Positions 1 to 64,000 of a DNA stretch of 64,000 bases are shown here, in pieces. A program made the position numbers and the translations under genes. Origin of the DNA: Acidobacteriota bacterium (lineage in GTDB: Bacteria > Acidobacteriota > Thermoanaerobaculia > Multivoradales > UBA5704). Positions within the stretch are counted from its first letter, which is position 1. Every line of letters starts with the position of its first letter. Under the pieces are notes generated by a model. That model was given only the letters and a program-made list of their open reading frames with translations, did no database searches and was not told where the DNA came from. The stretch lies in assembly GCA_040005235.1 (NCBI GenBank), contig JBDTZG010000004.1, positions 96,001-160,000 on the forward strand, written 5' to 3'.

Positions 1-1
1 A

Positions 2-1393
2 CGGCCGGAGCGGAGCGGCCAGGCGGGATCGGCCGGGATCTTCCTCGGCGGTTTCTTCTTCGCTTCGGCGGCGTTCTGCTACGTCTTCTGGATGCAGCCC
101 GAAGTGTTCAACATGGCTTGCCTGTTCTTCGCGCTGCTGATCTGGCTCCACCTGCGCGGCATTCCGAATTGGACCTCGCGCCACCTGGTGCTGATGGGGC
201 TGGCCGGCGCGCTGCTTGCGGCGGCGTACATCTCCAAAGAACCGACCATCCTGCTCGGCGGGCCGATCGGGCTCGACCTGATCTGGCAGAAGCGGTGGAA
301 GGGGATTCTGGCGCTTGCGGCGCCCGCGCTTTTGGGACTCGCGGGATTGATGGTTCTCCAGCACCACGCGACGGGGGCGTGGAGCCCGTACCGCGGCGTG
401 CAGCGCCGGTCGTTCGAATCCGAGTATCCGATCGAGAGCAAGAAGGATCTCTGGGCGCAGTACCGCGGGACCAGCTTCGGCTCCTGGTCGGGGCTCGGGG
501 TCGAGACCACGCCGCGGATGTTCCTGCGCGACCTCGAATACTTTCTGATCGGCCGCCACACCGGGCTGCTGCCCTACTTTCCATTCGCGCTGTTCGCGAT
601 CGGCCTCTACGCCTTCGGACCGAAGGACCGCTCGCGCCACCTGCTGCTGCTGGGGATCGTCGGCTACTGCCTTGCGATCCTGATCCTGCGGCCGAACAAC
701 TACCACGGCGGCGCGGGCTTCGTGGGCAACCGGTATTTCGCCAGCATTTATCCCGCCTTCGCGCTGCTGCCGGTCGCGATCCGGTCGCGGAAGAGTCTAC
801 TGCTGCCGTATGCCGCGGCCGGGCTCTGGACCGCCGCAGTGGTCGCCGTGCCGCTGCTCCAGATCGCGCCGGAGGCCACCCTCCAAGCGCACGTGCGGCG
901 GCCGTCGTTCCAGGCGCTGCCGCTCGAATTGACGCTGCTGCAAAAGATCCCCGGCTATTTCCTCAAGGGTTGGACCGATGCGGTTTGGGTCGTGCCGAAA
1001 GAAAACTTCCACGCCCAGGAGCCGAACCCGGACGGCGTCTGGGTGCGCGGCGCGTCGCGCTCCGAGGTGTACCTGGTGGCGCCGCAACCGGTCGCCTCGA
1101 TCCGGGTTCGGCTGCGGTCCCTTTCGGATCAAAACGTGGTGACGTTCAAAAGCCCGGTCGATCAGGTCACCGTCCGTTTCGACAGCGAAGAGAAGCGCCG
1201 CGGCACGCCGATCGAGCTGCGCCTCCAGCGGGTGGCGAGGAATCTCGGCTTCTTCCCCGAGGGGAAGGACGAGTATTTCTACTCGTTCACCCTCTCCTGT
1301 TCCGACGGCGTGATGCCCAATCGGCGTGACGACAAGATCGAGGACTACCGCTACCTCGGCGTGTTCCTCGATTTCGCGGGCGCGGGGAAGTGA
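2..1393 (+). CDS. Polytopic membrane protein, probable GT-C-fold glycosyltransferase/glycan-modifying protein (5'-truncated by window edge)
   Basis: Frame is open from the window start through ORF 92..1393. Many hydrophobic helices, a GNRYF loop and a soluble C-terminal domain; sits directly upstream of GT4 genes. Confidence 0.55.
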   Translation, partial: RPERSGQAGSAGIFLGGFFFASAAFCYVFWMQPEVFNMACLFFALLIWLHLRGIPNWTSRHLVLMGLAGALLAAAYISKEPTILLGGPIGLDLIWQKRWKGILALAAPALLGLAGLMVLQHHATGAWSPYRGVQRRSFESEYPIESKKDLWAQYRGTSFGSWSGLGVETTPRMFLRDLEYFLIGRHTGLLPYFPFALFAIGLYAFGPKDRSRHLLLLGIVGYCLAILILRPNNYHGGAGFVGNRYFASIYPAFALLPVAIRSRKSLLLPYAAAGLWTAAVVAVPLLQIAPEATLQAHVRRPSFQALPLELTLLQKIPGYFLKGWTDAVWVVPKENFHAQEPNPDGVWVRGASRSEVYLVAPQPVASIRVRLRSLSDQNVVTFKSPVDQVTVRFDSEEKRRGTPIELRLQRVARNLGFFPEGKDEYFYSFTLSCSDGVMPNRRDDKIEDYRYLGVFLDFAGAGK

Positions 1394-1395
1394 CG

Positions 1396-1881
1396 ATGGC
1401 TGAGACCGAGATGGCGGAGCCGGGCGAGGCGCGATCGATGCCGGCGGGCGAGAGGGGAGAGTCGGTCGACGTGGCCGCCGCACTGGATCGCCTGCGTGCC
1501 GGGGTGCGCCAACGGCGCGCGGAGCTGGCGACCCTGGGCGACGAGAGCGAGGCGACCAAGCTGCGGGTGTTGGAGCTCAAGACGCTCGAATGGGTCGAGG
1601 AGCCGCCGCTCTTTTCGCATCGCCCGGGTCTGGGCAAGCTGATCGTCCTGTTGCGCAAGGTTTTCTTCCACGCGTTCGTCAAGTGGTATGCGCGCCCGTT
1701 GCTGCAACGGCAAAACCGGTTCAATCAGGTCGCGAGCCAATTGATTCAGGAGCTGCTCGCACAACAGACCCGGCTCGCCGGCGAAGTCGGCCGGCTGGAG
1801 CGCGAAGTGGCGGCGGCCCGCGCGGCGGAGGTGGCCTCTTCGGTCTCCGTCTCTCCAGCCACCCCAGGTTCCGAGCCGTAA
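1396..1881 (+). CDS. Hypothetical coiled-coil protein of glycosylation locus
   Basis: Abuts the upstream stop. The SHRPGLGKLIVLLRK...QRQNRFN pattern plus a heptad tail resembles small coiled-coil proteins of polysaccharide clusters. Confidence 0.6.
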   Translation: MAETEMAEPGEARSMPAGERGESVDVAAALDRLRAGVRQRRAELATLGDESEATKLRVLELKTLEWVEEPPLFSHRPGLGKLIVLLRKVFFHAFVKWYARPLLQRQNRFNQVASQLIQELLAQQTRLAGEVGRLEREVAAARAAEVASSVSVSPATPGSEP

Positions 1882-1886
1882 CCGCT

Positions 1887-2936
1887 ATGGGCCTGCGGAT
1901 CTGCGTTTGCGGCGTTCAGGTGCCGTTCGCCTACGGCGGCGCCGAGATTCTGGTCGCTTCGCTCGCCGACGAGCTCAAGCGGCGGGGACATACGGTGGAC
2001 GTGGTCTCCCTGCCGTTCACCTGGCCGAACCGGGTGCAGCTGTTCAAGAGCTGCATGGCCTGGCGGATGCTCGATCTTTCGGAAGTCGACGGTCAGCGGA
2101 TCGACCGGGTGATCGCCACCCGCTTCCCTTCCTATGTCGTCAAACATCCCGACAAGGTGGTCTGGCTGGTCCATCAGCTGCGCCAGGCGTACGACCTGCG
2201 CGGCACCGGCTACAGCGATTTCACCGTCGAGGGGCGCGGGGATCGAGACGCCCGGGTGGTCGAGATGCTGCGCTCGATGGACGAGCGGACGCTCGGCGAG
2301 GCGCGGCGGGTCTACGCGATCTCGGACAACGTCGCGGCCCGGCTTGAACGGCACAACAACATGAAGATCGGTACCCTCTATCCGCCGCCGCGGCTGATCG
2401 ACCGCCTGGCGCCGGGCGAGATGGGCGACTACGTGTTCACCGCTGGACGGCTCAATCGGATCAAGCGGTTCGACCTGTTGATCCGGGCGATGAAGCACAC
2501 CAAGACCCCCGTCCGCTGCCGGATCGCGGGGACCGGCGAAGAGCGCGAGGCGTTGGAGAAGCTGATCGCCGATCTGCGGCTGGAAGACCGGGTGGAGCTG
2601 CTTGGCTGGATCGACGACGATCGCGCGGTCGCCCTCTATTCCGGCGCGCTCGCGGTGTTCTACGCGCCGTACGACGAGGACTACGGTTATGTGACGGTCG
2701 AAGCCTGCCGCTCGGCCAAGCCGGTGATCACGGTCGCGGATTCGGGCGGCGTGCTCGAATGGGTGGCGGACGGCAAAACCGGTTACGTCGTGGCGCCCGA
2801 CGACCCGGCGGCGATCGCCGCGCGGCTCGACGCCCTCTATGCCGACCGCGCGCTCGCCCGGCGGCTGGGCGAGGCGGGGGCGGAAAAAGCGCGCGACGTC
2901 TCGTGGGATCAGGTGATCGACGGGCTGCTCGGGTAA
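1887..2936 (+). CDS. Glycosyltransferase family 4 (GT-B)
   Basis: PFAYGGAE N-terminal motif, GRLNRIKRFD, EDYGYVTVEA (ExFG..E-like). ATG 1887 follows the upstream stop. Confidence 0.9.
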   Translation: MGLRICVCGVQVPFAYGGAEILVASLADELKRRGHTVDVVSLPFTWPNRVQLFKSCMAWRMLDLSEVDGQRIDRVIATRFPSYVVKHPDKVVWLVHQLRQAYDLRGTGYSDFTVEGRGDRDARVVEMLRSMDERTLGEARRVYAISDNVAARLERHNNMKIGTLYPPPRLIDRLAPGEMGDYVFTAGRLNRIKRFDLLIRAMKHTKTPVRCRIAGTGEEREALEKLIADLRLEDRVELLGWIDDDRAVALYSGALAVFYAPYDEDYGYVTVEACRSAKPVITVADSGGVLEWVADGKTGYVVAPDDPAAIAARLDALYADRALARRLGEAGAEKARDVSWDQVIDGLLG

Positions 2937-2956
2937 GCCCGGCGGCGAATTCCAAA

Positions 2957-4330
2957 ATGAGCGGTCGCCTTCGCGTCGCGATGTTCTCGCCGCTGCCGCC
3001 TCTATCGAGCGGCATCGCGGATTATTGCGTCGAGCTGCTGCCGCATCTTTCTTCCCGTTTCGAACTGGAGCTGTTCGCCGAGGAGGGCTCGCGGCTCGAC
3101 GCTTCCGCCGAATGGGGCGCCGTGCAGATCTTCCCCTGGCGCGCGTTCGCCGCCCGCCGGGCCGAACGGCCGTTCGACGCGGTGATCTACCAGTTGGGCA
3201 ACAACGCGGATTTCCATTCCGGCGCCTACTCGACACTGCTGGAGGTGCCGGGCTTCGTCGTGCTCCACGAGATCGTGCTCCACCACATGCTGCGCGAGAT
3301 GACGCTCGCCAAGGGGGATGCGGAAGGGTACCTCGAAGAGATCCGTTACGCCGCGGGCAAAAGCGGGCAGCTGCTCGCCCGCGGATCGTTGGAGACCGGC
3401 ACTCCCTTGGACGCCTGGCGCTATCCGCTGTTCGAACGCGCGGTCGATGCGAGCTTAGGGGTTTTGGTTCACAGCGAAGGGGCGCGGCGGAGAGTGCTCG
3501 CGAGCCGGCCGGAGGCGGCGGTGTTTCGGATTCCGTTCCCCTGGACTCCGCCGCCGCCGCTCCCCGCCCGAAGCGAAATGCTCGCGCGGCTCGGCCTGCC
3601 GTCCGACGCGTTCGTGATCGCCTCGTTCGGATTCCTGACCCGGTCGAAACGATTGGACGTGGCGCTTCGAGCGTTTTGCACCCTCGCCCGCGAACGGCCG
3701 AACGCGCTGTTTCTGGCCGTGGGCGAGATCTCGAAGGACTACGACCTACCGGCACTCGTGCCCGCCGACCTCGCCTCGCGGGTGCGCCCCCTCGGCCGGG
3801 TCGATCTCGACACCTTCCACGCGGCGATGGCGGCGACCGACGTGGCGATCAACCTTCGTTACCCGAGCGGCGGCGAGACCTCGGCGACGCTGATGCGGCT
3901 GCTGGGCCTAGGCCGAGCCGTGATCGTGACCGAAGGGGGCTCGTTCGACGAGATCCCGGACGGCGCCTGCGCCAGGGTGCCGCCCGACGAGAGCGAAGGG
4001 GAGCTGCTGCTCGAAATCCTCCGCCGCCTATCGGCCGACGAGCCGCTGCGCCGCGCGATGGGCGAGAACGCCCGGCGGTTCGTCACGGCGGAGCACAGGA
4101 TCGAGCAGACCGCGGACGCTTACGCCCAGGCGATCGAGGCGCTCCGCTCGGCCCCCCTCCCAGCGCGCGCCGTGCCGCCGCTCGCCCCGTATCCGCCGGA
4201 GGAGATTGGCAACGACCTGATCGCCTCCGTTGCGGCCGATTGGGTCGATCTCGGCGGGGGGGAACGGGACAGCGAGCTGCTCGCCGAGCTGGCGACCGAG
4301 CTTTCGGAGCTCGGCTGGGTTGAGGCGTAG
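2957..4330 (+). CDS. Glycosyltransferase family 4 (GT-B)
   Basis: SPLPPLSSGIADY, YQLGNN..H, FGFLTRSKR and LRYPSGGETS motifs. Confidence 0.88.
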   Translation: MSGRLRVAMFSPLPPLSSGIADYCVELLPHLSSRFELELFAEEGSRLDASAEWGAVQIFPWRAFAARRAERPFDAVIYQLGNNADFHSGAYSTLLEVPGFVVLHEIVLHHMLREMTLAKGDAEGYLEEIRYAAGKSGQLLARGSLETGTPLDAWRYPLFERAVDASLGVLVHSEGARRRVLASRPEAAVFRIPFPWTPPPPLPARSEMLARLGLPSDAFVIASFGFLTRSKRLDVALRAFCTLARERPNALFLAVGEISKDYDLPALVPADLASRVRPLGRVDLDTFHAAMAATDVAINLRYPSGGETSATLMRLLGLGRAVIVTEGGSFDEIPDGACARVPPDESEGELLLEILRRLSADEPLRRAMGENARRFVTAEHRIEQTADAYAQAIEALRSAPLPARAVPPLAPYPPEEIGNDLIASVAADWVDLGGGERDSELLAELATELSELGWVEA

Positions 4331-4392
4331 GGGCTCACGCGGTTCAAAAGACTCAATCGAAATGACCCTTCCGAGATAAGCTCCGCGGCGCG

Positions 4393-5613
4393 ATGACTCG
4401 GGGGAAATGGGTGCTCGTCGGCCTTGCTGGGCTCGCCGCGATCGCCGGCCATGTGGGCTGGTGGTACTGGCCGCGCGAACGGGCGGTGGTGCCGGATGCC
4501 TCCGACGTTCCGGCGCGGATGCTCGCGGCGGGCGCCTGGGACGCCTGTCTGTGGATTCCCTATCCGCATCAAAACCTTGCCGCCCTCGCCGAGGAGTTGG
4601 ACGACGCGCAGACCTATTTCGCCGCGGTCGCGCGGCTGTCGGGCTCGGCCGAGCCGGCGATGCCCGCGTTCGGGCCGTTTGCCGTGCCTCCGGCGCGCGA
4701 GCTGGCCGCCTGCGCGGATCGATCCAAGGAGCGGTTACGGGTCTCCGCCCGGGTCTATCCGGGGCTCGCCCTGGTCGCCAAGCTCGCCGGCCGCATTGCC
4801 GGCAACCCGTGGCTCGCAGGCGGCGACGTCAAAGTTTCGGATCGGCCGGCGACCGTGGCCTGGGACGGAACGCTCTGGACGGTCGAGGTGGGCACGCCGA
4901 CCGCGATCCCCGAGACCGGTTGGGCGCCCGACTCGGCGGTGCTCGGCGCGTTTCGCCTGGCGCGCCCGGCCGAGAGCTTTCCCGCCGGAACTTACCGCCT
5001 GGCCCATCGCGGCGACGCGATCGATCTGACGCTCGAAGGCTCGCGCTTCCCCGAAAAACCGCCGTTCGATCCAGGCCAGCTCGCGACCGACCGGCCGATC
5101 CTGCTCGTGGTCGCCGGAGAAGAGGGGAAAAACCCGGCGGCGGCGCTGGCGTTTTACGAGGGCAAGGGCACTTTCGGCCTGCCGAACGGCGTGCTGTTCC
5201 ATCCGCCGAAACGGGCTCGCTGGGACCTGCCCGGCGGGGGGATCGGCGGGCTGCTCGCCGACCGGCTGCCCCACGGCGCGAGCGCGGGCTGGGAGATGGT
5301 GGCGCTCGACGAAAAGAGCCTTGGCCGGGGCGCGGCGCTTGCCCCGGCGGTCGCCCGGATCGCGCCGCCGGAAGGGCCGTCCCCCAGCCCCCGGGTCCGC
5401 ATGGCCGTCTGGCTCGCCCCCGAGCCGGCGCTCGTAGTGGTCGCCCGGATGCGCGCCGGGCTGGAGAAGTTTCCACTCGCACTCCCCTCCGACATCCAGC
5501 CCTGGCGAGATTGGGAGACCGTGCTCACCCCCACCGCCCGCTGCGAACGGGCGGCGCTCTGGTCGACCGCGGAACCCCAGGCGTTCCGGGTGCGGCTATC
5601 GGGGTGCTCGTAG
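4393..5613 (+). CDS. Hypothetical protein with N-terminal membrane anchor
   Basis: 406-aa ORF with host-like codon usage and an N-terminal hydrophobic segment; no recognised motif. Confidence 0.65.
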   Translation: MTRGKWVLVGLAGLAAIAGHVGWWYWPRERAVVPDASDVPARMLAAGAWDACLWIPYPHQNLAALAEELDDAQTYFAAVARLSGSAEPAMPAFGPFAVPPARELAACADRSKERLRVSARVYPGLALVAKLAGRIAGNPWLAGGDVKVSDRPATVAWDGTLWTVEVGTPTAIPETGWAPDSAVLGAFRLARPAESFPAGTYRLAHRGDAIDLTLEGSRFPEKPPFDPGQLATDRPILLVVAGEEGKNPAAALAFYEGKGTFGLPNGVLFHPPKRARWDLPGGGIGGLLADRLPHGASAGWEMVALDEKSLGRGAALAPAVARIAPPEGPSPSPRVRMAVWLAPEPALVVVARMRAGLEKFPLALPSDIQPWRDWETVLTPTARCERAALWSTAEPQAFRVRLSGCS

Positions 5614-5622
5614 GAGGAGCTT

Positions 5623-5730
5623 GTGGCGGTGTTTCTCGCCCAAGCGGTCCAGCGTACGGGCGATCTGGTCGCCCGCCACGGCGGCGAGGAGTTCGCCGTT
5701 TTCCTCCCACGACCGACCTGGCCGGCGCAA
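5623..5730 (+). pseudogene. Relic fragment of a GGDEF diguanylate cyclase domain
   Basis: Translates VAVFLAQAVQRTGDLVARHGGEEFAVFLP, then after a 1-nt frameshift TDLAGA. Contains the RxxD I-site and GGEEF A-site; the rest of the domain is absent. Confidence 0.75.
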
Positions 5731-5742
5731 GCTCCGCCCCTA

Positions 5743-6648
5743 CTAGAGATTTCCCACCACCGCGACCCGGCCTGAGCGCCCTGGAATCTCGCCCAAAGTG
5801 ACCTCGCGGGCGATCGCCCGCTCCCTCGTCTCGGCGGCATAGTCGGCAGCCGTGAGGTGCTCGATCCCCATCGAGCGATGCCGTTCGAGCAGGGCGCGAA
5901 ACAGATGACGGTAGGCGAGCCCCTCGGTCTCGGCGTGGAGGGTGAGCACCTCGGTCTCCCCCGGGCGATAGCGTGCGACCAGGCGATCGACGTAGTTCTG
6001 GGGACCGATGCCGTCGCGGCCGAGATCCTCGTCGAGTGTCGGCAACGTGGTCGGAATTTCGAGCAGGTCGAGCACCCGTTCGCGGACGCAGGGGAAGAAC
6101 GGCGGCGCGGTGCCGCGCGAAACCGAGACGTAGTCGAAACCTTTATGGAGGAGCGCTTCCCAGCCGTCGTCCGTCATGTACCAAGCGGGGGCGGCAAACG
6201 CTCGCGGCGGCGCGCCGAAAATCTCGGTGAATTCGGCGATGCCGCGTTCGAGCGTCTTGTCGATCTTCGCCCGATCGAGCCGGTGAAGTCGATCCTGCCA
6301 GAGGACGTGATCCCAGGCGTGAAGGCCGACCTCGTGACCCAGCTCGCGCGCCTTTCGGATCGTCGCCGCGCAGCGCCGGCCGATCTTCGGTGCCGGCAGG
6401 AGGGTGCCGTAGAGCGCGGTCTTCCAGCCATACATCTTCGCCGCGTTGGTGCGCAGCATCTTGGTCAAGAAGCCGGGCTTGGTGAACACCCGGAAGATCG
6501 CCCGCCCCGAGTTGTCCGGCCCGAGCGTCCAGTAGAAGCTCGCCCGCACCCCCGCCGCGGCGAGATCTTCGAGCATCGCCGGCACGCCTTCGCCCGTGCC
6601 GCGGAAGGTGTCGACGTCGATCTTAAGGACGACCCGGGTCGGTTTCAT
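5743..6648 (-). CDS. arnD: Undecaprenyl-phosphate-L-Ara4FN deformylase (polysaccharide deacetylase family)
   Basis: LKIDVDTFRGT..GVP, GPDNSGRA, HEVGLHAWDH, PTTLPTLDE and HAETEG motifs; last gene of the arn operon. Confidence 0.88.
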   Translation of the reverse strand: MKPTRVVLKIDVDTFRGTGEGVPAMLEDLAAAGVRASFYWTLGPDNSGRAIFRVFTKPGFLTKMLRTNAAKMYGWKTALYGTLLPAPKIGRRCAATIRKARELGHEVGLHAWDHVLWQDRLHRLDRAKIDKTLERGIAEFTEIFGAPPRAFAAPAWYMTDDGWEALLHKGFDYVSVSRGTAPPFFPCVRERVLDLLEIPTTLPTLDEDLGRDGIGPQNYVDRLVARYRPGETEVLTLHAETEGLAYRHLFRALLERHRSMGIEHLTAADYAAETRERAIAREVTLGEIPGRSGRVAVVGNL

Positions 6649-6655
6649 CGGGGAT

Positions 6656-7633
6656 CTAGCGCCGCAGCTTCCCTTCCTCGTCCGCCCGGAACCATTCGAT
6701 CGTCTGGCGCAGCCCCTGTTCGAGCGGCGTCCCTGGATCGACCCCGAGAATCTCCCTCATCCGCGTAATGTCGGGATAGCGGCGCGGAATGTCCTCGTAG
6801 CTCTCGCCGTAGATTTCCTGCTGCTGGACGAACGTGATCTTCGACCCGGTCTCTGGATATGCGCGGATCATCGCTTCGGCCAGCTCCAGGATCGTCGTCT
6901 CGCGGTCGGTGCCGATGTTGAAGATGCCGCCCACCGCCTCGTCTTTTTCTCCCGCCATCGCGAGCGCCCGCACGGCGTCCCCGACGTAGGTGAACGCCCT
7001 CGTCTGCTTGCCGTCGCCGATCACGGTGAGCGGCTCGCCGCGCAGCAGCTGGCCCATGAAAATGGTGATCACTCGGCCGACGTCGATCCGGTCGAGGCGC
7101 GGGCCGTAGGCGTTGAAGAAGCGGACGATCACGACGGGTAAGCCCAGCTTGCCGTAGGCGAAACAGAAATGCTCGCCCACCGCCTTCGAGGTCGAATAGC
7201 ACCAGCGGTCGATCGAGGTCGCGCCGAGCAGCCGGTCGCCGTACTCGCGGAACGGCGTGTCCTTCGACTTGCCGTAGACCTCCGAAGTCGACGAGAAGAT
7301 CACCTTCTTGTCGTACCGGTAGGCGAGCTTGATCACTTCTTGGGTGCCGTTGACGTTGATGTTCAGGACGTGGAGGGGGTCCTCGACGTAGTGCTCCACA
7401 CCCACCACGGCGGCCAGGTGGAACACCTTGTCGCACTTGGCGATCAGGCTTTCGAGCAGGTCGTGGTCGAGGATCGACCCCTTGATGAACTGGAATTTCG
7501 GATTGCCGATGTTGTGGCGGATCTTTAGATCCGACGACGTGTCGAGCGCGACGATCTCGTGCCCTTGGGCCAGCAGGAAGTCACCGAGGTGGGAGCCGAG
7601 AAAGCCGGCTCCTCCGGTGATCAGAATTTTCAT
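6656..7633 (-). CDS. NAD-dependent epimerase/dehydratase, probable UDP-glucuronate dehydrogenase/decarboxylase (stand-alone ArnA C-terminal half)
   Basis: TGGAGFLG, SSTSEVYG and RWCYSTSK (YxxxK) motifs; located within the arn operon. Confidence 0.8.
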   Translation of the reverse strand: MKILITGGAGFLGSHLGDFLLAQGHEIVALDTSSDLKIRHNIGNPKFQFIKGSILDHDLLESLIAKCDKVFHLAAVVGVEHYVEDPLHVLNINVNGTQEVIKLAYRYDKKVIFSSTSEVYGKSKDTPFREYGDRLLGATSIDRWCYSTSKAVGEHFCFAYGKLGLPVVIVRFFNAYGPRLDRIDVGRVITIFMGQLLRGEPLTVIGDGKQTRAFTYVGDAVRALAMAGEKDEAVGGIFNIGTDRETTILELAEAMIRAYPETGSKITFVQQQEIYGESYEDIPRRYPDITRMREILGVDPGTPLEQGLRQTIEWFRADEEGKLRR

Positions 7634-7689
7634 GGCGAGCTCTTTTCAGTGGGAATGTCGGTAGGAATTTCGGTGGTCGATAGGGAAAG

Positions 7690-8589
7690 CTATGAGGGGG
7701 TGCGCAGGGCTTCGTCTAACCCCAAGCTCTCGTCGATCCGGAACCAGCGATCGGCGGTGGCGATGCGAATTCTCTCACCGATCCGGTCTACCGTGCCCGG
7801 CGCGGGGCGTACCCCGCCGAAATCGGCCGCGATCTCCTCCTCAGGCTCTCCCGCGTGGATCTCCACCCGCTTGCCGTCGATCGTACCGAAAGCGCCCGGC
7901 CACGGGGGGGCCACGGCGCGCACCAGGCCATCCACCCGGGCGGCCGGCCACGACCAGTCGATGAGCCCGTCCTCCGGCCGGCGACGGCCCACTTTCGACG
8001 CCTTCGACTCGTCCTGGACGATCCGCGGCGCCGTGCCGGCGGCGACCTGGGGGAGCGCCTCGCGAAGCAGCTCGATGCCCGCCTGCTCAATCTCCAGGTA
8101 GAGCGAAAGGGCGGTGGCGCGTGGTGCGATCGGTACCGCCCGCTGGGCCACGATGTCCCCCGCATCGGCCCGGCGCGCCATGTGGTGGAGGGTGATCCCG
8201 GTTTCCCGTTCGCCATGGACGAGCGCCCAATTGATCGGAGCTCGGCCGCGATACGCGGGGAGGAGCGAAGGGTGAAGGTTAAGCGCCGCGATCTTCGCTG
8301 CGGCGAGAACCGAATCGGGAAGCAGGCTGCGATAGAAGACCGAGAGGATCAGATCGGGGGCGAGGTACGCGGCGAGCGTGGCTCCTGTGTCTCCCAGTTC
8401 CGCCATGTCTTCTGAGTAGACGATGCGCAACCCGTGCCTCACCGCGGCATCGGCCGGGGTCTTGTACCAGCGGTTCTCGTGCGGGTCATCGCGAGGGGTG
8501 ACGACCGCGAGCACCTCGTCGCCGCGCTCGACCAGCAATTCGACCGCCCGGTAGCCGATTTGGCTGTAGCCGAAGAAGAGGACCCTCAT
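7690..8589 (-). CDS. UDP-L-Ara4N formyltransferase (stand-alone ArnA N-terminal half)
   Basis: NLHPSLLPAYRGRAPINW, GITLHHM..RADAGDIV and RRRPEDGLIDW motifs. Start MRVLFFGYS overlaps the arnC stop. Confidence 0.88.
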   Translation of the reverse strand: MRVLFFGYSQIGYRAVELLVERGDEVLAVVTPRDDPHENRWYKTPADAAVRHGLRIVYSEDMAELGDTGATLAAYLAPDLILSVFYRSLLPDSVLAAAKIAALNLHPSLLPAYRGRAPINWALVHGERETGITLHHMARRADAGDIVAQRAVPIAPRATALSLYLEIEQAGIELLREALPQVAAGTAPRIVQDESKASKVGRRRPEDGLIDWSWPAARVDGLVRAVAPPWPGAFGTIDGKRVEIHAGEPEEEIAADFGGVRPAPGTVDRIGERIRIATADRWFRIDESLGLDEALRTPS

Positions 8590-9563
8590 CGCGCGGTCAC
8601 GCCTTCTTTCGAGTCGAAATTGAGGGTTTCGACCACGACGCTCCGGGGGCGTTGGCGGACCTCGACGTAGATCCGACCGACGTATTCGCCGAGCACGCCC
8701 ATCGCCATGAACAGAAGCCCCATCAGAAAGAAGAGGATCGCAAACAACGTGAACAGCCCCTCGGCCTCGGGCCCGCGGATCAACCGGCGAATCCCGAGGA
8801 ACAGGCCGAACCCTGAAGAGAAGAAGGCGATCAGCAGGCCGGTCCAGGTCGCGAAACGGAGCGGCAGCGAAGAGAAACCGGTGATCAAATCCGCCTGAAG
8901 CTTGAACAGCTTCCACAGCGAATATTTGGAATCGCCGACCGTCCGCTCGGCGTGGCCCACCGGCACCTCGGCGATCCGCCGGGCGAACTGGCAGGCGAGC
9001 GCGGGCACGAATGACGACCGTTCCGGGCAGCGGCCCATCGCGTCGACCACCGGCCGCGAATAGGCGCGCAGCATGCAGCCGTAATCGCGGAAATCGACCC
9101 CCGGCATCACCCGCCGCATCATCCGATTGATCTGGCGCGAGGCGAAGCGGCGGAAGAAAGAATCCTTCCGCTCCACCCGGTAGCCGCCGACCACGTCGAA
9201 ACCTTCCTCGGCTTTGGCGAGCAGCTTCGGAATGTCCTCGGGGGGATTCTGCAAATCGGCGTCGAGGGTCACGACGACGTCGCCACGCGACGCTTCGAGA
9301 CCGCTAAGCACCGCGGCGTGCTGGCCGTAATTGCGGTTGAACGAGATGACCTTGATCCGGCGATCGGCGGCGGCGATCTCGCGCAAGATTGGGAGCGACC
9401 GGTCGGAGCTGCCATCGTCGACCAGGATCGCCTCGACGCCCGACTTGCCCGGAGGTTTTCGGGATTCGCTCTCAATGCTGTCGAGCACCGGCCGGAGCCG
9501 CTCGTAGAGCGACGGCAAGTTCCCCTCCTCGTTCCAAACCGGAATGACGACCGAAAGGCGCAT
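8586..9563 (-). CDS. arnC: Undecaprenyl-phosphate L-Ara4FN transferase (GT2)
   Basis: VVIPVWNEE, VDDGSSD, RNYGQHAA, DADLQNPP and DYGCMLRAY motifs; two C-terminal TM helices. Confidence 0.9.
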   Translation of the reverse strand: MRLSVVIPVWNEEGNLPSLYERLRPVLDSIESESRKPPGKSGVEAILVDDGSSDRSLPILREIAAADRRIKVISFNRNYGQHAAVLSGLEASRGDVVVTLDADLQNPPEDIPKLLAKAEEGFDVVGGYRVERKDSFFRRFASRQINRMMRRVMPGVDFRDYGCMLRAYSRPVVDAMGRCPERSSFVPALACQFARRIAEVPVGHAERTVGDSKYSLWKLFKLQADLITGFSSLPLRFATWTGLLIAFFSSGFGLFLGIRRLIRGPEAEGLFTLFAILFFLMGLLFMAMGVLGEYVGRIYVEVRQRPRSVVVETLNFDSKEGVTAR

Positions 9564-9605
9564 CGAAGATTCTGCCTGCAAGAACCGGCCCCGTTCCTTG
9601 GGGCT

Positions 9606-10802
9606 TTAGGCTCCCGCCTGCTCCACCGCGTCGCGCACCGCGGCGACGACGTCCTCGGCATCTTCGTCGGTCATCGTCGGGAACAGCGGCAGCGAGACGA
9701 TCCGCGAGCAGACCTCTTCGGCGACGGGGAAGCGCCCCTCGGAAAAGTGGTACCGCTCGCGATAGTAGGCGTGGAGATGAACCGCCTCGAAATGGAGCCC
9801 GGTGCCGATTCCAAGATCCTTCAACCGGGCCATGAACGGCGCCCGCTCCGGAGCCAAGACCGTGAACAGGTGCCAGGGGTGGACGTGAGCGTACGGGGCG
9901 GTCCCCGGCAGTCCGAGCCCGGGCAGGTCGGAAAGGCCGCGCCGGTAGATCGCGGCGATCTCCGCCCGGCGGGCGTTGAACCGAGCGAGCTTCCGCAGCT
10001 GGTGCAGGCCGACGGCGGCGTGGAGATCGGTCAGGTTGTACTTGAAGCCCGGAAGCACCACGTCGTAAGTGGCGGGCGCCTTTTCGGTCGCTGAGTACGC
10101 CTTCCAGGCGTCGCGCCGCACGCCATGAAAGCGCCAGAGTTTGATTCGGTCCGCCAATTCGGCGTCATCGGTCGTGATCATGCCTCCTTCGGCCGAGGTC
10201 ATGTTCTTGATCGGATGGAAAGAGAAACAGGCGGCCGTGGTGCCCAGCTTCGTGGTCGCCCCGATCGGCGTTCCCTTGTACTCAGACCCCGCGGCATGGG
10301 CGGCATCCTCGATGATCGCCACATCCTCCCGCCCGGCTTCTTTAAGGACCGCCCGGATCGCGTCCAGGTCCGCCGGCTGGCCGGCGAAATGGACGGGTAC
10401 CACCGCCTTGGTGCGCGGGGTAAGGGCGGCGGCGAACGACGCCGGATCGAGGTTCCAGGTCGAGCGATCGACGTCCGCGAAAATCGGAGTGGCACCGCAA
10501 GCGATCACCATGTTCGAGGTCGCGGGCCAGGTGAGCGCGGGAACCACCACCTCGTCTCCGGGCCCGTACCCAAGAGCCAGGAAAATGACGTGCAGCGCCC
10601 CCGTGCAGGACGAGAACGCGAGCGCATGCTCGGCGCCCGACATGGCGGCGAATTCCTTCTCCAACGTTGCGGTGATCGGCCCGGTCGTAATCCACCCCGA
10701 ACGCAGGCAGCGGACGACCTCGTCGATCTCTTCCTCGCCGATGTCGGGGCGCGAAAAAGGCAGGGGCGGGTTCTTCGGCAGCACCGGCGGAGCGTAGTTC
10801 AT
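9606..10802 (-). CDS. arnB: UDP-4-amino-4-deoxy-L-arabinose aminotransferase (DegT/DnrJ/EryC1/StrS)
   Basis: LPFSRPDIG, SGWITTGP, EDAAHA, FSFHPIKNMTSAEGG and PGFKYNLTD motifs; first gene of the arn operon. Confidence 0.9.
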   Translation of the reverse strand: MNYAPPVLPKNPPLPFSRPDIGEEEIDEVVRCLRSGWITTGPITATLEKEFAAMSGAEHALAFSSCTGALHVIFLALGYGPGDEVVVPALTWPATSNMVIACGATPIFADVDRSTWNLDPASFAAALTPRTKAVVPVHFAGQPADLDAIRAVLKEAGREDVAIIEDAAHAAGSEYKGTPIGATTKLGTTAACFSFHPIKNMTSAEGGMITTDDAELADRIKLWRFHGVRRDAWKAYSATEKAPATYDVVLPGFKYNLTDLHAAVGLHQLRKLARFNARRAEIAAIYRRGLSDLPGLGLPGTAPYAHVHPWHLFTVLAPERAPFMARLKDLGIGTGLHFEAVHLHAYYRERYHFSEGRFPVAEEVCSRIVSLPLFPTMTDEDAEDVVAAVRDAVEQAGA

Positions 10803-10868
10803 TCCCGGCCGACCCGCAAACTCCGGAAGGCCCCGGAAGGAACCTGCGATGCGATAGTTTTCGGCCCT

Positions 10869-12554
10869 ATGAGCGAACCCCTCAATGCCCCTTCGAGCCG
10901 GAAATCCTGGCTCTCCGATGTCCTTCTCCTGGTTCTCGTCTTCGCCGCCCTGCTCGGCCCCTCGATCGGCCGCCGCGCGCTCTGGGAGCCGGACGAGGGG
11001 CGCTACGCCGAGATCCCACGCGAAATGGTCGCGACCGGCGACTACCTGACCCCCAGGATCGACGGAATCAAATACTTCGAAAAGCCGCCCCTCGTCTATT
11101 GGGCCACGGCCGCCGCGATCCGAATCGCCGGCACCTCCGAAGCGGCGGTTCGTTCACCCATCGCCCTCTTCGCCCTGCTCGGAGGGATCGCCGTCTACAT
11201 CGCAGGCCGCCGCCTCTTCGGCCGAGCCGCGGGACTCTGGTCGGCGCTCGTCCTAGCCACCTCGCCCCTCTGGCTCGGCCTAGGCCAAGTCCTCTCGCTC
11301 GACATGCCGGTCTCGGCCCTCCTCACCGCCTCGCTCCTAGCCTTCCTCCTGGCCGTCCGCGAGCCCCCGGGCTGGAACCGCCGCCTGCTCCTCTGGGCCT
11401 TCTACGCCTTCGCTGCGCTCGCGGTCCTCTCCAAAGGACTGATCGGCGTCCTGATCCCCGCCCTGGTGATCGGAGCCTGGATCCTCCTCACCCGCCAATG
11501 GCGCCTGATCCCCGTGGCCCTCGCCCCCACCGGAATCCTCCTCTTCCTCGCCATCGCGGCCCCCTGGCACCTTCTCGCCGCGCAAGCCCACCCGGAGTTC
11601 GCCTGGTTCTACTTCGTCCACGAGCACTTCCAGCGCTACCTGACCCAAGTCCACAACCGCTACGAGCCCCCCTGGTACTTCGTCCCCGTCCTCCTGGGGG
11701 GCCTGCTGCCGTGGACCCTCTTCCTTCCGCAGGCCCTCAAATCCGCCTGGCGCTCGGAACCCACAGAGCGCAGACAAACCCTCTTCCTAGCCTTGTGGGC
11801 CGCGCTCGTCTTCGGCTTCTTTTCGCTTTCCGACTCGAAGTTGATGCCCTACGTCCTCCCCGCCGTGCCGCCGCTGGCACTCCTCGTCGGAAGGTGGATT
11901 GCGGGCGTCGAGTGGGCGACTCAGCAACCCGGTCGCTCCCCGCTCCGCGCGGCGCTTTGGGTTCTCCTGCCCTTGGGGCTGATCCTCGCCTTGGCAGTAG
12001 CCTTCTGGCCCACGCCGACCGAAGGCACCAAAGACCGCGCCTTCCTCGATCTGCTCGGGGCTTACCGCCCCGCCCTGGCGATCTGCTTCGCCTTCATTGC
12101 CCTCGCGCCCTTCATCCTTGACCGCCTCGGCCAACGACGGGCTGGCATCGCCGCGCTGGTCCTAGGCAACGCCTTCCTCTTCACTACCCTGGGCGCGCTG
12201 GCCCCCCGCTTCGACGCCTACCGCTCGACGAAGCCCCTCGTCGAGGCTCTTTTGCCCCAGCTCCAACCCGGAGACGAAGTGGCGAGCTACCACTTCTACC
12301 CTCACACCCTCGCTTACTACTTGGGGCGCCGGATCACCATCGTTGGCTACACGGGGGAATTGGAATTCGGGGCTCGCCACGACGACACGACAGGCTGGGT
12401 GATTGGCGATTCGGAGTTCTGGCGGAGATGGAATGGGGCGGGGAGGGTGTTTGTGGTGGTGGACATGCAGCATAAAAAGCCCCTGCCGGTTGAGCTGGAG
12501 GGGGCGAGGGTGGTGGGGGAGGGGGGGATGTTTCGGGTAGTGATGAATCGGTGA
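10869..12554 (+). CDS. arnT: Lipid A 4-amino-4-deoxy-L-arabinose transferase (ArnT/GT83-like)
   Basis: LWEPDEGRYAEIPREM, YFEKPPL, LSKGLIG, FFSLSDSKLMPYVLP and GELEFG motifs; divergent from arnB. Confidence 0.88.
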   Translation: MSEPLNAPSSRKSWLSDVLLLVLVFAALLGPSIGRRALWEPDEGRYAEIPREMVATGDYLTPRIDGIKYFEKPPLVYWATAAAIRIAGTSEAAVRSPIALFALLGGIAVYIAGRRLFGRAAGLWSALVLATSPLWLGLGQVLSLDMPVSALLTASLLAFLLAVREPPGWNRRLLLWAFYAFAALAVLSKGLIGVLIPALVIGAWILLTRQWRLIPVALAPTGILLFLAIAAPWHLLAAQAHPEFAWFYFVHEHFQRYLTQVHNRYEPPWYFVPVLLGGLLPWTLFLPQALKSAWRSEPTERRQTLFLALWAALVFGFFSLSDSKLMPYVLPAVPPLALLVGRWIAGVEWATQQPGRSPLRAALWVLLPLGLILALAVAFWPTPTEGTKDRAFLDLLGAYRPALAICFAFIALAPFILDRLGQRRAGIAALVLGNAFLFTTLGALAPRFDAYRSTKPLVEALLPQLQPGDEVASYHFYPHTLAYYLGRRITIVGYTGELEFGARHDDTTGWVIGDSEFWRRWNGAGRVFVVVDMQHKKPLPVELEGARVVGEGGMFRVVMNR

Positions 12555-12601
12555 GAGGGGAAACCTCTGATTTCGCCGAGTTGTCCTACCAGGCCGGCGC
12601 G

Positions 12602-14800
12602 TCAAGAACTCGGACGCTTGGGCAGGCCGAGTTTTTCAACCCACCGCCGGTCGAGGTGGTAAAGCTCTTTTGGCTCGCCGTTGTCGTTCTCGTAGGCCTT
12701 CTTATAGCCTTCGAGAAGCCGAACGTGATCGGCCGAGTTGAAAAGATCTTCGGCCACGAGCCAAAGCCGATCCCCTGAGTATCTCTCGACGAGGCAGCGC
12801 GCCCCCAGTTCGTCCGCTGCACTTTCTAAAGCATTCTTCAAGCCAAGGAAGCCCGTCGGCCATGGAAAGTCCTGTGGAACGAGGGCTAGGAGGAAGGCAC
12901 GGCGCCGCGGCCTTGGCTCAGGATCTCCGAATACGGACTCCCGAAGGCCTCGCACAACTTGCAGCAGGTATTCCTCCCAACGCACGACCCGAGAGGTCGC
13001 TTTCGGGATCTCATAGCCGGGAACCGTTTCAGGGTCTTTTTCGCTGGAACCCGGCGCCTGGGAAGAACCAGATCCGGCTTCTTCCGACGAAACCCGGACT
13101 GAAGAGACTCCGCGCTCTTGGTCACGGAGCGCGCGCGCATAGTTTTCAAGAGCACTGTGGAGCCCGTCCCTGAACTCGGAGCGATCAACGACATTGTTAA
13201 AGGCATTGCAGCGCTCTTCGAGCGGCAGTGGCCGACGGCTCCCCAGAGATATCGCCCGCCAGAAACGCGCCCAGAGACTCGGCTGGCGTGCGGTGGCCCT
13301 ACGAAGCGCCTCCCAATGCGCGAGAAGCTGCAACATGGCCGCGGAATTGGACTCGGGTGGCGCTGGCGAATTTCCTAAAGGCAGATCCGCTTCGATCGGG
13401 AGTTTCAGGAAATCTTCGCTGGCCTTTCGGATTCTTTCCTTCGCCCCGATAGCGCGGAACGCCTCATGGGTTGCCAGAGCCTCTGGATCCACCGACCACT
13501 TCTGAGTACTGCCGGTCCCTGAGATTACGATTATGTCTTCCAGGCCGCTAAGTTCGCGCACATCTCCCTCGGTGGCAAACCGAATCTCGCGGAAACGGGC
13601 GCCAAGCCCCCTAAGCCTTTTCTGAATCTCACCTTGTATTGCGGAACCTAACTCATCGGTCTCACGCCGGACGGCCAAGCGCCAGCGGACCTCATGCGTC
13701 GGGTCGGCCACCGTTTCAGCCGGAGCTCGGGCATCGGTAGGGTCCTCTTTGTTCGTCTGTGGAGCGGAACCTGTATCGGTTCGAGAGGTTCCTTGCGGCA
13801 TCCCCTGTGCCAATGAAGCTTCGGTTTCTTGCAGCTCCAAGGCCGAAAAGTCTTCTCGAAAGAGCCACCGGGCCGCTGCAGCCCCGAAAGCCTCGGGAGC
13901 GAGCACTCGCCGCGTTTCCTCATCCGCGAGTCGCGCCATGCCCTGAACTGCGCAGATCGTTGCGCGCTGAACTTGGGTATCGAGCTGCGCGACGATGGCC
14001 CGAGCTGTGCGTCGAACGATGTCGCCCAACGCATCGCAGCGTTCCACTTCACCAAACAGAAAGCTGCGCGCGAACAACTCTCGGCGCGAGACCGCCGCTC
14101 TGATCGAGGGGATGCGTTCAAATTGAGCCTCGAATTCGATATTTCCCGCCCGCAGAGCCGTGATCTCTTGGAGTGCGGCATAGGTGTTGGCCTCAAGCCG
14201 ATTCGAGAAGTCGTGGTCCGAAAAGGCACCTGGAAGCGCAAAATAGCCAAGAATAAATGCCGTCCCGTCAAGACGTCGCGTAAGGTGCGCCACGTCGAGG
14301 AGCATCCCAGAGCCCGATCCTCCGCCCAGCGAGGTCACCAGCGCCACCCGCATACTGGTTTCCGGATCGGGTGCGGGGCTGGCGCAGCGAGCGCGAAATA
14401 TGCCCCTCTTGATAGACCTCTCGACACTCTCATCGGCGGCAAACAGTCCAAGGCGGCCGAGTGGACGGTAGCGCCGCGCTCCGGAAGGCTCTAGAGCATC
14501 AATGAGCTGGAACGATTTTCCCTCGGGAAACCAGGGAAGCAAATCGCGCCATCCCGAACGCCCCTCTTCATTCAGGCCGAGCTGCTCGAGAATCTCTGTG
14601 GCCTTTCGTGACGGTAAGTGTAGCCACTCCTCTGCGCCGAGCACGTTCCCTGGATCGCCGAGGGGCTTAGACTGATCGATCACCAGAAACGCCGTGGGCA
14701 CGCGCGAAAAGGATGCCATTTTCTCGAGAGACTTCTTTACTTCCACCGCAACCGAAGCGCCAAAGCCGCCGAGACCGAGTACTAGAGTCGGAGTTGTCAT
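12602..14800 (-). CDS. FtsZ/tubulin-like GTPase (Tubulin_2/FtsZl1-type), paralogue B, 732 aa
   Basis: TLVLGLGGFG, GARRYRPLGRLGLF, SLGGGSGSGMLLD (tubulin signature-like), GYFALP and ANTYAALQEI motifs. Confidence 0.85.
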   Translation of the reverse strand: MTTPTLVLGLGGFGASVAVEVKKSLEKMASFSRVPTAFLVIDQSKPLGDPGNVLGAEEWLHLPSRKATEILEQLGLNEEGRSGWRDLLPWFPEGKSFQLIDALEPSGARRYRPLGRLGLFAADESVERSIKRGIFRARCASPAPDPETSMRVALVTSLGGGSGSGMLLDVAHLTRRLDGTAFILGYFALPGAFSDHDFSNRLEANTYAALQEITALRAGNIEFEAQFERIPSIRAAVSRRELFARSFLFGEVERCDALGDIVRRTARAIVAQLDTQVQRATICAVQGMARLADEETRRVLAPEAFGAAAARWLFREDFSALELQETEASLAQGMPQGTSRTDTGSAPQTNKEDPTDARAPAETVADPTHEVRWRLAVRRETDELGSAIQGEIQKRLRGLGARFREIRFATEGDVRELSGLEDIIVISGTGSTQKWSVDPEALATHEAFRAIGAKERIRKASEDFLKLPIEADLPLGNSPAPPESNSAAMLQLLAHWEALRRATARQPSLWARFWRAISLGSRRPLPLEERCNAFNNVVDRSEFRDGLHSALENYARALRDQERGVSSVRVSSEEAGSGSSQAPGSSEKDPETVPGYEIPKATSRVVRWEEYLLQVVRGLRESVFGDPEPRPRRRAFLLALVPQDFPWPTGFLGLKNALESAADELGARCLVERYSGDRLWLVAEDLFNSADHVRLLEGYKKAYENDNGEPKELYHLDRRWVEKLGLPKRPSS

Positions 14801-14864
14801 GATTCATTCCTTTCCGAAAGTTCCTTGCTGCGGCCTCTCCCACAACTCCCAAGGTGGCCGCCCG

Positions 14865-14880
14865 AGCAATTCAGTGTCCG
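14865..14880 (-). promoter_or_regulatory. Possible internal sigma-54 (-24/-12) promoter for tubulin-like paralogue B
   Basis: Minus strand CGGACACTGAATTGCT is GG-N10-GC with a perfect TTGCT, about 65 bp upstream of ATG 14800. The -24 flank is imperfect. Confidence 0.4.
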
Positions 14881-14937
14881 GGTACAGACGTCTTGCGTCC
14901 TTGAAGGCAGGCAAAAACGAGGCTCAGCTACAATTCC

Positions 14938-15852
14938 TTACTGCCTCTCTGGGCCATGCTGACGTTGAAAGCTCTCGATGAGGTGCCGAGTTCGTCCTTC
15001 GAGAATCTTGCGAACGACTGGATCATGAGTACCTCCGACGAGCACTCCAGTTACTCGTGAGAGGAGCTCATGGTTGTAGCTGGCCAGACGAAAAATCGAA
15101 GCTTCAACCGAAGACTGATCGAGCACCTCTTGAATCAAGGCGTGGCCGACCACGACGAGTACGCGATAGTCGTCGGACTCGAGCCATTCGTCGGATGCTC
15201 CGTCGTACTGGGGCACGACAATCTCATCCGAATCCTTCACGCGGTGATCGCGGCGACCACAAAGGAGGCATGGTTCGGCGGGGGCCGATTGAAAACCAGC
15301 CGGAAGTTCTGGCGGAATTATGGAATCCTTCACCCGTTGCTTCTTTAAACTCTCGGAGCTGAAGCAAGCATGACAGAATAGGCACTTCTCCAATCGGGCA
15401 AGAAACGACCTTACTGCGAGCGGCTTAAGCGTCGCGTGTTCACAGATCGGACAGCGGCTTGCGCCGCGCGGCAGAAGGGCGAATTCTCCAGTAGGGAGGA
15501 GGAGCCCGCCCACGGGGCAGCCAAAAATGTTGGTGCAGAAGGAGTCGTCGAGCTCGCTGTGCTTTCGAATCCCAAAAGGCGACCTGCGCACTCCGCAGAC
15601 CGTACAGATCTTGATCTCGGTCTCGGGATCCGGGTCGTGGAGCGGCGATCGGACATGGCGAATAGCATTACAGCACGGGCAGTTTTCAAGCTCGCGACGG
15701 CAACGCGGGCAGCGCGACTGGTCAGCTAGGATCGGATAGCCACAGTGGCCGCAAGCCGTCTCGTAGCGGATCTCCTGATCTGCCTTTGCCGAGGCGCAAA
15801 GGAAGACGTTGCCGCCCGCGCGCCGAAAGAGGTAGCTCAGTGCGTGGGGCAT
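14938..15852 (-). CDS. Multi-zinc-ribbon (double-zinc-ribbon-like) protein
   Basis: Eight Cys pairs (CGHC, CPRC, CPCC, CTVC, CTNIFGC, CPIC, CLFC, CLLC). RBS GGAGAGGAG precedes ATG 15852, which overlaps the end of the upstream gene. Confidence 0.8.
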   Translation of the reverse strand: MPHALSYLFRRAGGNVFLCASAKADQEIRYETACGHCGYPILADQSRCPRCRRELENCPCCNAIRHVRSPLHDPDPETEIKICTVCGVRRSPFGIRKHSELDDSFCTNIFGCPVGGLLLPTGEFALLPRGASRCPICEHATLKPLAVRSFLARLEKCLFCHACFSSESLKKQRVKDSIIPPELPAGFQSAPAEPCLLCGRRDHRVKDSDEIVVPQYDGASDEWLESDDYRVLVVVGHALIQEVLDQSSVEASIFRLASYNHELLSRVTGVLVGGTHDPVVRKILEGRTRHLIESFQRQHGPERQ

Positions 15853-18800
15853 TTGAGCTCCTCTCCGGTGCAACAGTTTCGTCCCGTCGCGTGGTCGACC
15901 GGAATCAGCAACGTTCTACAGTTTGGGCAACGTACATTGTCAGGGAGTCCGTGATGGGCCGCTAACATTTTAAACTTTTCGGAGTCGTGCCCATTGACGC
16001 CGTCGAGATAGAAGCAGATGAGGTCCGCGGGCACTCGGAAGGTCTCATGGCTGCGATCTTTTTCATGGAGGTCTTCACAATTTGGACAGAACAATGCCTC
16101 GCGCACGTCCGGTCGCTTCCCGATCCGTGATTTTGGGAAGGCAATCGGGTCGCGCCGATGCTCTTCGATGCAGCGGGGGCAAAGCTCTTTGTCGATCGAG
16201 ATCTCTTCGGGAATCTCGCCGTGCCGACAGCAGGTCCACCACTCGGCATGGTTAAAGCCCTGGCAGAACGGGCAGCTTTTGTCCTGGCGCCGCGGATCCT
16301 TATGGAGTTCACTGGCTGTGCAATCAGGATTTCCGCATCGCGAACGGATGGGCCGGTGACAACCCGGGCAGTTCCGAGTATCCCTTGGTACATTGGCAAT
16401 GCCGTAGGAACAAGCGTCGTTGCCGCAGGTCACCGCGGCGGCTGAAACCGTGGTGCGAATATCTAGAAACTCCCGCAGCTTCAAGAAGCGACGATCAATG
16501 TGGTAAAGCTCAACGAATTCGGAGGCCTGATACGACTGATAGTAGTCCTCAATGTTGCGTATGTGGTCTGGAGGGTTGAAGAGATCCTCGGTATAGATCC
16601 AGATCCGCGAGCCGTGGTACCACTGGACCTGCACCTGACTATCAAGAATCTGGGCAGCGCTTGCCTTAATAAACTTAAGGAGATGATCCGCATCTTTCCC
16701 TGGCCATACCAGTCCTTTTGGCACCATGATGAATGCGAATCCCACGCGGAGGACATTCGGTGTCCGCCTCTCAAAGACGCTCTGTCGGCACCGTACGAGT
16801 GCTTCGCGCAGGCGAGCTTGGGCATCTTTTTCATTCAGTTCAAGGATCATGTGATCGCCACTTAGGCCTTGGTCCTGGCCGATTCGTTCTTGGACCAAAT
16901 CGAAAAGGCGTTGCCTCAGGACCTCTGGATCCTTCTCCGACGCGAATGTTCGGGCGCCCTCAAGAAGGGAGGGAAGCTTAGTGCGGAGGACTTCGAGTGC
17001 AATCGAGAGGAGAGGTTCAGTTAACTGGTAGAGCTTTGCGATCGGCGCAAGCTCGGCCTCGGGCACCCTTTCCCAGACTTCCTTTCCAGGAAGAGACTGT
17101 TCCGTTTCCTCAAGAGCTCTCCTGAGGGTCTCGCGAAGTTCCTTTATTGCCCGGACACGCAGAGTGGAATCCAAGCAACCCTGGACCGACGTATCGGCTA
17201 GGCCTGCTTGAACCTCGGGCAATGCTCGCCGAGATGCAATCATCTGATTGACCTTTGGCGACTTAGAGGGACGCCACCATCGCCTCTTCTGGTGACTGCT
17301 CAAGCGCGCTAACGCGTTTTCCCATCGCTTGCGGATTTCGGTAAGTGCCTCGGTGGTCTGCGGGAAGGGATAAAAGAAAAGCCGTGGATCATCAAGAAGT
17401 CCCTTCAGAAATCCCCGACGGGCAAGGGCACTCTCTCCCAATGAGGTGAGTGCGGCGCGGACGTGTGTGCGAACCTCGTCTCTGATTCCAGCGTCAAATT
17501 GATCGAAGGCGGACGGTAGTACTTGTCTCTTCTCCCCTGGCTCTAAGGTAGGAATGGGCGCAGTGAGAACTCGGAACAAATCCAACTTGCGGCTATAGAT
17601 CTTATCATCGGCGCTGAATTCAGAAAACGCCAGCTCGCCGAACTGTTTGAGTCGCTCGATCGACGCATTGACTTCGTCGGAATGTCCGCCGCGTAGTCGC
17701 TGGTCTATCCAAGCGAGCTGTTGCTCCAGGCCCTTGAAAATCTGCTCCTTCGCCTCATTTGCGTGGCGTTCTATGCGGCCTCGCCACTGCCGAATGAGTC
17801 TTCGGTGACTAGTATCATCAGACTGAGTGTCACCACTAGGTTTGAGATCCTCTTCACCCTCTCTTGGATCGACCGAGGTGATGGAGCCTGCTCGCATCAC
17901 CTCCATCATCGAGCGATTGGTTGCTTCGATCTTCGGCGCGAAGATTTGGGCCAGGAAGGAGGGTTGTTTTAGTGCTCGAAGTGCACTGTCGAAGAGTACC
18001 TCGTCGAGGTTCTCGATGGGTACGAGCGGTACGAACTGGCTACCAGAGGTACTAAAGCAGTGGGATCTCTTGCGACCTTGCTCCGTTAGCGCATCTCCCG
18101 AAACGACGTTTGCTGCGACCGAAAGCGTCTTGAGCTGAATGTCTCTCTGCAGTTGGCCCAGGATCGACTCGGCTATTCGCACGTTGGCGGCGAGAATCGG
18201 ATCGGTGCCGCAGAAGCCCTGGCTCGGACAAAGGAAAATGCGAGAAAAGGGTGCCTCACCGTGGACTGGAATGTCGAGGGGTGGAAGGTGGAAGTACCGC
18301 GCCTGAATCGGAATCTGCTGGTCCTTCAGATAACACAGCTCGCGGATACAGGCATATGCGTTCTGAAGGATTCGGCCGCCGTTGTCGACGTCCTGAAAGA
18401 CCTCGGGTAACATCAGGTAGCCGAAGACACGTGGCCGCCCCATCTGGCGCCTTGCGAGGTAGGCCATGTCGACGAGCATTCCGGCGCCCGTCCCTCCCGC
18501 AATCGAACCGACCAAGATGACTCGCTTGTCTTCAGAGAGCCGAACCGAGTCAACTTCACCGCCGATTTCGTGAAGCTTCGCTCGCACGGTTCTGCCGAGG
18601 GACTCGTCATTAAGGAAGAAACCGAGACGGCCGAGGACACGAAGCTGACTCGCTCCGTTGGCTTCGACTTCGCTGACCGGGATCGTGACGCGCTCAGGGA
18701 ACCAGTCAAGCACGTTTGCCCATGCGGGCTGATCGCCATGGACGCGATCGAGGTGGCGAAGCGCATCCTGGATCGTGCGGGGGTTAAGGAAAAGAAACTC

Positions 18801-18986
18801 ATCGTCGCCGAAATCCTCTAGTTCTCCGTTGCCTGCTGACTCCAAGGCAGAGCGGTCAAAATCAATGGCTAGAAAACTCGCTGGAACCCGCTCTCTCGCG
18901 GGGAGGCGAAGGTAGAGCCTCTTGAGGGCACGTAGTGTGAGTACTCCTGTACCGCCAAGGCCGATAACCAGAGTCGCAATCGACAT
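15837..18986 (-). CDS. FtsZ/tubulin-like GTPase (Tubulin_2/FtsZl1-type), paralogue A, with helical middle region and C-terminal zinc ribbons, 1049 aa
   Basis: TLVIGLGGTG, FLAIDFD, GASQLRVLGRLGFF, SIAGGTGAGMLVD, GYLMLP and NAYACIREL motifs; Cys-rich tail. Start overlaps the vWA stop (TAATG). Confidence 0.88.
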   Translation of the reverse strand: MSIATLVIGLGGTGVLTLRALKRLYLRLPARERVPASFLAIDFDRSALESAGNGELEDFGDDEFLFLNPRTIQDALRHLDRVHGDQPAWANVLDWFPERVTIPVSEVEANGASQLRVLGRLGFFLNDESLGRTVRAKLHEIGGEVDSVRLSEDKRVILVGSIAGGTGAGMLVDMAYLARRQMGRPRVFGYLMLPEVFQDVDNGGRILQNAYACIRELCYLKDQQIPIQARYFHLPPLDIPVHGEAPFSRIFLCPSQGFCGTDPILAANVRIAESILGQLQRDIQLKTLSVAANVVSGDALTEQGRKRSHCFSTSGSQFVPLVPIENLDEVLFDSALRALKQPSFLAQIFAPKIEATNRSMMEVMRAGSITSVDPREGEEDLKPSGDTQSDDTSHRRLIRQWRGRIERHANEAKEQIFKGLEQQLAWIDQRLRGGHSDEVNASIERLKQFGELAFSEFSADDKIYSRKLDLFRVLTAPIPTLEPGEKRQVLPSAFDQFDAGIRDEVRTHVRAALTSLGESALARRGFLKGLLDDPRLFFYPFPQTTEALTEIRKRWENALARLSSHQKRRWWRPSKSPKVNQMIASRRALPEVQAGLADTSVQGCLDSTLRVRAIKELRETLRRALEETEQSLPGKEVWERVPEAELAPIAKLYQLTEPLLSIALEVLRTKLPSLLEGARTFASEKDPEVLRQRLFDLVQERIGQDQGLSGDHMILELNEKDAQARLREALVRCRQSVFERRTPNVLRVGFAFIMVPKGLVWPGKDADHLLKFIKASAAQILDSQVQVQWYHGSRIWIYTEDLFNPPDHIRNIEDYYQSYQASEFVELYHIDRRFLKLREFLDIRTTVSAAAVTCGNDACSYGIANVPRDTRNCPGCHRPIRSRCGNPDCTASELHKDPRRQDKSCPFCQGFNHAEWWTCCRHGEIPEEISIDKELCPRCIEEHRRDPIAFPKSRIGKRPDVREALFCPNCEDLHEKDRSHETFRVPADLICFYLDGVNGHDSEKFKMLAAHHGLPDNVRCPNCRTLLIPVDHATGRNCCTGEELKCPTH

Positions 18987-20905
18987 TAGTGCGAACTTTC
19001 CGAGCATGTAAAGGTTTGGATCGGTGTCGCGCCGTCGACAGCTGGAGGAGAAAGTGACCAGGCTAAGAATACTGCTACCAGAAAGACGGAACCGAACCAA
19101 TACCGAGGTTTCACTCGATCACGTTCAATTTGCTCAATATCCTTATCCGTTGGCGGTTGCGGGGCCTGGGCAATTTTCATTTCTCGGCCCGAGTAGTACC
19201 AGCGAACCAGGAAGTAGGTAAGTATAGAAAGTGCGAGAGCGACGAGCACAGATCGGCCGATCGGTCGCGAGAGCCAAGAAAAAACGGACTCGGTCGAGAG
19301 TAAGTTGAGTCGCGAAGCAGTGCTGCCTATATTAGCGAGACCGCCAGCAAAAATTGTCAGCAGATGATTCCATTCTATCGCGGCAAAGAACTTGCGTTTC
19401 GTGAGTCCGATAACGATACTAATAAGTGTAACAACAACACCAACCACTCCTTGAATACTGTTCGTGTGGCTGCTCCCAACATCCTCTTCCGGTTTAGTGA
19501 GCGACGCCTCCGATTTTTCGACATGAACTTCAAATTGGTTCTCAGAAAGTTCGCTTTCAAACCGCATCGGAACCGCAATCGCGATGGCATAGTTCTTAAA
19601 GTCTTTGATGTCTAGATCTTCCGGTACGTTAAAACAGCGTTTAACTTTCCCCTCATCGCTTTCGCTTCCGATTCGCTGGAGAGTTACCTGATAGGTTTCG
19701 TCTTTTGTGGAATCTCCTCGCATCGAAGCGAAGACGCGGAGAAGACCATCGTGACGAAGAAAGTTTCGTTCAAAAACCGACCTCTCGACACTTGCCTCGA
19801 CCCAGCCAACCACTTTGTCTGCTGTCCCATCAACGCCTTCTCGGGATATGGCGTGAATTCTATAGCTCGCAGTTGTGGCAGGGCAGGCGTCTGAGGGAAA
19901 GAGAAGCTCATCTGCCGTCGACCTTTGCATGGCGAGAGCGTTCGCAAATTTAGAACCAATTAGAGGTAGGTCTTTGGGGTCACCGATGGCTATCCCGTTT
20001 GCGTCGATGCAAGCGAGTTCGATGCGTGAGAGGCGAACCTCTGCGGCATTCGGATTTTGAATTTCGAGGTGAATAGTTCTTTGCCGAACGCTAGGCAACG
20101 CTACTACGGAGAGTGGGAAATAGAGGCGACGTTTGATTTCTTGGGCAAGGTCGCGGGCATTAATGCCACCTGACCCGATTTCTCGCCGCTCCAAGCCCCG
20201 AACCTTCTCGAGGTCGTCGAGCACCTGGGTACGAAGACGGTTCTCAGCCTCGTCCGTTGCTGTCAGTGGGGCGACGCCGAGGAGGAGAGGATTTCGGGTG
20301 TCATTGCCACTCGCCGTGCGATCTTCAAGCCATGGTTTGAGGGTGATGTCCAGAACTTGCTGCCAGTCGGTCATCGCGCGTTGCCAGTAGGCAGGGTCGT
20401 TGGTTGATTTCTTACGGCCAATACGGGATGGCTCATGCACGAAGTCGCTGGCGATGATGGCCACCTCTCGCATGAACTTTCGATCGCGAGAGGAGAGCTG
20501 CGCCCGAAGGCTCTCGGCAACAGCTTGAAAATCGGTTCGCTGGAGCGCGGGATTCCGGAGGGGGTCGTTCTGAATGGCCAAGATCCTCTCTCTCAGAGTT
20601 TCGATGAGCGGGCGATCGAGTGAACCACCCGGCAGAGGATCTTCGTCAAGGATTCGGTCGGCGAAAAGAAAGAAGCGGACTTCGTCGTTCGCAGTCAGAA
20701 ATTCGGGCTCGCGAAGAAGGAGTTGGAGGGCCTCGACGGTTTTTACAAAGGGAGAGTCGTCCTTGTCAGGGTGCATGCTCCCCGAAAGGTCGAGGTACAC
20801 GAGAACCCTCTTCGAGAATGCCTCCTGCGATTCAGCGCTGGCGGCGCCAAAGGCGGGGCAGAAGAAGACATACAGGAGTAGAAATGGGTAAGTAGTTCGT
20901 CTCAT
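18986..20905 (-). CDS. Membrane-anchored extracytoplasmic von Willebrand factor A (vWA) domain protein
   Basis: N-terminal signal peptide; MIDAS DLSGS...TDF...SDF; beta-rich middle region; 3-4 C-terminal hydrophobic helices; RBS GGAG. Confidence 0.8.
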   Translation of the reverse strand: MRRTTYPFLLLYVFFCPAFGAASAESQEAFSKRVLVYLDLSGSMHPDKDDSPFVKTVEALQLLLREPEFLTANDEVRFFLFADRILDEDPLPGGSLDRPLIETLRERILAIQNDPLRNPALQRTDFQAVAESLRAQLSSRDRKFMREVAIIASDFVHEPSRIGRKKSTNDPAYWQRAMTDWQQVLDITLKPWLEDRTASGNDTRNPLLLGVAPLTATDEAENRLRTQVLDDLEKVRGLERREIGSGGINARDLAQEIKRRLYFPLSVVALPSVRQRTIHLEIQNPNAAEVRLSRIELACIDANGIAIGDPKDLPLIGSKFANALAMQRSTADELLFPSDACPATTASYRIHAISREGVDGTADKVVGWVEASVERSVFERNFLRHDGLLRVFASMRGDSTKDETYQVTLQRIGSESDEGKVKRCFNVPEDLDIKDFKNYAIAIAVPMRFESELSENQFEVHVEKSEASLTKPEEDVGSSHTNSIQGVVGVVVTLISIVIGLTKRKFFAAIEWNHLLTIFAGGLANIGSTASRLNLLSTESVFSWLSRPIGRSVLVALALSILTYFLVRWYYSGREMKIAQAPQPPTDKDIEQIERDRVKPRYWFGSVFLVAVFLAWSLSPPAVDGATPIQTFTCSESSH

Positions 20906-20938
20906 GGCTGCTCCAAAGGGTTTTAGTGAAATTAGGTA

Positions 20939-20954
20939 AGCAGGGTGCGTGCCG
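20939..20954 (-). promoter_or_regulatory. Sigma-54 (-24/-12) promoter of the vWA-tubulin operon
   Basis: Minus strand CGGCACGCACCCTGCT versus consensus TGGCACG-N4-TTGCW, with exact GG-N10-GC spacing, 34 bp upstream of the vWA ATG. Confidence 0.75.
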
Positions 20955-21052
20955 CAGAGGAAAATGCGCGCTGAAAGTGAGCTAAGTCGAACAGTTTTAG
21001 AGGCTTACGCCGGAGTGGACTAGCAGGACGGCCCACCAATTCGAGGCGTTCA

Positions 21053-21071
21053 GGAAACACCTACCGTTTCC
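21053..21071. promoter_or_regulatory. Inverted repeat GGAAAC-N7-GTTTCC: candidate enhancer (UAS) or terminator hairpin of the activator gene
   Basis: About 100-120 bp upstream of the -24 element and 30 bp downstream of the activator stop. Confidence 0.35.
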
Positions 21072-21099
21072 CTGGGGTAACGCTTCTCCCCCTCCCCCT

Positions 21100-22170
21100 C
21101 TAGGGTCTCTCGATCCCGTATTGGTGAAGCTTCGCGTAGAGCGACTTCGGACTGATCTCCAGGATGCGGGACGCGCGGCGTAAGTTAAAGCTGGTGAGTC
21201 GGCATACCTCGAGGATGTAGCGACGCTCGGCGAACTCTCGGACCTTGCGAAGCGATTGGGGTTGATCGAACCACGGGAGATCGCTGGTTCGCCAGGAGGA
21301 AGGGCAAACCGCTTCCACATCCTGAGGTGTGATGACTTGGCGTTCTCCAACCTCGGCGATAAGCCGGACGACGAGCTTGTCCAGTCCCCGCACGTTGTCG
21401 GGAAAGTTCCGCGCTTGAATTGCGGGCCAGCAGTCTTCGTCGAAATGGAGCTTGAGGTCGGCGCGCATCCCTTTGCGCCCAAGGTCGAGGAGGTTTCTCT
21501 GCAGGAGCTGTTCGCAAAGGAGGGGAATATCCTCTTTCCTCGCACGTAGCGGGGGAATTGAGAGCTCGAAGTAGTCGAGCCGGCTGACAAAGTCGCTCTT
21601 AAGTCGCCCGGCCTCGACTTCGGCGGGAACGTCCTTGTTCGTGGTCGCGACGAACCGCACATCGACGGCGTGAGACTTCTCAGACCCAAGGGAATAGAAG
21701 GTTCCGTCTACCAGGACGCGATGAAGACGGTCCTGCTGTGGTGGGCTCAGGCGCTCGAAGTCGTCGAGCACGAGGACGCCGCCGTGCGCCTGGTCGAGAC
21801 GCCCGCTGAGATCCCGCACTGCCCCAGTGAACGAACCGGCGCGATGCCCAAAGAGAGCGTTGTCGAGCTCGGGTAGGGAGCCGCAGTCGACAACTACGAA
21901 AGGTCCTCCCTTACGGGGGGATTGAAGATGAATATGGCGAGCAAGGTGACTCTTTCCGGAGCCAACCTCGCCTGTAATGAGAATGGGCCGATCCCCGCCG
22001 ATCGCCGCTCGACGGGCTTGGTCGAAGAGATTGGCGATCGCTTCGGACTGTCCGACGAAAGCGATGGAAGAACTCGCAACGCCTGATGTGGATCCCTCGG
22101 ACCATAAGGATCTCTGAGCCCTTGCACTTCGAGGGGCCGACTCCACAGGAAAAGTCCTCCGTTCAAGCAT
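21100..22170 (-). CDS. Sigma-54-dependent enhancer-binding protein (AAA+ plus Fis-type HTH) lacking an N-terminal sensor domain
   Basis: ILITGEVGSGKS (Walker A), PFVVVDC, LFGHRAGSFTGA, DVRFVATTNKD, IPPLRARKEDIP and C-terminal NLRRASRILEISPKSLYAKL. Confidence 0.92.
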   Translation of the reverse strand: MLERRTFPVESAPRSARAQRSLWSEGSTSGVASSSIAFVGQSEAIANLFDQARRAAIGGDRPILITGEVGSGKSHLARHIHLQSPRKGGPFVVVDCGSLPELDNALFGHRAGSFTGAVRDLSGRLDQAHGGVLVLDDFERLSPPQQDRLHRVLVDGTFYSLGSEKSHAVDVRFVATTNKDVPAEVEAGRLKSDFVSRLDYFELSIPPLRARKEDIPLLCEQLLQRNLLDLGRKGMRADLKLHFDEDCWPAIQARNFPDNVRGLDKLVVRLIAEVGERQVITPQDVEAVCPSSWRTSDLPWFDQPQSLRKVREFAERRYILEVCRLTSFNLRRASRILEISPKSLYAKLHQYGIERP

Positions 22171-22188
22171 AGAAAAAATGTAATGTAT

Positions 22189-22207
22189 CGATGAATTAAA
22201 TTCATCG
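22189..22207. promoter_or_regulatory. Perfect 19-bp palindrome CGATGAATT-A-AATTCATCG, candidate operator
   Basis: 9-bp perfect arms in an AT-rich tract 18 bp upstream of the activator start codon. Confidence 0.6.
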
Positions 22208-22782
22208 TTATTCTATCAGAGTAAAGCGAGTTGACTGACATGCCGACCAGAGAGCGCTCGGTACGCAGATCTACCTTCTCGATTAGAAGACGCGAGGTTT
22301 GGAGTGTCTTCAGTCCAACAGGGACAGACAAACCCCGCCGCGAAAGCGACGAGACAATCTTAAAGCTCCCCCCTTACGCCGTTCGTCCCCAGCCACCCCA
22401 CCGCCGTGACCTCTCTCGCCGACCCTTCGCCGCCAGCCGCCGCGCGAACCGCCCGGCGAACACCTTCGCCATCGCTCCTGAGCTAAAGGTTTTTGCTAGG
22501 GGAACCGCCCGGGGGGAGAGGGTGCGGCACTCTTCGGGGGGCGGAGACGCAGACGGTCGGGATGGCTCTGGCGTAGGTAATCCAGTCGATGGCGGCGGTG
22601 GAGGGTTCGGGGGATTCCAGGCCGACGATGATTTCGCCGCTGGTGACCTGGGGAGAACGCCCCCCCGCTCCACAGTCGATCCGGAGGTTTTTCAACTCCC
22701 AGATCCACGGTCTTGTCCCCCCTGGGCCTCTTGCCTCACCTTGATTGTTTAGGGTTCCCTCCTTGAACCTAGAGGAGTCGCT

Positions 22783-24360
22783 ATGGCGAAGGCGATCGTG
22801 ATTGTGGGAGGGGGTACGGCGGGCTGGATGGCCGCGTCGTATCTCAAGAAGGCGTTGCCCAAGGTCGACGTGACGGTGATCGAGTCGGCCAACGTCGGAA
22901 CGATCGGGGTCGGCGAAGCCACGTTTTCTACCGTCAAGCTGTTTTTCGATTTTCTTGGGTTAGACGAGAGCGAGTGGATGCCAAGCTGCAACGCCACCTA
23001 CAAGATGGCGATCCGGTTCGTCGGCTGGCGCGCCGACGGGGGGCACTTCTACCACCCATTCCAGCGCTACGAAGTGGTCGACGGCTTCAACCTCGGCGAC
23101 TGGTGGATGCGGTTGAAGCGCCATGAAGAGCCGTTCGACTATGCCTGCTTTCCGACCCCGGCCCTGTGCGACGCCCAGCGCTCGCCCCGCTTCCTGGACG
23201 GCCGCGTTTACGACGATCATGTCCAGGATTACTTCCTTGGGGAAGTCGGCGGCCACAACAACATCATCATGGACCACAAGGTCCAGTACCCTTACGCCTA
23301 CCATTTCGATGCCGGCCTGCTCGCGGTCTTCTTAAAGGACTTTGCGATGGCCCGCGGCGTCCACCGGATCGTCGACGACGTCGCCGGGGTGGTGCGCGAC
23401 GACCGGGGGTGGATCGACCATCTGGTGACCCAAGAGCACGGCGATCTGTCGGCCGATCTGTTCGTCGACTGCACGGGGTTCCGCGGCCTGCTGATCAACC
23501 AGGCGCTCGGCGAGGAGTTCCTATCGTTCTCGGAATCGCTGCTCTGCGATCGGGCGATCGCTTTACAGGTTCCGCGGGACGTGCGGGCTCACGGGATCAA
23601 CCCGTTCACCTCGGCGACGGCGATGTCGGCCGGCTGGTCGTGGAACATTCCGCTCTATGGCCGGGTGGGCACCGGGTATGTCTATTCGAGCGCCTTCCTC
23701 TCGCCCGACGAGGCGGAAAAGGAATTCCGCGCCTATCTGGGGCCGGCGTCCGAGGGCTTGAAGGCCAACCACATCAAGATGCGGATCGGGCGCAACCGCA
23801 ATTCCTGGGTCGGCAACTGCGTCGCGATCGGCCTGGCCAGCGGCTTCGTCGAGCCGCTCGAATCGACCGGGATCTTCTTCATCCAGAACGGTATCGAGGA
23901 ATTGGTCAACCACTTCCCGAGCCATGAAATCGACGATGCCACGGTACGCAGCTACAACCGGGTGATCGGCGACTGCATCGACGGGGTACGCGACTTCCTG
24001 ACCCTTCATTACTGTGCGAGCGATCGGGCGGACAACGATTTCTGGCGCGCGACCAAGATGGTCGTTCCTTCGAATTTCCTTGCCGAGCGGCTGGAGCTCT
24101 GGAAGCGGCGCCTGCCGAACGCACGCAGCATCCCGCAGAGCTTCCATGGCTTCGAGTCCTACTCCTACTCGGTGATGCTGCTCGGCTTGAACTACCGGCC
24201 CATGTCGAGCCTGCCGGCGCTCGACCAGGTGCCCTCGGGCAACGCGTTGCGCGCTTTTTCGGCGCTTCGCGAGCGGACGCGGAAGCTGGTCGCCGAGCTT
24301 CCTTCGCAGCTGGAGTACCTGACTTTCATTCGGGAGCAGGTCGGAGCGGCGGTGGCGTAA
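22783..24360 (+). CDS. Flavin-dependent tryptophan halogenase (PyrH/SttH-like)
   Basis: GGGTAGW, GVGEATFS, YKMAIRF (catalytic Lys), YAYHFDA, WSWNIPL (WxWxIP), FVEPLESTG and HGFESYS motifs; RBS AGAGGAG. Confidence 0.93.
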   Translation: MAKAIVIVGGGTAGWMAASYLKKALPKVDVTVIESANVGTIGVGEATFSTVKLFFDFLGLDESEWMPSCNATYKMAIRFVGWRADGGHFYHPFQRYEVVDGFNLGDWWMRLKRHEEPFDYACFPTPALCDAQRSPRFLDGRVYDDHVQDYFLGEVGGHNNIIMDHKVQYPYAYHFDAGLLAVFLKDFAMARGVHRIVDDVAGVVRDDRGWIDHLVTQEHGDLSADLFVDCTGFRGLLINQALGEEFLSFSESLLCDRAIALQVPRDVRAHGINPFTSATAMSAGWSWNIPLYGRVGTGYVYSSAFLSPDEAEKEFRAYLGPASEGLKANHIKMRIGRNRNSWVGNCVAIGLASGFVEPLESTGIFFIQNGIEELVNHFPSHEIDDATVRSYNRVIGDCIDGVRDFLTLHYCASDRADNDFWRATKMVVPSNFLAERLELWKRRLPNARSIPQSFHGFESYSYSVMLLGLNYRPMSSLPALDQVPSGNALRAFSALRERTRKLVAELPSQLEYLTFIREQVGAAVA

Positions 24361-24363
24361 GCA

Positions 24364-24500
24364 GCCCTCACCCCCGTCCCCTCTCCCATCCGCCCTCCCA
24401 CCGCCCGGGAGAGGGGCGCCCCCACCCGAGAGGTTGTTCTTCCCCCTCTCCCGGTTGGGCGGGAGTGCGGATGGGAGAGGGGGACCGAGGGGGCGAGGGC
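24364..24500. repeat. REP-like long imperfect inverted repeat between convergent genes
   Basis: GCCCTCACCCCCGTCCCCTCTCCCATCCG pairs with CGGATGGGAGAGGGGGACCGAGGGGGCGAGGGC; internal CCCCTCTCCC/GGGAGAGGGG sub-hairpins. Confidence 0.75.
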
Positions 24501-26638
24501 TACCTTCTCTTCGCCTCCTTCACCTCGATCTCCGCCGTCACCTGCCGGGGCGGCAGCGCTCCGGTGAGGCGCATTTCGGTGCTTCCGGGGGCCGGCTGGA
24601 ACGAGGGCCTGACCTCTACGGCTGTACCCGCCCGGTTGAGGCTGAAGCTCTGCTGGCCACTTTCGTTGCCGCCGACGTTGATCCGGTCGGTCAGCACGCC
24701 CGGCTTGTTCTTGAGCTCCGCCCAAGGATCGCGGGCGGTCGGGATTTTCTCCAGCTCTTGGGCGCTGACCGTGTTGCCGGTGGAGATCCGTCTTTGGTCG
24801 AGCAGGGGTGACTCCGCAGTCACCGTGATGACATCCTCGGACGACTCGGGTTCCATTTCTTCATAGGCGTCGAAATCGTAGTACCCAGCATCGGCTTCGA
24901 CTCGTCCATCTTTCTTCGCGCGTCGGATCGGCGTCTGTGATCTAGGCACCGGCCGCAGGCTTCCGCCCGTGTAGCGCGCGGCGATCCCGGGAGGCAGATA
25001 GAGCCGCCAGCTGTGCTGGAGCACCTCTCCGCCGGGGCCCGTTTGCAGCTGGGGCAGCGCGAAGGTGCGGCGCGCGGCGCGCTTGGCCGCGACGAGAGAA
25101 CGATCGGTGAGCGAGATCTCCACCGTCGTCGGCCCCTCTCCGCGATAGCGCAGGGGGAGCAGGTGCTTGCCGTTCCGCTCGATCGGCCGGACCACATCGC
25201 CGTCGACGGTCGCCGATTCGAACCGCATCCCTTCCGGCAGGGTCAGCTCCAGCGCGTCGCGGTGATCGAGAAGGAAGAAGCGATCCTGGACCAGGAGGGT
25301 GCCGTCGGCGTTGACATAGGTCGCGGTCCAGCGGTTCGCGATCGGCATCGCCGTGCGGTCGACCGTCGGGAGAAGGCCGATTCGGAGGGCAGGCTGCGGC
25401 CCGGCTGCAGAGCCCGTCGCGACGGCCGCTTCGAGCCTCCAACCTCCGACCGGCGGGCGCTCGGCCAGCTCCGCTTCGAGCGAATCGGGCGGATCGGTGA
25501 GGTCGATCGTCGACCAGGCGGCCTCCGGCACCGGGTTGAGGGTCGCTACGACCGAAGAAGAGACCACGAGGTAGCGCGCGCGCACGGCGACCGACGGCTC
25601 GACGATACCGAACGCCAGCTCCGCGGGAGGCGGCCCGGAGCGCCGGGAGAGGATCTTCAAGAAACCCGATCCGGCGAGCCGCTGCTTTCGCTTGCCCGAG
25701 ACCCACGCGCCGGAGCTCGAAGAGCCTCCGATCGAAACCTCCATGCCGTCGTCCATCCAGGCGCGTTCGACGACTAGGCCGGCGGGCAACTTCGCTTCCA
25801 AGGTCGCGAGCTCGCCGCGCAGGACTTCGACCAGGACCGTATCGAGGCGAAGCACCTCGTCGGCCCGCAGGTCGAGATGGGTGATGACGACCGACCGGGC
25901 GACGGCGGTCGCGGTGGCCATGGAAGGTGCCGCGGCGGTCCGCACGGAGAGGACTCCTGCGCCGGCTCCTTGAACGGGAGCCGGGGCCAGAAGCAGGTGC
26001 CGACGACCGGCGTCGATCCGGTCTTCGAGCTTGATCGCGCCGGGCAGCTCCCAGCCGACTTCCGTGGGCAGGTCGAGGCGCACTTCGGAGATCGGCGCGG
26101 ACCCCGCTTCGGTGGGGATCGAAAAGTTCTCTGCCGCCACCTCCCCGCCTTCCCCTGCCTCCGGGCGATCGACGCGGCTGGTTACGGTTGCGACGTAATG
26201 GCCGGCGGCCGAGGGCACGAAAGCGAGAGCACCGCTCGTCGTTCGATAGAGCTTGGCAGGGGTGCGGGCCTCGGTTCGCACGCTCTCGATCCGGCCTCCC
26301 ACCGGCAACGCGATCGGGGTGCCGCCCTTGCCTTGGGCATCGACCTCGAAGCGGGTTTCGAGCCGCGCGACGTTCCCCTCCAAACGGACAGAGATGCGCT
26401 GCGCGGCCAGCAGGGTCGAGTTTGCGGCGACGGGAGGTTTCGTCCCTTCGGCCTCGCGGGCGCGACGGACCAGATCGAGATAATCGGCGAGCGGCAGATG
26501 GACCGCTTCGACACCGGACTCCTCCTCGGCGCGAGCCGGGGCGGAGAAGGGGACGAGGGACGAGAACAGCGCGACCGCGGCGATTGCCGCCAGGACCATC
26601 CGGGCCACCCGGAGGGACGAAGTCTGATAGGAACGCAT
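24500..26638 (-). CDS. Secreted hypothetical beta-rich protein with an inserted TonB-dependent-receptor plug-like segment
   Basis: Signal peptide (…APARA|EEE); ATG overlaps the upstream stop (TAATG); C-terminal VITVTAESPLLD…IPTARDPW…PGVLTDRINVGGNESGQQS. Confidence 0.7.
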   Translation of the reverse strand: MRSYQTSSLRVARMVLAAIAAVALFSSLVPFSAPARAEEESGVEAVHLPLADYLDLVRRAREAEGTKPPVAANSTLLAAQRISVRLEGNVARLETRFEVDAQGKGGTPIALPVGGRIESVRTEARTPAKLYRTTSGALAFVPSAAGHYVATVTSRVDRPEAGEGGEVAAENFSIPTEAGSAPISEVRLDLPTEVGWELPGAIKLEDRIDAGRRHLLLAPAPVQGAGAGVLSVRTAAAPSMATATAVARSVVITHLDLRADEVLRLDTVLVEVLRGELATLEAKLPAGLVVERAWMDDGMEVSIGGSSSSGAWVSGKRKQRLAGSGFLKILSRRSGPPPAELAFGIVEPSVAVRARYLVVSSSVVATLNPVPEAAWSTIDLTDPPDSLEAELAERPPVGGWRLEAAVATGSAAGPQPALRIGLLPTVDRTAMPIANRWTATYVNADGTLLVQDRFFLLDHRDALELTLPEGMRFESATVDGDVVRPIERNGKHLLPLRYRGEGPTTVEISLTDRSLVAAKRAARRTFALPQLQTGPGGEVLQHSWRLYLPPGIAARYTGGSLRPVPRSQTPIRRAKKDGRVEADAGYYDFDAYEEMEPESSEDVITVTAESPLLDQRRISTGNTVSAQELEKIPTARDPWAELKNKPGVLTDRINVGGNESGQQSFSLNRAGTAVEVRPSFQPAPGSTEMRLTGALPPRQVTAEIEVKEAKRR

Positions 26639-28425
26639 TATCGATCCCTCCTCGAAACAGGCAGCGGTTTGACATCGATCAGCAGCGGGGGCGGTTCTTT
26701 CGACCAGCCGGCCCAGTTCGCCTCGAAGACCGAAAAGCCGGCCGGGGCGTCCAGGAACGAAATCCAGGAGGGTTGGGAGGAGCGAGCCGAAAGGCCGCCC
26801 GGCGGAGGCGATACGCTCCCCGCGCGCCCCGGCTCGGCAAACGTATAAAGGAAGCCGGGAGGTGCGACGACGCGCACTTCGACCCGGCTGGCGGGAATCC
26901 CGAGCCGCGGCAGGGGGATGCTCAGTCGCCCGCCTTGGGCCGGAAACGGCGCGTCGATCAGCGCATCGAGATAGGCGACCTGGGAGGCTTCGCGCACCAC
27001 CATGGGGAGCGCCCACTCGTCGATCCCGCCGCCAACGGCGCCCCCCGAAAGGCGCCCCGGAGTGACCTCGACACCGTCGCGCCTGGCGGTGAGCAGGCGC
27101 GCCGAGGCCGGGAGGCCGAGCACGAGCGCCGACTCGCCGTTTCGCGCATCGGCCCACAGTTGGTAATGCGCGGTGCCCGCCTCGCCAATCAGTACGTCAA
27201 CCACCAGGCGGTCGATCTGGCCGGTCAGCACCTCGCCGCCGGTCGCCCAGGTGACCCGCCAGAGCGGTGAAAGGCGGCCCGGCTCGGCGCGCAGCGGCTC
27301 GCCCGGAGCGTCGCGGAAACCTGAGGCAAAGGCGCCTAGTTGGTCGACGGCCAACCGTTCGAGCGGTTGAGGCCCGATCGGTTCGAGCAGTCCGTCGTTG
27401 GCGCGCACGGCGACTTTGCGCGCGGCGCGCACGGTCCGGGCCTCGGCGGGAACGAGCACCGGGCTGTCGACCTCCGTCGCCGGATCGGCAGCGAGCTGGA
27501 TCTGGAGACTGAAGTCACGGGCCGTCTGTCGGCGCAGGCGAATCGCAAGCGTGGCGCTTTTCACCTCCCAGTCGGCCACCCGATCGCCGGTCGCCGCGAG
27601 CACTTCATATCCGGCCGGCACCGGAACGCTCAAGCCTTCGAAGGTCTCCGGCCGGCCGCCGCGGACGTGGATTTCGAGGAACGAGGTCACCCGCCGCCGA
27701 GCCCGCGAAACGGCCAACGCGCTCGCGGTGTCGACGTCGAAAGAAAGAGGCTCGTCCGCAGTCGGCGCGACGGGCGCCGGCTGGCCGAACAGCCGGAGGC
27801 TCAAGCGTGCTCCGGGGTCGCCCACCAAGCTCCAGCGGCCCGGGCCGTCCTCCGCCGCGGTTCCGCCGGTCTGTGCTTCAATCCTTTGGATTCCATTTCC
27901 CGCAGTGAGCGTGCCGGTGACCCAGCCGGCGGCCGGCCATGTCACCTCCAGATGGCGCTCCGCTTCGACCGCGTTCAAATCAAGCGGCACCGGAAGGGCG
28001 GACTCGACCGTCACCGTATGTCGCCCGCTTCCGCGCAGGCGCAGAAACGCCGGGCCCGAGGCCCCATGGGGCGAGTCGATCGCGGCCTCGCAGCCCACGG
28101 CGGCGACCGAGATCAAAGAACCCAGCCCCGGCAAGGCGAGGATCAGGTCGTCCGTCGGCTGGGCAGGATCGAGAACCACCGCCAATTCAGTGGATAGGCG
28201 CGCGGAATCCGCGCCGACCACGATGCCGATTCGCGCGGATTCAACGGCGAGCGGTACGGTGGGGGCCGGCGGATCGGGAGGCTTCGGATGCGCCTGGTCC
28301 CAGAGCGTCTGGAACCGTTCGAGCGAGAGTGACACCTGCTGCGATACGAGAGGTGACGGCGCCGCGAGCCACGCGGCGATTCCTCCCAGCAGCAGAGCGG
28401 CGAGGGTACGGCGGGAGCTTCTCAT
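26638..28425 (-). CDS. Secreted hypothetical protein, probable distant paralogue of the downstream gene
   Basis: Signal peptide and RBS GGAGG. N-terminal VSLSLERFQTL…ARLSTEL parallels VHLPLADYLDL…ARLETRF of the neighbour. Confidence 0.7.
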   Translation of the reverse strand: MRSSRRTLAALLLGGIAAWLAAPSPLVSQQVSLSLERFQTLWDQAHPKPPDPPAPTVPLAVESARIGIVVGADSARLSTELAVVLDPAQPTDDLILALPGLGSLISVAAVGCEAAIDSPHGASGPAFLRLRGSGRHTVTVESALPVPLDLNAVEAERHLEVTWPAAGWVTGTLTAGNGIQRIEAQTGGTAAEDGPGRWSLVGDPGARLSLRLFGQPAPVAPTADEPLSFDVDTASALAVSRARRRVTSFLEIHVRGGRPETFEGLSVPVPAGYEVLAATGDRVADWEVKSATLAIRLRRQTARDFSLQIQLAADPATEVDSPVLVPAEARTVRAARKVAVRANDGLLEPIGPQPLERLAVDQLGAFASGFRDAPGEPLRAEPGRLSPLWRVTWATGGEVLTGQIDRLVVDVLIGEAGTAHYQLWADARNGESALVLGLPASARLLTARRDGVEVTPGRLSGGAVGGGIDEWALPMVVREASQVAYLDALIDAPFPAQGGRLSIPLPRLGIPASRVEVRVVAPPGFLYTFAEPGRAGSVSPPPGGLSARSSQPSWISFLDAPAGFSVFEANWAGWSKEPPPLLIDVKPLPVSRRDR

Positions 28426-28499
28426 GGCCAGCCTCCGAGTCGATTCGACTCCAACAGATGACGCAACAGCGTTTCGAACAGGCGCTGTGCGGGCCCTGC

Positions 28500-28515
28500 T
28501 GCAAGCCGGTGGCCA
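28500..28515 (-). promoter_or_regulatory. Sigma-54 (-24/-12) promoter of the two secreted-protein genes
   Basis: Minus strand TGGCCACCGGCTTGCA is TGGC-N7-TTGCA with GG-N10-GC spacing, 75 bp upstream of ATG 28425. Confidence 0.6.
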
Positions 28516-28539
28516 GGGGGCGGCCCGCCTGAAACGTAC

Positions 28540-29547
28540 CTACTTCTCGCTGTCGAGCACCCGCATCTGGTGGGGGTCGTAGCGGGCTCCGGCGACGGCG
28601 GAGGCGGGGATCGCCTCTTCGATCCGGGCGAGATCGGCGGGGGAGAGATTGACGTCGAGCGCGCCCAAAGTTTCGTCGAGCTGGGTGCGTTTCCGCGCAC
28701 CAAGGACAGGCACGATGTAGTTCCCTTTGGCGAGCACCCAGGCGATCGCGAGCTGAGCGGGCCGAGTTCCTTTTTCCGCTGCGAGTTTCTCCAGCTCCGC
28801 GACCAGACGCTCGTTGCGTTCGCGGTTTTCTCCGGCAAAGCGCGGCAGGTGGGCGCGGAAATCTCCCGCCGCAGCGGGCTTCGAGCCGGAGAGCAGGCCG
28901 CGCGAGAGGACGCCGTAGGCGGTGACGCCGATGCCCAACTCTTCGAGGGTTGGGAAGATCGAGGCCTCCGGGCCGCGGCTGAGCAGTGAGTATTCGATCT
29001 GAAGGTCGCAGATCGGGTGGACCGCGTGCGCGCGGCGAATCGTCTCCGCTCCGACTTCCGACAGGCCGATCGCGCGGACGTAGCCAGCCTGGACCAGCTT
29101 GGCGATCGCTCCGATCGTCTCTTCGATCGGCACCTGCGGATCGAGGCGCGCCGGCCGGTAGATATCGATGTGCTCGACGCCCAGGCGCTTGAGCGTGTAG
29201 CCGAGAAAATTCGCGACCGCCGCGGGGCGGCCATCGAAACCGAGAAAGGCGCCGTCCAGCCCGCGCATCGCACCGAATTTGACCGACAGTAACGCGTGCT
29301 CCCGGCTGCCAGGGCGTTCGCGCAGCGCGCGGCCGATCAGCATCTCGTTGTGCCCCTGGCCGTAGAAGTCGCCCGTATCGAGCAGCGTGATCCCGGAATC
29401 GAGCGCGGAGTGTATCGTCGCCAGGCTCTCCACCTCGTCGGCGGGGCCGTACATTCCGGACATTCCCATGCAGCCGAGGGCGATGGGGAAAACGGTGGGG
29501 CCGGAATTACCCAGGGAGCGGGGAGCTTTGGAAGTTTCGGTGGTCAT
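28540..29547 (-). CDS. Aldo/keto reductase
   Basis: LGCMGMSGMYG, LDTGDFYG, GLSEVG, QIEYSLLSR and QLAIAWVL motifs. Confidence 0.93.
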   Translation of the reverse strand: MTTETSKAPRSLGNSGPTVFPIALGCMGMSGMYGPADEVESLATIHSALDSGITLLDTGDFYGQGHNEMLIGRALRERPGSREHALLSVKFGAMRGLDGAFLGFDGRPAAVANFLGYTLKRLGVEHIDIYRPARLDPQVPIEETIGAIAKLVQAGYVRAIGLSEVGAETIRRAHAVHPICDLQIEYSLLSRGPEASIFPTLEELGIGVTAYGVLSRGLLSGSKPAAAGDFRAHLPRFAGENRERNERLVAELEKLAAEKGTRPAQLAIAWVLAKGNYIVPVLGARKRTQLDETLGALDVNLSPADLARIEEAIPASAVAGARYDPHQMRVLDSEK

Positions 29548-29697
29548 GAAGAGAGGATACTCCCACGGTGTCGCAGCTGAGCATCGAGCAATACCCCTCG
29601 TCCGAGGCGATTCGCCAGGAGTGGAAGCTGCCGCTCCTGTCCGGTATGGGGTGGCGCGGTTTGGATGACAACCAGCTCAAGGCGCTGGCTTCAATAC

Positions 29698-29803
29698 CCA
29701 GGCCTCCAGCCTGGACTAACGTGACGCGGCCCTTCAGGCCGCAACTTTGCGGTACGTGCGGCCCAACGGGTCGCGTATTCGTTAGCCGAGGCTGGAGGCC
29801 TGG
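29698..29803. repeat. REP-doublet-like inverted repeat downstream of topA
   Basis: CCAGGCCTCCAGCCT…ACTAACG…GACGCGGCCC pairs with GGGTCGCGT…CGTTAG…AGGCTGGAGGCCTGG (15-bp perfect outer arms). Confidence 0.7.
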
Positions 29804-29835
29804 TCAACGATCGTTGGCCGGCCCGCGCCGCCCCG

Positions 29836-32157
<2,322 letters not shown>

Positions 32158-32275
32158 GGGTTCCCTCTAACGCTCCGGAGCGATTCTCCATTCCAAAGGC
32201 CCGTTCGAGCCGCCCGATGATGTCCGCCCCGGAGGCGAGCCGGGGAGGGTACCACCGGGCACCCGGGGTCGCAAC

Positions 32276-33460
32276 TTACACCCGCCGATACCTCCCGCCC
32301 GGCATTCTCAAGACCCGTCCGAGCAGCTCCAGCTCCAAGAGGGTCGCGAGCACGCGGTCGATCGGGGCGCCGGTCGCCACGACCAGATCCTCCGGCGCAC
32401 GGTCGAATCCCGGAACCAGGGCCTGAAGGATCGCCCCGGCGAGGCCGGGCAGCGGCTCGGGTTCCGGCGGCTCCGACGGGAGAATCGACAGTTGGGTTGC
32501 AGTGCGAGGTGCGAACAGATCGAACAGATCCTTTGGGTGCTGGGCGAGGAAGGCGCCGTCGCGCAGCAGGGCGTGGGGCCCGAGCGAGCGTTCGTCAAAG
32601 ATTTGGCCGGGGACGGCGAACACATCGCGGCCGAGGTCGAGCGCCCATCGTGCGGTCGAGAGCGAACCGGACCGCGCGGCGGCCTGAACCACAAGGACGG
32701 CTTGGCTGAGTGCAGCGATCGACCGGTTCCGCACGGGGAAGTTCCAACTGCGCGGCTCGTAGCCGCAAGGAAATTCGCTCACCAGGGCGCCCCGGGCGGC
32801 GATCGCCCGGCCGAGGTGGGCATGGCCGCGCGGATAGTCGATCCCCAAACCGCAGCCGAGGATCGCGACCGTCCGGCCGGACAGAGGCGCGAGTGCGCCG
32901 CGATGGGCCGCCGCGTCGATGCCCCGGGCAAAGCCCGAGACCACCGCGATCCCGCGCTCGGCGAGGGCCGAGGCGAAGAGCTGGGCGACCTCTAGGCCGT
33001 AGGCGTCCGCCCGGCGCGAGCCGACGATCGCTACCGCCGGCCCGGTGGGCAAGTCGCCCGCGATCGAGAGGACCGGCGGGGCGAGCGGCAGCTCGGCGAG
33101 TGCCGGGGGATATTCGGGATCGAGCCGGGTGACGATCCGGGCGCCGAAGGCGGCCGCACGCTCGCGCTCCGCGATTCCCGCCTCGCGGGCTTGCGGGAGC
33201 GCCGCGAGCGCGGTTTCGAGCTGGCGCTTCGGCAGGCCCAGCTCGCGGGCGAGCCGCTCGGGGGAAGGGGCGGCGGCTCCGGTCCAGACGTCAAGATCCT
33301 CGGCCAGGCGGGCGAGCGCCGCGCGGGAGAGGTTCTTCTCGGCATGCAGGCCGATCAACAGGTCGGTCATGGAGCGGGGCGAAAGATGGATGGGGTGCGG
33401 CGGGACGACTTCGGACGGGGTGATGTGCGAGCTCAGAGTCTCGCCGTTCGTCGTTTTCAT
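32276..33460 (-). CDS. dprA: DNA-processing protein DprA (start may be 33370)
   Basis: VAIVGSR, VVSGFARGIDAAAH, FPVRNRSIA and SGSLSTA motifs; classic dprA-topA order; RBS GAGGAGG before ATG 33460. Confidence 0.93.
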   Translation of the reverse strand: MKTTNGETLSSHITPSEVVPPHPIHLSPRSMTDLLIGLHAEKNLSRAALARLAEDLDVWTGAAAPSPERLARELGLPKRQLETALAALPQAREAGIAERERAAAFGARIVTRLDPEYPPALAELPLAPPVLSIAGDLPTGPAVAIVGSRRADAYGLEVAQLFASALAERGIAVVSGFARGIDAAAHRGALAPLSGRTVAILGCGLGIDYPRGHAHLGRAIAARGALVSEFPCGYEPRSWNFPVRNRSIAALSQAVLVVQAAARSGSLSTARWALDLGRDVFAVPGQIFDERSLGPHALLRDGAFLAQHPKDLFDLFAPRTATQLSILPSEPPEPEPLPGLAGAILQALVPGFDRAPEDLVVATGAPIDRVLATLLELELLGRVLRMPGGRYRRV

Positions 33461-33677
33461 GGCGCGTGGCCTCCTCGCCAGAGAAAAGACGTAAAAGGGG
33501 GGGCTGAGTCTCGATGATTCGGGGACGAAGGCCGTCCGGAAGCGCGAAGTCGTTCGTATATACTCCCCGAGGCCAGCCCAAGGACGGTACCTCCTACGAG
33601 CGCACTCGAACGTGATGACGACACGCGCGATCCCCCAGACGCACCGCTCGAAACCCTCGGTCACGGAGACCACGCCG

Positions 33678-34196
33678 ATGTCTCGCGCCTTCCTCCGGCT
33701 CCAATTCCTCCCCTTCGCGACCGTCTGTCTGATCGTTTTCGGCTTGGCCGGGTCACGACCCGCCGCCGCGCGCGATTCGGCCGGCGGCGCCCAGCTCTCC
33801 TTCGGGGTCAAGATGGCCCAGCAGGGCCTGTGGAACGAAGCTCTGTTCCGCTTCCACCAGGCCGATCTGGCGGACCCTGCCAACCCGCACATCCGCAACA
33901 ATCTCGCGGTGGCGTACGAGGCGACGGGCGATTTCGAGAAGGCCCTTACCTATTACAAGCAGGCGCTGGAAGCGGCGCCGAACGACCGGACGCTGCGCGG
34001 CAACTACGCGCGCTTCGTCGAGTTCTACCAGGCGTACAAGGGGGGCAAGGCGGTCAAGCCCACGCCGGGGCCCAAAGACGTGGCCAAGGGCGGCTTGAAC
34101 CCGGCGGAACCGCTGGTGCCAAGCGGTGCGCCAGCCTCCTCGCCGGGGGCGCCGATCGAGATTCCGGACAACGCGCCGCCGCCGCCTCCGCTTTGA
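33678..34196 (+). CDS. Secreted tetratricopeptide-repeat protein
   Basis: Signal peptide, WNEALFRF…NNLAVAYEATGDFEKA TPRs and a Pro-rich tail. Confidence 0.8.
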   Translation: MSRAFLRLQFLPFATVCLIVFGLAGSRPAAARDSAGGAQLSFGVKMAQQGLWNEALFRFHQADLADPANPHIRNNLAVAYEATGDFEKALTYYKQALEAAPNDRTLRGNYARFVEFYQAYKGGKAVKPTPGPKDVAKGGLNPAEPLVPSGAPASSPGAPIEIPDNAPPPPPL

Positions 34197-34252
34197 TGGA
34201 ACTGACGTACCTTCCGGCGGTGCACCTGCCGGGCCTTTAAGGAGAATTCTCG

Positions 34253-34957
34253 ATGCGCTGGAAGCTCTTTGCGGTCGCAGGAACGGCTCTTTTCGTCGCG
34301 TTCGCAGCGGCCCCGCCGGCCCGCGGGTCGGCGATCGAAGTACAGCTCAAGCTGCCGCAAAAGGCGCGGCTCGATCTCAAGGGCAAGAAGTCGATCGCGG
34401 TGGCGCCGTTTCAGGTCGAGACGAAAGAAGACACCCAGCGGTTTCAGGGCCGCGACATCGACGTGCAGAAAGAGTTCGCGCGCTACCTGGTGAAGGTGAT
34501 CCGGCGCGAGACCGAGCTTAAGGTGATCGAGACCGGCGGGCTCGATCTGCCCGTCACGGACTTCGAGCAACTGGCCAAGCAGACCGATTTCTGGCAGGCG
34601 CTCGGCGAGCGCACGGGCGCCGATCTGCTCCTTTCCGGGGGACTCGACTTCGACGTCCAGGACAAGACCGGCTACCGCACCGAGGAATACGTCTCGCCGT
34701 TCAACGGCCAGACCTATTACCGCCAGGTGCTGGTCGAACAGACCGGTTTCGAATACGACATCCTGATGCAGGTCTACGACGCGAAGAGCGGCACCCTGGT
34801 CTACCAGGACAACTTCAAGGATTTCCAGAAGTTCGAAGGGGAATCCACCGATCCGCTGCGCGGCATGTTCGAGAACCTGCTGTCGCTTGAGGACAAGATC
34901 GTCGGCGTCTTCACCCAGAAGGAAGTGGAGACCACGCGAACCTTGTTCACCGATTGA
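34253..34957 (+). CDS. Secreted hypothetical protein (CsgG/TolB-N-like alpha/beta fold possible)
   Basis: RBS AAGGAG, signal peptide, and the KSIAVAPF…LGERTGADLLLSG pattern. Confidence 0.7.
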   Translation: MRWKLFAVAGTALFVAFAAAPPARGSAIEVQLKLPQKARLDLKGKKSIAVAPFQVETKEDTQRFQGRDIDVQKEFARYLVKVIRRETELKVIETGGLDLPVTDFEQLAKQTDFWQALGERTGADLLLSGGLDFDVQDKTGYRTEEYVSPFNGQTYYRQVLVEQTGFEYDILMQVYDAKSGTLVYQDNFKDFQKFEGESTDPLRGMFENLLSLEDKIVGVFTQKEVETTRTLFTD

Positions 34958-35065
34958 CGGCCGATCCGAAGCGGCCCGTACGTGGTGATGATTTGTGATT
35001 CGGTCGAGGGCAATCCGGTGGTTCCCGTGGCTCGCGCACGAGCCGATTCGCGAGAGGAGGATTCG

Positions 35066-37993
35066 TTGAACCGTTCATTTCCACGTTTTCGGGGCTGGGT
35101 GCTCGGCGGTGCTTGGACCGGAGTTCTGGCGATCTCGCTGCTCTCCAATCTTGCCGCAGCACCCGCGTCGGCGCAGACGGCAGGTTCGTTCGGCAAGAAC
35201 AAGATTGCCTATCGCAGGTTCGATTGGCACATCTACCACTCGCCGCACTTCAACCTCTACTACTACACCGCCGAGGAACCGCTGCTCGAAAAAGTCGCTT
35301 CGCTCGCCGAAAGCGCCTACGACCGGTTGTCCCGGGATTTCAACTTCCAGATCAAAGAGCCGGTGCCGTTGATCTTCTACGCCACCCATTCGGCGTTCGA
35401 GCAGAACAACGTCATCCAGAACTTCATCCCGGAAGGGATCGGCGCGTTCGCCTCCCCGGCCCGATTCCGGATGGTCCTGCCCGTGGACCTCGCAGATTCC
35501 GAGCTGATGGAGCTGATCCTCCACGAGCTGACCCACATCTTCCAGTACAAGATCCTGTTCCAGGGCCGCCTCGCCGAGGCCGCGACGACCTCGCCGCCGA
35601 CCTGGTTCATGGAAGGCATGGCGAGTTACATGGCGAAAGACGAGTCGTCGCGCGACAAGATGTTCCTGCGCGACGCGGTGGTCAACGACCAGATTCCCTC
35701 GGTCGGGGACGACTTCGGCGGCTTTTTCGCCTACCGCTTCGGCCATGCGGTGTTCGATTTCATTGAAGACCGCTGGGGCAAGGACGGCTTTCTCGACTTC
35801 GTCTACGAGGCGCGAAACGCCCTCGGCTCGCGCGTCGATCGCGCGGTCAAGCGGACGTTCAAGCTGGAGGTCGAGGACTTCGACGCCGAGTTCCGCCGCT
35901 GGCTGCGCAAGAAGTACCTGGCGCAGCTGATCGTGACCGGCGAGCCGGGCGACTTCGGCCGCCTGTTCCGGGTCGAAGGCAGCGGCGGTCGTTCGACCTA
36001 CGAGACCTCCCCTACGGCATCCCCCTCGGGCGATTTGGTCGCGGCGTTCAGCTCGTACCGCGGCGACGTCGACGTGGTCCTGTTCGATGCGCGGAAGCGC
36101 AAACTTCTGCGCAACTTGACCAAGGGCTATTCGAGTCAGTACCAGTACCCGGTGGCGCAGGAGCTGGAGCTCGGCCGGAAGACCGGCCGCGATCTTGCGT
36201 TCTCGCCCGACGGCAACACGATCGCGCTATTCGTCAAGCGCGAGAGCGGCCGTAGTCTCGCGATGCTCGACGTCTTGAAGGGCGGCATCCGCAAGATCAT
36301 CGACATGAAGGACATCGAGCAGCAGCTTGCACCCGCCTGGAGCCCGGACGGCAAGACGGTCGCTTTCTCCGGCTATCAGAACGGCCAGTTCGACATCTTC
36401 ACGATCGACCTCGATACGCTGGCGATCACCAACCTGACGGGCGACCCGGTGTTCGACGGCGCGCCGACCTATTCGCCCGACGGCAAATCGATCATCTTCG
36501 TCTCGGACGTCGGCGACAAGCAGAAGCTGTTCCGCATCGACCTCAGCAACCCGAAGGAGCGCTTCGCGGTCACCACGGGTGAATCGATCGAGAACGACCC
36601 GATCTACTCGCCGGACGGCAAGCGGGTCTATTTCACCTCCGACCGGGCGGGCGCCGAGAACATCTACAGCTTGGATCTCGCGACCGGCGCTCTGCTTCAG
36701 CACACCAACGTGGTCACCGGGGCCTCGATGCCTACGATCCTCAAAGGCGAGGCCGGCAAGGAAAACCTGGTCTACACCGGTTTCTGGAAAGGCACGTTCG
36801 ATCTCTACGTGTCGGAGCTGGAAGACAAGATCGGCGAGCCGGCCACCGAGCCGATCGCCGCCGCGCCGACCAGCGCCCAGGCGATTCCGCGCTTCGAGCC
36901 CGATATCCAGGTGGCGATCGACGACGCGAACAAGGAGAAATACGGCGGCCGCAAGTTCTTCCTCGAAGGGGCGCAGACCTACGTCGGCGTCGACGACAAC
37001 CAGACGGTCATCGGCCAGGTGCAGTTGAGCTTCTCGGATTACCTCGGCGACAAGCGCATCCAGGCGCTCTTCTCGTCGATCGAGAGCCTGTCGAACTTCG
37101 ATTTCATCTACGCCGACGTGTCGCACCGCTGGCAGTGGAATGTGAACTTGTTTGACACCCGGCTGTTCTACGCCAGCAACGAGGTGGTCAACGGAGCTTT
37201 CCGACGCGGCGACTCGGCTCTCGAGCTGACCGGCCTCACCGGATCGGTGGCCTACCCGTTCAGCTTCTACCGCCGGGCCGAGGTCGGGCTCGGCTACATC
37301 CAGCGGAAGATCAAGTTCAACTCGTTCATTGAAGATCCGCGAACCGGCCTGCCGGTCCAGGTGATCGGACAGGCCGATGACAACTACCCGATCCTTCAGG
37401 CGGCTTTGGTTTCCGACACGACGGCGTTCATCCAGTCGGGACCTCATTCGGGGCACCGGATCCGGCTGGATGGCAGCTACGCTCCCGATACGGGGGGGAG
37501 CGGCACACTGCTCTCCCAGGTAGATCTCGACGCCCGGAAGTACATCGCTTTCACCCAGCGCAGCGGCCTGGCGCTCCGCGCCTACGCGGCGGTGGCCGAT
37601 GGCAACAACCCAACGCCGCTCCGGATCGGCGGACTCGACACCGTGCGCGGCGTCGATTTCCTCTCCCTCCTGGGCGACCGGGCGTTCTTCACCAACATCG
37701 AGCTGCGCTTTCCGCTGATCGACGTGGTGGCGACCCCGTTCCTGGGTATTCGCGGGGTGCGCGGCGTCATTTTCTTGGACACCGGCGGCGCCTGGTTCAA
37801 GGATGTGCAGGGCTTCCGGTTCTACAACAAGGCCACCGGGAAGCTCCAAGACGGTGTCGCCGCTTACGGCTGGGGCGTCTCGGCCCGGATTCTCGGTGGC
37901 CTCGACTTCAACTGGGATTTCGCGAAGCCCTACAAGTCGGCTACCGACGACGGCGGCTTCCGGACCTCGTTCTGGATCGGGACTCGGTTCTGA
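35066..37993 (+). CDS. Omp85/BamA-TamA-family outer-membrane protein with N-terminal zincin peptidase and TolB-like PD40 propeller
   Basis: FGKNKI..., HELTH…WFMEGMASY, repeated (W/Y/F)SPDG units, GGLDTVRG and C-terminal FWIGTRF. TTG start follows GAGGAGG. Confidence 0.85.
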   Translation: MNRSFPRFRGWVLGGAWTGVLAISLLSNLAAAPASAQTAGSFGKNKIAYRRFDWHIYHSPHFNLYYYTAEEPLLEKVASLAESAYDRLSRDFNFQIKEPVPLIFYATHSAFEQNNVIQNFIPEGIGAFASPARFRMVLPVDLADSELMELILHELTHIFQYKILFQGRLAEAATTSPPTWFMEGMASYMAKDESSRDKMFLRDAVVNDQIPSVGDDFGGFFAYRFGHAVFDFIEDRWGKDGFLDFVYEARNALGSRVDRAVKRTFKLEVEDFDAEFRRWLRKKYLAQLIVTGEPGDFGRLFRVEGSGGRSTYETSPTASPSGDLVAAFSSYRGDVDVVLFDARKRKLLRNLTKGYSSQYQYPVAQELELGRKTGRDLAFSPDGNTIALFVKRESGRSLAMLDVLKGGIRKIIDMKDIEQQLAPAWSPDGKTVAFSGYQNGQFDIFTIDLDTLAITNLTGDPVFDGAPTYSPDGKSIIFVSDVGDKQKLFRIDLSNPKERFAVTTGESIENDPIYSPDGKRVYFTSDRAGAENIYSLDLATGALLQHTNVVTGASMPTILKGEAGKENLVYTGFWKGTFDLYVSELEDKIGEPATEPIAAAPTSAQAIPRFEPDIQVAIDDANKEKYGGRKFFLEGAQTYVGVDDNQTVIGQVQLSFSDYLGDKRIQALFSSIESLSNFDFIYADVSHRWQWNVNLFDTRLFYASNEVVNGAFRRGDSALELTGLTGSVAYPFSFYRRAEVGLGYIQRKIKFNSFIEDPRTGLPVQVIGQADDNYPILQAALVSDTTAFIQSGPHSGHRIRLDGSYAPDTGGSGTLLSQVDLDARKYIAFTQRSGLALRAYAAVADGNNPTPLRIGGLDTVRGVDFLSLLGDRAFFTNIELRFPLIDVVATPFLGIRGVRGVIFLDTGGAWFKDVQGFRFYNKATGKLQDGVAAYGWGVSARILGGLDFNWDFAKPYKSATDDGGFRTSFWIGTRF

Positions 37994-38021
37994 TCCTGGA
38001 GGTGGGTATTAAGTAGGGTTG

Positions 38022-38059
38022 GCGGAGGGAGGGGGAGCGATCTTCCTCCCTTCGCTTTT
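38022..38059 (+). terminator. Rho-independent terminator after the Omp85 gene
   Basis: GCGGAGGGAGGGGGA-GCGA-TCTTCCTCCCTTCGC stem (with G-U pairs) followed by TTTT. Confidence 0.6.
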
Positions 38060-38193
38060 CTGGGCTCGCGGGAAGCGCTTGCTCATTCGCCCGGCAATTC
38101 GCCGGCCCGGCTGGAACGGAACCTTTCGCCGCCGTCATCCTGAGCGAGAGCGAATGCCTTGACCTGACTAACTTCCTGGTTCACACTCGAAAC

Positions 38194-38328
38194 ATGACCA
38201 AGGCGCCGGTCGAGTTGCCCCGTCGGCCGGAGATCGGCTTCGCGAAGGGGACGTTCACCATCCCTGACGAGTTCTTCGAGTCGCTGCCGACGGAGCTCCT
38301 GGACGCTTTCGAAGGCCGGGCTGGATGA
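38194..38328 (+). pseudogene. Short VapB-like antitoxin, only the toxin-binding C-terminal part (44 aa)
   Basis: MTKAPVELPRRPEIGFAKGTFTIPDEFFESLPTELLDAFEGRAG; ATGA overlap with the PIN gene; not in the ORF track. Confidence 0.65.
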
Positions 38329-38522
38329 GATTGCTGCTCGATACCTGCACCTTTCTTTGGGCCGCCCTTGACGAAGAGTCCGCGCTCCAGGTCGCCCAGC
38401 TCCCGCCGCTCCACCGCGATCCGTTCGATCGAATCCTGGTTGCCCAGGCGATCGTCCACGGTTGCGTCCTTTTGACCCCCGATCCGGACATCCAGGCCTA
38501 CCCGGTCCGGGTGGCCTGGTAG
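38325..38522 (+). pseudogene. vapC: VapC/PIN toxin with a large in-frame internal deletion (65 aa)
   Basis: MRLLLDTCTFLW is joined directly to LDEESAL…HRDPFDRILVAQA…LLTPD; the central S..S.WEI..K segment is missing. Confidence 0.8.
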
Positions 38523-38534
38523 CAGAGGTAGCCC

Positions 38535-39602
38535 ATGTCCTCCGTGATCACCAACGTCGTCGAAATCGAATCGGTCCTACCTCACCCCAACGCCGACCGC
38601 CTGGCGCTCGCCCGGATCAAGGGTTGGCAGGCGGTGATTCGCAAGCACGAAGACGGAAGCCCTGAGTTCGCGCCCGGCGAGAAGGTGGTCTTCATCCCGC
38701 CCGATAGCACGTTACCGCGCGAGATGGCTGAGCGGCTGAACGTCGTGAGCTACCTTTCCGAGCGGACCGACGTCGAAGGGGCGCGGGTGCTCGTCGTCCG
38801 CCAGGTGCGTCTGCGCGGCGAGCCATCGTTCGGGTTGGTGGTTCGGCCCGAAGATCCGAGCTGGCCGGTGGGGACCGACGTGCGCGAGCACTATGGGATC
38901 GGCAAGTTCCGGCCGCCGGTCAAGTTCTCAGCCGGCGACTCAGAGTCGAACCATCCGCTGTTCCAGCGGTATACCGAGATCGAAAATCTGCGCAACTTTC
39001 CCGAGATCTTGGCCCCCGACGAAGAGGTTGTCGTGAGCGAAAAGATCCACGGCACCAATTCGCGTATCGGCTGGGTCGAAGGCAAAATGCTCGCCGGATC
39101 GCATGGTCTCCAAAGGAAGCGCCCGGAACCGGAAGATCTGCCGACCAATACCTATTGGTTCCCCTCGACGCTCGAAACGGTGCGCAACCTGCTCGACGAC
39201 CTCAAGAATCAGGGACACGACGTCGTCATTCTCTACGGCGAGATCTACGGCAGCCGCGTCCAAACCCTCCACTACGGCCGCCGCGATGGCCTCGGCTTCG
39301 CCGCCTTCGACCTCCTGGTGGGGGAGCACTACCTCGACTACGACGACTTCGCCACCCTCTGCGAACGGCATGGCGTGCCTACCGTTCCGATTCTCTGGCG
39401 AGGACCGTTCTCGCTCGCAAAAATCGCTGAGCTTTCCCGTGGCCAGACCAGCCTAGCCGACCAGCACATTCGTGAAGGGGTGGTCGTCAAGCCGACGAAG
39501 GAGCGCTACGACCCGGAAGTCGGGCGGGTGGTGCTCAAATACCTGAGCGACGACTACCTGCTGAACGACAAGATCCGGGCGGGGGATGCTACGGATCTTT
39601 AG
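38535..39602 (+). CDS. ATP-dependent RNA ligase, DRB0094/Rnl5-like
   Basis: N-terminal HPNADRL OB module, YTEIENL, EKIHGTN (motif I), LYGEIYG, FAAFDL, REGVVVK and LKYLSDDYL. Confidence 0.9.
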   Translation: MSSVITNVVEIESVLPHPNADRLALARIKGWQAVIRKHEDGSPEFAPGEKVVFIPPDSTLPREMAERLNVVSYLSERTDVEGARVLVVRQVRLRGEPSFGLVVRPEDPSWPVGTDVREHYGIGKFRPPVKFSAGDSESNHPLFQRYTEIENLRNFPEILAPDEEVVVSEKIHGTNSRIGWVEGKMLAGSHGLQRKRPEPEDLPTNTYWFPSTLETVRNLLDDLKNQGHDVVILYGEIYGSRVQTLHYGRRDGLGFAAFDLLVGEHYLDYDDFATLCERHGVPTVPILWRGPFSLAKIAELSRGQTSLADQHIREGVVVKPTKERYDPEVGRVVLKYLSDDYLLNDKIRAGDATDL

Positions 39603-39659
39603 GCAAGTCGAGTGAAGCCCTGTTCCTCGGTGATCGCCCTTCTTCAAACCCAAGCGGAA

Positions 39660-42317
39660 ATGCGACTTTCACCGATTGCGCTTGCCGTCGTTCTCCTCGC
39701 CACCTACCTGACGCGGCCGTCCCCGGCGGAAATTCGCATCCACCGCAATCTCACGGTCGCCGCCGGGCTGGCTCAATCGCAGGTGCTCTCCCTTGCCGAG
39801 GATCGCGACGGCGCGCTCTGGATTGGGACCAACGACGGGGCGAGCCGGTGGGATGGCGCGTCGTTCCTTACGCTTCAGAGCCGGGACGGGATGCCGGCCG
39901 GACCGGTGTATTCGATTGATCCGCGTCCGGATGGGACGGTTTTCTTCGCCACCGCGAACGGCCTCGCTGGGTATCGAAGCGGCCGGATCGTGCGCGCTCA
40001 GGCGGCGAGCGGTTTGGCCGTTTCGCCGGTCTTCAAAGAACCGGCGCCCGGGCTTGAGGGGAGCCGGATCTCGCGCACTGCCGAGGCTCCGGACGGCGCG
40101 ACTCTGTTCGCGACCGACAGGGGGCTTGCCCGGTCGATCGGCGGAAAGCTCTCTTGGCTCACGAGCGAGGCGACGACCTCGGTGGCCGTGGCGGCGGATG
40201 GGGCGATCTTCGCGGGGACTCCTTCCAGCGGCGCCCTCGTCTGGGCGTCGCCGGACGGACCGCCGGAACGGATCGGAACAGAGCACGGCCTCGCGTCTAA
40301 TCGAGTGTCTGCGGTGCTTGCCTCGTCCTCGGGCGCGGTGGTGTTCGGTACTGACGACGGGGCAAGCCTCTGGGATCGCGGAAGGGTAGCGACTTGGACC
40401 GTGGCGGGCGGTCTGCCGGAGAGATCGATCTGGACCTTTGCGGAGGATGACCGGGGCGGGTTCTGGATCGGCGGAGACGGTGGCCTTGCGCGACGGGAAG
40501 GGGGCAGGTTTCGCGTCGTCTCAGGGCTTCCCCGGGTGCCGATTCGCTCGCTCGCGCCGGGGTCGCCGGGTCGCCTTTTCGCAGGGACTCAAGGGGGCGG
40601 CCTTTGGGAGATCGAGATCGGCGAGGGGCGAGAACGCGTTCTCCGGATGTGGACCGAACGGGACGGCCTGCCTGATTCTTTCGTTCGGACTCTCACCCGG
40701 GACGCAGACGGCGCGATCTGGATCGGTACGCCTCGGGGGCTCGCAGTCCTTCGCGATGGGGGACTCGAGCCAGGGCCCACGCCGCTCGACCGAGCGGATG
40801 TCTATGCGCTCTCCTGGGATGCCGCGAGCAGGCTTCGGGTGGCCACCGCCGACGGCGTTTTCGGCCTCGAAGGAGATCGGGTTCGGAGTCTGGGAGGCAT
40901 GCCGGCCCGACCGGGTCTCGCTTTCCTTTCTTTCGGTCGCACTGTTTGGATCGGCACCTCCGGCGGGATCGGCCGCATTGGCGGCGATCGAATTGAGCGG
41001 ATCAACGTTGCGGGCGGGCTGGGCAACGAGACGATCAATTGCCTGGCGGCCGACCGAGAGGGGCGCCTGTTCGCGAGCACCAATCGGGGTGTCGAAGTGC
41101 TTCGCCCTGCGGGGGATGGGCTCGCCGCGGCGGACCGGCTTTCTTCGGCGGACGGATTGGCGAGCGAGGAGGGCAACCTGGGTGCGTGTTTCCGAGACGC
41201 TCGCGGACGACTCTGGTTCGGATCGATCGGCGGCGCCGCCGAGGTCGATCCGGCGCGGATCGTTTCCCGTCCGGCACCGCACATTGCCTGGACCGGCGCG
41301 AACCTGGGCGGCGTGCCGATGGCTCTGCCTCCACCCGGAACGGCGCTACATCTCGCCCCAGGGGCCGGCTCGCTCGCCCTGTCGTGGATCGGCGTCGACA
41401 TCGCGACCCCGGAGGCCGTGATCTACCAGACGCGGTTCGCGGGGCTCGATACGGCCTGGACCCAGACCGACCGACGCACGCTACAGCTCGCGAGCCCGGC
41501 GCCCGGAAGCTACCGATTCGAAGTCCGCGCCGCGCGGCGGGGCGGAGACTGGAGCCCGACCCTGGCGCTCGACCTCGTGGCCGAGGCTCCGCTTTGGCGC
41601 CGCGGTTGGTTTCGCGGGGCGGTGGCGCTCGGACTGCTCGCCTTGGTTGGAACCCTCGCCGCCTGGCGAGTTCGGCAGTTGCTGGCGATCGAGCGTCTGC
41701 GGACCGAGATCGCGGCCGACCTGCACGACCACGTAGGAGCTGGGCTCACCGAGATTGCGATCCTCGCCGAGATCGCGGGCCGGCGCGCGGCGCAGCGGAG
41801 CGAGTCGGAGGTAGCGGACCCTTCAAACGCCGCGCCGGAAATCGCCCGAGCGGCCGAGACGGCGCGCGGCTTGATCGATCGGATGGACGACATCGTCTGG
41901 CTGGTCAATCCGCGACGCGACTCGCTGCACGAGCTTTTCGTTCGGCTCAAAGACTCCTACTCCGAGCTGTTTTCGGCCAAGGGCGTAATTTTCCGCGCCA
42001 CCAACCTCCGCTTGTTCGAAGGCGTCCGCCTGCCCATGGCGCAGCGAGAAAATCTCCTTTCGATTTTTCGCGAGGCTCTTACCAACGCGCTCCGGCACAG
42101 CGACTGCCGCGAGATTGCGCTCGATGTTTCGCTTCGTCGGCGAATGCTCGAAGTGACTCTTTGCGACGACGGCGCGGGATTCGATCCCGACCCCGTCAAT
42201 GAGGGAGACGGCTTGTCCAACATGAAGGCGCGAGCGGCCAAGATCGGCGGCAAGCTCACGATCGAGTCGGTGCCGGGGGGCGGCACGAAGGTGCGCTTCC
42301 GGGGCCCGATCGGCTAA
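39660..42317 (+). CDS. Sensor histidine kinase with periplasmic beta-propeller/Y_Y_Y domains, HisKA_3 type
   Basis: Repeated EDxxGxLWIGT..G units, a TM helix, IAADLHDHVG, EALTNALRHS, DDGAGFD and GLSNMKARA. Confidence 0.92.
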   Translation: MRLSPIALAVVLLATYLTRPSPAEIRIHRNLTVAAGLAQSQVLSLAEDRDGALWIGTNDGASRWDGASFLTLQSRDGMPAGPVYSIDPRPDGTVFFATANGLAGYRSGRIVRAQAASGLAVSPVFKEPAPGLEGSRISRTAEAPDGATLFATDRGLARSIGGKLSWLTSEATTSVAVAADGAIFAGTPSSGALVWASPDGPPERIGTEHGLASNRVSAVLASSSGAVVFGTDDGASLWDRGRVATWTVAGGLPERSIWTFAEDDRGGFWIGGDGGLARREGGRFRVVSGLPRVPIRSLAPGSPGRLFAGTQGGGLWEIEIGEGRERVLRMWTERDGLPDSFVRTLTRDADGAIWIGTPRGLAVLRDGGLEPGPTPLDRADVYALSWDAASRLRVATADGVFGLEGDRVRSLGGMPARPGLAFLSFGRTVWIGTSGGIGRIGGDRIERINVAGGLGNETINCLAADREGRLFASTNRGVEVLRPAGDGLAAADRLSSADGLASEEGNLGACFRDARGRLWFGSIGGAAEVDPARIVSRPAPHIAWTGANLGGVPMALPPPGTALHLAPGAGSLALSWIGVDIATPEAVIYQTRFAGLDTAWTQTDRRTLQLASPAPGSYRFEVRAARRGGDWSPTLALDLVAEAPLWRRGWFRGAVALGLLALVGTLAAWRVRQLLAIERLRTEIAADLHDHVGAGLTEIAILAEIAGRRAAQRSESEVADPSNAAPEIARAAETARGLIDRMDDIVWLVNPRRDSLHELFVRLKDSYSELFSAKGVIFRATNLRLFEGVRLPMAQRENLLSIFREALTNALRHSDCREIALDVSLRRRMLEVTLCDDGAGFDPDPVNEGDGLSNMKARAAKIGGKLTIESVPGGGTKVRFRGPIG

Positions 42318-42326
42318 CCTAACGCA

Positions 42327-43013
42327 ATGGTCGACGTCGTTCTGGTCGAAGACAACGCCACGATTCGGCAGGGCCTCGCGGCGCTGGTCGACGGTACGCC
42401 AGGCTTTCGTTGCTCCGGCGCCTTCGGCGACTGCGAGAGCCTGTTCGCCCACCCCGAAGCTCTCGGATGCGACGTTCTTCTGCTCGATCTTGGGCTTCCC
42501 GGTATGTCCGGCGTCGAGGGGATACGGCACGCCAGGGCGCTCCGTCCGGAGCTGAACGTTCTCGTTCTCACGATCTATGAGCAGAACGAGCTGGTGTTCG
42601 AAGCGCTGTGCGCCGGAGCCTGCGGCTACTTGGTCAAAAAGACCCCGCCCGCCAGACTGCTTGAAGCGATCGGCGAAGCTGCGGCGGGAGGATCGCCGAT
42701 GACCTCGCACGTCGCGCGAATGGTGGTCGAGGTACTCCAGCGCGGCGGCGCGGGCTCGCAGCGGCCCCAAAGCATGGTGCCGGTCGAGGCGGCTTTCTCG
42801 CCTCCGGCGGCGGATGGCGAAGCGCTCCTCACCGCCCGCGAACGCGAAATCCTCCACGGGCTTGCGGGAGGCGCGAGCTACCAAGGCCTTGGTGTCGCGC
42901 TCCACATCGCGCCCGACACGGTCCGATTCCACATCCGCAACATCTACAGAAAGCTCCACGTCCACACCCAGGGCGAAGCGGTGGCGAAGGCGCTTCGGCG
43001 GGGTTTGATCTAG
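42327..43013 (+). CDS. NarL/LuxR-family response regulator
   Basis: Receiver (VED, LLDLGLPGMSG, GYLVK) plus LTAREREIL…TVRFHIRNIYRKL HTH. Confidence 0.94.
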   Translation: MVDVVLVEDNATIRQGLAALVDGTPGFRCSGAFGDCESLFAHPEALGCDVLLLDLGLPGMSGVEGIRHARALRPELNVLVLTIYEQNELVFEALCAGACGYLVKKTPPARLLEAIGEAAAGGSPMTSHVARMVVEVLQRGGAGSQRPQSMVPVEAAFSPPAADGEALLTAREREILHGLAGGASYQGLGVALHIAPDTVRFHIRNIYRKLHVHTQGEAVAKALRRGLI

Positions 43014-43161
43014 TTACCCGCACGATCATGCGGGTCCGCCTCGCCTCGGATCCTCCAGCTGGGCAAAAACCCTCGATCCATGCGGCTATTTCGCACGGCG
43101 ACGCGGCCCGACAATGGCTGCGGGCGGCGGAGCATTACGCCGGCCCGCGGAGGAACCGCCC

Positions 43162-44568
43162 ATGCCGGCCGAGATCACTACCCTCGAAACGATCGTTCCG
43201 CCCCGGGTCCAGTCCCACGCGGCAACGGAGGCCCGTGAGCGCCACCCGGTGGGCCTCGCCGTCCTGTTCGCGACCGAGATGTGGGAACGTTTTTCCTACT
43301 ACTCGATGCTCGCGATGTTTACCCTTTACCTTCAGGATCCGGTGCAGGGCTTCGGCTGGGCGCGGGACCGCGCGACGCGGGCTTATGCGCTCTACCTCGC
43401 CTGCGTTTATTTAAGCCCATTGGTTGGCGGTTTCCTCGCCGACCGCAAGCTTGGCTACCGGCGGGCGGTGGCGCTCGGCGGGGTCTTCTTCCTCGCCGGC
43501 CATCTCCTTCTCGCGGTCCATTCGGCGACGGTGATGATCGTGGCTCTCGCCTGTCTCGTGATCGGCAACGGCTTCTTCAAGCCGAACGTCTCGGCGATGG
43601 TCGGCCGGCTCTATCCAGAGGGGAGTGCGATCAAGGACCGCGCATACAACATTTTTTACATGGGGATCAACGTCGGGGCGTTCGTGGCGCCGCTGGTCGC
43701 AGAGGTCGTGCGCAGCCGCTTCGGATACCACGTGGCGTTCGCCGTCGCGGGAGGCGGCATGGCGATCTCGGTGGCGACGCTCACGATCTTCCGCCGTCAC
43801 CTCGCGGCGACCGAGCGCGGCGGCGTTGCCTCGGCTCGGACCGAAAAGCCGGGGCGAATTCCCGCGCCGATCGAGCTCATTCCTGAGCGGCGCCGGGTGC
43901 TCGCGCTGCTCGCGGTCTTCGCGATCGTCATCGTGTTCTGGATGGCCTACAACCAGAACGGTGCGACGTGGACCTACTTCGCCAACGACAACACCGATTG
44001 GACCGCTTCCTCCGTCGTGCCGGTCCTGCTCAAGGTGCTCACCCTCGGAATGCTCGACGCCTCGAACGCCTCGGGCGTCGTGTCGAACGCGATCAATCCG
44101 TTCTTCGTCATCGTCCTCACTTTCCCGCTCCTCGCCTTCTGGAGCTTTCTTGCCCGTCGCGGCAAAGAGCCCGGCACGCCGGCCAAGATGGCGATCGGCA
44201 TGCTGCTCGTGGCGCTGGCGTTCGTCGTCATGGGCCGTGCCGGTCTGGCGGGAGGCAATGTCGGCCGGGTCTCTCCTTGGTGGCTGATCGGAGCCTACGC
44301 CCTGCTTTCGACCGGCGAGCTTATGCTCTCACCCATGGGCCTCGCCCTGGTCGCCAAAGTCGCCCCCGAGCGGGCAAGAGGCTTCCTGATGGGCGCCTGG
44401 TTCGTGTCGATTTCGATGGGCGGCTACCTGGTTGGCGTGATCGGCACGTACTGGAGCGTCTGGGCCCACTCGACCTTCTTCTTCGTCGTCGCCGGCCTGG
44501 CCGCGGCGCTGGGGGTGCTCCTATTTGCCCTGATCAGACCCTTGGGACGGGCTATGCCGGGGGTTTGA
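43162..44568 (+). CDS. Proton-dependent oligopeptide transporter (POT/PTR, MFS)
   Basis: EMWERFSYY, GNGFFKPN, FYMGINVG and GELMLSPMG motifs. Confidence 0.93.
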   Translation: MPAEITTLETIVPPRVQSHAATEARERHPVGLAVLFATEMWERFSYYSMLAMFTLYLQDPVQGFGWARDRATRAYALYLACVYLSPLVGGFLADRKLGYRRAVALGGVFFLAGHLLLAVHSATVMIVALACLVIGNGFFKPNVSAMVGRLYPEGSAIKDRAYNIFYMGINVGAFVAPLVAEVVRSRFGYHVAFAVAGGGMAISVATLTIFRRHLAATERGGVASARTEKPGRIPAPIELIPERRRVLALLAVFAIVIVFWMAYNQNGATWTYFANDNTDWTASSVVPVLLKVLTLGMLDASNASGVVSNAINPFFVIVLTFPLLAFWSFLARRGKEPGTPAKMAIGMLLVALAFVVMGRAGLAGGNVGRVSPWWLIGAYALLSTGELMLSPMGLALVAKVAPERARGFLMGAWFVSISMGGYLVGVIGTYWSVWAHSTFFFVVAGLAAALGVLLFALIRPLGRAMPGV

Positions 44569-45571
44569 CGGATGGCCGAACGTGCGAAGCTACCGGTTCG
44601 TACCGCCCCAGCCACCCTCCCAGTACGGGGAGGTCCCGCATCGCCTGCCGCCAGCTTGGATTGTGCGGCGAGAAAGGCGAGAGCGCCAGGAACAGGGCGA
44701 GCCAGAGGATGTTCTGAGGAAAGCCCACCCCTAGGGTTAAGTGCGAGCTGAGGTGGAAGAGGGCGAGGGCCAGACCCCAGGGCCGGTGGAGCGAGGGGCG
44801 GGCGATGATCCAGAGCGCGAACAGCTCTAGGTAGATCGTGACGATGCCGGGCAGCCAGCCGGCGAGGGGGTGCGCGACGAACCAGGGTCCGAGGAGGCTC
44901 GCCGTGTCGTCCTCGATCATCTTCCCGGCGATCTGGTGGGCGAGGCCGTTCGGGTGAAGATAAGTGATGAATTCGCCCCGGATCCACTGTTCGAGGACGC
45001 TGCCCGCTTTCCACATGCCCGCCATGCTGTAGGTGAGCAGGATCAGGGCTTGAGTGCCGGAGAAGACCAGTAGAGTCGAGGCGCGAGCCCTGCGGTCAGT
45101 CGATTGGCGGACGTGCCAGCCGTCCGGCAGGAAGATCAGCACGAAGGCGATCAGAACGCCGAGATGGTCGCCGTGGTTGACCGCTCCGAACGAGAATTTG
45201 AGCGCGAGGTATTCGAGCAGCGAAATGAAGATGACGACGCGAGCCCAACGATGCCGGGAGAGCGTCACGGCGAGAATTCCACCGAACAGGTGAAGCCACA
45301 GGATCCCGGCGATGCCGGCTCCGGTTCCGACGAAGCGCAGCCAGAAGAGCGGCCATCGAGGAGTCAGCTCGGTCGTGCTCAGGTAGCCCGCCCAGGAGAA
45401 AAGCTCTCCCGCGGCGAAGAAGAAAAGAATCGCGTAGTAGGCCCCGATCAGGGTCTGGGCGGCGGTGAAGCGCTCGCGCGAGAAGAGATCGAGGGTGGAG
45501 CGGGACCCCCCTGGGGCGGCCTTGGGTTGGAAGAAGGCCGCGATCGCCTCGATGCGGTTGCGCTTCCTCAC
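44552..45571 (-). CDS. Polytopic membrane protein, HTTM-like
   Basis: About 8 TM helices; SFGAVNHGDH, TYSMAGMWK, ELFA and LFHLSSHLTLGVGF patterns; GTG start overlaps the upstream stop. Confidence 0.6.
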   Translation of the reverse strand: MRKRNRIEAIAAFFQPKAAPGGSRSTLDLFSRERFTAAQTLIGAYYAILFFFAAGELFSWAGYLSTTELTPRWPLFWLRFVGTGAGIAGILWLHLFGGILAVTLSRHRWARVVIFISLLEYLALKFSFGAVNHGDHLGVLIAFVLIFLPDGWHVRQSTDRRARASTLLVFSGTQALILLTYSMAGMWKAGSVLEQWIRGEFITYLHPNGLAHQIAGKMIEDDTASLLGPWFVAHPLAGWLPGIVTIYLELFALWIIARPSLHRPWGLALALFHLSSHLTLGVGFPQNILWLALFLALSPFSPHNPSWRQAMRDLPVLGGWLGRYEPVASHVRPSVKPPA

Positions 45572-46047
45572 AGATTCTCTCCGCTCGCGAATTCGCCGAG
45601 GCTTAGGGATTCGAGGTTGGCGCCGGTCTTCCACTTCTGCACCGGGTCATAACGCTCGAAGACCACCTCGTAGCGCACCCGGCCGACCAGGTAGCTCGTT
45701 TCGAGCTGGAGCCGCAGATCCTTCACTTTGTCCGCCTCTCCTTTTTCGATCGCCCGGCCGAGCCGCTGAATGACCTTGCGGCCGATGTAGCGGTTGCCGA
45801 TGACGAGCGTTTCGGGGGCGTGAGGGAACGGGACCGCCGGTTGGAAGTTCCGTTTCCTCTGGCGCAAGATGAGCAACACGTACCGGCTGTCCTCGTTCGG
45901 AATCTTGGAGAACAGCGACCAACCGTAGAGGGGAATGATCTCGTCGACGCCCGGCAACAGCTTTTGACTCGTCGCCCCGGCGAAGAAATACACCACGACC
46001 AGCAGGGCGAGTTGCCAGCGGAGCCGGCGCAGAGATTGCGTCCTCAT
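45568..46047 (-). CDS. Membrane-anchored hypothetical protein, partner of the HTTM-like gene
   Basis: One N-terminal TM helix then PLYGWSLFS; translationally coupled to the downstream gene. Confidence 0.65.
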   Translation of the reverse strand: MRTQSLRRLRWQLALLVVVYFFAGATSQKLLPGVDEIIPLYGWSLFSKIPNEDSRYVLLILRQRKRNFQPAVPFPHAPETLVIGNRYIGRKVIQRLGRAIEKGEADKVKDLRLQLETSYLVGRVRYEVVFERYDPVQKWKTGANLESLSLGEFASGENL

Positions 46048-46193
46048 ACTTTAGCGTACCGATCGGAACCTGCAGCTAACTCCTTGAATTTCAAACATCT
46101 TAGATGAGCCGGCGGACGGCGTCAAACCGAGGCGCCATCCCTCCTTCGGGCCTTTTGGCGCCCCGGGGCGGAAACAGATACAATCTCGCAAAT

Positions 46194-46955
46194 ATGTTGA
46201 TCCAAGTCCTGGGCGGCTTCGGCGGGGAGAGCGACCTTTGCAGGATGACGTGCCTGCTGATCAACGGCACGATCGCCCTGGATGCCGGATCCTTGTCTCA
46301 GGTTCTATCGATCGAGCGACAGGTGGGAGTGCATTCGATCGTCCTGTCGCACTCCCACATGGACCACACCAACTCGTTGCCGTTCTTCATCGAGAACGTC
46401 TACGGTCAGGGCGACCGGGCGATCGATCTCCACGCCTCCGAGGCGACCGCCTACGCGATTCGGAAGTACCTGTTCAACAATGCGACCTGGCCGGATTTCA
46501 CCCGCCTGCCCAACCACCTGCTTCCCGCGGTGCGTTTCCATGAATTCGAGTCCGAGGTGCCGATCACGATCGATGGGGTGAAGATCACTCCGATTCCGGT
46601 CGATCACTTGGTGCCAACCCACGGCTTCTTGATCGAAGAAGGAGACCAGGCGTTCCTCTGGTCGAGCGACACCGGTCCCACCCGGCGGTTTTGGGAGATC
46701 GCGAACCGGACGCCGAATCTCTCCGCCCTGTGCATCGAGACCAGCTTCGAGAGCTCGCTCCAGGAAGTGGCGGACATTTCGCTACACCTCACCCCGCGGA
46801 CGCTCGAAATCGAGTTGAGGAAACTGGAGCGCAAGGTGCCAATCCTGCTCCATCACCTGAAGCCCCCTTACGTCAAGCGGATCATGGAAGAGGTCAAGGC
46901 GCTCAAGAACCCCGATCTCGATTTCCTGGAACAGGGCAAGGAATACCGGTTCTAG
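46194..46955 (+). CDS. Class II 3',5'-cyclic-nucleotide phosphodiesterase-like metallo-beta-lactamase-fold hydrolase
   Basis: DAGS, SHSHMDH, FNNATWPDF, VDHLVP, SDTGPT, HLTP and HHLKP motifs. Confidence 0.85.
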   Translation: MLIQVLGGFGGESDLCRMTCLLINGTIALDAGSLSQVLSIERQVGVHSIVLSHSHMDHTNSLPFFIENVYGQGDRAIDLHASEATAYAIRKYLFNNATWPDFTRLPNHLLPAVRFHEFESEVPITIDGVKITPIPVDHLVPTHGFLIEEGDQAFLWSSDTGPTRRFWEIANRTPNLSALCIETSFESSLQEVADISLHLTPRTLEIELRKLERKVPILLHHLKPPYVKRIMEEVKALKNPDLDFLEQGKEYRF

Positions 46956-47884
46956 ACCCGCAGCCAGCGCGCCCGGGCGAGAAGTCCAAGCCGCGCGCGC
47001 AGTCCGATTTTGGGTGGAGTGTGAAGCAGGCTCCCGTCCGCCTCTTCAACTTGCGATAGCAGCGAAAGCCCGGCGAATAGGGCATAGGCCACCGCTTGGC
47101 GAGAGCCGGCAGGGAGCGCGGGAAGTCCCCGGGCACCGCCCAAGAACAGCGATCGCAGACGACCGCACTCTTTCTTCGCCGTGGCGAGCAGGAGAGCTTC
47201 CGCGGGAGGATTCGGGGCCGCGCCGCCTACTTCCGCCCGCGGCAAGGGACAGCGCCCGGCCGTTGTTTCGCTTCCCAGATTCTGCAGCCGATCGAGGCGG
47301 ATCAGTCCCGCGCCGAGCGCTTCGATCTCGATGGAAAGAGGGGCGCCCAACCAGGCGTGTCCCACCGCTTGGGCGAGAGCGCGGGCGTCGCGCTCCGCTT
47401 CATCGAAGGTTGCCGGTTGATCGTGAACCGCTCGGTGGCGGGCGCAGGCGCAGAGGGCGTTCAATCCTTCGACCGACCAGCGGCGGCGGCCCTGCTCCCG
47501 GCTCATGCCGATGAAAACCGGCTGGCCGACGCCGCGTCCCGAGAGCGCTTCGTCCAGGGCGTACTCCCAGCGGTTGATCGCGGCGAACCGCTCACCCTCC
47601 AGGCCGCGTTGTCGGGCAAAATCGAATAGGACGGCGACGTGAGAAATCAGCGCCTGCGCCCGGCGCCGTTCCGGCCGGGTGAGCAGCGCGAGAGCCGGGG
47701 CGAAATCGCCGAGCCGGCTTCGGGTGAGGTCGGCGCACAGCTCGATCGCCGCTTCCGGGTCCGGTTTCTCTAGAGGAGAGTCGGGCGGCCGGATCTCATC
47801 CGCCAGGCGGCTGTGGCGGCTCGCGCCGAGCGCATCGGCGCGCCATTCCGGGTCGTCCGGATGCCATTCGATCGAGTGGCTCAC
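46952..47884 (-). CDS. Squalene/phytoene-synthase-fold protein with degenerate Asp-rich motifs
   Basis: FAPALALLTRPERRRAQAL, LGAGLIRLDRLQNLGSETTAGRCPLP and the C-terminal pattern match the SQS/PSY layout; DDxxD is absent. Confidence 0.65.
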   Translation of the reverse strand: MSHSIEWHPDDPEWRADALGASRHSRLADEIRPPDSPLEKPDPEAAIELCADLTRSRLGDFAPALALLTRPERRRAQALISHVAVLFDFARQRGLEGERFAAINRWEYALDEALSGRGVGQPVFIGMSREQGRRRWSVEGLNALCACARHRAVHDQPATFDEAERDARALAQAVGHAWLGAPLSIEIEALGAGLIRLDRLQNLGSETTAGRCPLPRAEVGGAAPNPPAEALLLATAKKECGRLRSLFLGGARGLPALPAGSRQAVAYALFAGLSLLSQVEEADGSLLHTPPKIGLRARLGLLARARWLRV

Positions 47885-47885
47885 C

Positions 47886-49076
47886 TTAGGCGAGTAGGCA
47901 GAGCAGCTCCCGCTGCGGTTCCGCACCGGTGATTTCCGCTGCGGTCGCCGTGAGCGCGACGTTGATCTCGGTGCGGATCCCGAAGTCGTCGGTCAGGTAC
48001 ACCCCGGGCTCGATCGAGAAGCCGGTCATCGGCAACAGGCGCCGGGTGTCGTGCGTTTCCAGGTTGTCCATGTTGGCGCCCTGGCCATGGTCGCTGATGC
48101 CGATCGAGTGGCCGGTGCGATGGATGAAACGGTCACCGAAGCCGGCGCGACGGATCACCTCGCGGCCGACCTCGTCGACCTCCCAGCCGGCGATGGGCGT
48201 ATGCGGGAAGCGCGAGCGGACCAACTCCCACGAGGCGTCGCGGGCGCCGGAGACCGCCGCCCAAACCTCCTGCTGGCGGTCGGTGGGGGAGGCGGCGCAG
48301 ACCCCGCACCAGGTGATGTCGGCGTAGACGCTCGTCGGGGGCTTTTCTTTCGCCCATAGGTCGATCAGCAGGAAATCGCCCGGGCGGATTGCCGCCGAGC
48401 GCCCCGGGCCGGGCTGGTAGTGCGGGTCGGCGGCGTGGCCGTTCACTCCGACGATCGGGTCCGATTCCGCCCACAGACCCGCCTTTTCGAACGAGTCGAG
48501 GATGAAGCGCTGGATCGTGTATTCGTCGGCCGGCTCGCCGCGGCGGAGGAGGGTTTCGACCTCGTGAAACGCCGCGAGCGCGATCCGGTGCAGGTGGACG
48601 TTCGCCCTGCGATGCCCGGCGAGCTGCTCTTCGGTCCAGACTGCCGCGAACTGCTGCACCAGGTCGGCGCTGCTCGCCAGCTCGACTCCGAAGCTGCGCA
48701 GCAGCTCGGCGGTTCCCGCATCCAGCCGCGAGATGTTCGGCAACTCGTTGTTCGGGCTGTATTGGGCGGCGATCCGGCGGGTGCCGGAGACGAGGTCGCC
48801 GAGCTTTTTTCTGTGCTCCTGCCAGGGGAGGTAGACGTCCTTGCCGCCGGGCAGGTGGTCGAGCATCGAGGACTCGATGGCGTGGACCAATTTCTTTGGC
48901 TCGCCCGCTCGCGGGATCAGGTAATAGCAGCGTCGGGTGACCAGTTTGCCTTCGCCGTTCAAGCTCAACAGGTCGAGGCCGACCGGGTCGATCTGCTGAA
49001 AACAGGCGAACAGCCAGCCGTCGAGATCGGCCTCGGCGAGCGCGTTTTGAATGTCCGTGATCCGTTCCGCGAGCAT
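47886..49076 (-). CDS. Xaa-Pro aminopeptidase-like M24 metallopeptidase
   Basis: ADPHY, LIDLWAK, YADITW, HRTGHSIG, FSIEPGVY and GIRTEIN motifs. Confidence 0.92.
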   Translation of the reverse strand: MLAERITDIQNALAEADLDGWLFACFQQIDPVGLDLLSLNGEGKLVTRRCYYLIPRAGEPKKLVHAIESSMLDHLPGGKDVYLPWQEHRKKLGDLVSGTRRIAAQYSPNNELPNISRLDAGTAELLRSFGVELASSADLVQQFAAVWTEEQLAGHRRANVHLHRIALAAFHEVETLLRRGEPADEYTIQRFILDSFEKAGLWAESDPIVGVNGHAADPHYQPGPGRSAAIRPGDFLLIDLWAKEKPPTSVYADITWCGVCAASPTDRQQEVWAAVSGARDASWELVRSRFPHTPIAGWEVDEVGREVIRRAGFGDRFIHRTGHSIGISDHGQGANMDNLETHDTRRLLPMTGFSIEPGVYLTDDFGIRTEINVALTATAAEITGAEPQRELLCLLA

Positions 49077-49247
49077 CGGTTCCCTCCGAAAAAGTATCTG
49101 GCCCGAATCGTATCAGAGCCTCGGCGCTACACTTCGCGGGCGCGCGAACGCCGCGCGGAAGCCGAGGCTCTGTAGAATCCGCGCAGTCCGACATCTCGAT
49201 CCGACTCTCGGGGATCAAGCCCCGGGCGTCGAGAAAGGAATCCCGTC

Positions 49248-50522
49248 ATGCCCCGTTCCCTCCGTTTCCTACTGATCGTCGCCAGCCTCCTGGTTTTCAC
49301 CGCGATCCCGCGGGCCGCCCAAGCGGCCGGCGAAGGGCGTCTCCTCGGCACCGCGGTCGACGAGGCCGGCGTGCCGCTGCCCGATGTCTTGGTCACCGTC
49401 ACCCGCGAGGGAGTGGCCAATTACAAGCAGGAAAAGAAATCCGACAAGCGGGGCCAATTCACCATCATCGTGCTCGACGCCACGGTGTCGTACAAATTCA
49501 CCCTCACCAAAGAGGGCTTCCTGTCCCTGGAGCAGGATCTAAAGATGAAGCTCGAAGACACGATGCGCCAGAGCTTCACCCTGATCGTGGCGAAAGCGGC
49601 GGCGCCTAAGGTCTCGGCCGAGGAGATGGCAAAGCTCGAAGGCAAGAACCAGGCGATCGCGGCGTTCAACGAAGGGGTGGCGGCGTTCAATGCCAAAGAC
49701 ATGGGACTCGCGGCCGAGAAGTTTCGCCAGGCGACGGATCTCGACCCGACGATCGTCCCGGCGTACGCGGCGCTCGGCGAGGCCTACATGGATCTTGCCA
49801 AGTGGAACGAGGCGCTCGCCGCGACCGACCATTTTCTGGAGCTTTCCCCGGGCGACAAGCGCGGGCTCCAGGACCGCTACGACATTTTGAAGGAGCAGGG
49901 AGACAAGGCGAAGGCGGCAGCGGCGCTCGACGCGCTGATCGCCGCCGATCCGAGCCACGACACCGCGGTGCGGGTGTTCAACCTCGGGGCCGAGTCGTCG
50001 CGCGCCGGAGAAACCGACGCCGCGATTGCCTACCTGGAGCGGGCTCTCACCATCGATCCGACGCTCGACCCGGCGGCCTCCGCGCTCGGCAGTCTGTATC
50101 TCAAGAAGAAGGATTACCCGAAGGCGCTGGCGTTCGCCGAGAAGGTTCTGGCGGCCAAGCCGGGCGATCTCGAAGCGATGACGCTCCGTTACGAGACCTA
50201 TCGGGCGATGGGCGACAAGGCGAAGGCGGCCGAAGCACAGGCAGCGATGCAGACGGCGAGCGCCGCTTCGACCCCGGAAGAGCTGTACAAGCAAGGGGTG
50301 GCGCTCTATAACGCAAACAACTCGGTCGCCGCGCGCGCCACGTTCGAACAGCTGGTCAAGCGCGATCCGAACCACGCCAAAGCGCACTTCCTACTCGGCA
50401 ACATCCTGGTGAGCACGGGAGAGAACGCCGGAGCGAAGGAACATCTCCAGAAGTTCCTGGAGCTCGCACCGAACGACCCCGACGCCGAGACCGCAAAGGA
50501 GATGTTGGCGTATTTGAAGTAG
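49248..50522 (+). CDS. Secreted TPR protein with N-terminal carboxypeptidase-regulatory-like domain
   Basis: Signal peptide, GTAVDEAGVPL…KSDKRGQF domain and multiple TPRs; RBS AAAGGA. Confidence 0.85.
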   Translation: MPRSLRFLLIVASLLVFTAIPRAAQAAGEGRLLGTAVDEAGVPLPDVLVTVTREGVANYKQEKKSDKRGQFTIIVLDATVSYKFTLTKEGFLSLEQDLKMKLEDTMRQSFTLIVAKAAAPKVSAEEMAKLEGKNQAIAAFNEGVAAFNAKDMGLAAEKFRQATDLDPTIVPAYAALGEAYMDLAKWNEALAATDHFLELSPGDKRGLQDRYDILKEQGDKAKAAAALDALIAADPSHDTAVRVFNLGAESSRAGETDAAIAYLERALTIDPTLDPAASALGSLYLKKKDYPKALAFAEKVLAAKPGDLEAMTLRYETYRAMGDKAKAAEAQAAMQTASAASTPEELYKQGVALYNANNSVAARATFEQLVKRDPNHAKAHFLLGNILVSTGENAGAKEHLQKFLELAPNDPDAETAKEMLAYLK

Positions 50523-50630
50523 AAGACTTCGCCGCGTCGGTCCGGCGGAGGGTTCCTCCCCCCGGGGAGGGTGGCGGTTGGGTCCGGGGGGAGGCCAGGA
50601 GGGGGGCGTTCGTGCGGCCGAGGTGCGTCC

Positions 50631-51314
50631 CTACCCCTGTGCCACCTTCTCGTCCTTGGTCACCCAGCCGTCCATCAGGTGGACGATCCGGTCGCCGGCC
50701 AGGGCGTTCTTCTCCGAGTGGGTGACCTGGATGATCGTCATGCCCTGCCGGTTCAATTGGCGGAACAGCTGCATGATCTCCTCGGCCTGAGCCGAGTGCA
50801 GGTTGCCGGTCGGCTCGTCGGCGAGCAGCAGCCTCGGCCCGCCGACGACCGCGCGAGCAACCCCCACCAGCTGCTGCTGGCCGCCCGAAAGCTGGGGCGG
50901 GAAGAGGTCTTTCTTTCCGACGATATGGAACCGGTCGAGCGCCTCGGCCACCAGGGCCTCGCGCTCCGCCCTCTTGATATTCCGGTAGGAGAGGGGCAGG
51001 TCGAGGTTCTCGGCGACGGTCAGGTTGTCGAGCAGGTGATAGCTCTGGAAGACAAAGCCGATGTTCTGCTTGTTCAGCTCCAGCCGCTGCTTCGGTTTGA
51101 GCGCATGGACCGGCTGGTCGAGAAAGCGGAACTGTCCGCTCCAGGAATGATCGAGCATGCCGAGGATCGACATCAGCGTCGTCTTGCCCGAGCCGGAGGG
51201 ACCCATGATGGTGACGAACTCCCCCTCCTCGACTTTCAGGTTGACCTGACGGAGGACCCAGACCTGTCCGGGGCCGGCGGGGTACGTTTTTTCCAGGTTC
51301 TCGATCTCGATCAT
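50631..51314 (-). CDS. ABC transporter ATP-binding protein (MacB/LolD-like)
   Basis: [25 protein letters not shown] and QVTH motifs. Confidence 0.93.
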
Positions 51315-51366
51315 GCCTCATTCTACGCACGAATCGGGGAAAGGATTTCAGGCAAAGGCGGCGGAG

Positions 51367-51406
51367 AAAAAAAGAGGCGGCGAGCCCGTGCAACGGCCCG
51401 CCGCCT
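51367..51406 (-). terminator. Rho-independent terminator after the Spy-like gene
   Basis: Minus strand AGGCGGCGGGCCG-TTGCA-CGGGCTCGCCGCCT followed by CTTTTTTT. Confidence 0.7.
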
Positions 51407-51454
51407 GGAGAGGTCTGGGTGGATGTCTTGTCGCTCGGGGCAAGCCCCCGCGCC

Positions 51455-51895
51455 TTACCGCGGGTGGTCGATCCGGTCCTTGAGCGCGTCGTACTTGAGC
51501 AGCTGTTCCGGGGTGAGAATGGCCGAGAAGTCGTCGTCAAAGGCCTGAAGCAGCGTCTCGATCTGCTCGTACTTGTCATGGCGGGAGACGACCAGGGCGC
51601 CGACCGCGCAAGCGTCGGGATTGGCGGCATTCAGGGCGGTCCGGATCTGCTCGTTGAGGGTCTTGATCTCGTCGCCGATCGGCCGAATCGCCGTGCGGGC
51701 GGTGGTGGCGAGCGTGCGCAGCGTCGCGATCTGCGTGGCGTTCAAGCGGAGCCCGCGGACCAGCACCTGGGGATTCTTCAAGAACTGGGCGATCGCCTTG
51801 TTGTCTCCCCCTTCGTCCTGGGCGCGGGCCGGGGCTACGGCGGCAACGGTGGCGAGAAGGGCGAGCCCGAGGATGAACAGACGCTTCGGCTGCAT
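51455..51895 (-). CDS. Spy/CpxP-like periplasmic protein (LTxxQ motif)
   Basis: Signal peptide, LRLNATQ and ILTPEQ motifs, helical; RBS AAAGGAG. Confidence 0.8.
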   Translation of the reverse strand: MQPKRLFILGLALLATVAAVAPARAQDEGGDNKAIAQFLKNPQVLVRGLRLNATQIATLRTLATTARTAIRPIGDEIKTLNEQIRTALNAANPDACAVGALVVSRHDKYEQIETLLQAFDDDFSAILTPEQLLKYDALKDRIDHPR

Positions 51896-52005
51896 GGGTT
51901 TCTCCTTTGTCCGACGAGGTTGTAAGGCCGAGTGCATCGCATCGGCGACGCGTTTCGTTGTCTTCGGGGGATGAAACCCGGGCCGGACGGATTTCTTGCG
52001 GTCCC

Positions 52006-52038
52006 AAACAAAACCGCCCGGCATCGAGCCGGGCGGTT
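52006..52038 (-). terminator. Rho-independent terminator after the ABC ATPase gene
   Basis: Minus strand AACCGCCCGGC-TCGAT-GCCGGGCGGTT followed by TTGTTT. Confidence 0.75.
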
Positions 52039-52070
52039 CGGTCCTACGCGCCTAAAGTCCGGTCAAACGA

Positions 52071-52820
<750 letters not shown>

Positions 52821-52896
52821 GGGTTTCCCCCCTCGTTCTTTATCGATTTGTCTTCGACCCGATCAAATCAGATTTGGTCGAGTTAATCCAGTTGAT

Positions 52897-54150
52897 CTAG
52901 TCCAGCTTGATCCGGCTTACGTTGTCCCAGGCGGAGGTGTCGGAAAGAATGACTTGGTCGCCCACCTGGAGTCCGCTCACCAGCTCGATCGTGTTGACCG
53001 AGCTGCGCCCGAGCTGCACCGGGACCTTGACCGCTGCCTTACCCCCCTCGACCAGCTTGAACATCTCGACCTTGCTGTTGGGCTGGCCGTAGGCCGGCCG
53101 GCCTACGAACAGCACGTCGGGAAGGCGTTCGATCTCGATCGTGCCGTCGACCGCCAGGTCTGGCCGGGCGCCCTTGGGCAGCGCGGAGGTGAGCGCTACG
53201 TCCACCGTGACGGTGCCCTCTTGAACCGACGGGGCGATGCGCGCCACCCGGCCGGTGACCAGGCCGTTGCGGGTATCGATCGACGCCGTCTGGCCGAGCG
53301 CCACGTCCTTGGCCTGGGTTTCCGGAATGCGCAGCTCGGCTTTCAGCTCGCCCGGCCGGGCGACCCGCGCCAAGTTGGTGCCCGGCGTAACCCGTTGGCC
53401 GACCTGCACGGGAAGCTCTTGGAGAATGCCCGAGATCCCGGCGCGGACGTGCAGGCCTTCGACCTGGCGGCGCCTGAGCTCGACCAGCGTCTGGGCCTGC
53501 TCGACCCGTGCCCGCTGGGCCGAAAGCTGGGCCGACGCGGATTGAGTGCTCTTGGTCACCCGCTCCACTTCGATTCCCGCCTGCCGACCGAGCTGGTCGG
53601 CGCGCAGCCGGGAGAGGCGGAGGGTGAGATCGGGAATCAGCCCGTCTTTGGCCAGCTGTTGGTTCGCCTCGGCCTGCAGCTTCGCCTCTTGCGCCTGCGA
53701 ATCGACTGCGGCGGCCTGCGAACGCTGGTTCAGCACGTCACTTTCGAGCCGTGCGCGCAAGTCTAGAAAGTCGGCGTTGGCACCCTGGAGCTGCGATTCG
53801 GCGTCGCTCAAGCCCTGTTCTAGCTCCGGATTCGACAGCTCGAGCAGAATGGTGTCCGGCTCCACGGGAACTCCGGGCAGCGACGGGATCCGCTCGACGC
53901 GACCGTCCTGGGAGGCCGAAAGCCAGCGGATGTCGACCGGCACGAGCGTGCCCGGACCGCGCACCTGGCGCAGCATCGGGCCGCGCTGAACGGTGTCGAC
54001 CCAGACGGTTTCGCGCTCGACGGACGGCGCCGCCGGCTTGAGACGCGAGATGAGGTAAGTGATCAGCCCGATGGCGAGGACGCCGAGAGCCGCCCATGCG
54101 ATGCGCTGATTACGGCGTTTCCGGGTTTGGTCGGGTCGTTGAATATCCAT
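52897..54150 (-). CDS. Efflux membrane-fusion (periplasmic adaptor, HlyD/MacA-like) protein
   Basis: N-terminal TM helix, VRGPGTLVP, coiled hairpin, VRAGISG and GLQVGDQVILSD. Confidence 0.9.
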   Translation of the reverse strand: MDIQRPDQTRKRRNQRIAWAALGVLAIGLITYLISRLKPAAPSVERETVWVDTVQRGPMLRQVRGPGTLVPVDIRWLSASQDGRVERIPSLPGVPVEPDTILLELSNPELEQGLSDAESQLQGANADFLDLRARLESDVLNQRSQAAAVDSQAQEAKLQAEANQQLAKDGLIPDLTLRLSRLRADQLGRQAGIEVERVTKSTQSASAQLSAQRARVEQAQTLVELRRRQVEGLHVRAGISGILQELPVQVGQRVTPGTNLARVARPGELKAELRIPETQAKDVALGQTASIDTRNGLVTGRVARIAPSVQEGTVTVDVALTSALPKGARPDLAVDGTIEIERLPDVLFVGRPAYGQPNSKVEMFKLVEGGKAAVKVPVQLGRSSVNTIELVSGLQVGDQVILSDTSAWDNVSRIKLD

Positions 54151-54305
54151 GTAGGGGGCTCCGAACGGTCTCGCAAGCAGTACGGCGCGAGGACAGGAAT
54201 GTTTCCGAGAACCTGCGGGGCGATGCTTAGGTGCTCGGGTTCACTCTCGCAGGTGCGCGAAGAGGGGCAAACGGGGACTCGCGGAGTCCCGAGGCTCGAA
54301 AACCG

Positions 54306-54815
54306 CTATCCAAGCCTACGCGCTTGGCCTAGAAGATGGCCCGCCTCGGGGAGGATCAACCGGTCGAGCGCGAGCGCCACCGCCTTGGGCGAGCCGGGCA
54401 GCAGAAAGATAGCGCGCCCCCGGGTCATCCCGGCGGCGGCCCGGGAAAGCATCGCGGCCGGTCCCACATCGGTAAACGAAAGCATTCGGAACAGCTCGCC
54501 GAATCCCTCGATCGGCCGTTCGAACAGCGGGGTCGCCGCCTCGATCGTCACGTCGCGGGGAGAAAAGCCGGTGCCTCCCGAGACCGCAACGACATCGACC
54601 CCCTCCAGCCCAAGGGCGGCGAGGACAGCCTCGCGCACCTCCGGGACCTCGTCGGGCACGATTTGGGTCGAGGCGACCGTATGACCGGCCGCCTCGACCC
54701 GCTCGCGCATCGTCCCGCCGGAGGTGTCGGTCTCCGGCGTCCGCGAATCGCTCACCGTAATCAGCGCGAAGCCGAGCCGGGTGGGCGAATACTGCCGATG
54801 CTGTTCAGCGCTCAA
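54306..54815 (-). CDS. moaB: Molybdenum cofactor biosynthesis protein MoaB/MogA
   Basis: ITVSDSR, DTSG, GGTGFSPRDVT, GFGELFR, AMLSRA and LPGSP motifs. Confidence 0.88.
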   Translation of the reverse strand: MSAEQHRQYSPTRLGFALITVSDSRTPETDTSGGTMRERVEAAGHTVASTQIVPDEVPEVREAVLAALGLEGVDVVAVSGGTGFSPRDVTIEAATPLFERPIEGFGELFRMLSFTDVGPAAMLSRAAAGMTRGRAIFLLPGSPKAVALALDRLILPEAGHLLGQARRLG

Positions 54816-54827
54816 AGCGTCCCTCGC

Positions 54828-55076
54828 TCAGCGCTTGAACCTGTGGTAGATGAAAAGCACGATCAAAGCGCCGAGAACGGCGATGATGAAGCTCCGGAAG
54901 TCGAAGCCGGAAATGCCGCCAAAGCCGAGGAGCGTCGCGATCCAGCCGCCGATCACCGCTCCGACGATGCCGATCAAGGGAGTCACCACACAGCCGCCCG
55001 GATCTTTGCCCGGCATAATCATCCGGCTGAGCCAGCCGGCCAGTGCACCGAATACCACCCACGAGATCAAGCCCAT
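54828..55076 (-). CDS. GlsB/YeaQ/YmgE (transglycosylase-associated) membrane protein
   Basis: MGLISWVVFGALAGWLS…MPGKDPGG…GIVGAVIGG pattern. Confidence 0.88.
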   Translation of the reverse strand: MGLISWVVFGALAGWLSRMIMPGKDPGGCVVTPLIGIVGAVIGGWIATLLGFGGISGFDFRSFIIAVLGALIVLFIYHRFKR

Positions 55077-55207
55077 TGCTTGCATCGAAAAATCCTCCTA
55101 GGAAAGAGTCACCCGGCGGATGAAGCCGGAATTTGTCCTGCGGACGGCCCAGAGGGCCGAGTGCGAAGAGAACGCGGCATCGGCGCCACGACCCGATACA
55201 ATGAGAT

Positions 55208-57880
55208 ATGCACGACCCGCGCCCCCGACTCTTCCTGATCGACGGCTACTCGAACATCTTCCGAGCTTACTACGCGATTCGCAACCTCTCGAACTCGCGC
55301 GGGGAGCCGACCAACGCCGTCTACGGCTTCATCCAGATGCTCCGGAAGCTCCTGCGGGAGGAGCGGCCGGAGCTGATCGGCGTGGCGCTCGATCTCTCCG
55401 GCCGCACCGTCCGGACCGAGAAATACGAGGCCTACAAGGCGAACCGTCCGCCGACTCCCCCGGATCTCAAAAGCCAGATTCCGCTCGTCCGCCGGGCGCT
55501 TGAAGCGTACCGAATCCCGGTGCTTGAGCTGTTGGGCTACGAGGCGGACGACGTGCTCGGCACCCTCGCCTTGAAGGCCTCGGGCGAGGGGTACGACGTG
55601 GTCCTGGTCTCCGCCGACAAGGACCTGATGCAGCTGATCGGGCCGCACGTTTCGATGTACCACACCGGCCGCAACAAGTTGTACGGCCCGGCCGAAGTGA
55701 CCGAAGATTTCGGCCTGCCGCCCGAAAAGGTGGTCGACGTTCTCGCGCTGATGGGCGACGCGGTCGACAACGTTCCCGGGGTCCCGGGGATCGGCGACAA
55801 GGGGGCGAAGGCGCTGATCCAGGAGTACGGCACGCTCGAAGCGCTGCTCGATCGGGCGGGCGAGATCACCCGGAAGAGCTACCGCGAAAGCCTGACCGCC
55901 AACCGCGAGCTGGCCCTGCTGTCGAAGGAACTGGTCACCATCCATACCGATCTACCGATCGTCCTCGATCCTCTGGCCCTGCGTCTCGACGCGCCGGACG
56001 AGGACGCCCTGCGCAGCCTGTTCGGCGACCTCGAGTTCTTTTCGTTGCTCGAAGAGCTGAAGGCTTCGGCGCGGCAGAGCCCGTCCGAGATCGTCGCTGC
56101 CGAGGAGATCGTCGACCGGGCCGCTTTCGAGCAGGCCGCAGCGGCCGCCATGGCGAACACGGCGGCTCCGGCTGCCCCGGCTTCGAACGCCGAGCTGTGC
56201 GTCCTCCTGCTCGGCACCGAGCCGCCCATCGGCCTCGCCTGGCTCGCGGGGGATGGCGTGCCGCGCTATGTCGACTTGCGTCGGGAAGGTCTCGCCGATG
56301 CCGCCTGCGAGGCGATCGGCACCTGGCTCGGCAACCCGGAGCTGAAGCTGGTCGGCCACGACTTGAAAGAGCTGCTGCGGCGGATCTGCAACGCGCCGAT
56401 CCAGGCAGATCTGTTCGACGAGATGCTCATCTCTTACCTCTTGAAGCCGTCGATCCACGGCCACGCGCTCGACGAGGTGGCGGTCGAACGGCTGAACCGT
56501 ACGCTGCTCACGGCGAAAGAGGTCGGCTGGGACAAGGGCCAAGAGCCGCCGCAGGGAGACTCGCGACTCGGCATGTATGCCGGCGAGAGGCTCGAAGTGG
56601 TCCGTTCCCTGGCCGGCCCGATGCGCGGCGAGTTGGCCGCGGCGGGGTCGCTCGGAAAGGTCTACACCGAGATCGAGCGCCCGCTGATGTCGGTCCTGGT
56701 GCGGATGGAAGAGACCGGGATCCTGCTCGACGTCGAATTCCTGCATGCCATGGCGAGGGAGCTGAACGGAGAGATCCTCAAGTTGGAGCAAGAGATCTTC
56801 GACCTCGCGGGAGAGAAGTTCAACCTCGGCTCGCCGCAGCAGCTGGGTGTTCTCTTGTTCGAAAAGCTCGGCTATCCGGTGCTCAAGCGGACCCAGAAAA
56901 CCAAAAGCTATTCGACCGGCGCGGAGATCCTCGAAGAGCTGGCCGCCCGCGGCTACCCGATCGCCGAGCGTATTCTGCGCTATCGCGAGCTGACCAAGCT
57001 GCAATCGACCTACGTCGAGGCGCTGCCCGGCATGGTCGCCGCCGACGGCCGAATCCACACCCGGTTCAACCAGGCGGTCGCGGCGACCGGCCGGCTATCT
57101 TCGACCAACCCGAACCTGCAGAACATCCCCGTCCGCACCGAGATCGGCCAGCGCATCCGCCGGGCGTTCGTCGCCCCTCCCGGCCACCTGCTGGTAATCG
57201 CGGACTACAGCCAGATCGAGCTGCGCATCCTTGCCCACATCGCCGAGGATCCAACTCTCGTGGCGGCGTTCGAGGCGGGGGAGGACATCCACCGGGCGAC
57301 CGCGGCGACCGTCCTTCACGTCGATCCCGACCTGGTGACCCCCGAGCAGCGCCGGGCGGCCAAGGTGATCAACTTCGGCATCCTCTACGGCATGAGCGCG
57401 TTCGGTCTCGCCGCGAACCTCAAAATCCCGCAGAAAGAAGCCGACCGGTTCATCCGCGAGTACCTGGAACGTTTTCCCGGCGTCCGGCGTTACATCGAGG
57501 AGACGGAAGCCTCGGCGGAGCGCGACGGCAAGGTCGAGACGCTCTACGGCCGTGTCCGTTGGCTGCCCGACATTCAAAGCAAGAACCGCAACCTGCGAGA
57601 GAACGCCAAGCGAATGGCGATCAACGCCCGCATCCAGGGCACCGCGGCCGACTTGTTGAAGCTCGCGATGATCGAGGTCGACGCCCGGCTCGCCAGGGAG
57701 CACCCGGCGGTTCGCCTGTTGCTCACCGTGCACGACGAGCTGGTGTTCGAGGTCCCGGAGGCCGACGCCGAGCGCGTCGCCCAGGTGGTCAAGGAAGAGA
57801 TGGAAGGGGTGGCCCGGTTGCGCGTCCCGCTGGTGGTCGACACCGGTCGCGGCGCCAGCTGGTATGAGGCGAAAGGCTAA
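55208..57880 (+). CDS. polA: DNA polymerase I
   Basis: 5'-3' exonuclease (LIDG, FRAYYA, EADDV), TGRLSSTNPNLQNIP, ADYSQIELR, KVINFGILYG and TVHDEL motifs. Confidence 0.97.
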   Translation: MHDPRPRLFLIDGYSNIFRAYYAIRNLSNSRGEPTNAVYGFIQMLRKLLREERPELIGVALDLSGRTVRTEKYEAYKANRPPTPPDLKSQIPLVRRALEAYRIPVLELLGYEADDVLGTLALKASGEGYDVVLVSADKDLMQLIGPHVSMYHTGRNKLYGPAEVTEDFGLPPEKVVDVLALMGDAVDNVPGVPGIGDKGAKALIQEYGTLEALLDRAGEITRKSYRESLTANRELALLSKELVTIHTDLPIVLDPLALRLDAPDEDALRSLFGDLEFFSLLEELKASARQSPSEIVAAEEIVDRAAFEQAAAAAMANTAAPAAPASNAELCVLLLGTEPPIGLAWLAGDGVPRYVDLRREGLADAACEAIGTWLGNPELKLVGHDLKELLRRICNAPIQADLFDEMLISYLLKPSIHGHALDEVAVERLNRTLLTAKEVGWDKGQEPPQGDSRLGMYAGERLEVVRSLAGPMRGELAAAGSLGKVYTEIERPLMSVLVRMEETGILLDVEFLHAMARELNGEILKLEQEIFDLAGEKFNLGSPQQLGVLLFEKLGYPVLKRTQKTKSYSTGAEILEELAARGYPIAERILRYRELTKLQSTYVEALPGMVAADGRIHTRFNQAVAATGRLSSTNPNLQNIPVRTEIGQRIRRAFVAPPGHLLVIADYSQIELRILAHIAEDPTLVAAFEAGEDIHRATAATVLHVDPDLVTPEQRRAAKVINFGILYGMSAFGLAANLKIPQKEADRFIREYLERFPGVRRYIEETEASAERDGKVETLYGRVRWLPDIQSKNRNLRENAKRMAINARIQGTAADLLKLAMIEVDARLAREHPAVRLLLTVHDELVFEVPEADAERVAQVVKEEMEGVARLRVPLVVDTGRGASWYEAKG

Positions 57881-57907
57881 GAGTCGCTTTCGGAAAGGAG
57901 CAACACG

Positions 57908-58564
57908 ATGGCTTTCGGTTTTGGCAATTCCAAATCGGCGATTCCGCGTCCCGAGGACGCGCTGGTCGGTCGTTCGACAGCGCTTTCAGTCCCGGAACGT
58001 CATTTCGTACTCGGCACGCCGCTCGCTCCCCCGTACCCGGAGGGGATGGAGCTGGCGCTGTTCGGTCTCGGCTGTTTCTGGGGCGCCGAGCGCCTGTTCT
58101 GGCAGGTGCCGGGGGTCTATTCGACTTCGGTCGGCTACGCCGGTGGCTACACCGCGAATCCGACCTACCGTGAGGTCTGCAGCGGCCAGACCGGCCACAC
58201 GGAGGTGGTGCGGGTGGTGTTCGATCCCGCCCAGGTGAGCTATGCCGCGTTGCTCCAGCTGTTCTGGGAGAACCACGATCCGACCCAAGGCATGCGCCAG
58301 GGGGGCGATGCCGGAACCCAATATCGCTCCGCGATCTACACCTACGGCGCCGAGCAGGCCGCGGCGGCGACCGCCAGCGGCGCCGCCTACCAAGAGCGCC
58401 TCAACGCCGCGGGCTACGGAGCGATTACCACCGAGATCGTCGCTGCCCCCGAGTACTACTTCGCCGAGGACTACCACCAGCAATACCTGGCGAAAAAGCC
58501 GGACGGCTACTGCGGTATCGGCGGGACCGGGGTGTCCTGCCCGATCGGGTTGGCTGCGGTATAA
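57908..58564 (+). CDS. msrA: Peptide-methionine (S)-S-oxide reductase
   Basis: GCFWG, GHTEVV and AEDYHQQYL motifs. Confidence 0.96.
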
Positions 58565-58574
58565 TTTCCAAGCG

Positions 58575-59174
58575 ATGCCTATCGCTCTGCTGGAAGAACC
58601 GCCGCTCGCGTTGCCTGGGTCTTTGGGTCCCTATCGGGCCAAGGATTACGCGAACCTTCCCGATTCGCCGCGCTGCGAGCTGATCCAGGGGAACTTCTAC
58701 GTGCCGCCGAGCCCCGCGATTCCCCACCAGTTCCTCGCCTTCGAGCTGGCCAAGCGGCTCGATGTCCCTGCCCGGGAAGCCGGGGGGTACGTGTTCATGG
58801 CTCCCCTGGACGTCCGCCTCGCCGATCATTCGATCGTCCAGCCAGACGTGATCTACGTCTCGGCAGCGCGGCGCGGAATCCTCGGCGATCGCCAAGGCTG
58901 GATCGAGGGCGCGCCCGACCTGCTGATCGAGATCCTTTCGCCAGGAACCGCCCGGCGCGATCGGGTGCAGAAGCTCGATCTCTACGCCCGTTCAGGGATC
59001 GCCGAGTACTGGATCGTCGAGCCGGCCGAGCGCCAGATCCAATTCCTGGTGAACGAAAACGGCCGTTTCGTCGTCGCCCTGCCGGACGGCTCCGTCTATC
59101 GCTCCGCCGTCCTCGCCGAGATCAACCTCGACCTCGAAGCCTTCTGGGCCGAAGCGTCCCGCCGGCTCGGCTAA
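58575..59174 (+). CDS. Uma2-family (PD-(D/E)XK-like) endonuclease
   Basis: ELIQG…PSP…HQ, VQPDVIY, GAPDLLIEILSPGT…D…K and EYWIVEP motifs. Confidence 0.9.
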   Translation: MPIALLEEPPLALPGSLGPYRAKDYANLPDSPRCELIQGNFYVPPSPAIPHQFLAFELAKRLDVPAREAGGYVFMAPLDVRLADHSIVQPDVIYVSAARRGILGDRQGWIEGAPDLLIEILSPGTARRDRVQKLDLYARSGIAEYWIVEPAERQIQFLVNENGRFVVALPDGSVYRSAVLAEINLDLEAFWAEASRRLG

Positions 59175-60424
59175 GAGCGAAGTAGTCGGGCCAACCCCCC
59201 GTCGATCGCTTTCTTGATGTCCCGCATGCTCCGCGTGCCCACCCCTGCCCGGCGGGCGTGAGCCCGCCACTCGGCCGCAGCCGCAGCGACCTGATCGAGG
59301 ATCGATTCGGCGTCTGCGGCCTCGATGCCCGCCGGGGCAGCGAGTTTGAGCAGGTGCCGGCGGGCCGGCGCTCGGCCCTCGCCCGCGACAGTCATCGTGT
59401 GTTCCCCGCCGGGTCCCTCGGCAAACACGAGGTCGTAGGCCGGTGCCAGCTCCCAGACGCCTTCGTCGGTCATGCGGAAGGCGAAGTTCTTCACATGGTC
59501 GTCCCGATTGTGGGTCAGCACGTTGAACGCCATCCTGCGGTAGCACTCCAAGACGTCCCGGTGACTTCGAGTCAAGATCCGCGTCACTTCAAGCAACTGC
59601 CGGTAGTCGCAGCTCGGAATGCGGAAATTGGCATGGATGAGGTTGCCGAAGGTATGCACGTGGTACCGGCGGTTGCCCTTCCGGTCGAAGCGTTCCACGC
59701 CGAAAAACCGCTCTCCCTCCGCCGTCTCGAATAGGCGAGTCGGCGGCATCGTGAGGCCCGCTTCCTTCGCCATCAAGGAATAGGCAAGCTCGGTCGGGCC
59801 TGCGTCGGCCGATTCCGCATGGGCGGGGAACTTGACGATCCAATGGGAATACCCAGCGGGCAGGTCGTCTTCCCCCGAGAGGATCGAATCGCCGCGGACG
59901 CCCACCAGTACTTTGGGCCGAGCCCCGCCGGGACTTCCCCCCGCGCGCAGCAAGAGAGGCAACACCTCGCCTGCCTCACCCTCGATGACCTGCCGGGAGG
60001 CGAGAGCCATGCGATGGAGGTCGAGAATTCGATCCGTAGAATCCGAGGGCTCGATCGGCGGGTGATAGGTGAGCGCTCCCATGGTTCGGCTGCCCAGGTA
60101 GGCCAATCGATCCAAGACCGAGATTTCGGCCAGAGCCGAGCCTTGCTGGCGAAAGAATCGATCCATCAGCAGAAGGCCCCAACCATCCGGCAACGAATCG
60201 TCGAACAAACCGAAGATCGGGCCGAAGTCGTGGTCGCGGTGCTCGATGAGCCCGGCCTGCGGCGGCAGCTTGAAAGGCGAAAGCCAAAGCGGATCGGCAA
60301 GGAAGGCGGAATCGTATTCGAACACCGGTTGCCGTCCCGCCGGCCGGGCTCCGTTCTCCGCCAGCCGGCCGACGAGGCGTTCCTCGCCCGGTTCGCGGTG
60401 GAGGCGCACTTCCAGCCTCTTCAT
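59171..60424 (-). CDS. hipA: Type II toxin HipA-family kinase
   Basis: DSLPDGWG, GSPGGARPK, ERFDR, HNRDDHVKNF and LAPAYDL motifs. Confidence 0.92.
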   Translation of the reverse strand: MKRLEVRLHREPGEERLVGRLAENGARPAGRQPVFEYDSAFLADPLWLSPFKLPPQAGLIEHRDHDFGPIFGLFDDSLPDGWGLLLMDRFFRQQGSALAEISVLDRLAYLGSRTMGALTYHPPIEPSDSTDRILDLHRMALASRQVIEGEAGEVLPLLLRAGGSPGGARPKVLVGVRGDSILSGEDDLPAGYSHWIVKFPAHAESADAGPTELAYSLMAKEAGLTMPPTRLFETAEGERFFGVERFDRKGNRRYHVHTFGNLIHANFRIPSCDYRQLLEVTRILTRSHRDVLECYRRMAFNVLTHNRDDHVKNFAFRMTDEGVWELAPAYDLVFAEGPGGEHTMTVAGEGRAPARRHLLKLAAPAGIEAADAESILDQVAAAAAEWRAHARRAGVGTRSMRDIKKAIDGGLARLLRS

Positions 60425-60726
60425 AGGCGGCCTCTCTTGCGCTCAGGCCGCTTCTCCGCTTTCTCCATTTCGGCGATCGAAGACGCGGGAGGGAGCTTCA
60501 GCAACGAGGCGAAGTCGTCCAACCGGTAGAGCGCAAAGGCCAGGGCGAGCAGGCTTTCGAGCGAAATTCGACCCGACTCCTCGAATCGCCGCAGGGAGGC
60601 GAGGCTGACTCCGGAACGTTCCGCCAGCGTGATCTGCTTCCATCCTTGCGTCAGCCGCAGAGCCCTGGCGCGGCCCGCAAGGTCCTTCGCGACCTGCTCG
60701 GGGGTGGTGAGTGAGAATCGGTCCAT
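60421..60726 (-). CDS. XRE-family HTH antitoxin (HipB-like)
   Basis: RALRLTQGWKQITLAERSGVSLASLRRFE HTH; overlaps the hipA start. Confidence 0.85.
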   Translation of the reverse strand: MDRFSLTTPEQVAKDLAGRARALRLTQGWKQITLAERSGVSLASLRRFEESGRISLESLLALAFALYRLDDFASLLKLPPASSIAEMEKAEKRPERKRGRL

Positions 60727-60760
60727 CGGCTTAAGCCTCCCGATCGGTAGCCATGTTAGA

Positions 60761-60774
60761 GCTATTATAGTAGC
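60761..60774 (-). promoter_or_regulatory. Candidate -10 box within a near-palindrome upstream of the hipB-like gene
   Basis: Minus strand GCTACTATAATAGC contains TATAAT and is self-complementary at 12 of 14 positions. Confidence 0.45.
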
Positions 60775-60944
60775 GGTAGATGCCGAAAGGACGGGTTAAA
60801 CGTTCGCAGAAGGGCGCTTCGAAGAGGCTGCCTGCTTCTGCGGCCGGGAGACGCCCCGACGGGCTAGCACCCGGCAGGGTCGTGGTTGGGTGCCGGGGCG
60901 TCGCTACGGTCGCCCTACCCGGGCGGGCTCGCTATACTGCCGCG

Positions 60945-62387
60945 GTGCGTCGCTTCGCCCTTCTGATCGTTCTCTTCGCCCTCCCGCTCTGCCTGGTTCC
61001 GGGGCGGGGGACGGGGGGTGTCCCTTCGCCGCTGGTCACCGCGCTCTCGGTAGAGGTTTCGGCGACCTTGCGCAATGCCGCTGCGCCCGGGGTGTTCGTC
61101 GCCCGCATCGACGACGGCGAGACGGTTTTCGATTTCGACGGCGACACGCCGCGCATCCTCGCTTCGAATACCAAGCTGCTGACTACGGCCGCCGCGCTGG
61201 ACGCCTTCGGTCCGGGGTACTTCTTCGAGACCCGCTTTCTCTCCCGGGGCGACGTGCGCGACGGGGTACTGCGGGGCGATCTGGGGGTGGTGGGCGGCGG
61301 CGATCCCAGCATTTCCGGCCGCGATTGGGCGGGCGACTCCTATGCCGTGTTCCGCCAATGGGCGGCGGCTCTGCGGGCGCGCGGAGTACGGCGAGTGGCA
61401 GGTGACCTTTATCTCGCTCATGGGCTGTTCGAGGCGCGGCGCATTCATCCCGATTGGCCGACCGAGCAGCTCGACGCCTGGTACGAGGCGCCGATCGACG
61501 CGCTGTCGTTCAACGACAACTGCATCCTGATCCGCGTTCGCCCCGGGGCGGCCGGCCAGGCGCCGCAGATCGAGACGATCCCGCCGGTCCAACTCCTGCG
61601 GGTGGACAATCGCGCGAAGACGGTCGCCGGCCGGTCGAACAATCCGGTGGTGCGCCGCGAAGGGGATTTGCTGATCGTCTCCGGCAAGATCGGTACCGCG
61701 AACGGTCCGTTCGACACCTGGATTTCGGTGCCCGATCCGACCCTCTATTTCGGCCTATCGTTGATCGATGCCCTGCGCGAGGAGGGTATCCAGGTCGTGG
61801 GCAAGGCGCTGCCGGTCGAGGGCCTGCCCGGCGAGGTTTGGGAGCGGCTCGCGGCCTACAAGAGCGGATTGCTTTCGGCAGTCGAAGTGGCGAACAAACG
61901 GAGCCAGAACTTCTACGCCGAAAGCCTGGTCAAGCTGCTCGGCGCACGGCGTTGCGGCCACGGCGGTTGGCACGAGGGCACCGAGGCGGTTGCTGAGTTC
62001 CTCCTCTCCTTCGGCGTGCCGGCCAGCTCGTTTCGGCTCGCCGACGGCTCCGGCATGTCGCGCGGCAACCAACTCTCGCCGCACCAGATGACGCGCCTGC
62101 TGCGGCACATGTGGTTCCACCCTTCCGGGGCCGAATTCGTTCATTCGCTGCCGTTCGGCGGCGAGGACAACGGCGGCTGGAAGTCGCGCCTCGCGAGTCC
62201 CCCCTACCAGGGCAACGTCTTCGCCAAGACCGGTACCCTCGCCGACGTATCGAGCCTGTCGGGTTATGCCCGCGCTGTGTCGGGTCGGGTCTACGCGTTC
62301 TCGATCCTCCTGAACCAGACGCGCAGCAACGAGGAAGCCCACCGCGAGCAGGATCGGATCGTCAAAGCGATCATCGATCAGGGCTGA
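60945..62387 (+). CDS. dacB: D-alanyl-D-alanine carboxypeptidase/endopeptidase (PBP4, peptidase S13)
   Basis: ASNTK (SxxK), GGGDPS, SQNFYAE (SxN), DGSGMSR and AKTGTL motifs; GTG start with signal peptide. Confidence 0.92.
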   Translation: MRRFALLIVLFALPLCLVPGRGTGGVPSPLVTALSVEVSATLRNAAAPGVFVARIDDGETVFDFDGDTPRILASNTKLLTTAAALDAFGPGYFFETRFLSRGDVRDGVLRGDLGVVGGGDPSISGRDWAGDSYAVFRQWAAALRARGVRRVAGDLYLAHGLFEARRIHPDWPTEQLDAWYEAPIDALSFNDNCILIRVRPGAAGQAPQIETIPPVQLLRVDNRAKTVAGRSNNPVVRREGDLLIVSGKIGTANGPFDTWISVPDPTLYFGLSLIDALREEGIQVVGKALPVEGLPGEVWERLAAYKSGLLSAVEVANKRSQNFYAESLVKLLGARRCGHGGWHEGTEAVAEFLLSFGVPASSFRLADGSGMSRGNQLSPHQMTRLLRHMWFHPSGAEFVHSLPFGGEDNGGWKSRLASPPYQGNVFAKTGTLADVSSLSGYARAVSGRVYAFSILLNQTRSNEEAHREQDRIVKAIIDQG

Positions 62388-62405
62388 AAAGCCGACCTGG
62401 GGAGA

Positions 62406-63683
62406 ATGCCGGAGATGTCCATAGAAGTCCGCGCGGTCAACTACCGCGAGTTGATGAAGAAAGTCGAGCAGGTCGTTTCCGCGATCGACCGCTCGGACGA
62501 CGTGTCGAGCACCATCCAGACGGTGATCGAGACGATCATTCAGAAGTTCCGCGACGAGCTGGGCATCTACGGTGGCCGGCTCTATCGCCTAGAGGGTAAC
62601 CAGTACGTGCTCGAAGGTCTGTTCGGCGACGCCGCCCCGGTCGAGCTCGGCCTCAAGATCCCCTGGTCGTACCCGCCGTTCGAGAGGCTGGCAGAGGACG
62701 GCGTGGTCTATATGGCGGCGGACGATCCGGGGGTCGATCCCGAGCTCGAAGCGAAACTCGGCGTGCAGCGCTTCGCCGCGGTCGAGGTGGGCGACGAGGA
62801 TTTCGTGCTTGCCTTCGATATCGCACCGGGAGTCTCAGCCGACGACGTCCGTTTCTCGCTCGGCATCCTGCGCCACAGCATCAACGAGAAAATCCGCCGC
62901 GAGCGGATGCGCACGCTGTTTGAAGAGGCGCGGAAGATCCAGGCGTCGATCCTGCCGCGCCGGGTGCCCAGCTACGGCCAGTTCGATCTGTTCGGCCGGT
63001 TCGAGCCGATGGAGAGCGTCGGCGGCGACTTCTTCGACTACATCCCGCTCACCGAAAAGATCCTGGGGCTCGCGATCGCCGACGTCTCGGGCCACGGCCT
63101 GACCGCCGCGCTCCAGGTCCGCGACATCTACATGGGCCTGCGCATGGGGCTCGCCCGCGACCTGAAGATCGTCCGCACGGTGGAACGCCTGAATTCGATC
63201 ATCCATCGCAGCACGCTCACCAGCCGTTTCGTCTCCATGTTCTACGGCGAGCTGGAGCTGAACGGCACGTTCATCTATGTGAACGCCGGGCACCCGCCGC
63301 CGTTTCACCTGGCGGCCGACGGCACTTGCCGTTTGCTGGAAGAAGGAGGCCCGGTGCTCGGCCCGCTCGCCTCGGTCTCTTACGAGCGCGGCTTCGTGAT
63401 CATGAGGCCGGGCGACATGCTGGTGTTCTACACCGACGGCATCGTCGAGGCACTGGGCAAAGGAGAGGGCGCCGAGCGCGAAGAGTACGGCCTCCGCCGC
63501 CTGATCCAGGTCGCAAGCGCGAACCGCGGTCCGTCGGCCCAGGCGGTGGTGGAAGCCGTCTTCAAGGACGTCGAACGTTTCTCGGATGGCGAGCCGCCCC
63601 AGGACGATCGAACCGTCATGGTGGTCTGCCAACCGCCAGGGGATATCCCCACCCAGGCGTTTCCGCGGCCACGGTTCGTGTAG
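62406..63683 (+). CDS. PP2C/SpoIIE-family Ser/Thr phosphatase with GAF-like N-terminus
   Basis: ARKIQASILP, VGGDFFD, IADVSGHG, NAGHPPP, YTDGIVEA and DDRT motifs. Confidence 0.9.
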   Translation: MPEMSIEVRAVNYRELMKKVEQVVSAIDRSDDVSSTIQTVIETIIQKFRDELGIYGGRLYRLEGNQYVLEGLFGDAAPVELGLKIPWSYPPFERLAEDGVVYMAADDPGVDPELEAKLGVQRFAAVEVGDEDFVLAFDIAPGVSADDVRFSLGILRHSINEKIRRERMRTLFEEARKIQASILPRRVPSYGQFDLFGRFEPMESVGGDFFDYIPLTEKILGLAIADVSGHGLTAALQVRDIYMGLRMGLARDLKIVRTVERLNSIIHRSTLTSRFVSMFYGELELNGTFIYVNAGHPPPFHLAADGTCRLLEEGGPVLGPLASVSYERGFVIMRPGDMLVFYTDGIVEALGKGEGAEREEYGLRRLIQVASANRGPSAQAVVEAVFKDVERFSDGEPPQDDRTVMVVCQPPGDIPTQAFPRPRFV

Positions 63684-63695
63684 TTGGGCGCCGCC

Positions 63696-63998
63696 TCACC
63701 CCAGCGGCACCATCTCCAACTCCTGCCGTAGCTTGATCAGCAGCTTCTCGGAGTACACCCCCGATCGCAGCTGCACCCCGGGGTAGATCTGCGTCTCCCG
63801 CCCGACCACCACGCCCGGGTGAATCACACAGTTGCACCCGGTCTGCACGTGGTCCCCGAGCACCGCGCCGAGCTTCCGCCGCCCGCTGGGCCGATCCTTC
63901 CCGACGTAAATCTCCCGTCCGTCGTGGCGGAAGTTCGACAGGATCGTCCCGGCGCCCAGGTTGACCTCGGCCCCGAGGATCGAATCGCCCACGTAGTT
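63696..63998 (-). CDS. C-terminal left-handed beta-helix of a GlmU-like sugar-phosphate nucleotidyl/acetyltransferase (5' part outside window)
   Basis: NYVGDSILGAEVNLGAGTILSNFRHD…RRKLGAVLGD…TGCN hexapeptide repeats; frame open to the window end. Confidence 0.8.
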   Translation of the reverse strand, partial: NYVGDSILGAEVNLGAGTILSNFRHDGREIYVGKDRPSGRRKLGAVLGDHVQTGCNCVIHPGVVVGRETQIYPGVQLRSGVYSEKLLIKLRQELEMVPLG

Positions 63999-64000
63999 CA

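Follow-up and report, generated by a model that had tools for sequence, protein, structure and literature searches.

A sigma-54-controlled operon of tubulin-like, zinc-ribbon and vWA membrane proteins on a low-GC island of an Acidobacteriota genome

Five genes, all on the minus strand, lie together on low-GC DNA at 12602-22170 of the 64-kb stretch analysed here (the window). We show that a sensor-less sigma-54 activator adjoins a conserved palindromic site and a -24/-12 promoter heading a translationally coupled operon, which encodes a vWA membrane protein (vWA-TM), a zinc-tailed tubulin-like protein (TubA), a zinc-ribbon protein (ZnR) and a second tubulin-like protein (TubB). Chance is no explanation for the arrangement. 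The island does not represent a wholly new kind of system: FtsZl1-vWA operons were reported in 2010 (Makarova and Koonin, PMC2875224), and systems with two tubulins and an extracellular vWA membrane protein in 2020 (Kaur et al., PMC7159879, in the sections consulted); FtsZl1 is Pfam Tubulin_2 (PMC9871819, in the part consulted). With confidence slightly short of even, we regard the island as a horizontally exchanged, self-regulated member of these systems that acts by the mechanism, and in the conflict role, proposed below.

The GC content is 0.50-0.61 in 1-kb bins from 13 to 23 kb and 0.60-0.71 elsewhere in the window, in agreement with an earlier note, made from the sequence alone, that had described five co-oriented minus-strand genes on lower-GC DNA. 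By synteny the island extends from 12560 to 22365 (no strand assigned), and the DNA outside it aligns with the same-genus genomes G001 and G003. The same slot holds other cargo in both: unrelated genes in G001 and, in the sibling species G003, a different cluster of Tubulin_2 and weak vWA genes. The island showed no integrase, tRNA or terminal repeats. An ArnT-like gene and a halogenase flank it, and the flanks include genes of lipid-A/LPS-modification type (ArnT-like, formyltransferase and epimerase). Read from the sequence, the vWA-TM gene and TubA meet in a TAATG stop/start overlap, TubA and the ZnR gene overlap by 16 nt with GGAGAGGAG ahead of the overlap, and a 137-nt gap containing GGAAAGGA separates the ZnR gene from TubB.

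The activator, a sigma-54 enhancer-binding protein (bEBP) of 356 aa (21100-22170, minus strand), matches Sigma54_activat (PF00158, 1.6e-44) and a C-terminal HTH_8 (2.1e-5), with a Walker A motif GEVGSGKS at aa 67 and GSFTGA at aa 112. It has no N-terminal sensory or regulatory domain; the AAA+ match starts at aa 39, a PspF-like layout, and the first ~35 residues are not conserved among orthologs. Against the NCBIfam pspF model it scores 179.7 bits over residues 39-279, below the cut-off of 443.55 for a PspF equivalog; the likeness to the Psp system lies in the logic alone. It is slightly nearer the RtcR AAA+ core (216 bits; cut-off 650). A perfect 8-3-8 palindrome in AT-rich DNA, CGATGAATTAAATTCATCG (22189-22207, no strand assigned), lies 19 nt upstream of its start and, judging by sequence, may serve the activator gene as an operator or as part of its promoter.

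A predicted upstream activating sequence (UAS) at 21053-21081 (minus strand) combines the palindrome GTTACC-CCAG-GGAAAC (21066-21081) with another half-site, the third, GTTTCC (21053-21058). The window has a single exact copy of the palindrome; at the equivalent place in orthologous loci it is exact in L027, L029, L032, L033 and L117 and takes a variant form in L028, L031 and L118. The predicted -24/-12 promoter, CGGCACGCACCCTGCT (20939-20954, minus strand), fits GG-N10-GC with 9/11 consensus positions; it follows the UAS by 127 nt and precedes the vWA-TM ATG at 20905 by 34 nt, with its GC at 20940-20941. The loose -24/-12 pattern is no commoner in the window than expected (42 occurrences against 44.6), and the stricter form, with GG and GC fixed and at least 9/11 positions matching, has a background of 8 occurrences in 128,000 positions. 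A site with at least 9/11 positions stands at the equivalent place, 100-150 nt downstream of the UAS, in 8 of the 9 loci whose region could be read, and in L031 it reaches 11/11. The genome encodes rpoN (2.1e-65). Both the activator and the promoter had been called in the earlier note, and the matches and conservation given here bear them out.

The vWA-TM protein (639 aa; 18986-20905, minus strand) comprises a predicted signal peptide (aa 1-24, ..ASA|E), a vWA domain with a complete MIDAS (aa ~30-262; nt 20120-20818), two beta-sandwich (Ig) domains (aa 263-472; nt 19490-20119) and three to four TM helices (aa 481-505, 548-571 and 604-623, and a weaker one at 512-537). The MIDAS residues D39-x-S41-x-S43, T124 and D154 are invariant in 5/5 orthologs; across 70 family members D154 is invariant and D39 and S41 are at least 90% conserved. 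The protein has no Pfam match at E<=0.1, and two orthologs score 25.5 and 19.9 bits against Pfam vWA, under the cut-off of 27, while VWA_2 matches 30 of the 70 family members at E<=0.01. In an AF2 model (pLDDT 87.1) the domain takes the Rossmann-like alpha/beta vWA fold. Foldseek returned 318 PDB matches for this model at E<=1e-3, led by Ku70/80, the pilus adhesins PitA and SpaC, ITIH1 and integrin alpha-M (probability 0.96-1.0), and a profile of the protein searched against PDB sequences reached the Ku80 vWA (E 0.0043), ITIH1 (0.038) and 4rck (0.051). This is a diverged vWA family beyond the reach of the Pfam sequence model. MIDAS conservation, model and structural matches uphold the signal-peptide vWA/TM protein of the earlier note, and the Pfam vWA cut-off misses it.

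TubA (1049 aa from the ATG in TAATG; 15837-18986, minus strand) and TubB (732 aa; 12602-14800, minus strand) are the only Tubulin_2 genes in the genome, which also encodes a canonical FtsZ. Against Tubulin_2 (PF13809; curated cut-off 27 bits) they score 145.5 bits (3.1e-42, aa 6-316) and 107.2 bits (1.4e-30, aa 6-251). TubA has a GTP-binding N-terminal half (aa 1-341; nt 17964-18986), a helical insert (aa 342-719; nt 16830-17963), a C-terminal alpha/beta half (aa 720-845; nt 16452-16829) and a tail with four predicted Cys4 zinc sites (aa 846-1049; nt 15840-16451). Its T1 loop, GLGGTG, is at aa 9 and its T4-like loop, AGGTGAG, at aa 163, and G164, G165, G167 and G169 are invariant in a nine-sequence alignment; the TubB counterparts are GLGGFG at aa 9 and GGGSGSG at aa 159. 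The AF2 model of TubA (pLDDT 87.0) has alpha/beta structure at 1-341 and 745-840 and helices at 350-733, so that both domains of the tubulin/FtsZ fold, GTPase and C-terminal, are present; the model suggests a complete fold split by a helical insert of ~380 residues. One natural relative lacks this insert. The C half has no sequence match to FtsZ or tubulin chains, and a T7-type catalytic loop was not identified in it. TubB can be aligned with TubA in both the N and the C part; a shorter insert lies between its N half and a C half 39% identical to that of TubA, and it has no zinc tail. The two tubulin-like proteins proposed in the earlier note thus hold, as do the zinc-ribbon tail, the TAATG coupling, the 16-nt overlap and the zinc-ribbon protein.

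ZnR (304 aa; 14938-15852, minus strand) carries four invariant Cys4 sites, predicted to bind zinc (C34/37/48/51, C58/61/83/86, C106/112/134/137 and C157/160/195/198), followed by a helical C-terminal part of ~100 aa. It has no significant Pfam match and no Walker A motif. We link ZnR to TubA because its gene comes straight after TubA in 13 of the 16 close loci, and because fusions of ZnR to a tubulin exist in L034 (one) and G099 (two). The L034 fusion additionally carries a nucleoside-phosphorylase domain (PNP_UDP_1). Among the island proteins only the bEBP has a Walker A motif, and Pfam found no GTPase or FNIII match in any of the five, in line with the earlier note, which saw neither a kinase nor a second GTPase class. 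Nor do Pfam and PADLOC searches find a secretion, pilus or outer-membrane component, or Pfam a PspA/ESCRT-III homolog. PADLOC-DB 2.0, a check that the earlier note had proposed, has no defence model matching vWA-TM, TubA or TubB; ZnR has a negligible Cas10c match (E 0.072), and the sole real match is to the generic AAA+/HTH part of the bEBP (RtcR_PspF2, 7.4e-72).

The system is patchily distributed: full-length TubA orthologs occur in 4 of 60 relatives, and a sample of 400 more genomes of the phylum gave one with the system. The neighbourhood search that the earlier note had called for found the five-gene order unchanged in L027, L028 and L117. A vWA-TM family gene is present in 13 of the 14 loci scanned, and a bEBP adjoins the vWA-TM/tubulin pair in 9 of the 11 close loci with sufficient upstream DNA and also in L036 (Lewinellaceae) and L113 (Azospirillum). 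The core of vWA-TM, zinc-tailed tubulin and sensor-less activator spans, within the searches made, Acidobacteriota, Bacteroidota (Lewinellaceae) and Alphaproteobacteria (Azospirillum). Neighbouring genes in other loci are mostly non-defence (Ser/Thr kinase-TPR, alpha-2-macroglobulin, ABC-3); L031, L033 and L028 are the loci with flanking kinase-TPR genes, and L036 alone has a BrxL-like neighbour. The phage collection yielded a single weak match, and plasmids seven, one covering more than half of TubA. In a comparison of G000 with G002, identity is 85-93% for the flanking genes, 64% for TubA, 67% for TubB and 39% for vWA-TM (33% for its Ig domains); by these values the ectodomain protein, vWA-TM, appears to be the fastest-evolving protein of the island.

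As in the FtsZl1-vWA operons, for which membrane remodelling was predicted (PMC2875224), the tubulin-like protein of the island starts with an FtsZ-like GTPase domain bearing a GGGTGSG-type loop and continues through a long helical stretch to a C-terminal domain. In both, the operon partner is a vWA protein with an intact MIDAS and with a signal peptide, TM segments or both; both also coexist with canonical FtsZ and are patchily distributed. The island differs in having no protein kinase, P-loop GTPase or OmpA gene. Its additions are a tubulin tail with four zinc sites, a four-zinc protein encoded on its own, a second tubulin, and a sigma-54 activator of its own, together with a conserved UAS and promoter. 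The main text of the 2010 paper nowhere uses the words zinc, sigma or Acidobacteria. Its authors did not detect a counterpart to the C domain of tubulin (PMC2875224), whereas the AF2 model here places one after the helices. The consulted sections of Kaur et al. (PMC7159879) describe GAP1-N2 systems, predicted to form regulated cytoskeleton-like membrane assemblies in biological conflict. Their Firmicutes versions resemble the island: two genes encode tubulin domains extended by helices, and another encodes a multi-TM protein whose vWA domain is extracellular. By Pfam and PADLOC, however, the island lacks the TRAFAC GTPase with N-terminal zinc ribbons and the FNIII-repeat protein of those systems; zinc ribbons sit there on the GTPase and here on a tubulin and a non-GTPase partner. 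GAP1, which defines GAP1-N2 systems, has no match in the island in the same searches, made without a dedicated GAP1 profile; sigma-54 control and the Acidobacteriota lineage also differ. The distinctness claimed in the earlier note thus stands for the activator and zinc partners, whereas two tubulins with a vWA-TM protein were already in the 2020 systems as there described. Solved structures of CetZ, FtsZ, TubZ/PhuZ and tubulins are 10-16% identical in sequence; unlike these, TubA has ~380 helical residues between the fold halves, then a zinc tail, and no FtsZ_C or Tubulin_C Pfam match.

PspF and HrpS, among other bEBPs that lack a sensor domain, are kept inactive by a protein partner. The activator of the island would probably be restrained in the same way, possibly by an operon product, until a trigger frees or produces its active form. 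Sigma-54 RNA polymerase would then transcribe the operon, vWA-TM would insert in the inner membrane with its MIDAS binding a periplasmic or surface ligand, and TubA with bound ZnR would assemble GTP-dependently at this anchor, with TubB modulating assembly. In relatives, the PNP_UDP_1 domain on the tubulin-ZnR protein may add an enzymatic effector. As a whole, the interpretation in the earlier note is partly supported; an obligate two-subunit polymer is unsupported, because the second tubulin is dispensable in relatives.

Whatever the function, the working unit may be TubA, vWA-TM and ZnR with a single tubulin, TubB being the leftover of a second vWA-TM/tubulin pair minus its anchor gene and zinc tail, at most a modulator and not half of an alpha/beta-like heterodimer. 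We hold this to be possible, at a probability distinctly below even. One-tubulin loci (L029, L036, L113) speak for it, second tubulins mostly come with their own second vWA-TM gene (L031, L032, L119-L121), and TubB-type proteins are rare (5 matches) and group in a fast-evolving clade of second tubulins (support 89/91) with much longer branches. Yet TubB has lost neither GTP-binding motif nor the C half, its place is unchanged across the window, L027, L028, L116 and L117, and its 67% identity between G000 and G002, against 64% for TubA, argues for selection and function within the operon.

As to function, our preferred reading is an inducible response to conflict or envelope damage. The whole explanation, with an envelope-acting, invader-triggered role (anti-phage or anti-competitor), is the one we call most likely, at that same level just under even. 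The conflict-type reading draws on the low GC, the patchy spread and the slot with swapped cargo, on a vWA-TM that diverges far beyond the flanks, on variable gene content and the PNP_UDP_1 fusion, and on the BrxL-like neighbour in L036 and the placing of tubulin and vWA-TM systems among conflict systems in the consulted sections of PMC7159879. Against it count the lack of any PADLOC defence match beyond the generic bEBP AAA+ part, an operon in the window without a recognisable enzymatic effector, flanking genes elsewhere that are mostly non-defence (BrxL-like in L036 only), the absence of integrase, tRNA and terminal repeats, and the few phage and plasmid matches. Control by sigma-54 and a bEBP, moreover, is characteristic of regulons for stress and metabolism, not of known defence systems. 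The Psp system (PspF, PspA, PspBC) likewise sets a sensor-less sigma-54 activator beside the operon it controls, with a polymer-forming output, and the island shares that layout, with inner-membrane polymer candidates and membrane proteins as the likely signal input. It could accordingly be an envelope-stress response with no immune role, in which vWA-TM senses membrane or periplasmic damage, the activator is freed from an inhibitory operon product, and a polymer of the tubulin-like proteins takes the part of PspA/ESCRT-III in stabilising or reshaping the inner membrane. The AAA+ and HTH layout of PspF (pspF model 179.7 bits), the sigma-54 control, the missing effector, the membrane remodelling predicted in PMC2875224, the lipid-A/LPS-modification-type flanks (ArnT-like, formyltransferase, epimerase) and the mainly non-defence neighbours elsewhere are all in keeping with this. 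We nonetheless consider it rather unlikely: a housekeeping stress system should be inherited vertically, and this one occurs in 4/60 relatives and 1/400 phylum genomes, on low-GC DNA in a slot swapped between sibling species. Its exported part diverges far faster than the flanks, the L034 PNP_UDP_1 fusion suits an effector better than membrane repair, and, given the other cargo in the slot of G001 and G003, proximity to LPS genes is not a conserved feature. Unlike Psp, the island has no PspA/ESCRT-III, PspB or PspC homolog, and its polymer candidate is a tubulin-fold GTPase.

A device for cell-surface recognition or adhesion, in which the MIDAS vWA and Ig ectodomain binds a cell or substrate and the tubulins cluster it (for contact, aggregation or development), seems improbable. 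The closest structural matches of the ectodomain do include the pilus-tip adhesins PitA and SpaC and the integrin I domain, but these mirror the shared vWA fold, not function. Ser/Thr kinase-TPR genes flank L031, L033 and L028, as was noted for FtsZl1 loci (PMC2875224), and the consulted sections of Kaur et al. (PMC7159879) link such systems with a multicellular habit. In a diderm, however, an inner-membrane-anchored ectodomain of about 440 residues would sit in the periplasm rather than at the surface, and the island has no secretion, pilus or outer-membrane component.

Within the searches made, what the island adds to this family of systems is a zinc-tailed tubulin core with a sensor-less activator that recurs in three phyla or classes, a tubulin fold that the AF2 model suggests is split by a helical insert, and ZnR-tubulin fusions, one with a PNP domain. 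It also adds the exchange of a genomic slot with another Tubulin_2/vWA cluster, and a divergence that appears fastest in the ectodomain protein.

The island is a real and well-delimited feature of a known, uncharacterised kind. As the earlier note described, five genes lie in the same orientation on the minus strand between 12602 and 22170: a sigma-54 activator (21100-22170, 356 aa), a signal-peptide vWA membrane protein, vWA-TM (18986-20905, 639 aa), the tubulin-like TubA (15837-18986, 1049 aa), the cysteine-rich zinc-ribbon protein ZnR (14938-15852, 304 aa) and a second tubulin-like protein, TubB (12602-14800, 732 aa). Reading the sequence confirmed the junctions reported there, which predict translational coupling. 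A TAATG contains both the stop codon of the membrane-protein gene and the overlapping start codon of TubA, and TubA and ZnR overlap by 16 nt, preceded by the ribosome-binding site GGAGAGGAG; a 137-nt spacer ahead of TubB contains GGAAAGGA. The lower GC content noticed earlier also holds (0.50-0.61 over 13-23 kb versus 0.60-0.71 in the remaining window). Ordinary genes form the flanks: next to TubB lies a convergent gene for an ArnT-like glycosyltransferase, and next to the activator a divergent gene for a tryptophan halogenase. Scans for sigma-70 promoters and for terminators gave no more matches than expected from shuffled sequence, and neither Rfam nor tRNA models matched in the window. The runs listed for the island are four DNA runs from a single study, with no RNA run. 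Downstream of the halogenase, two large minus-strand ORFs overlap each other (885 and 595 aa; 24500-28425), and neither has a Pfam match at E<=0.001.

The activator is recognisable as such from its Pfam matches (Sigma54_activat, 1.6e-44; AAA lid; HTH_8) and from its retained Walker A motif and GSFTGA loop. Its AAA+ match begins at residue 39 and its first ~35 residues are unconserved among orthologs, so we place it with sensor-less activators of the PspF/HrpS type; the AAA+ core scores best with RtcR-type models, far under their cut-offs. The 194-nt spacer between the activator and membrane-protein genes holds two elements: a palindrome with a third half-site (GTTACC-CCAG-GGAAAC; 21053-21081), the putative upstream activating sequence, and, 127 nt past the palindrome, a predicted -24/-12 promoter, CGGCACGCACCCTGCT (20939-20954), with GG-N10-GC and 9 of 11 consensus positions. 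Within the window the loose -24/-12 consensus is not enriched (42 matches versus 44.6 expected) and no site reaches at least 10/11; the stricter form occurs just 8 times per 128,000 positions, and the exact palindrome once within 64 kb. A stronger argument for the promoter than these window statistics is its conservation across loci. The upstream region is readable in nine loci (the window, L027, L028, L029, L031, L032, L033, L117 and L118), eight of which carry a predicted site of at least 9/11: 11/11 in L031 (TGGCACTCCAATTGCT), 10/11 in L029 and L033, and 9/11 in the window, L028, L032, L117 and L118. The ninth, L027, reaches only 7/11. Upstream of each -24/-12 site, by 100-150 nt, lies a palindrome of the GTTWCC-N4-GGWAAC type. 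The genome encodes rpoN. PspF and HrpS are held by protein partners, PspA and HrpV, and by analogy an activator lacking a sensory domain would be expected to be controlled by a protein partner as well. Just 5' of the activator start codon, a perfect palindrome in locally AT-rich DNA (CGATGAATTAAATTCATCG, 22189-22207) coincides with the end coordinate that the earlier note gave the island; it is a possible operator.

The vWA-TM protein has no Pfam match of its own, and its vWA domain is diverged. The vWA assignment is nonetheless borne out by a predicted MIDAS (D39-x-S41-x-S43, T124, D154) that is invariant across five orthologs, by VWA_2 matches in 30 of 70 family members scanned, and by structure prediction. 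An exhaustive profile search of 1.84 billion proteins sized the family at 119 representatives at E<=1e-3 (43 at E<=1e-30). The AF2 model built on that family alignment (pLDDT 87.1) comprises a signal peptide, an alpha/beta domain (32-262), two beta-sandwiches (266-470) and a helical membrane anchor, in which three segments are strongly hydrophobic and a fourth helix is weaker. Foldseek returned 318 PDB matches at E<=1e-3, the top ones being vWA-containing chains: Ku70/80, the pilus-tip adhesins PitA and SpaC, ITIH1 and integrin alpha-M.

TubA and TubB, the only Tubulin_2 proteins of the genome, score 145.5 and 107.2 bits against a cut-off of 27 and carry predicted GTP-binding motifs; canonical FtsZ is encoded on another contig. 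Few branches of the tubulin superfamily are as diverged as FtsZl1/Tubulin_2. Makarova and Koonin (2010; PMC2875224) reported that sequence comparison revealed no counterpart of the tubulin C-terminal domain. Our AF2 model of TubA (55-sequence alignment, pLDDT 87.0, pTM 0.66) supports the tubulin/FtsZ fold proposed earlier. It consists of an alpha/beta N half (1-341), ~380 helical residues (342-719), a further, compact alpha/beta domain (~745-840) and the zinc tail. Foldseek gave 42 PDB matches at E<=1e-3, those listed all being CetZ, FtsZ, TubZ or tubulins. VIA-align, a Foldseek-independent search of 48,161 chains, aligned TubA with CetZ 3zid_B (score 26.4, residues 2-825, rmsd 3.8 A over 305 of 342 residues), CetZ2 (24.5, 3-826), FtsZ 2vaw_A (21.2, 1-804), TubZ (20.7, 1-823) and eukaryotic, Btub, Asgard and Odin tubulins (19.6-21.0, up to 849). 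Because these alignments cover almost entire targets and the TubA range always ends within 804-849, the model, a single one with ranges from a single aligner, suggests that residues 745-840 correspond to the C-terminal domain of tubulin/FtsZ, with residues 342-719 inserted ahead of it. This split fold agrees with two independent observations. In a 1304-aa protein at L034, the match to TubA 1-341 runs straight into that to 720-1033, lacking exactly the insert. Between the window's genome and G002, a same-genus genome, the insert is only 44% identical, compared with 72% for the N half, 78% for the C half and 75% for the tail. The model would also explain why the C-terminal domain escaped sequence search in 2010; a profile of the TubA C half and tail found no FtsZ or tubulin among PDB sequences, only weak RING/PHD/C1-type zinc-finger matches (E 0.087-0.87). 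We identified no T7-type catalytic loop in TubA.

In a tree of N halves whose deeper nodes are unsafe owing to several long branches, TubA falls in a slowly evolving clade of 9 rows (support 92/98), and TubB, whose branch is among the much longer ones, groups with the "second tubulins" found in L030 and L032 (89/91). Another, more widespread Tubulin_2 family of 1260-1360 aa, which matches the TubA N half at E 1e-10 to 1e-22, is found in many relatives (loci L008-L012 among others), is absent from the window's own genome and forms its own clade.

The zinc-ribbon tail and zinc-ribbon protein of the earlier note are matched by invariant predicted sites: four of Cys4 or Cys3His type in the TubA tail (aa 846-1049; 55 homologs) and four of Cys4 type in ZnR, which has no P-loop. 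An apparent homology between ZnR and the tail (hhalign 99.9%) was an artefact, ZnR having aligned to the ZnR part of P0170, a fused protein inside homolog alignment A4. In the ESM Atlas, ZnR gave only "double zinc ribbon" leads below 0.9 with TM scores <0.3, and the tail gave no usable match. In 13 of 16 close loci ZnR comes right after TubA. Fusions of ZnR with a tubulin exist at L034 and, for each of its two tubulins, in G099, another Acidobacteriota genome, and this gene-fusion evidence argues that ZnR and tubulin work together. The G099 locus (L115, G099:C47:32000-51900, 7869-19544), from a more distant acidobacterium, has one vWA-TM gene (655 aa) followed by the two tubulins (1419 and 1482 aa), each with a zinc tail fused to a ZnR-like region.

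A locus search of genome contigs with TubA alone returned nothing, and related loci were collected with the homolog alignments A1 and A4 as queries. Of 60 relatives, 4 have a full-length TubA ortholog (G002, 63%; G020, 60%; G028, 46%; G039, 42%), and the C-terminal 350 residues found a match in 1 of 400 further genomes sampled from the phylum (G099); the related contigs are labelled as Thermoanaerobaculia/Acidobacteriota MAGs. Among 5.8 billion proteins, the C half and tail define 56 clusters, every one with Tubulin_2. The arrangement does recur elsewhere: the same five-gene order is present in L027, L028 and the metagenome locus L117, and its TubA-ZnR-TubB portion is visible in L116. L029 lacks the second tubulin, and L031, L032, L033 and L119-L121 have instead a second vWA-TM paralog and a second, zinc-tailed tubulin. 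An activator gene adjoins the vWA-TM/tubulin pair in 9 of the 11 close loci with enough upstream sequence, and is absent in L030 and L034. The 1304-aa fusion of L034 (9998-13912; Thermoanaerobaculaceae chromosome OY970330) runs from the Tubulin_2 N half through the C half and the zinc tail into a region homologous to ZnR (aa 689-992), and ends with a PNP_UDP_1 nucleoside-phosphorylase domain (aa 1063-1262, E 3e-8); within 10 kb of it neither an activator gene nor one for vWA-TM was detected.

A vWA-TM family member was present in 13 of 14 loci scanned. Its gene lies immediately upstream of a zinc-tailed tubulin on Desulfarculus, Desulfocarbo, Desulfobacterales, Maridesulfovibrio and Lewinellaceae contigs, and the pair is also on plasmid p1 of Azospirillum brasilense. 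Since a sensor-less activator lies 3' of the tubulin gene in Lewinellaceae (349 aa, Sigma54_activat 1.5e-51) and Azospirillum (348 aa), the conserved core is vWA-TM, zinc-tailed FtsZl1 and sensor-less activator; ZnR and the second tubulin are, on this comparison of loci, lineage-specific additions. Plasmids seldom carry TubA-like genes (7 records), and phage records almost never do (1 weak match). The island has no kinase, as the earlier note stated, unlike the flanks of L031 (19098-21668), L033 (19012-21483) and L028 (362-3304), where Ser/Thr protein kinase genes fused to TPR repeats (L031, L033) or an asparaginase domain (L028) echo the kinase association of FtsZl1 reported in 2010 (Makarova and Koonin; PMC2875224). 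In Lewinellaceae (L036, JACJYP010000001, 46-2052) a BrxL-like Lon protease gene (BrxL_N; BrxL_ATPase, 9.2e-122; MIT_C phospholipase-D-like domain) stands immediately upstream of the vWA-TM/zinc-tailed tubulin/activator genes.

Within the genus the island occupies a variable slot, conserved DNA running through 12559 and resuming at 22366. G002 carries the same island, G001 ~4.6 kb of unrelated genes (OmpA-like, thioredoxin-like), and G003, with a 96% identical halogenase, a different ~12.4-kb cluster between the ArnT-like gene and the halogenase. This cluster (L110, G003:C2:68000-87900, 6901-19332) has six ORFs of 246, 939, 1085, 624, 471 and 530 aa, among them a Tubulin_2 protein (624 aa, 31.1 bits) adjoining a weak vWA-family match (E 3e-5). 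PADLOC found nothing convincing in the G003 and G001 cargo; in the G003 cluster only the 246-aa ORF has a weak match (JetC, E 0.0025). Non-coding DNA upstream of the halogenase (22366-22648), with no Rfam match, is 78-86% identical in G001, G002 and G003 although it borders the variable slot. The flanking proteins are 85% and 93% identical between the window's genome and G002, and the island proteins much less so: activator 83%, ZnR 77%, TubB 67%, TubA 64% and vWA-TM 39% (vWA 50%, Ig 33%, TM 32%). No integrase, tRNA or bounding direct or inverted terminal repeat was found at the island, so exchange through the conserved flanks is likeliest.

The closest described entities are the FtsZl1-vWA operons (Makarova and Koonin, 2010; PMC2875224) and the tubulin-containing GAP1-N2 systems of Kaur et al. 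(2020; PMC7159879). The island has FtsZl1/Tubulin_2, a diverged vWA domain and a predicted sigma-54 activator and promoter, but the GAP1, GTPase and FNIII that define GAP1-N2 systems gave no Pfam or PADLOC match, and it lacks the defining features of the Psp system. In the literature searched we found no link of sigma-54 or enhancer-binding proteins to FtsZl1, no zinc-ribbon tail or partner and no functional study of any FtsZl1 system, though supplementary locus lists could hold instances of the first two; a term search of the main text of PMC2875224 likewise found none of the three. Published work already contains the pairing of tubulin with vWA and a layout with two tubulins.

We envisage that the operon would be transcribed with sigma-54 once the activator is active. 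The vWA/Ig ectodomain, carried out of the cytoplasm by the signal peptide, would bind a periplasmic ligand through its MIDAS, and ZnR-decorated TubA would assemble with GTP at the membrane anchor, with TubB modulating assembly. As to the two-subunit polymer of the earlier note, an obligate TubA/TubB heteropolymer is unsupported: relatives lack TubB, or have a second tubulin with its own anchor.

For the role of the island we tentatively favour conflict or defence, a possibility short of a probability. It draws on the hot-spot behaviour, patchy low-GC distribution and fast-diverging exported part, on the variable gene content, the PNP fusion and one BrxL-like neighbour, and on the classing of tubulin plus vWA-TM systems as conflict systems by Kaur et al. 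(2020; PMC7159879). Against it, the four structural proteins have no PADLOC match, the island failing to match any catalogued defence system; the window's version lacks an enzymatic effector; and neighbours at other loci are mostly non-defence genes. Sigma-54 control, moreover, is more typical of stress regulons, and the main rival, a Psp-like envelope-stress or membrane-remodelling module, is somewhat unlikely. A surface-recognition role ranks lower still and seems improbable. A further scheme we consider distinctly unlikely as a whole. In it, FtsZl1 proteins, rather than being truncated tubulins, would be complete two-domain folds interrupted by a long helical insert and, in this subfamily, the output of a PspF-like sigma-54 switch. 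One of the operon's own products, the tubulin or its zinc-ribbon partner, would silence the sensor-less activator until something engages the MIDAS receptor in the periplasm. A tubulin polymer decorated with zinc ribbons would then form at the inner membrane and serve immunity or damage control, as the tubulin-based counterpart of the PspA/ESCRT-III response, conserved from Acidobacteriota to Azospirillum and Lewinellaceae.

FtsZl1 was described sixteen years ago and, in the literature searched, still has no experimentally established function. Three features make the island notable: a conserved sigma-54 switch of its own, the proposed split fold, and the chance to approach a long-standing question by experiment. 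The operon is compact, comes with a dedicated sensor-less activator, and has its promoter and upstream activating sequence defined, so in principle it could be switched on at will, which is not so for other FtsZl1 loci. The cultured Azospirillum brasilense MTCC4039 carries a related locus of three genes (vWA-TM, zinc-tailed tubulin, activator) on a plasmid. If the split fold is true, it would alter the place of the family in tubulin evolution and provide a natural tubulin that tolerates a ~380-residue insertion between its halves. If the favoured conflict role is true, bacterial immunity would gain a cytoskeletal, membrane-anchored, sigma-54-controlled mechanism.

Follow-up and report, generated by a model that had tools for sequence, protein, structure and literature searches.

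An FtsZl1 (Tubulin_2) gene pair with a predicted split tubulin fold in a putative sigma-54-controlled cassette of an acidobacterium

Analysis of the window, a stretch of 64,000 nucleotides of acidobacterial DNA, identified the products of two genes, here called A and B, as members of the FtsZl1 family (Pfam Tubulin_2; Makarova and Koonin 2010). The explanation that accounts best for the data as a whole, and which we favour on balance, is that of an FtsZl1 pair whose tubulin fold is split by an insert, encoded within a sigma-54 cassette, and whose two members would act jointly.

Sequence features and fold of the two proteins

The source organism is a soil acidobacterium, and the A and B genes are near neighbours in the cassette. 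Gene A (15837-18986, minus strand) encodes 1049 aa in its recorded form, P0006, the full ORF spanning 15837-19100, and gene B (12602-14800, minus strand) encodes 732 aa. Against PF13809 (Tubulin_2, cut-off 27), A scored 145.4 bits (E 3.4e-42) and B 107.2 bits (E 1.4e-30), and no other Tubulin_2 genes were found genome-wide; the genome's own canonical FtsZ is encoded elsewhere. A classification as tubulin proper was rejected for both, with PF00091 scores of 22 (A) and 15.2 (B) bits, below the cut-off of 33.

The T4 signature of the FtsZ/tubulin superfamily is [G/A]GG[T/S]G[S/A]G, which is accompanied by a glycine-rich T1 loop. Both elements are present in A (T1 GLGGTG, T4 AGGTGAG) and in B (GLGGFG and GGGSGSG, respectively). 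The genome's own FtsZ fits this signature too, and the 28 FtsZ proteins of relatives used below were chosen by the pattern GGGTG[TS]G. BLASTP aligned the N-terminal parts of A and B with 28% identity over 439 aa (E 2e-38) and, in addition, revealed a second block common to both with 39% identity (41/105, E 5e-17), spanning residues 620-722 of B and 772-874 of A in ORF numbering (nt 12637-12943 and nt 16481-16787). The loops and the homologous block of about 105 aa quoted in the initial annotation were all found where it had placed them. The ELYHxDRR stretch common to the two proteins has left its mark in the DNA as a 23-nt repeat (12645-12667 and 16489-16511, 83% identity).

Protein A begins with the GTPase domain (residues 1-330; 17997..18986, minus strand, as for all features below), which includes both nucleotide loops and, after them, H7, a loop resembling T7 and the region of S7 and H9. 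This domain contains motifs invariant across 22 A-type proteins and lines up, by register only, with the FtsZ of the genome over the stretch between H7 and S7. It is followed by a variable helical insert (331-715; 16842..17996), poorly conserved among the 22 proteins, by the shared block (716-848; 16443..16841), which by homology to the model of B is read as a probable C-terminal domain of tubulin/FtsZ type, with S8 to S10 and one helix, and by a tail (849-1049; 15840..16442) with eight Cys pairs, about four zinc ribbons, whose cysteines are invariant in the same 22 proteins. A zinc-ribbon-type tail is also present on the B copies of distant loci. Protein B comprises a GTPase domain (1-333; 13802..14800) with H7, a short T7-like loop, S7 and H9, assigned by its Tubulin_2 match and the model, a predicted inserted helical module between two disordered linkers (334-597; 13010..13801) and the shared block (598-727; 12620..13009), which the model likewise suggests to be the C-terminal domain. 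In this model, the linkers (333-366 and 566-598) show pLDDT below 50, the insert helices lie at 367-570 (mostly 72-94), and the block is built of H598-617, E634-642, H650-664, E668-674, E678-689, and H696-705 (mostly 84-96). The helical region after the GTPase domain that is a hallmark of FtsZl1 is present in both proteins, at 367-570 in the model of B and at 331-715 in A, where it is variable and missing from compact relatives.

In the superfamily, the T7 loop provides acidic residues that stimulate hydrolysis of GTP by the neighbouring subunit. Counted from H7 in an ungapped register against the T7 region of the genome's own FtsZ (QGIS...NVDFAD), N occurs in A at about +9 and D at about +14, and D-E-E occupies +15 to +17 in B.

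In all likelihood, the shared block is the C-terminal half of a tubulin/FtsZ fold, its second domain. None of the 21 family members gave a Pfam match to the block better than E 0.12, its best PDB sequence match had E 0.44, and its comparison with FtsZ_C by hhalign, using the 28 FtsZ proteins of relatives, returned a probability of 0.2% and no link. An AlphaFold2 model was made of B only, from a 36-row alignment (mean pLDDT 78.4, pTM 0.64), and Foldseek matched it best to CetZ (3zid_A, E 1.9e-5). VIA-align superposed its residues 2..710 on residues 1..343 of CetZ 3zid_B (Z 25.3, rmsd 3.5, 303/342 residues), 2..689 on B. subtilis FtsZ 2vxy (Z 21.2, 282/306) and 3..727 on BtubB 2btq_B (Z 21.1, 320/391); near-whole chains of CetZ, FtsZ, TubZ, BtubB and tubulins were covered, from residue 1-3 to 687-729 of the model. 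[quoted passage not shown] B as modelled has H7 and, packed against its GTPase domain, a second domain of alpha/beta type, the docking of the block being a prediction at this pTM, and A would have the same fold by homology to B, given the identity of their blocks.

Relatives of the pair point in the same direction. In P0058 (748 aa), which consists of Tubulin_2, block and TIR, the N-terminal part shows 55% identity to A residues 1-332, and residues 345-468 then align to A 716-843; this protein runs from the GTPase domain straight into the block, and therefore A 331-715 is an insert. In compact relatives, the block follows immediately on the GTPase domain. The block profile matched 87 proteins among 1.84 billion representatives, and Tubulin_2 was present in 33 of the 36 that were scanned.

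The suggestion of the initial annotation that the block is a tubulin C-terminal-like domain displaced behind a long helical insert is borne out by a B model that spans whole tubulin-type chains and by P0058, which has no insert. That the block is instead an independent oligomerisation or partner-binding domain, placed in the model by artefact, appears very unlikely: its dissimilarity in sequence to FtsZ_C or Tubulin_C, the single model with its pTM of 0.64 and the disordered linkers that border the insert would suit such a domain, but near-full coverage of CetZ, FtsZ and tubulin needs an equivalent of the C-terminal domain, with an aligned range that ends inside the block, and the company of Tubulin_2, the direct junction in compact relatives and the high pLDDT of the block also argue against it. 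With the block as C-terminal domain, the elements before it (GTPase domain, H7, S7, H9) would be parted from it by a helical module, about 265 aa long in B and 385 aa in A, at a site that maps in our comparison to the H9-S8 loop. Each protein would then contain an entire tubulin-type module and, in addition, an accessory arm, with a zinc-ribbon tail added in A.

CetZ, FtsZ and TubZ (3zid, 4b45, 4b46, 2vxy, 4xcq) are the best structural matches of the B model over both domains (Z 21-25); however, sequence identity to them is 10-15%, and A and B differ in having inserts peculiar to their family in the T1-T4 interval, as well as the large insert in the second domain. FtsZl1 proteins, as described in the main text of PMC2875224, consist of an FtsZ-like GTPase domain with a GGTG-type signature, a helical or coiled-coil middle and a C-terminal part, and are encoded in operons with a vWA/MIDAS protein bearing a signal peptide and TM segments, all of which is shared by A and B. 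In contrast, according to that text neither T6-H7 nor the C-terminal domain of FtsZ/tubulin could be matched to any part of FtsZl1, whereas the model of B predicts a complete two-domain fold split by the insert.

Duplication and asymmetry of the copies

We are confident that the pair derives from an ancient duplication followed by co-inheritance of A and B. Both copies were found in nine of the ten loci with enough downstream DNA, the exception being L022, with A but no B. B copies form one clade (support 95/95) to which the A copies are the sister group. The mean p-distance of the GTPase domain is 0.66 for B versus 0.38 for A, so that B evolves about twice as fast, and the distances among A copies and among B copies correlate (Mantel r 0.73; 2 of 2000 permutations as high). 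In the wider family, the Thr of T1 is kept in 35/35 upstream copies and in 1/34 downstream ones, and it is missing from all 12 B-type sequences compared. A is the slow copy with canonical nucleotide loops, and B the fast copy, whose T1 loop lacks the conserved Thr. The sequence of events proposed initially, duplication and then subfunctionalisation, agrees with the B clade, its faster rate and the lost Thr; the event is nevertheless ancient, and not a recent duplication in situ.

Since the T4 signature of B is undamaged and its T7-like loop, judged by register, retains an acidic residue, there is no clear case for regarding B as a dead partner. Its decay into a duplicate without function, as the long branches (0.3-3.3 versus 0.12-0.58 for A), the degenerate T1 loops of distant loci (e.g., GLGKVG, GLGTTA) and the missing copy at L022 could suggest, is scarcely credible against an ORF intact in nine deeply diverged loci, whose A copies share as little as about 40% identity, the retention of the F, P, D and R residues that are invariant in the block and a ribosome-binding site of its own.

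The cassette and its predicted control

Upstream of the pair lies a sigma-54 activator (bEBP; 21100..22170, minus strand) with AAA+ and Fis-type HTH domains, a GSFTGA loop and no N-terminal sensor domain (Sigma54_activat, E 1.6e-44 over residues 39-203; HTH_8 over 311-351). A homologue was found upstream of the cassette in 7/7 genome loci, and also in the G079 cassette. It resembles PspF-type activators in its AAA+ plus HTH architecture, without an N-terminal regulatory domain, and in its position next to a presumed target operon, but it is not a PspF equivalog (TIGR02974, 179.7 bits versus a cut-off of 443.55). A predicted sigma-54-type promoter, GG-N10-GC, is located at 20939..20954 (minus strand), about 35 nt upstream of the ATG of the vWA gene. 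By regular expression, the same motif appeared 39-49 nt before the ATG in 4/7 related loci; those in L025 and L026 were spotted by eye, and L020 has GA for GC. The genome also contains rpoN. The pair is probably transcribed from a sigma-54 promoter under its dedicated sensor-less activator.

The first gene behind this promoter (18986..20905, minus strand) encodes P0004, an exported vWA/MIDAS-like protein of 639 aa that carries a DxSxS motif, a signal peptide and, towards its C-terminus, three TM helices, and its stop codon overlaps the start codon of A (TAATG). P0004 had no Pfam match of its own; its residues 25-176 show 32% identity (E 1e-12) to the VWA_2-called part of a protein of the G079 cassette, DxSxS is conserved in 11/11 homologues, and its atlas matches (scores 0.76-0.83), which serve as leads only, suggest a vWA domain. 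The motif and the VWA_2 homology identify the vWA/MIDAS partner of an FtsZl1-type operon. Overlapping the end of A, an ORF of 311 aa (14938..15873, minus strand) encodes a zinc-ribbon protein with seven Cys pairs and a weak Zn_Ribbon_1 match (E 0.036), a homologue of which follows A in 7/7 genome loci. The membrane vWA/MIDAS protein, translationally coupled to A, and the zinc-ribbon protein would belong to the same transcript unit as the pair.

Gene order varies among the related cassettes, being vWA-A-ZnR-vWA'-B in the distant loci L023-L026 and bEBP-vWA-Tub-VWA_2-Tub in G079, where both T4 signatures are intact and a caspase-like gene heads the cassette. The contexts listed in the Findings of PMC2875224 include neither sigma-54 control nor zinc-ribbon parts, and its main text does not contain 'heterodimer', 'two copies' or Acidobacteria; 'paralog' and 'duplicat' occur once each, about FtsZ paralogs generally and the ancient origin of the family, and not about paired FtsZl1 genes. 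Another parallel is offered by the Firmicutes versions of the GAP1-N2 systems, which, in the passages of PMC7159879 that describe them, combine two tubulin-domain plus coiled-coil genes with two vWA genes, of which one encodes TM helices and a vWA domain outside the cell. The cassette likewise has two tubulin-domain genes with helical extensions and a TM-anchored, predicted extracellular vWA; it differs in its acidobacterial origin and its additional sigma-54 activator and zinc-ribbon protein, and no Pfam match to a GAP1-type (TRAFAC) GTPase, FNIII repeats or HSP70 was detected in its five genes or in six flanking ORFs.

Joint action, possible role and significance

Co-inherited paralogs with unequal nucleotide sites, a heterodimer-like trait, are found here as in alpha/beta-tubulin and BtubA/BtubB, to which A and B, as a putative heterodimer, are also similar in being adjacent or co-expressed and predicted to adopt the full tubulin fold, although they lie outside PF00091 and carry 265-385 aa inserted in the fold. 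Co-inheritance and asymmetry are consistent with hetero-assembly, and a physical assembly of A with B is a realistic possibility, if slightly short of probable. In such a scheme, A and B would act as a GTP-dependent hetero-assembly under the membrane, with the vWA protein as an outside-facing sensor or anchor. It is less likely that A and B are the cores of two parallel homo-oligomer or homopolymer modules, each with its own vWA, and that the window cassette was trimmed by loss of the second vWA gene. The vWA-like gene before B in L023-L026 and the G079 order, which reads as a tandem duplication of a vWA plus tubulin unit, would fit parallel modules; however, a single vWA gene serves both copies in the window and in its closest relatives, L020 and L021, and the faster rate of B and its lost Thr are unexpected for equivalent modules.

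The setting of this proposed joint action may be a stress or conflict (defence-like) response. GAP1-N2 tubulins have been read as a regulated cytoskeleton-like assembly in biological conflict, in the passages on them by Kaur, Burroughs, Iyer and Aravind (2020, PMC7159879). Relatives of the pair are fused to TIR, SIR2_2 or PNP_UDP_1 domains, three of them nesting inside the A clade, and the fused parts match PADLOC models (ThsB, E 1.6e-19; ThsA/LmuA/Dsr1; CBASS PN effector, E 1e-14). These fusions, and the caspase-like gene of the G079 cassette, hint at a conflict or defence role, which we put forward only tentatively. A housekeeping cytoskeleton for membrane remodelling or vesicle formation, with no part in conflict or defence, was proposed for FtsZl1-vWA operons in the text of Makarova and Koonin (2010, PMC2875224), and we consider it somewhat unlikely here. 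The window flanks would suit it, since they contain envelope-sugar genes, and hold glycosyltransferase, aminotransferase and halogenase genes rather than defence genes, as would PADLOC-DB 2.0, which has no model for A, B, the vWA or the zinc-ribbon protein; it matched the activator alone, to RtcR/PspF-type models, and gave P0003 a Cas10c match at chance level (E 0.076, 8.7 bits). Against it stand the effector fusions, the low GC content of the stretch in which the cassette lies (54-61% versus 65-70%) and the patchy occurrence of the cassette, the block profile having matched 2/401 genomes of the phylum (10 candidates per genome scored) and the A/B pair being found in 4/41 relatives.

A broader generalisation, speculative and as a whole unlikely, would be that FtsZl1 pairs follow a bacterial alpha/beta-tubulin principle, in which a conserved GTPase and a rapidly diverging, partly degenerate partner would assemble obligately, such pairs having originated independently at least twice. 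In this cassette, the assembly would form under a vWA membrane sensor after sigma-54 induction, and in single-gene relatives the module would be a GTP-driven scaffold that activates TIR, SIR2 or PNP immune effectors.

The FtsZl1 family is known, yet we are aware of no bench tests of it to date, and a superfamily survey of 2023 reportedly left FtsZl1/Tubulin_2 out of its main datasets as too divergent. In 2010, the main text of PMC2875224 portrayed these proteins as lacking the half of the tubulin fold that serves polymerisation. Should they possess the second domain after all, in a form split by an insert, FtsZl1 proteins may use tubulin-type longitudinal contacts, and the recurrence of conserved and diverged copies in pairs turns hetero-assembly into a concrete hypothesis. 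The five-gene, putatively sigma-54-driven cassette is compact, small enough for transfer to a laboratory host, and the TIR, SIR2, and PNP fusions provide an assayable read-out of the action of the module. Finally, if it is true that a tubulin-fold module switches on these effectors, a tubulin-type polymer would be an immune signalling platform.

Cassette organization and genomic surroundings

The two tubulin-like proteins, A and B, are encoded within a cassette of five minus-strand genes, which comprises a sigma-54 activator (21100–22170, 356 aa), an exported membrane protein, here called the vWA protein (18986–20905, 639 aa), A (15837–18986, 1049 aa as on record), a zinc-ribbon protein (14938–15873, 311 aa as an ORF), and B (12602–14800, 732 aa). 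A and B are the only Tubulin_2 genes of this genome, whose canonical FtsZ lies on another contig. The vWA protein showed a signal peptide and three C-terminal transmembrane helices, such helices being absent from A and B, and its DxSxS motif was kept in all the homologues (11/11). In addition, its N-terminal part was 32% identical (E 1e-12) to a protein with a Pfam VWA_2 match encoded in the cassette of the class-level relative G079. Its stop codon overlaps the start codon of A.

Regarding regulation, rpoN is present in the genome and the activator of the cassette has no sensor domain. A putative sigma-54-type GG-N10-GC site was located ~35 nt upstream of the ATG of the vWA gene, and such a site was found in six of seven related loci (four by pattern and two by eye, with locus L020 presenting a variant). 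The whole window held 16 matches against 8.7 expected, the pattern being not enriched, and neither the promoter scan nor the terminator scan exceeded what shuffled sequence would give.

The G+C content of the cassette and its near flanks (window 12000–24000) was 54–61%, compared to 65–70% in the remaining window, which suggests acquisition of the cassette by transfer, although it is syntenic within the genus (relative G002). As for signs of mobile elements, the window holds no tRNA gene, and repeats flanking the cassette were not convincing. The flanking genes encode an ArnT-like glycosyltransferase (10125–12554), a DegT aminotransferase, a GT2 glycosyltransferase, and a protein of the tryptophan-halogenase family (22783–24360, plus strand, E 8e-144) whose gene adjoins the cassette and is also found beside the G002 copy. 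A Pro/His-rich ORF of 147 aa (12162–12605, minus strand), abutting the stop codon of B, is probably spurious, as it lies antisense to the terminal part of the ArnT-like gene.

Tubulin-like domains and the second shared block

Both proteins matched Pfam Tubulin_2 (PF13809; A, 145.4 bits; B, 107.2 bits; cut-off 27); by sequence, both are members of this family, also called FtsZl1, and not of tubulin proper. BLASTP revealed 28% identity over 439 aa between their N-terminal parts (E 2e-38) and a second, separate block with 39% identity over 105 aa (E 5e-17; within the block taken as residues 716–848 of A and 598–727 of B), which sits at the nucleotide positions where the initial annotation had placed a shared second domain. 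The nucleotide-loop sequences that it quoted for both proteins were likewise correct. Loops T1 and T4 of the A copies read GLGGTG and AGGTG[AS]G throughout, whereas the T1 threonine was absent from all the B-type sequences shown (12/12), which carry GLGGFG, GLGGIG, GLGGVG, GLGKVG, or GLGTTA instead. As the T4 signature is mostly retained in B-type sequences, and acidic residues are still present in the T7-like loop of B by ungapped register, B reads as an altered copy, not a plainly dead one.

Sequence searches with the block gave no match better than E 0.12 in Pfam (21 members) or E 0.44 among PDB sequences, and hhalign returned a probability of 0.2% both against FtsZ_C, represented by 28 FtsZ of relatives, and against 22 distant first-copy FtsZl1 proteins. 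The ESM Atlas offered neither a model nor a usable match for the block of A, and against PDB sequences the full-length A profile reached only coiled coils, none of them significant (best E 0.047). Neither BLASTP nor a local HMM found the block in the ~1260–1330-aa FtsZl1 proteins of relatives or in 74 distant metagenome loci, so that it is undetectable by sequence in these other branches of the family. Makarova and Koonin (2010, PMC2875224) report no detectable counterpart of the FtsZ/tubulin C-terminal domain in FtsZl1, and Santana-Molina et al. (2023) give the FtsZ_C and Tubulin_C Pfam domains as absent. A profile of 21 blocks retrieved 87 proteins at E ≤ 0.001 among 1.84 billion representatives. 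Tubulin_2 was present in 33 of the 36 scanned with Pfam, which were chosen for odd lengths or positions and included most of the weak matches (50 were left unscanned and one was too long for the scan); these carriers include forms of ~1300–1750 aa with the block in mid-chain.

A structural model of B (mean pLDDT 78.4, pTM 0.64), predicted from 36 aligned sequences of the A and B types, presented four parts: the GTPase domain; a helix/strand stretch (helices 275–291 and 294–303, strand 304–314, helix 315–333); a helical module (367–570) with a disordered linker on either side; and the shared block (helix 598–617, strand 634–642, helix 650–664, strands 668–674 and 678–689, helix 696–705), with pLDDT mostly 84–96. 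Its top Foldseek matches were CetZ, TubZ, FtsZ, and tubulins (best E 1.9e-5). VIA-align superposed the model on CetZ 3zid_B (Z 25.3, rmsd 3.5, 303/342 aligned, model 2..710, chain 1..343), on Bacillus subtilis FtsZ 2vxy (Z 21.2, rmsd 4.0, 282/306, model 2..689, chain 11..316), and on BtubB 2btq_B (Z 21.1, rmsd 3.5, 320/391, model 3..727, chain 2..413). Since nearly whole target chains were covered and the aligned range ended in the block, the latter most likely takes the place of the C-terminal domain of these targets in the model, a deduction from the aligned counts, as the output gives range ends only. From the order of elements, S7 of B would correspond to 304–314 and H9 to 315–333, followed by the insert, and S8 to 634–642, H10 to 650–664, and S9 plus S10 to 668–689.

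The TIR-fused relative P0058 (748 aa; Tubulin_2, block, and TIR domain) agrees with this reading. It is 55% identical to A over residues 1–332, and ~15 residues further on begins the block, aligned to A 716–843; A 331–715 is therefore an insert missing from natural relatives. The fold of A is predicted by homology with B. In ungapped register, the H7–S7 stretch of both proteins has the length found in the genome's own FtsZ, likewise in agreement; the hhalign comparison of the A family with FtsZ, weak at a probability of 1.3%, served for register only. The proposal that the block is a displaced tubulin C-terminal-like domain behind a helical insert is thus most likely right, the coverage of CetZ by the B model and the compact P0058 being in agreement.

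Inheritance and divergence of the pair

The cassette recurs in seven species genomes (L020–L026), three of these loci being the same as those of relatives G002, G020, and G027, and in four metagenome contigs (L027–L030). Both copies were present in nine of the 10 loci with enough downstream DNA, window included, L027 and L030 ending too early to judge the presence of B. Locus L022 (L022:13003–15531) showed A and no B; there, A and the zinc-ribbon gene are followed by a 354-aa ORF without a Pfam match. The distribution is patchy, with the pair in 4 of 41 relatives and the block matched in 2 of 401 genomes of the phylum (10 candidates scored per genome).

In a careful GTPase-domain tree of 29 rows (11 A, nine B, and nine chosen outgroups), the B copies formed one clade (support 95/95) and the A copies its sister group (94/93), within which three effector-fused proteins nested. 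End branches ranged from 0.06 to 3.3 for B and from 0.12 to 0.58 for A, and mean p-distances were 0.66 and 0.38, respectively. The pairwise distances of the A copies correlated with those of the B copies (r 0.73, with 2 of 2000 permutations as high), which demonstrates co-inheritance of A and B, not contact. Of the earlier idea of a duplication followed by subfunctionalization, the duplication stands, given the separate A and B clades, and so does the asymmetry of the copies; the event is old, not recent.

Two adjacent Tubulin_2 genes were also found in 27 of the 74 distant metagenome loci, many other contigs among them ending too soon to judge pairing. In a quick tree of 69 rows, with duplicate loci and one short row left out, the labels "upstream" and "downstream" required two changes (shuffled mean 23.3; 0/500 shuffles as low). 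The upstream copies retained the T1 and T4 motifs in 35/35 cases, whereas the T1 motif was present in 1/34 downstream copies and the GGxGxG signature was absent from 19/34. A single origin of all upstream copies was rejected by an AU test (delta lnL 131, p-AU 0.00024), devised after the tree was seen and resting on that quick tree with its long branches; if this result holds, pairs would have arisen at least twice in the family. Two tubulin genes together with two vWA genes are described for conflict systems of Firmicutes by Kaur et al. (2020, PMC7159879).

Related cassettes, effector fusions and proposed working

The distant loci and G079 share the order activator–vWA–tubulin–(zinc ribbon)–vWA–tubulin, a duplicated unit. 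The G079 cassette (L105, G079:C47:36000–55900; 3869–18598, minus strand) additionally carries a caspase-like Peptidase_C14 gene, besides genes for a sigma-54 activator, a 655-aa vWA-like protein, a Tubulin_2 protein of 1419 aa, a VWA_2 protein of 588 aa, and a Tubulin_2 protein of 1482 aa; the block is present in both tubulin-like proteins (E 1e-14 and 1e-10), and T4 is intact in each. Fusions of TIR_2, SIR2_2, or PNP_UDP_1 with the block were found in P0058, P0053, P0049, P0081, P0052, P0089, and P0110, the effector parts of fused relatives matching the PADLOC models ThsB, ThsA/LmuA/Dsr1, and CBASS PN-effector. P0058 and P0052 lack a long insert, at most ~50 residues separating the GTPase domain from the block, and in P0053 the two are likewise close. 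A tblastn search of plasmids with the TIR-fused relative gave four weak partial matches only.

Extended cassettes contain extra genes (L024:5127–7844, L023:20632–22704, L026:5224–7056) whose products, without a tubulin domain or Pfam match, share only the zinc-ribbon tail of A, except that of L024, which has part of the block as well. The zinc-ribbon protein itself showed no significant similarity to that tail (best E 0.055). Directly downstream of two cassettes (L026:18985–21480, L025:19072–23073) are genes for a Ser/Thr kinase with TPR repeats and an alpha-2-macroglobulin-like protein. A distant trio of vWA, tubulin-like, and hypothetical genes lies between two IS701 copies on plasmid pMESIL01 of the cultured strain Allomeiothermus silvanus DSM 9946 (L136, NC_014213.1 155341–173760), adjoining brxL, a helicase-related gene, a WYL-domain gene, and a RecQ helicase; its third gene gave no match with the GTPase profile as a tubulin paralog.

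This cassette represents a variant of vWA–FtsZl1 operons, and it differs from GAP1-N2 systems, whose defining GTPase and FNIII parts were found neither in it nor in the scanned flanks. Among the matches listed in our literature search, a paper on Borg elements reportedly also uses Tubulin_2/PF13809 in the Pfam sense. The same usage was found, among those matches, in Santana-Molina et al. (2023), and the names FtsZl1 and "FtsZ-like 1" occurred in the literature searched only in Makarova and Koonin (2010). No account of a split fold, of asymmetry between A and B copies, or of fusions to effectors was found in that literature, which largely does not cover subscription journals.

In conclusion, the genes of the cassette and their conservation, the modelled fold of B, and the asymmetry of the copies constitute the established part, and from these, together with the context, we infer an assembly of A with B, including their contact, polymerization, trigger, and output. 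Sigma-54 would induce the cassette, and A and B would then assemble in a GTP-dependent and membrane-linked manner beneath the vWA protein, probably in a setting of stress or conflict.
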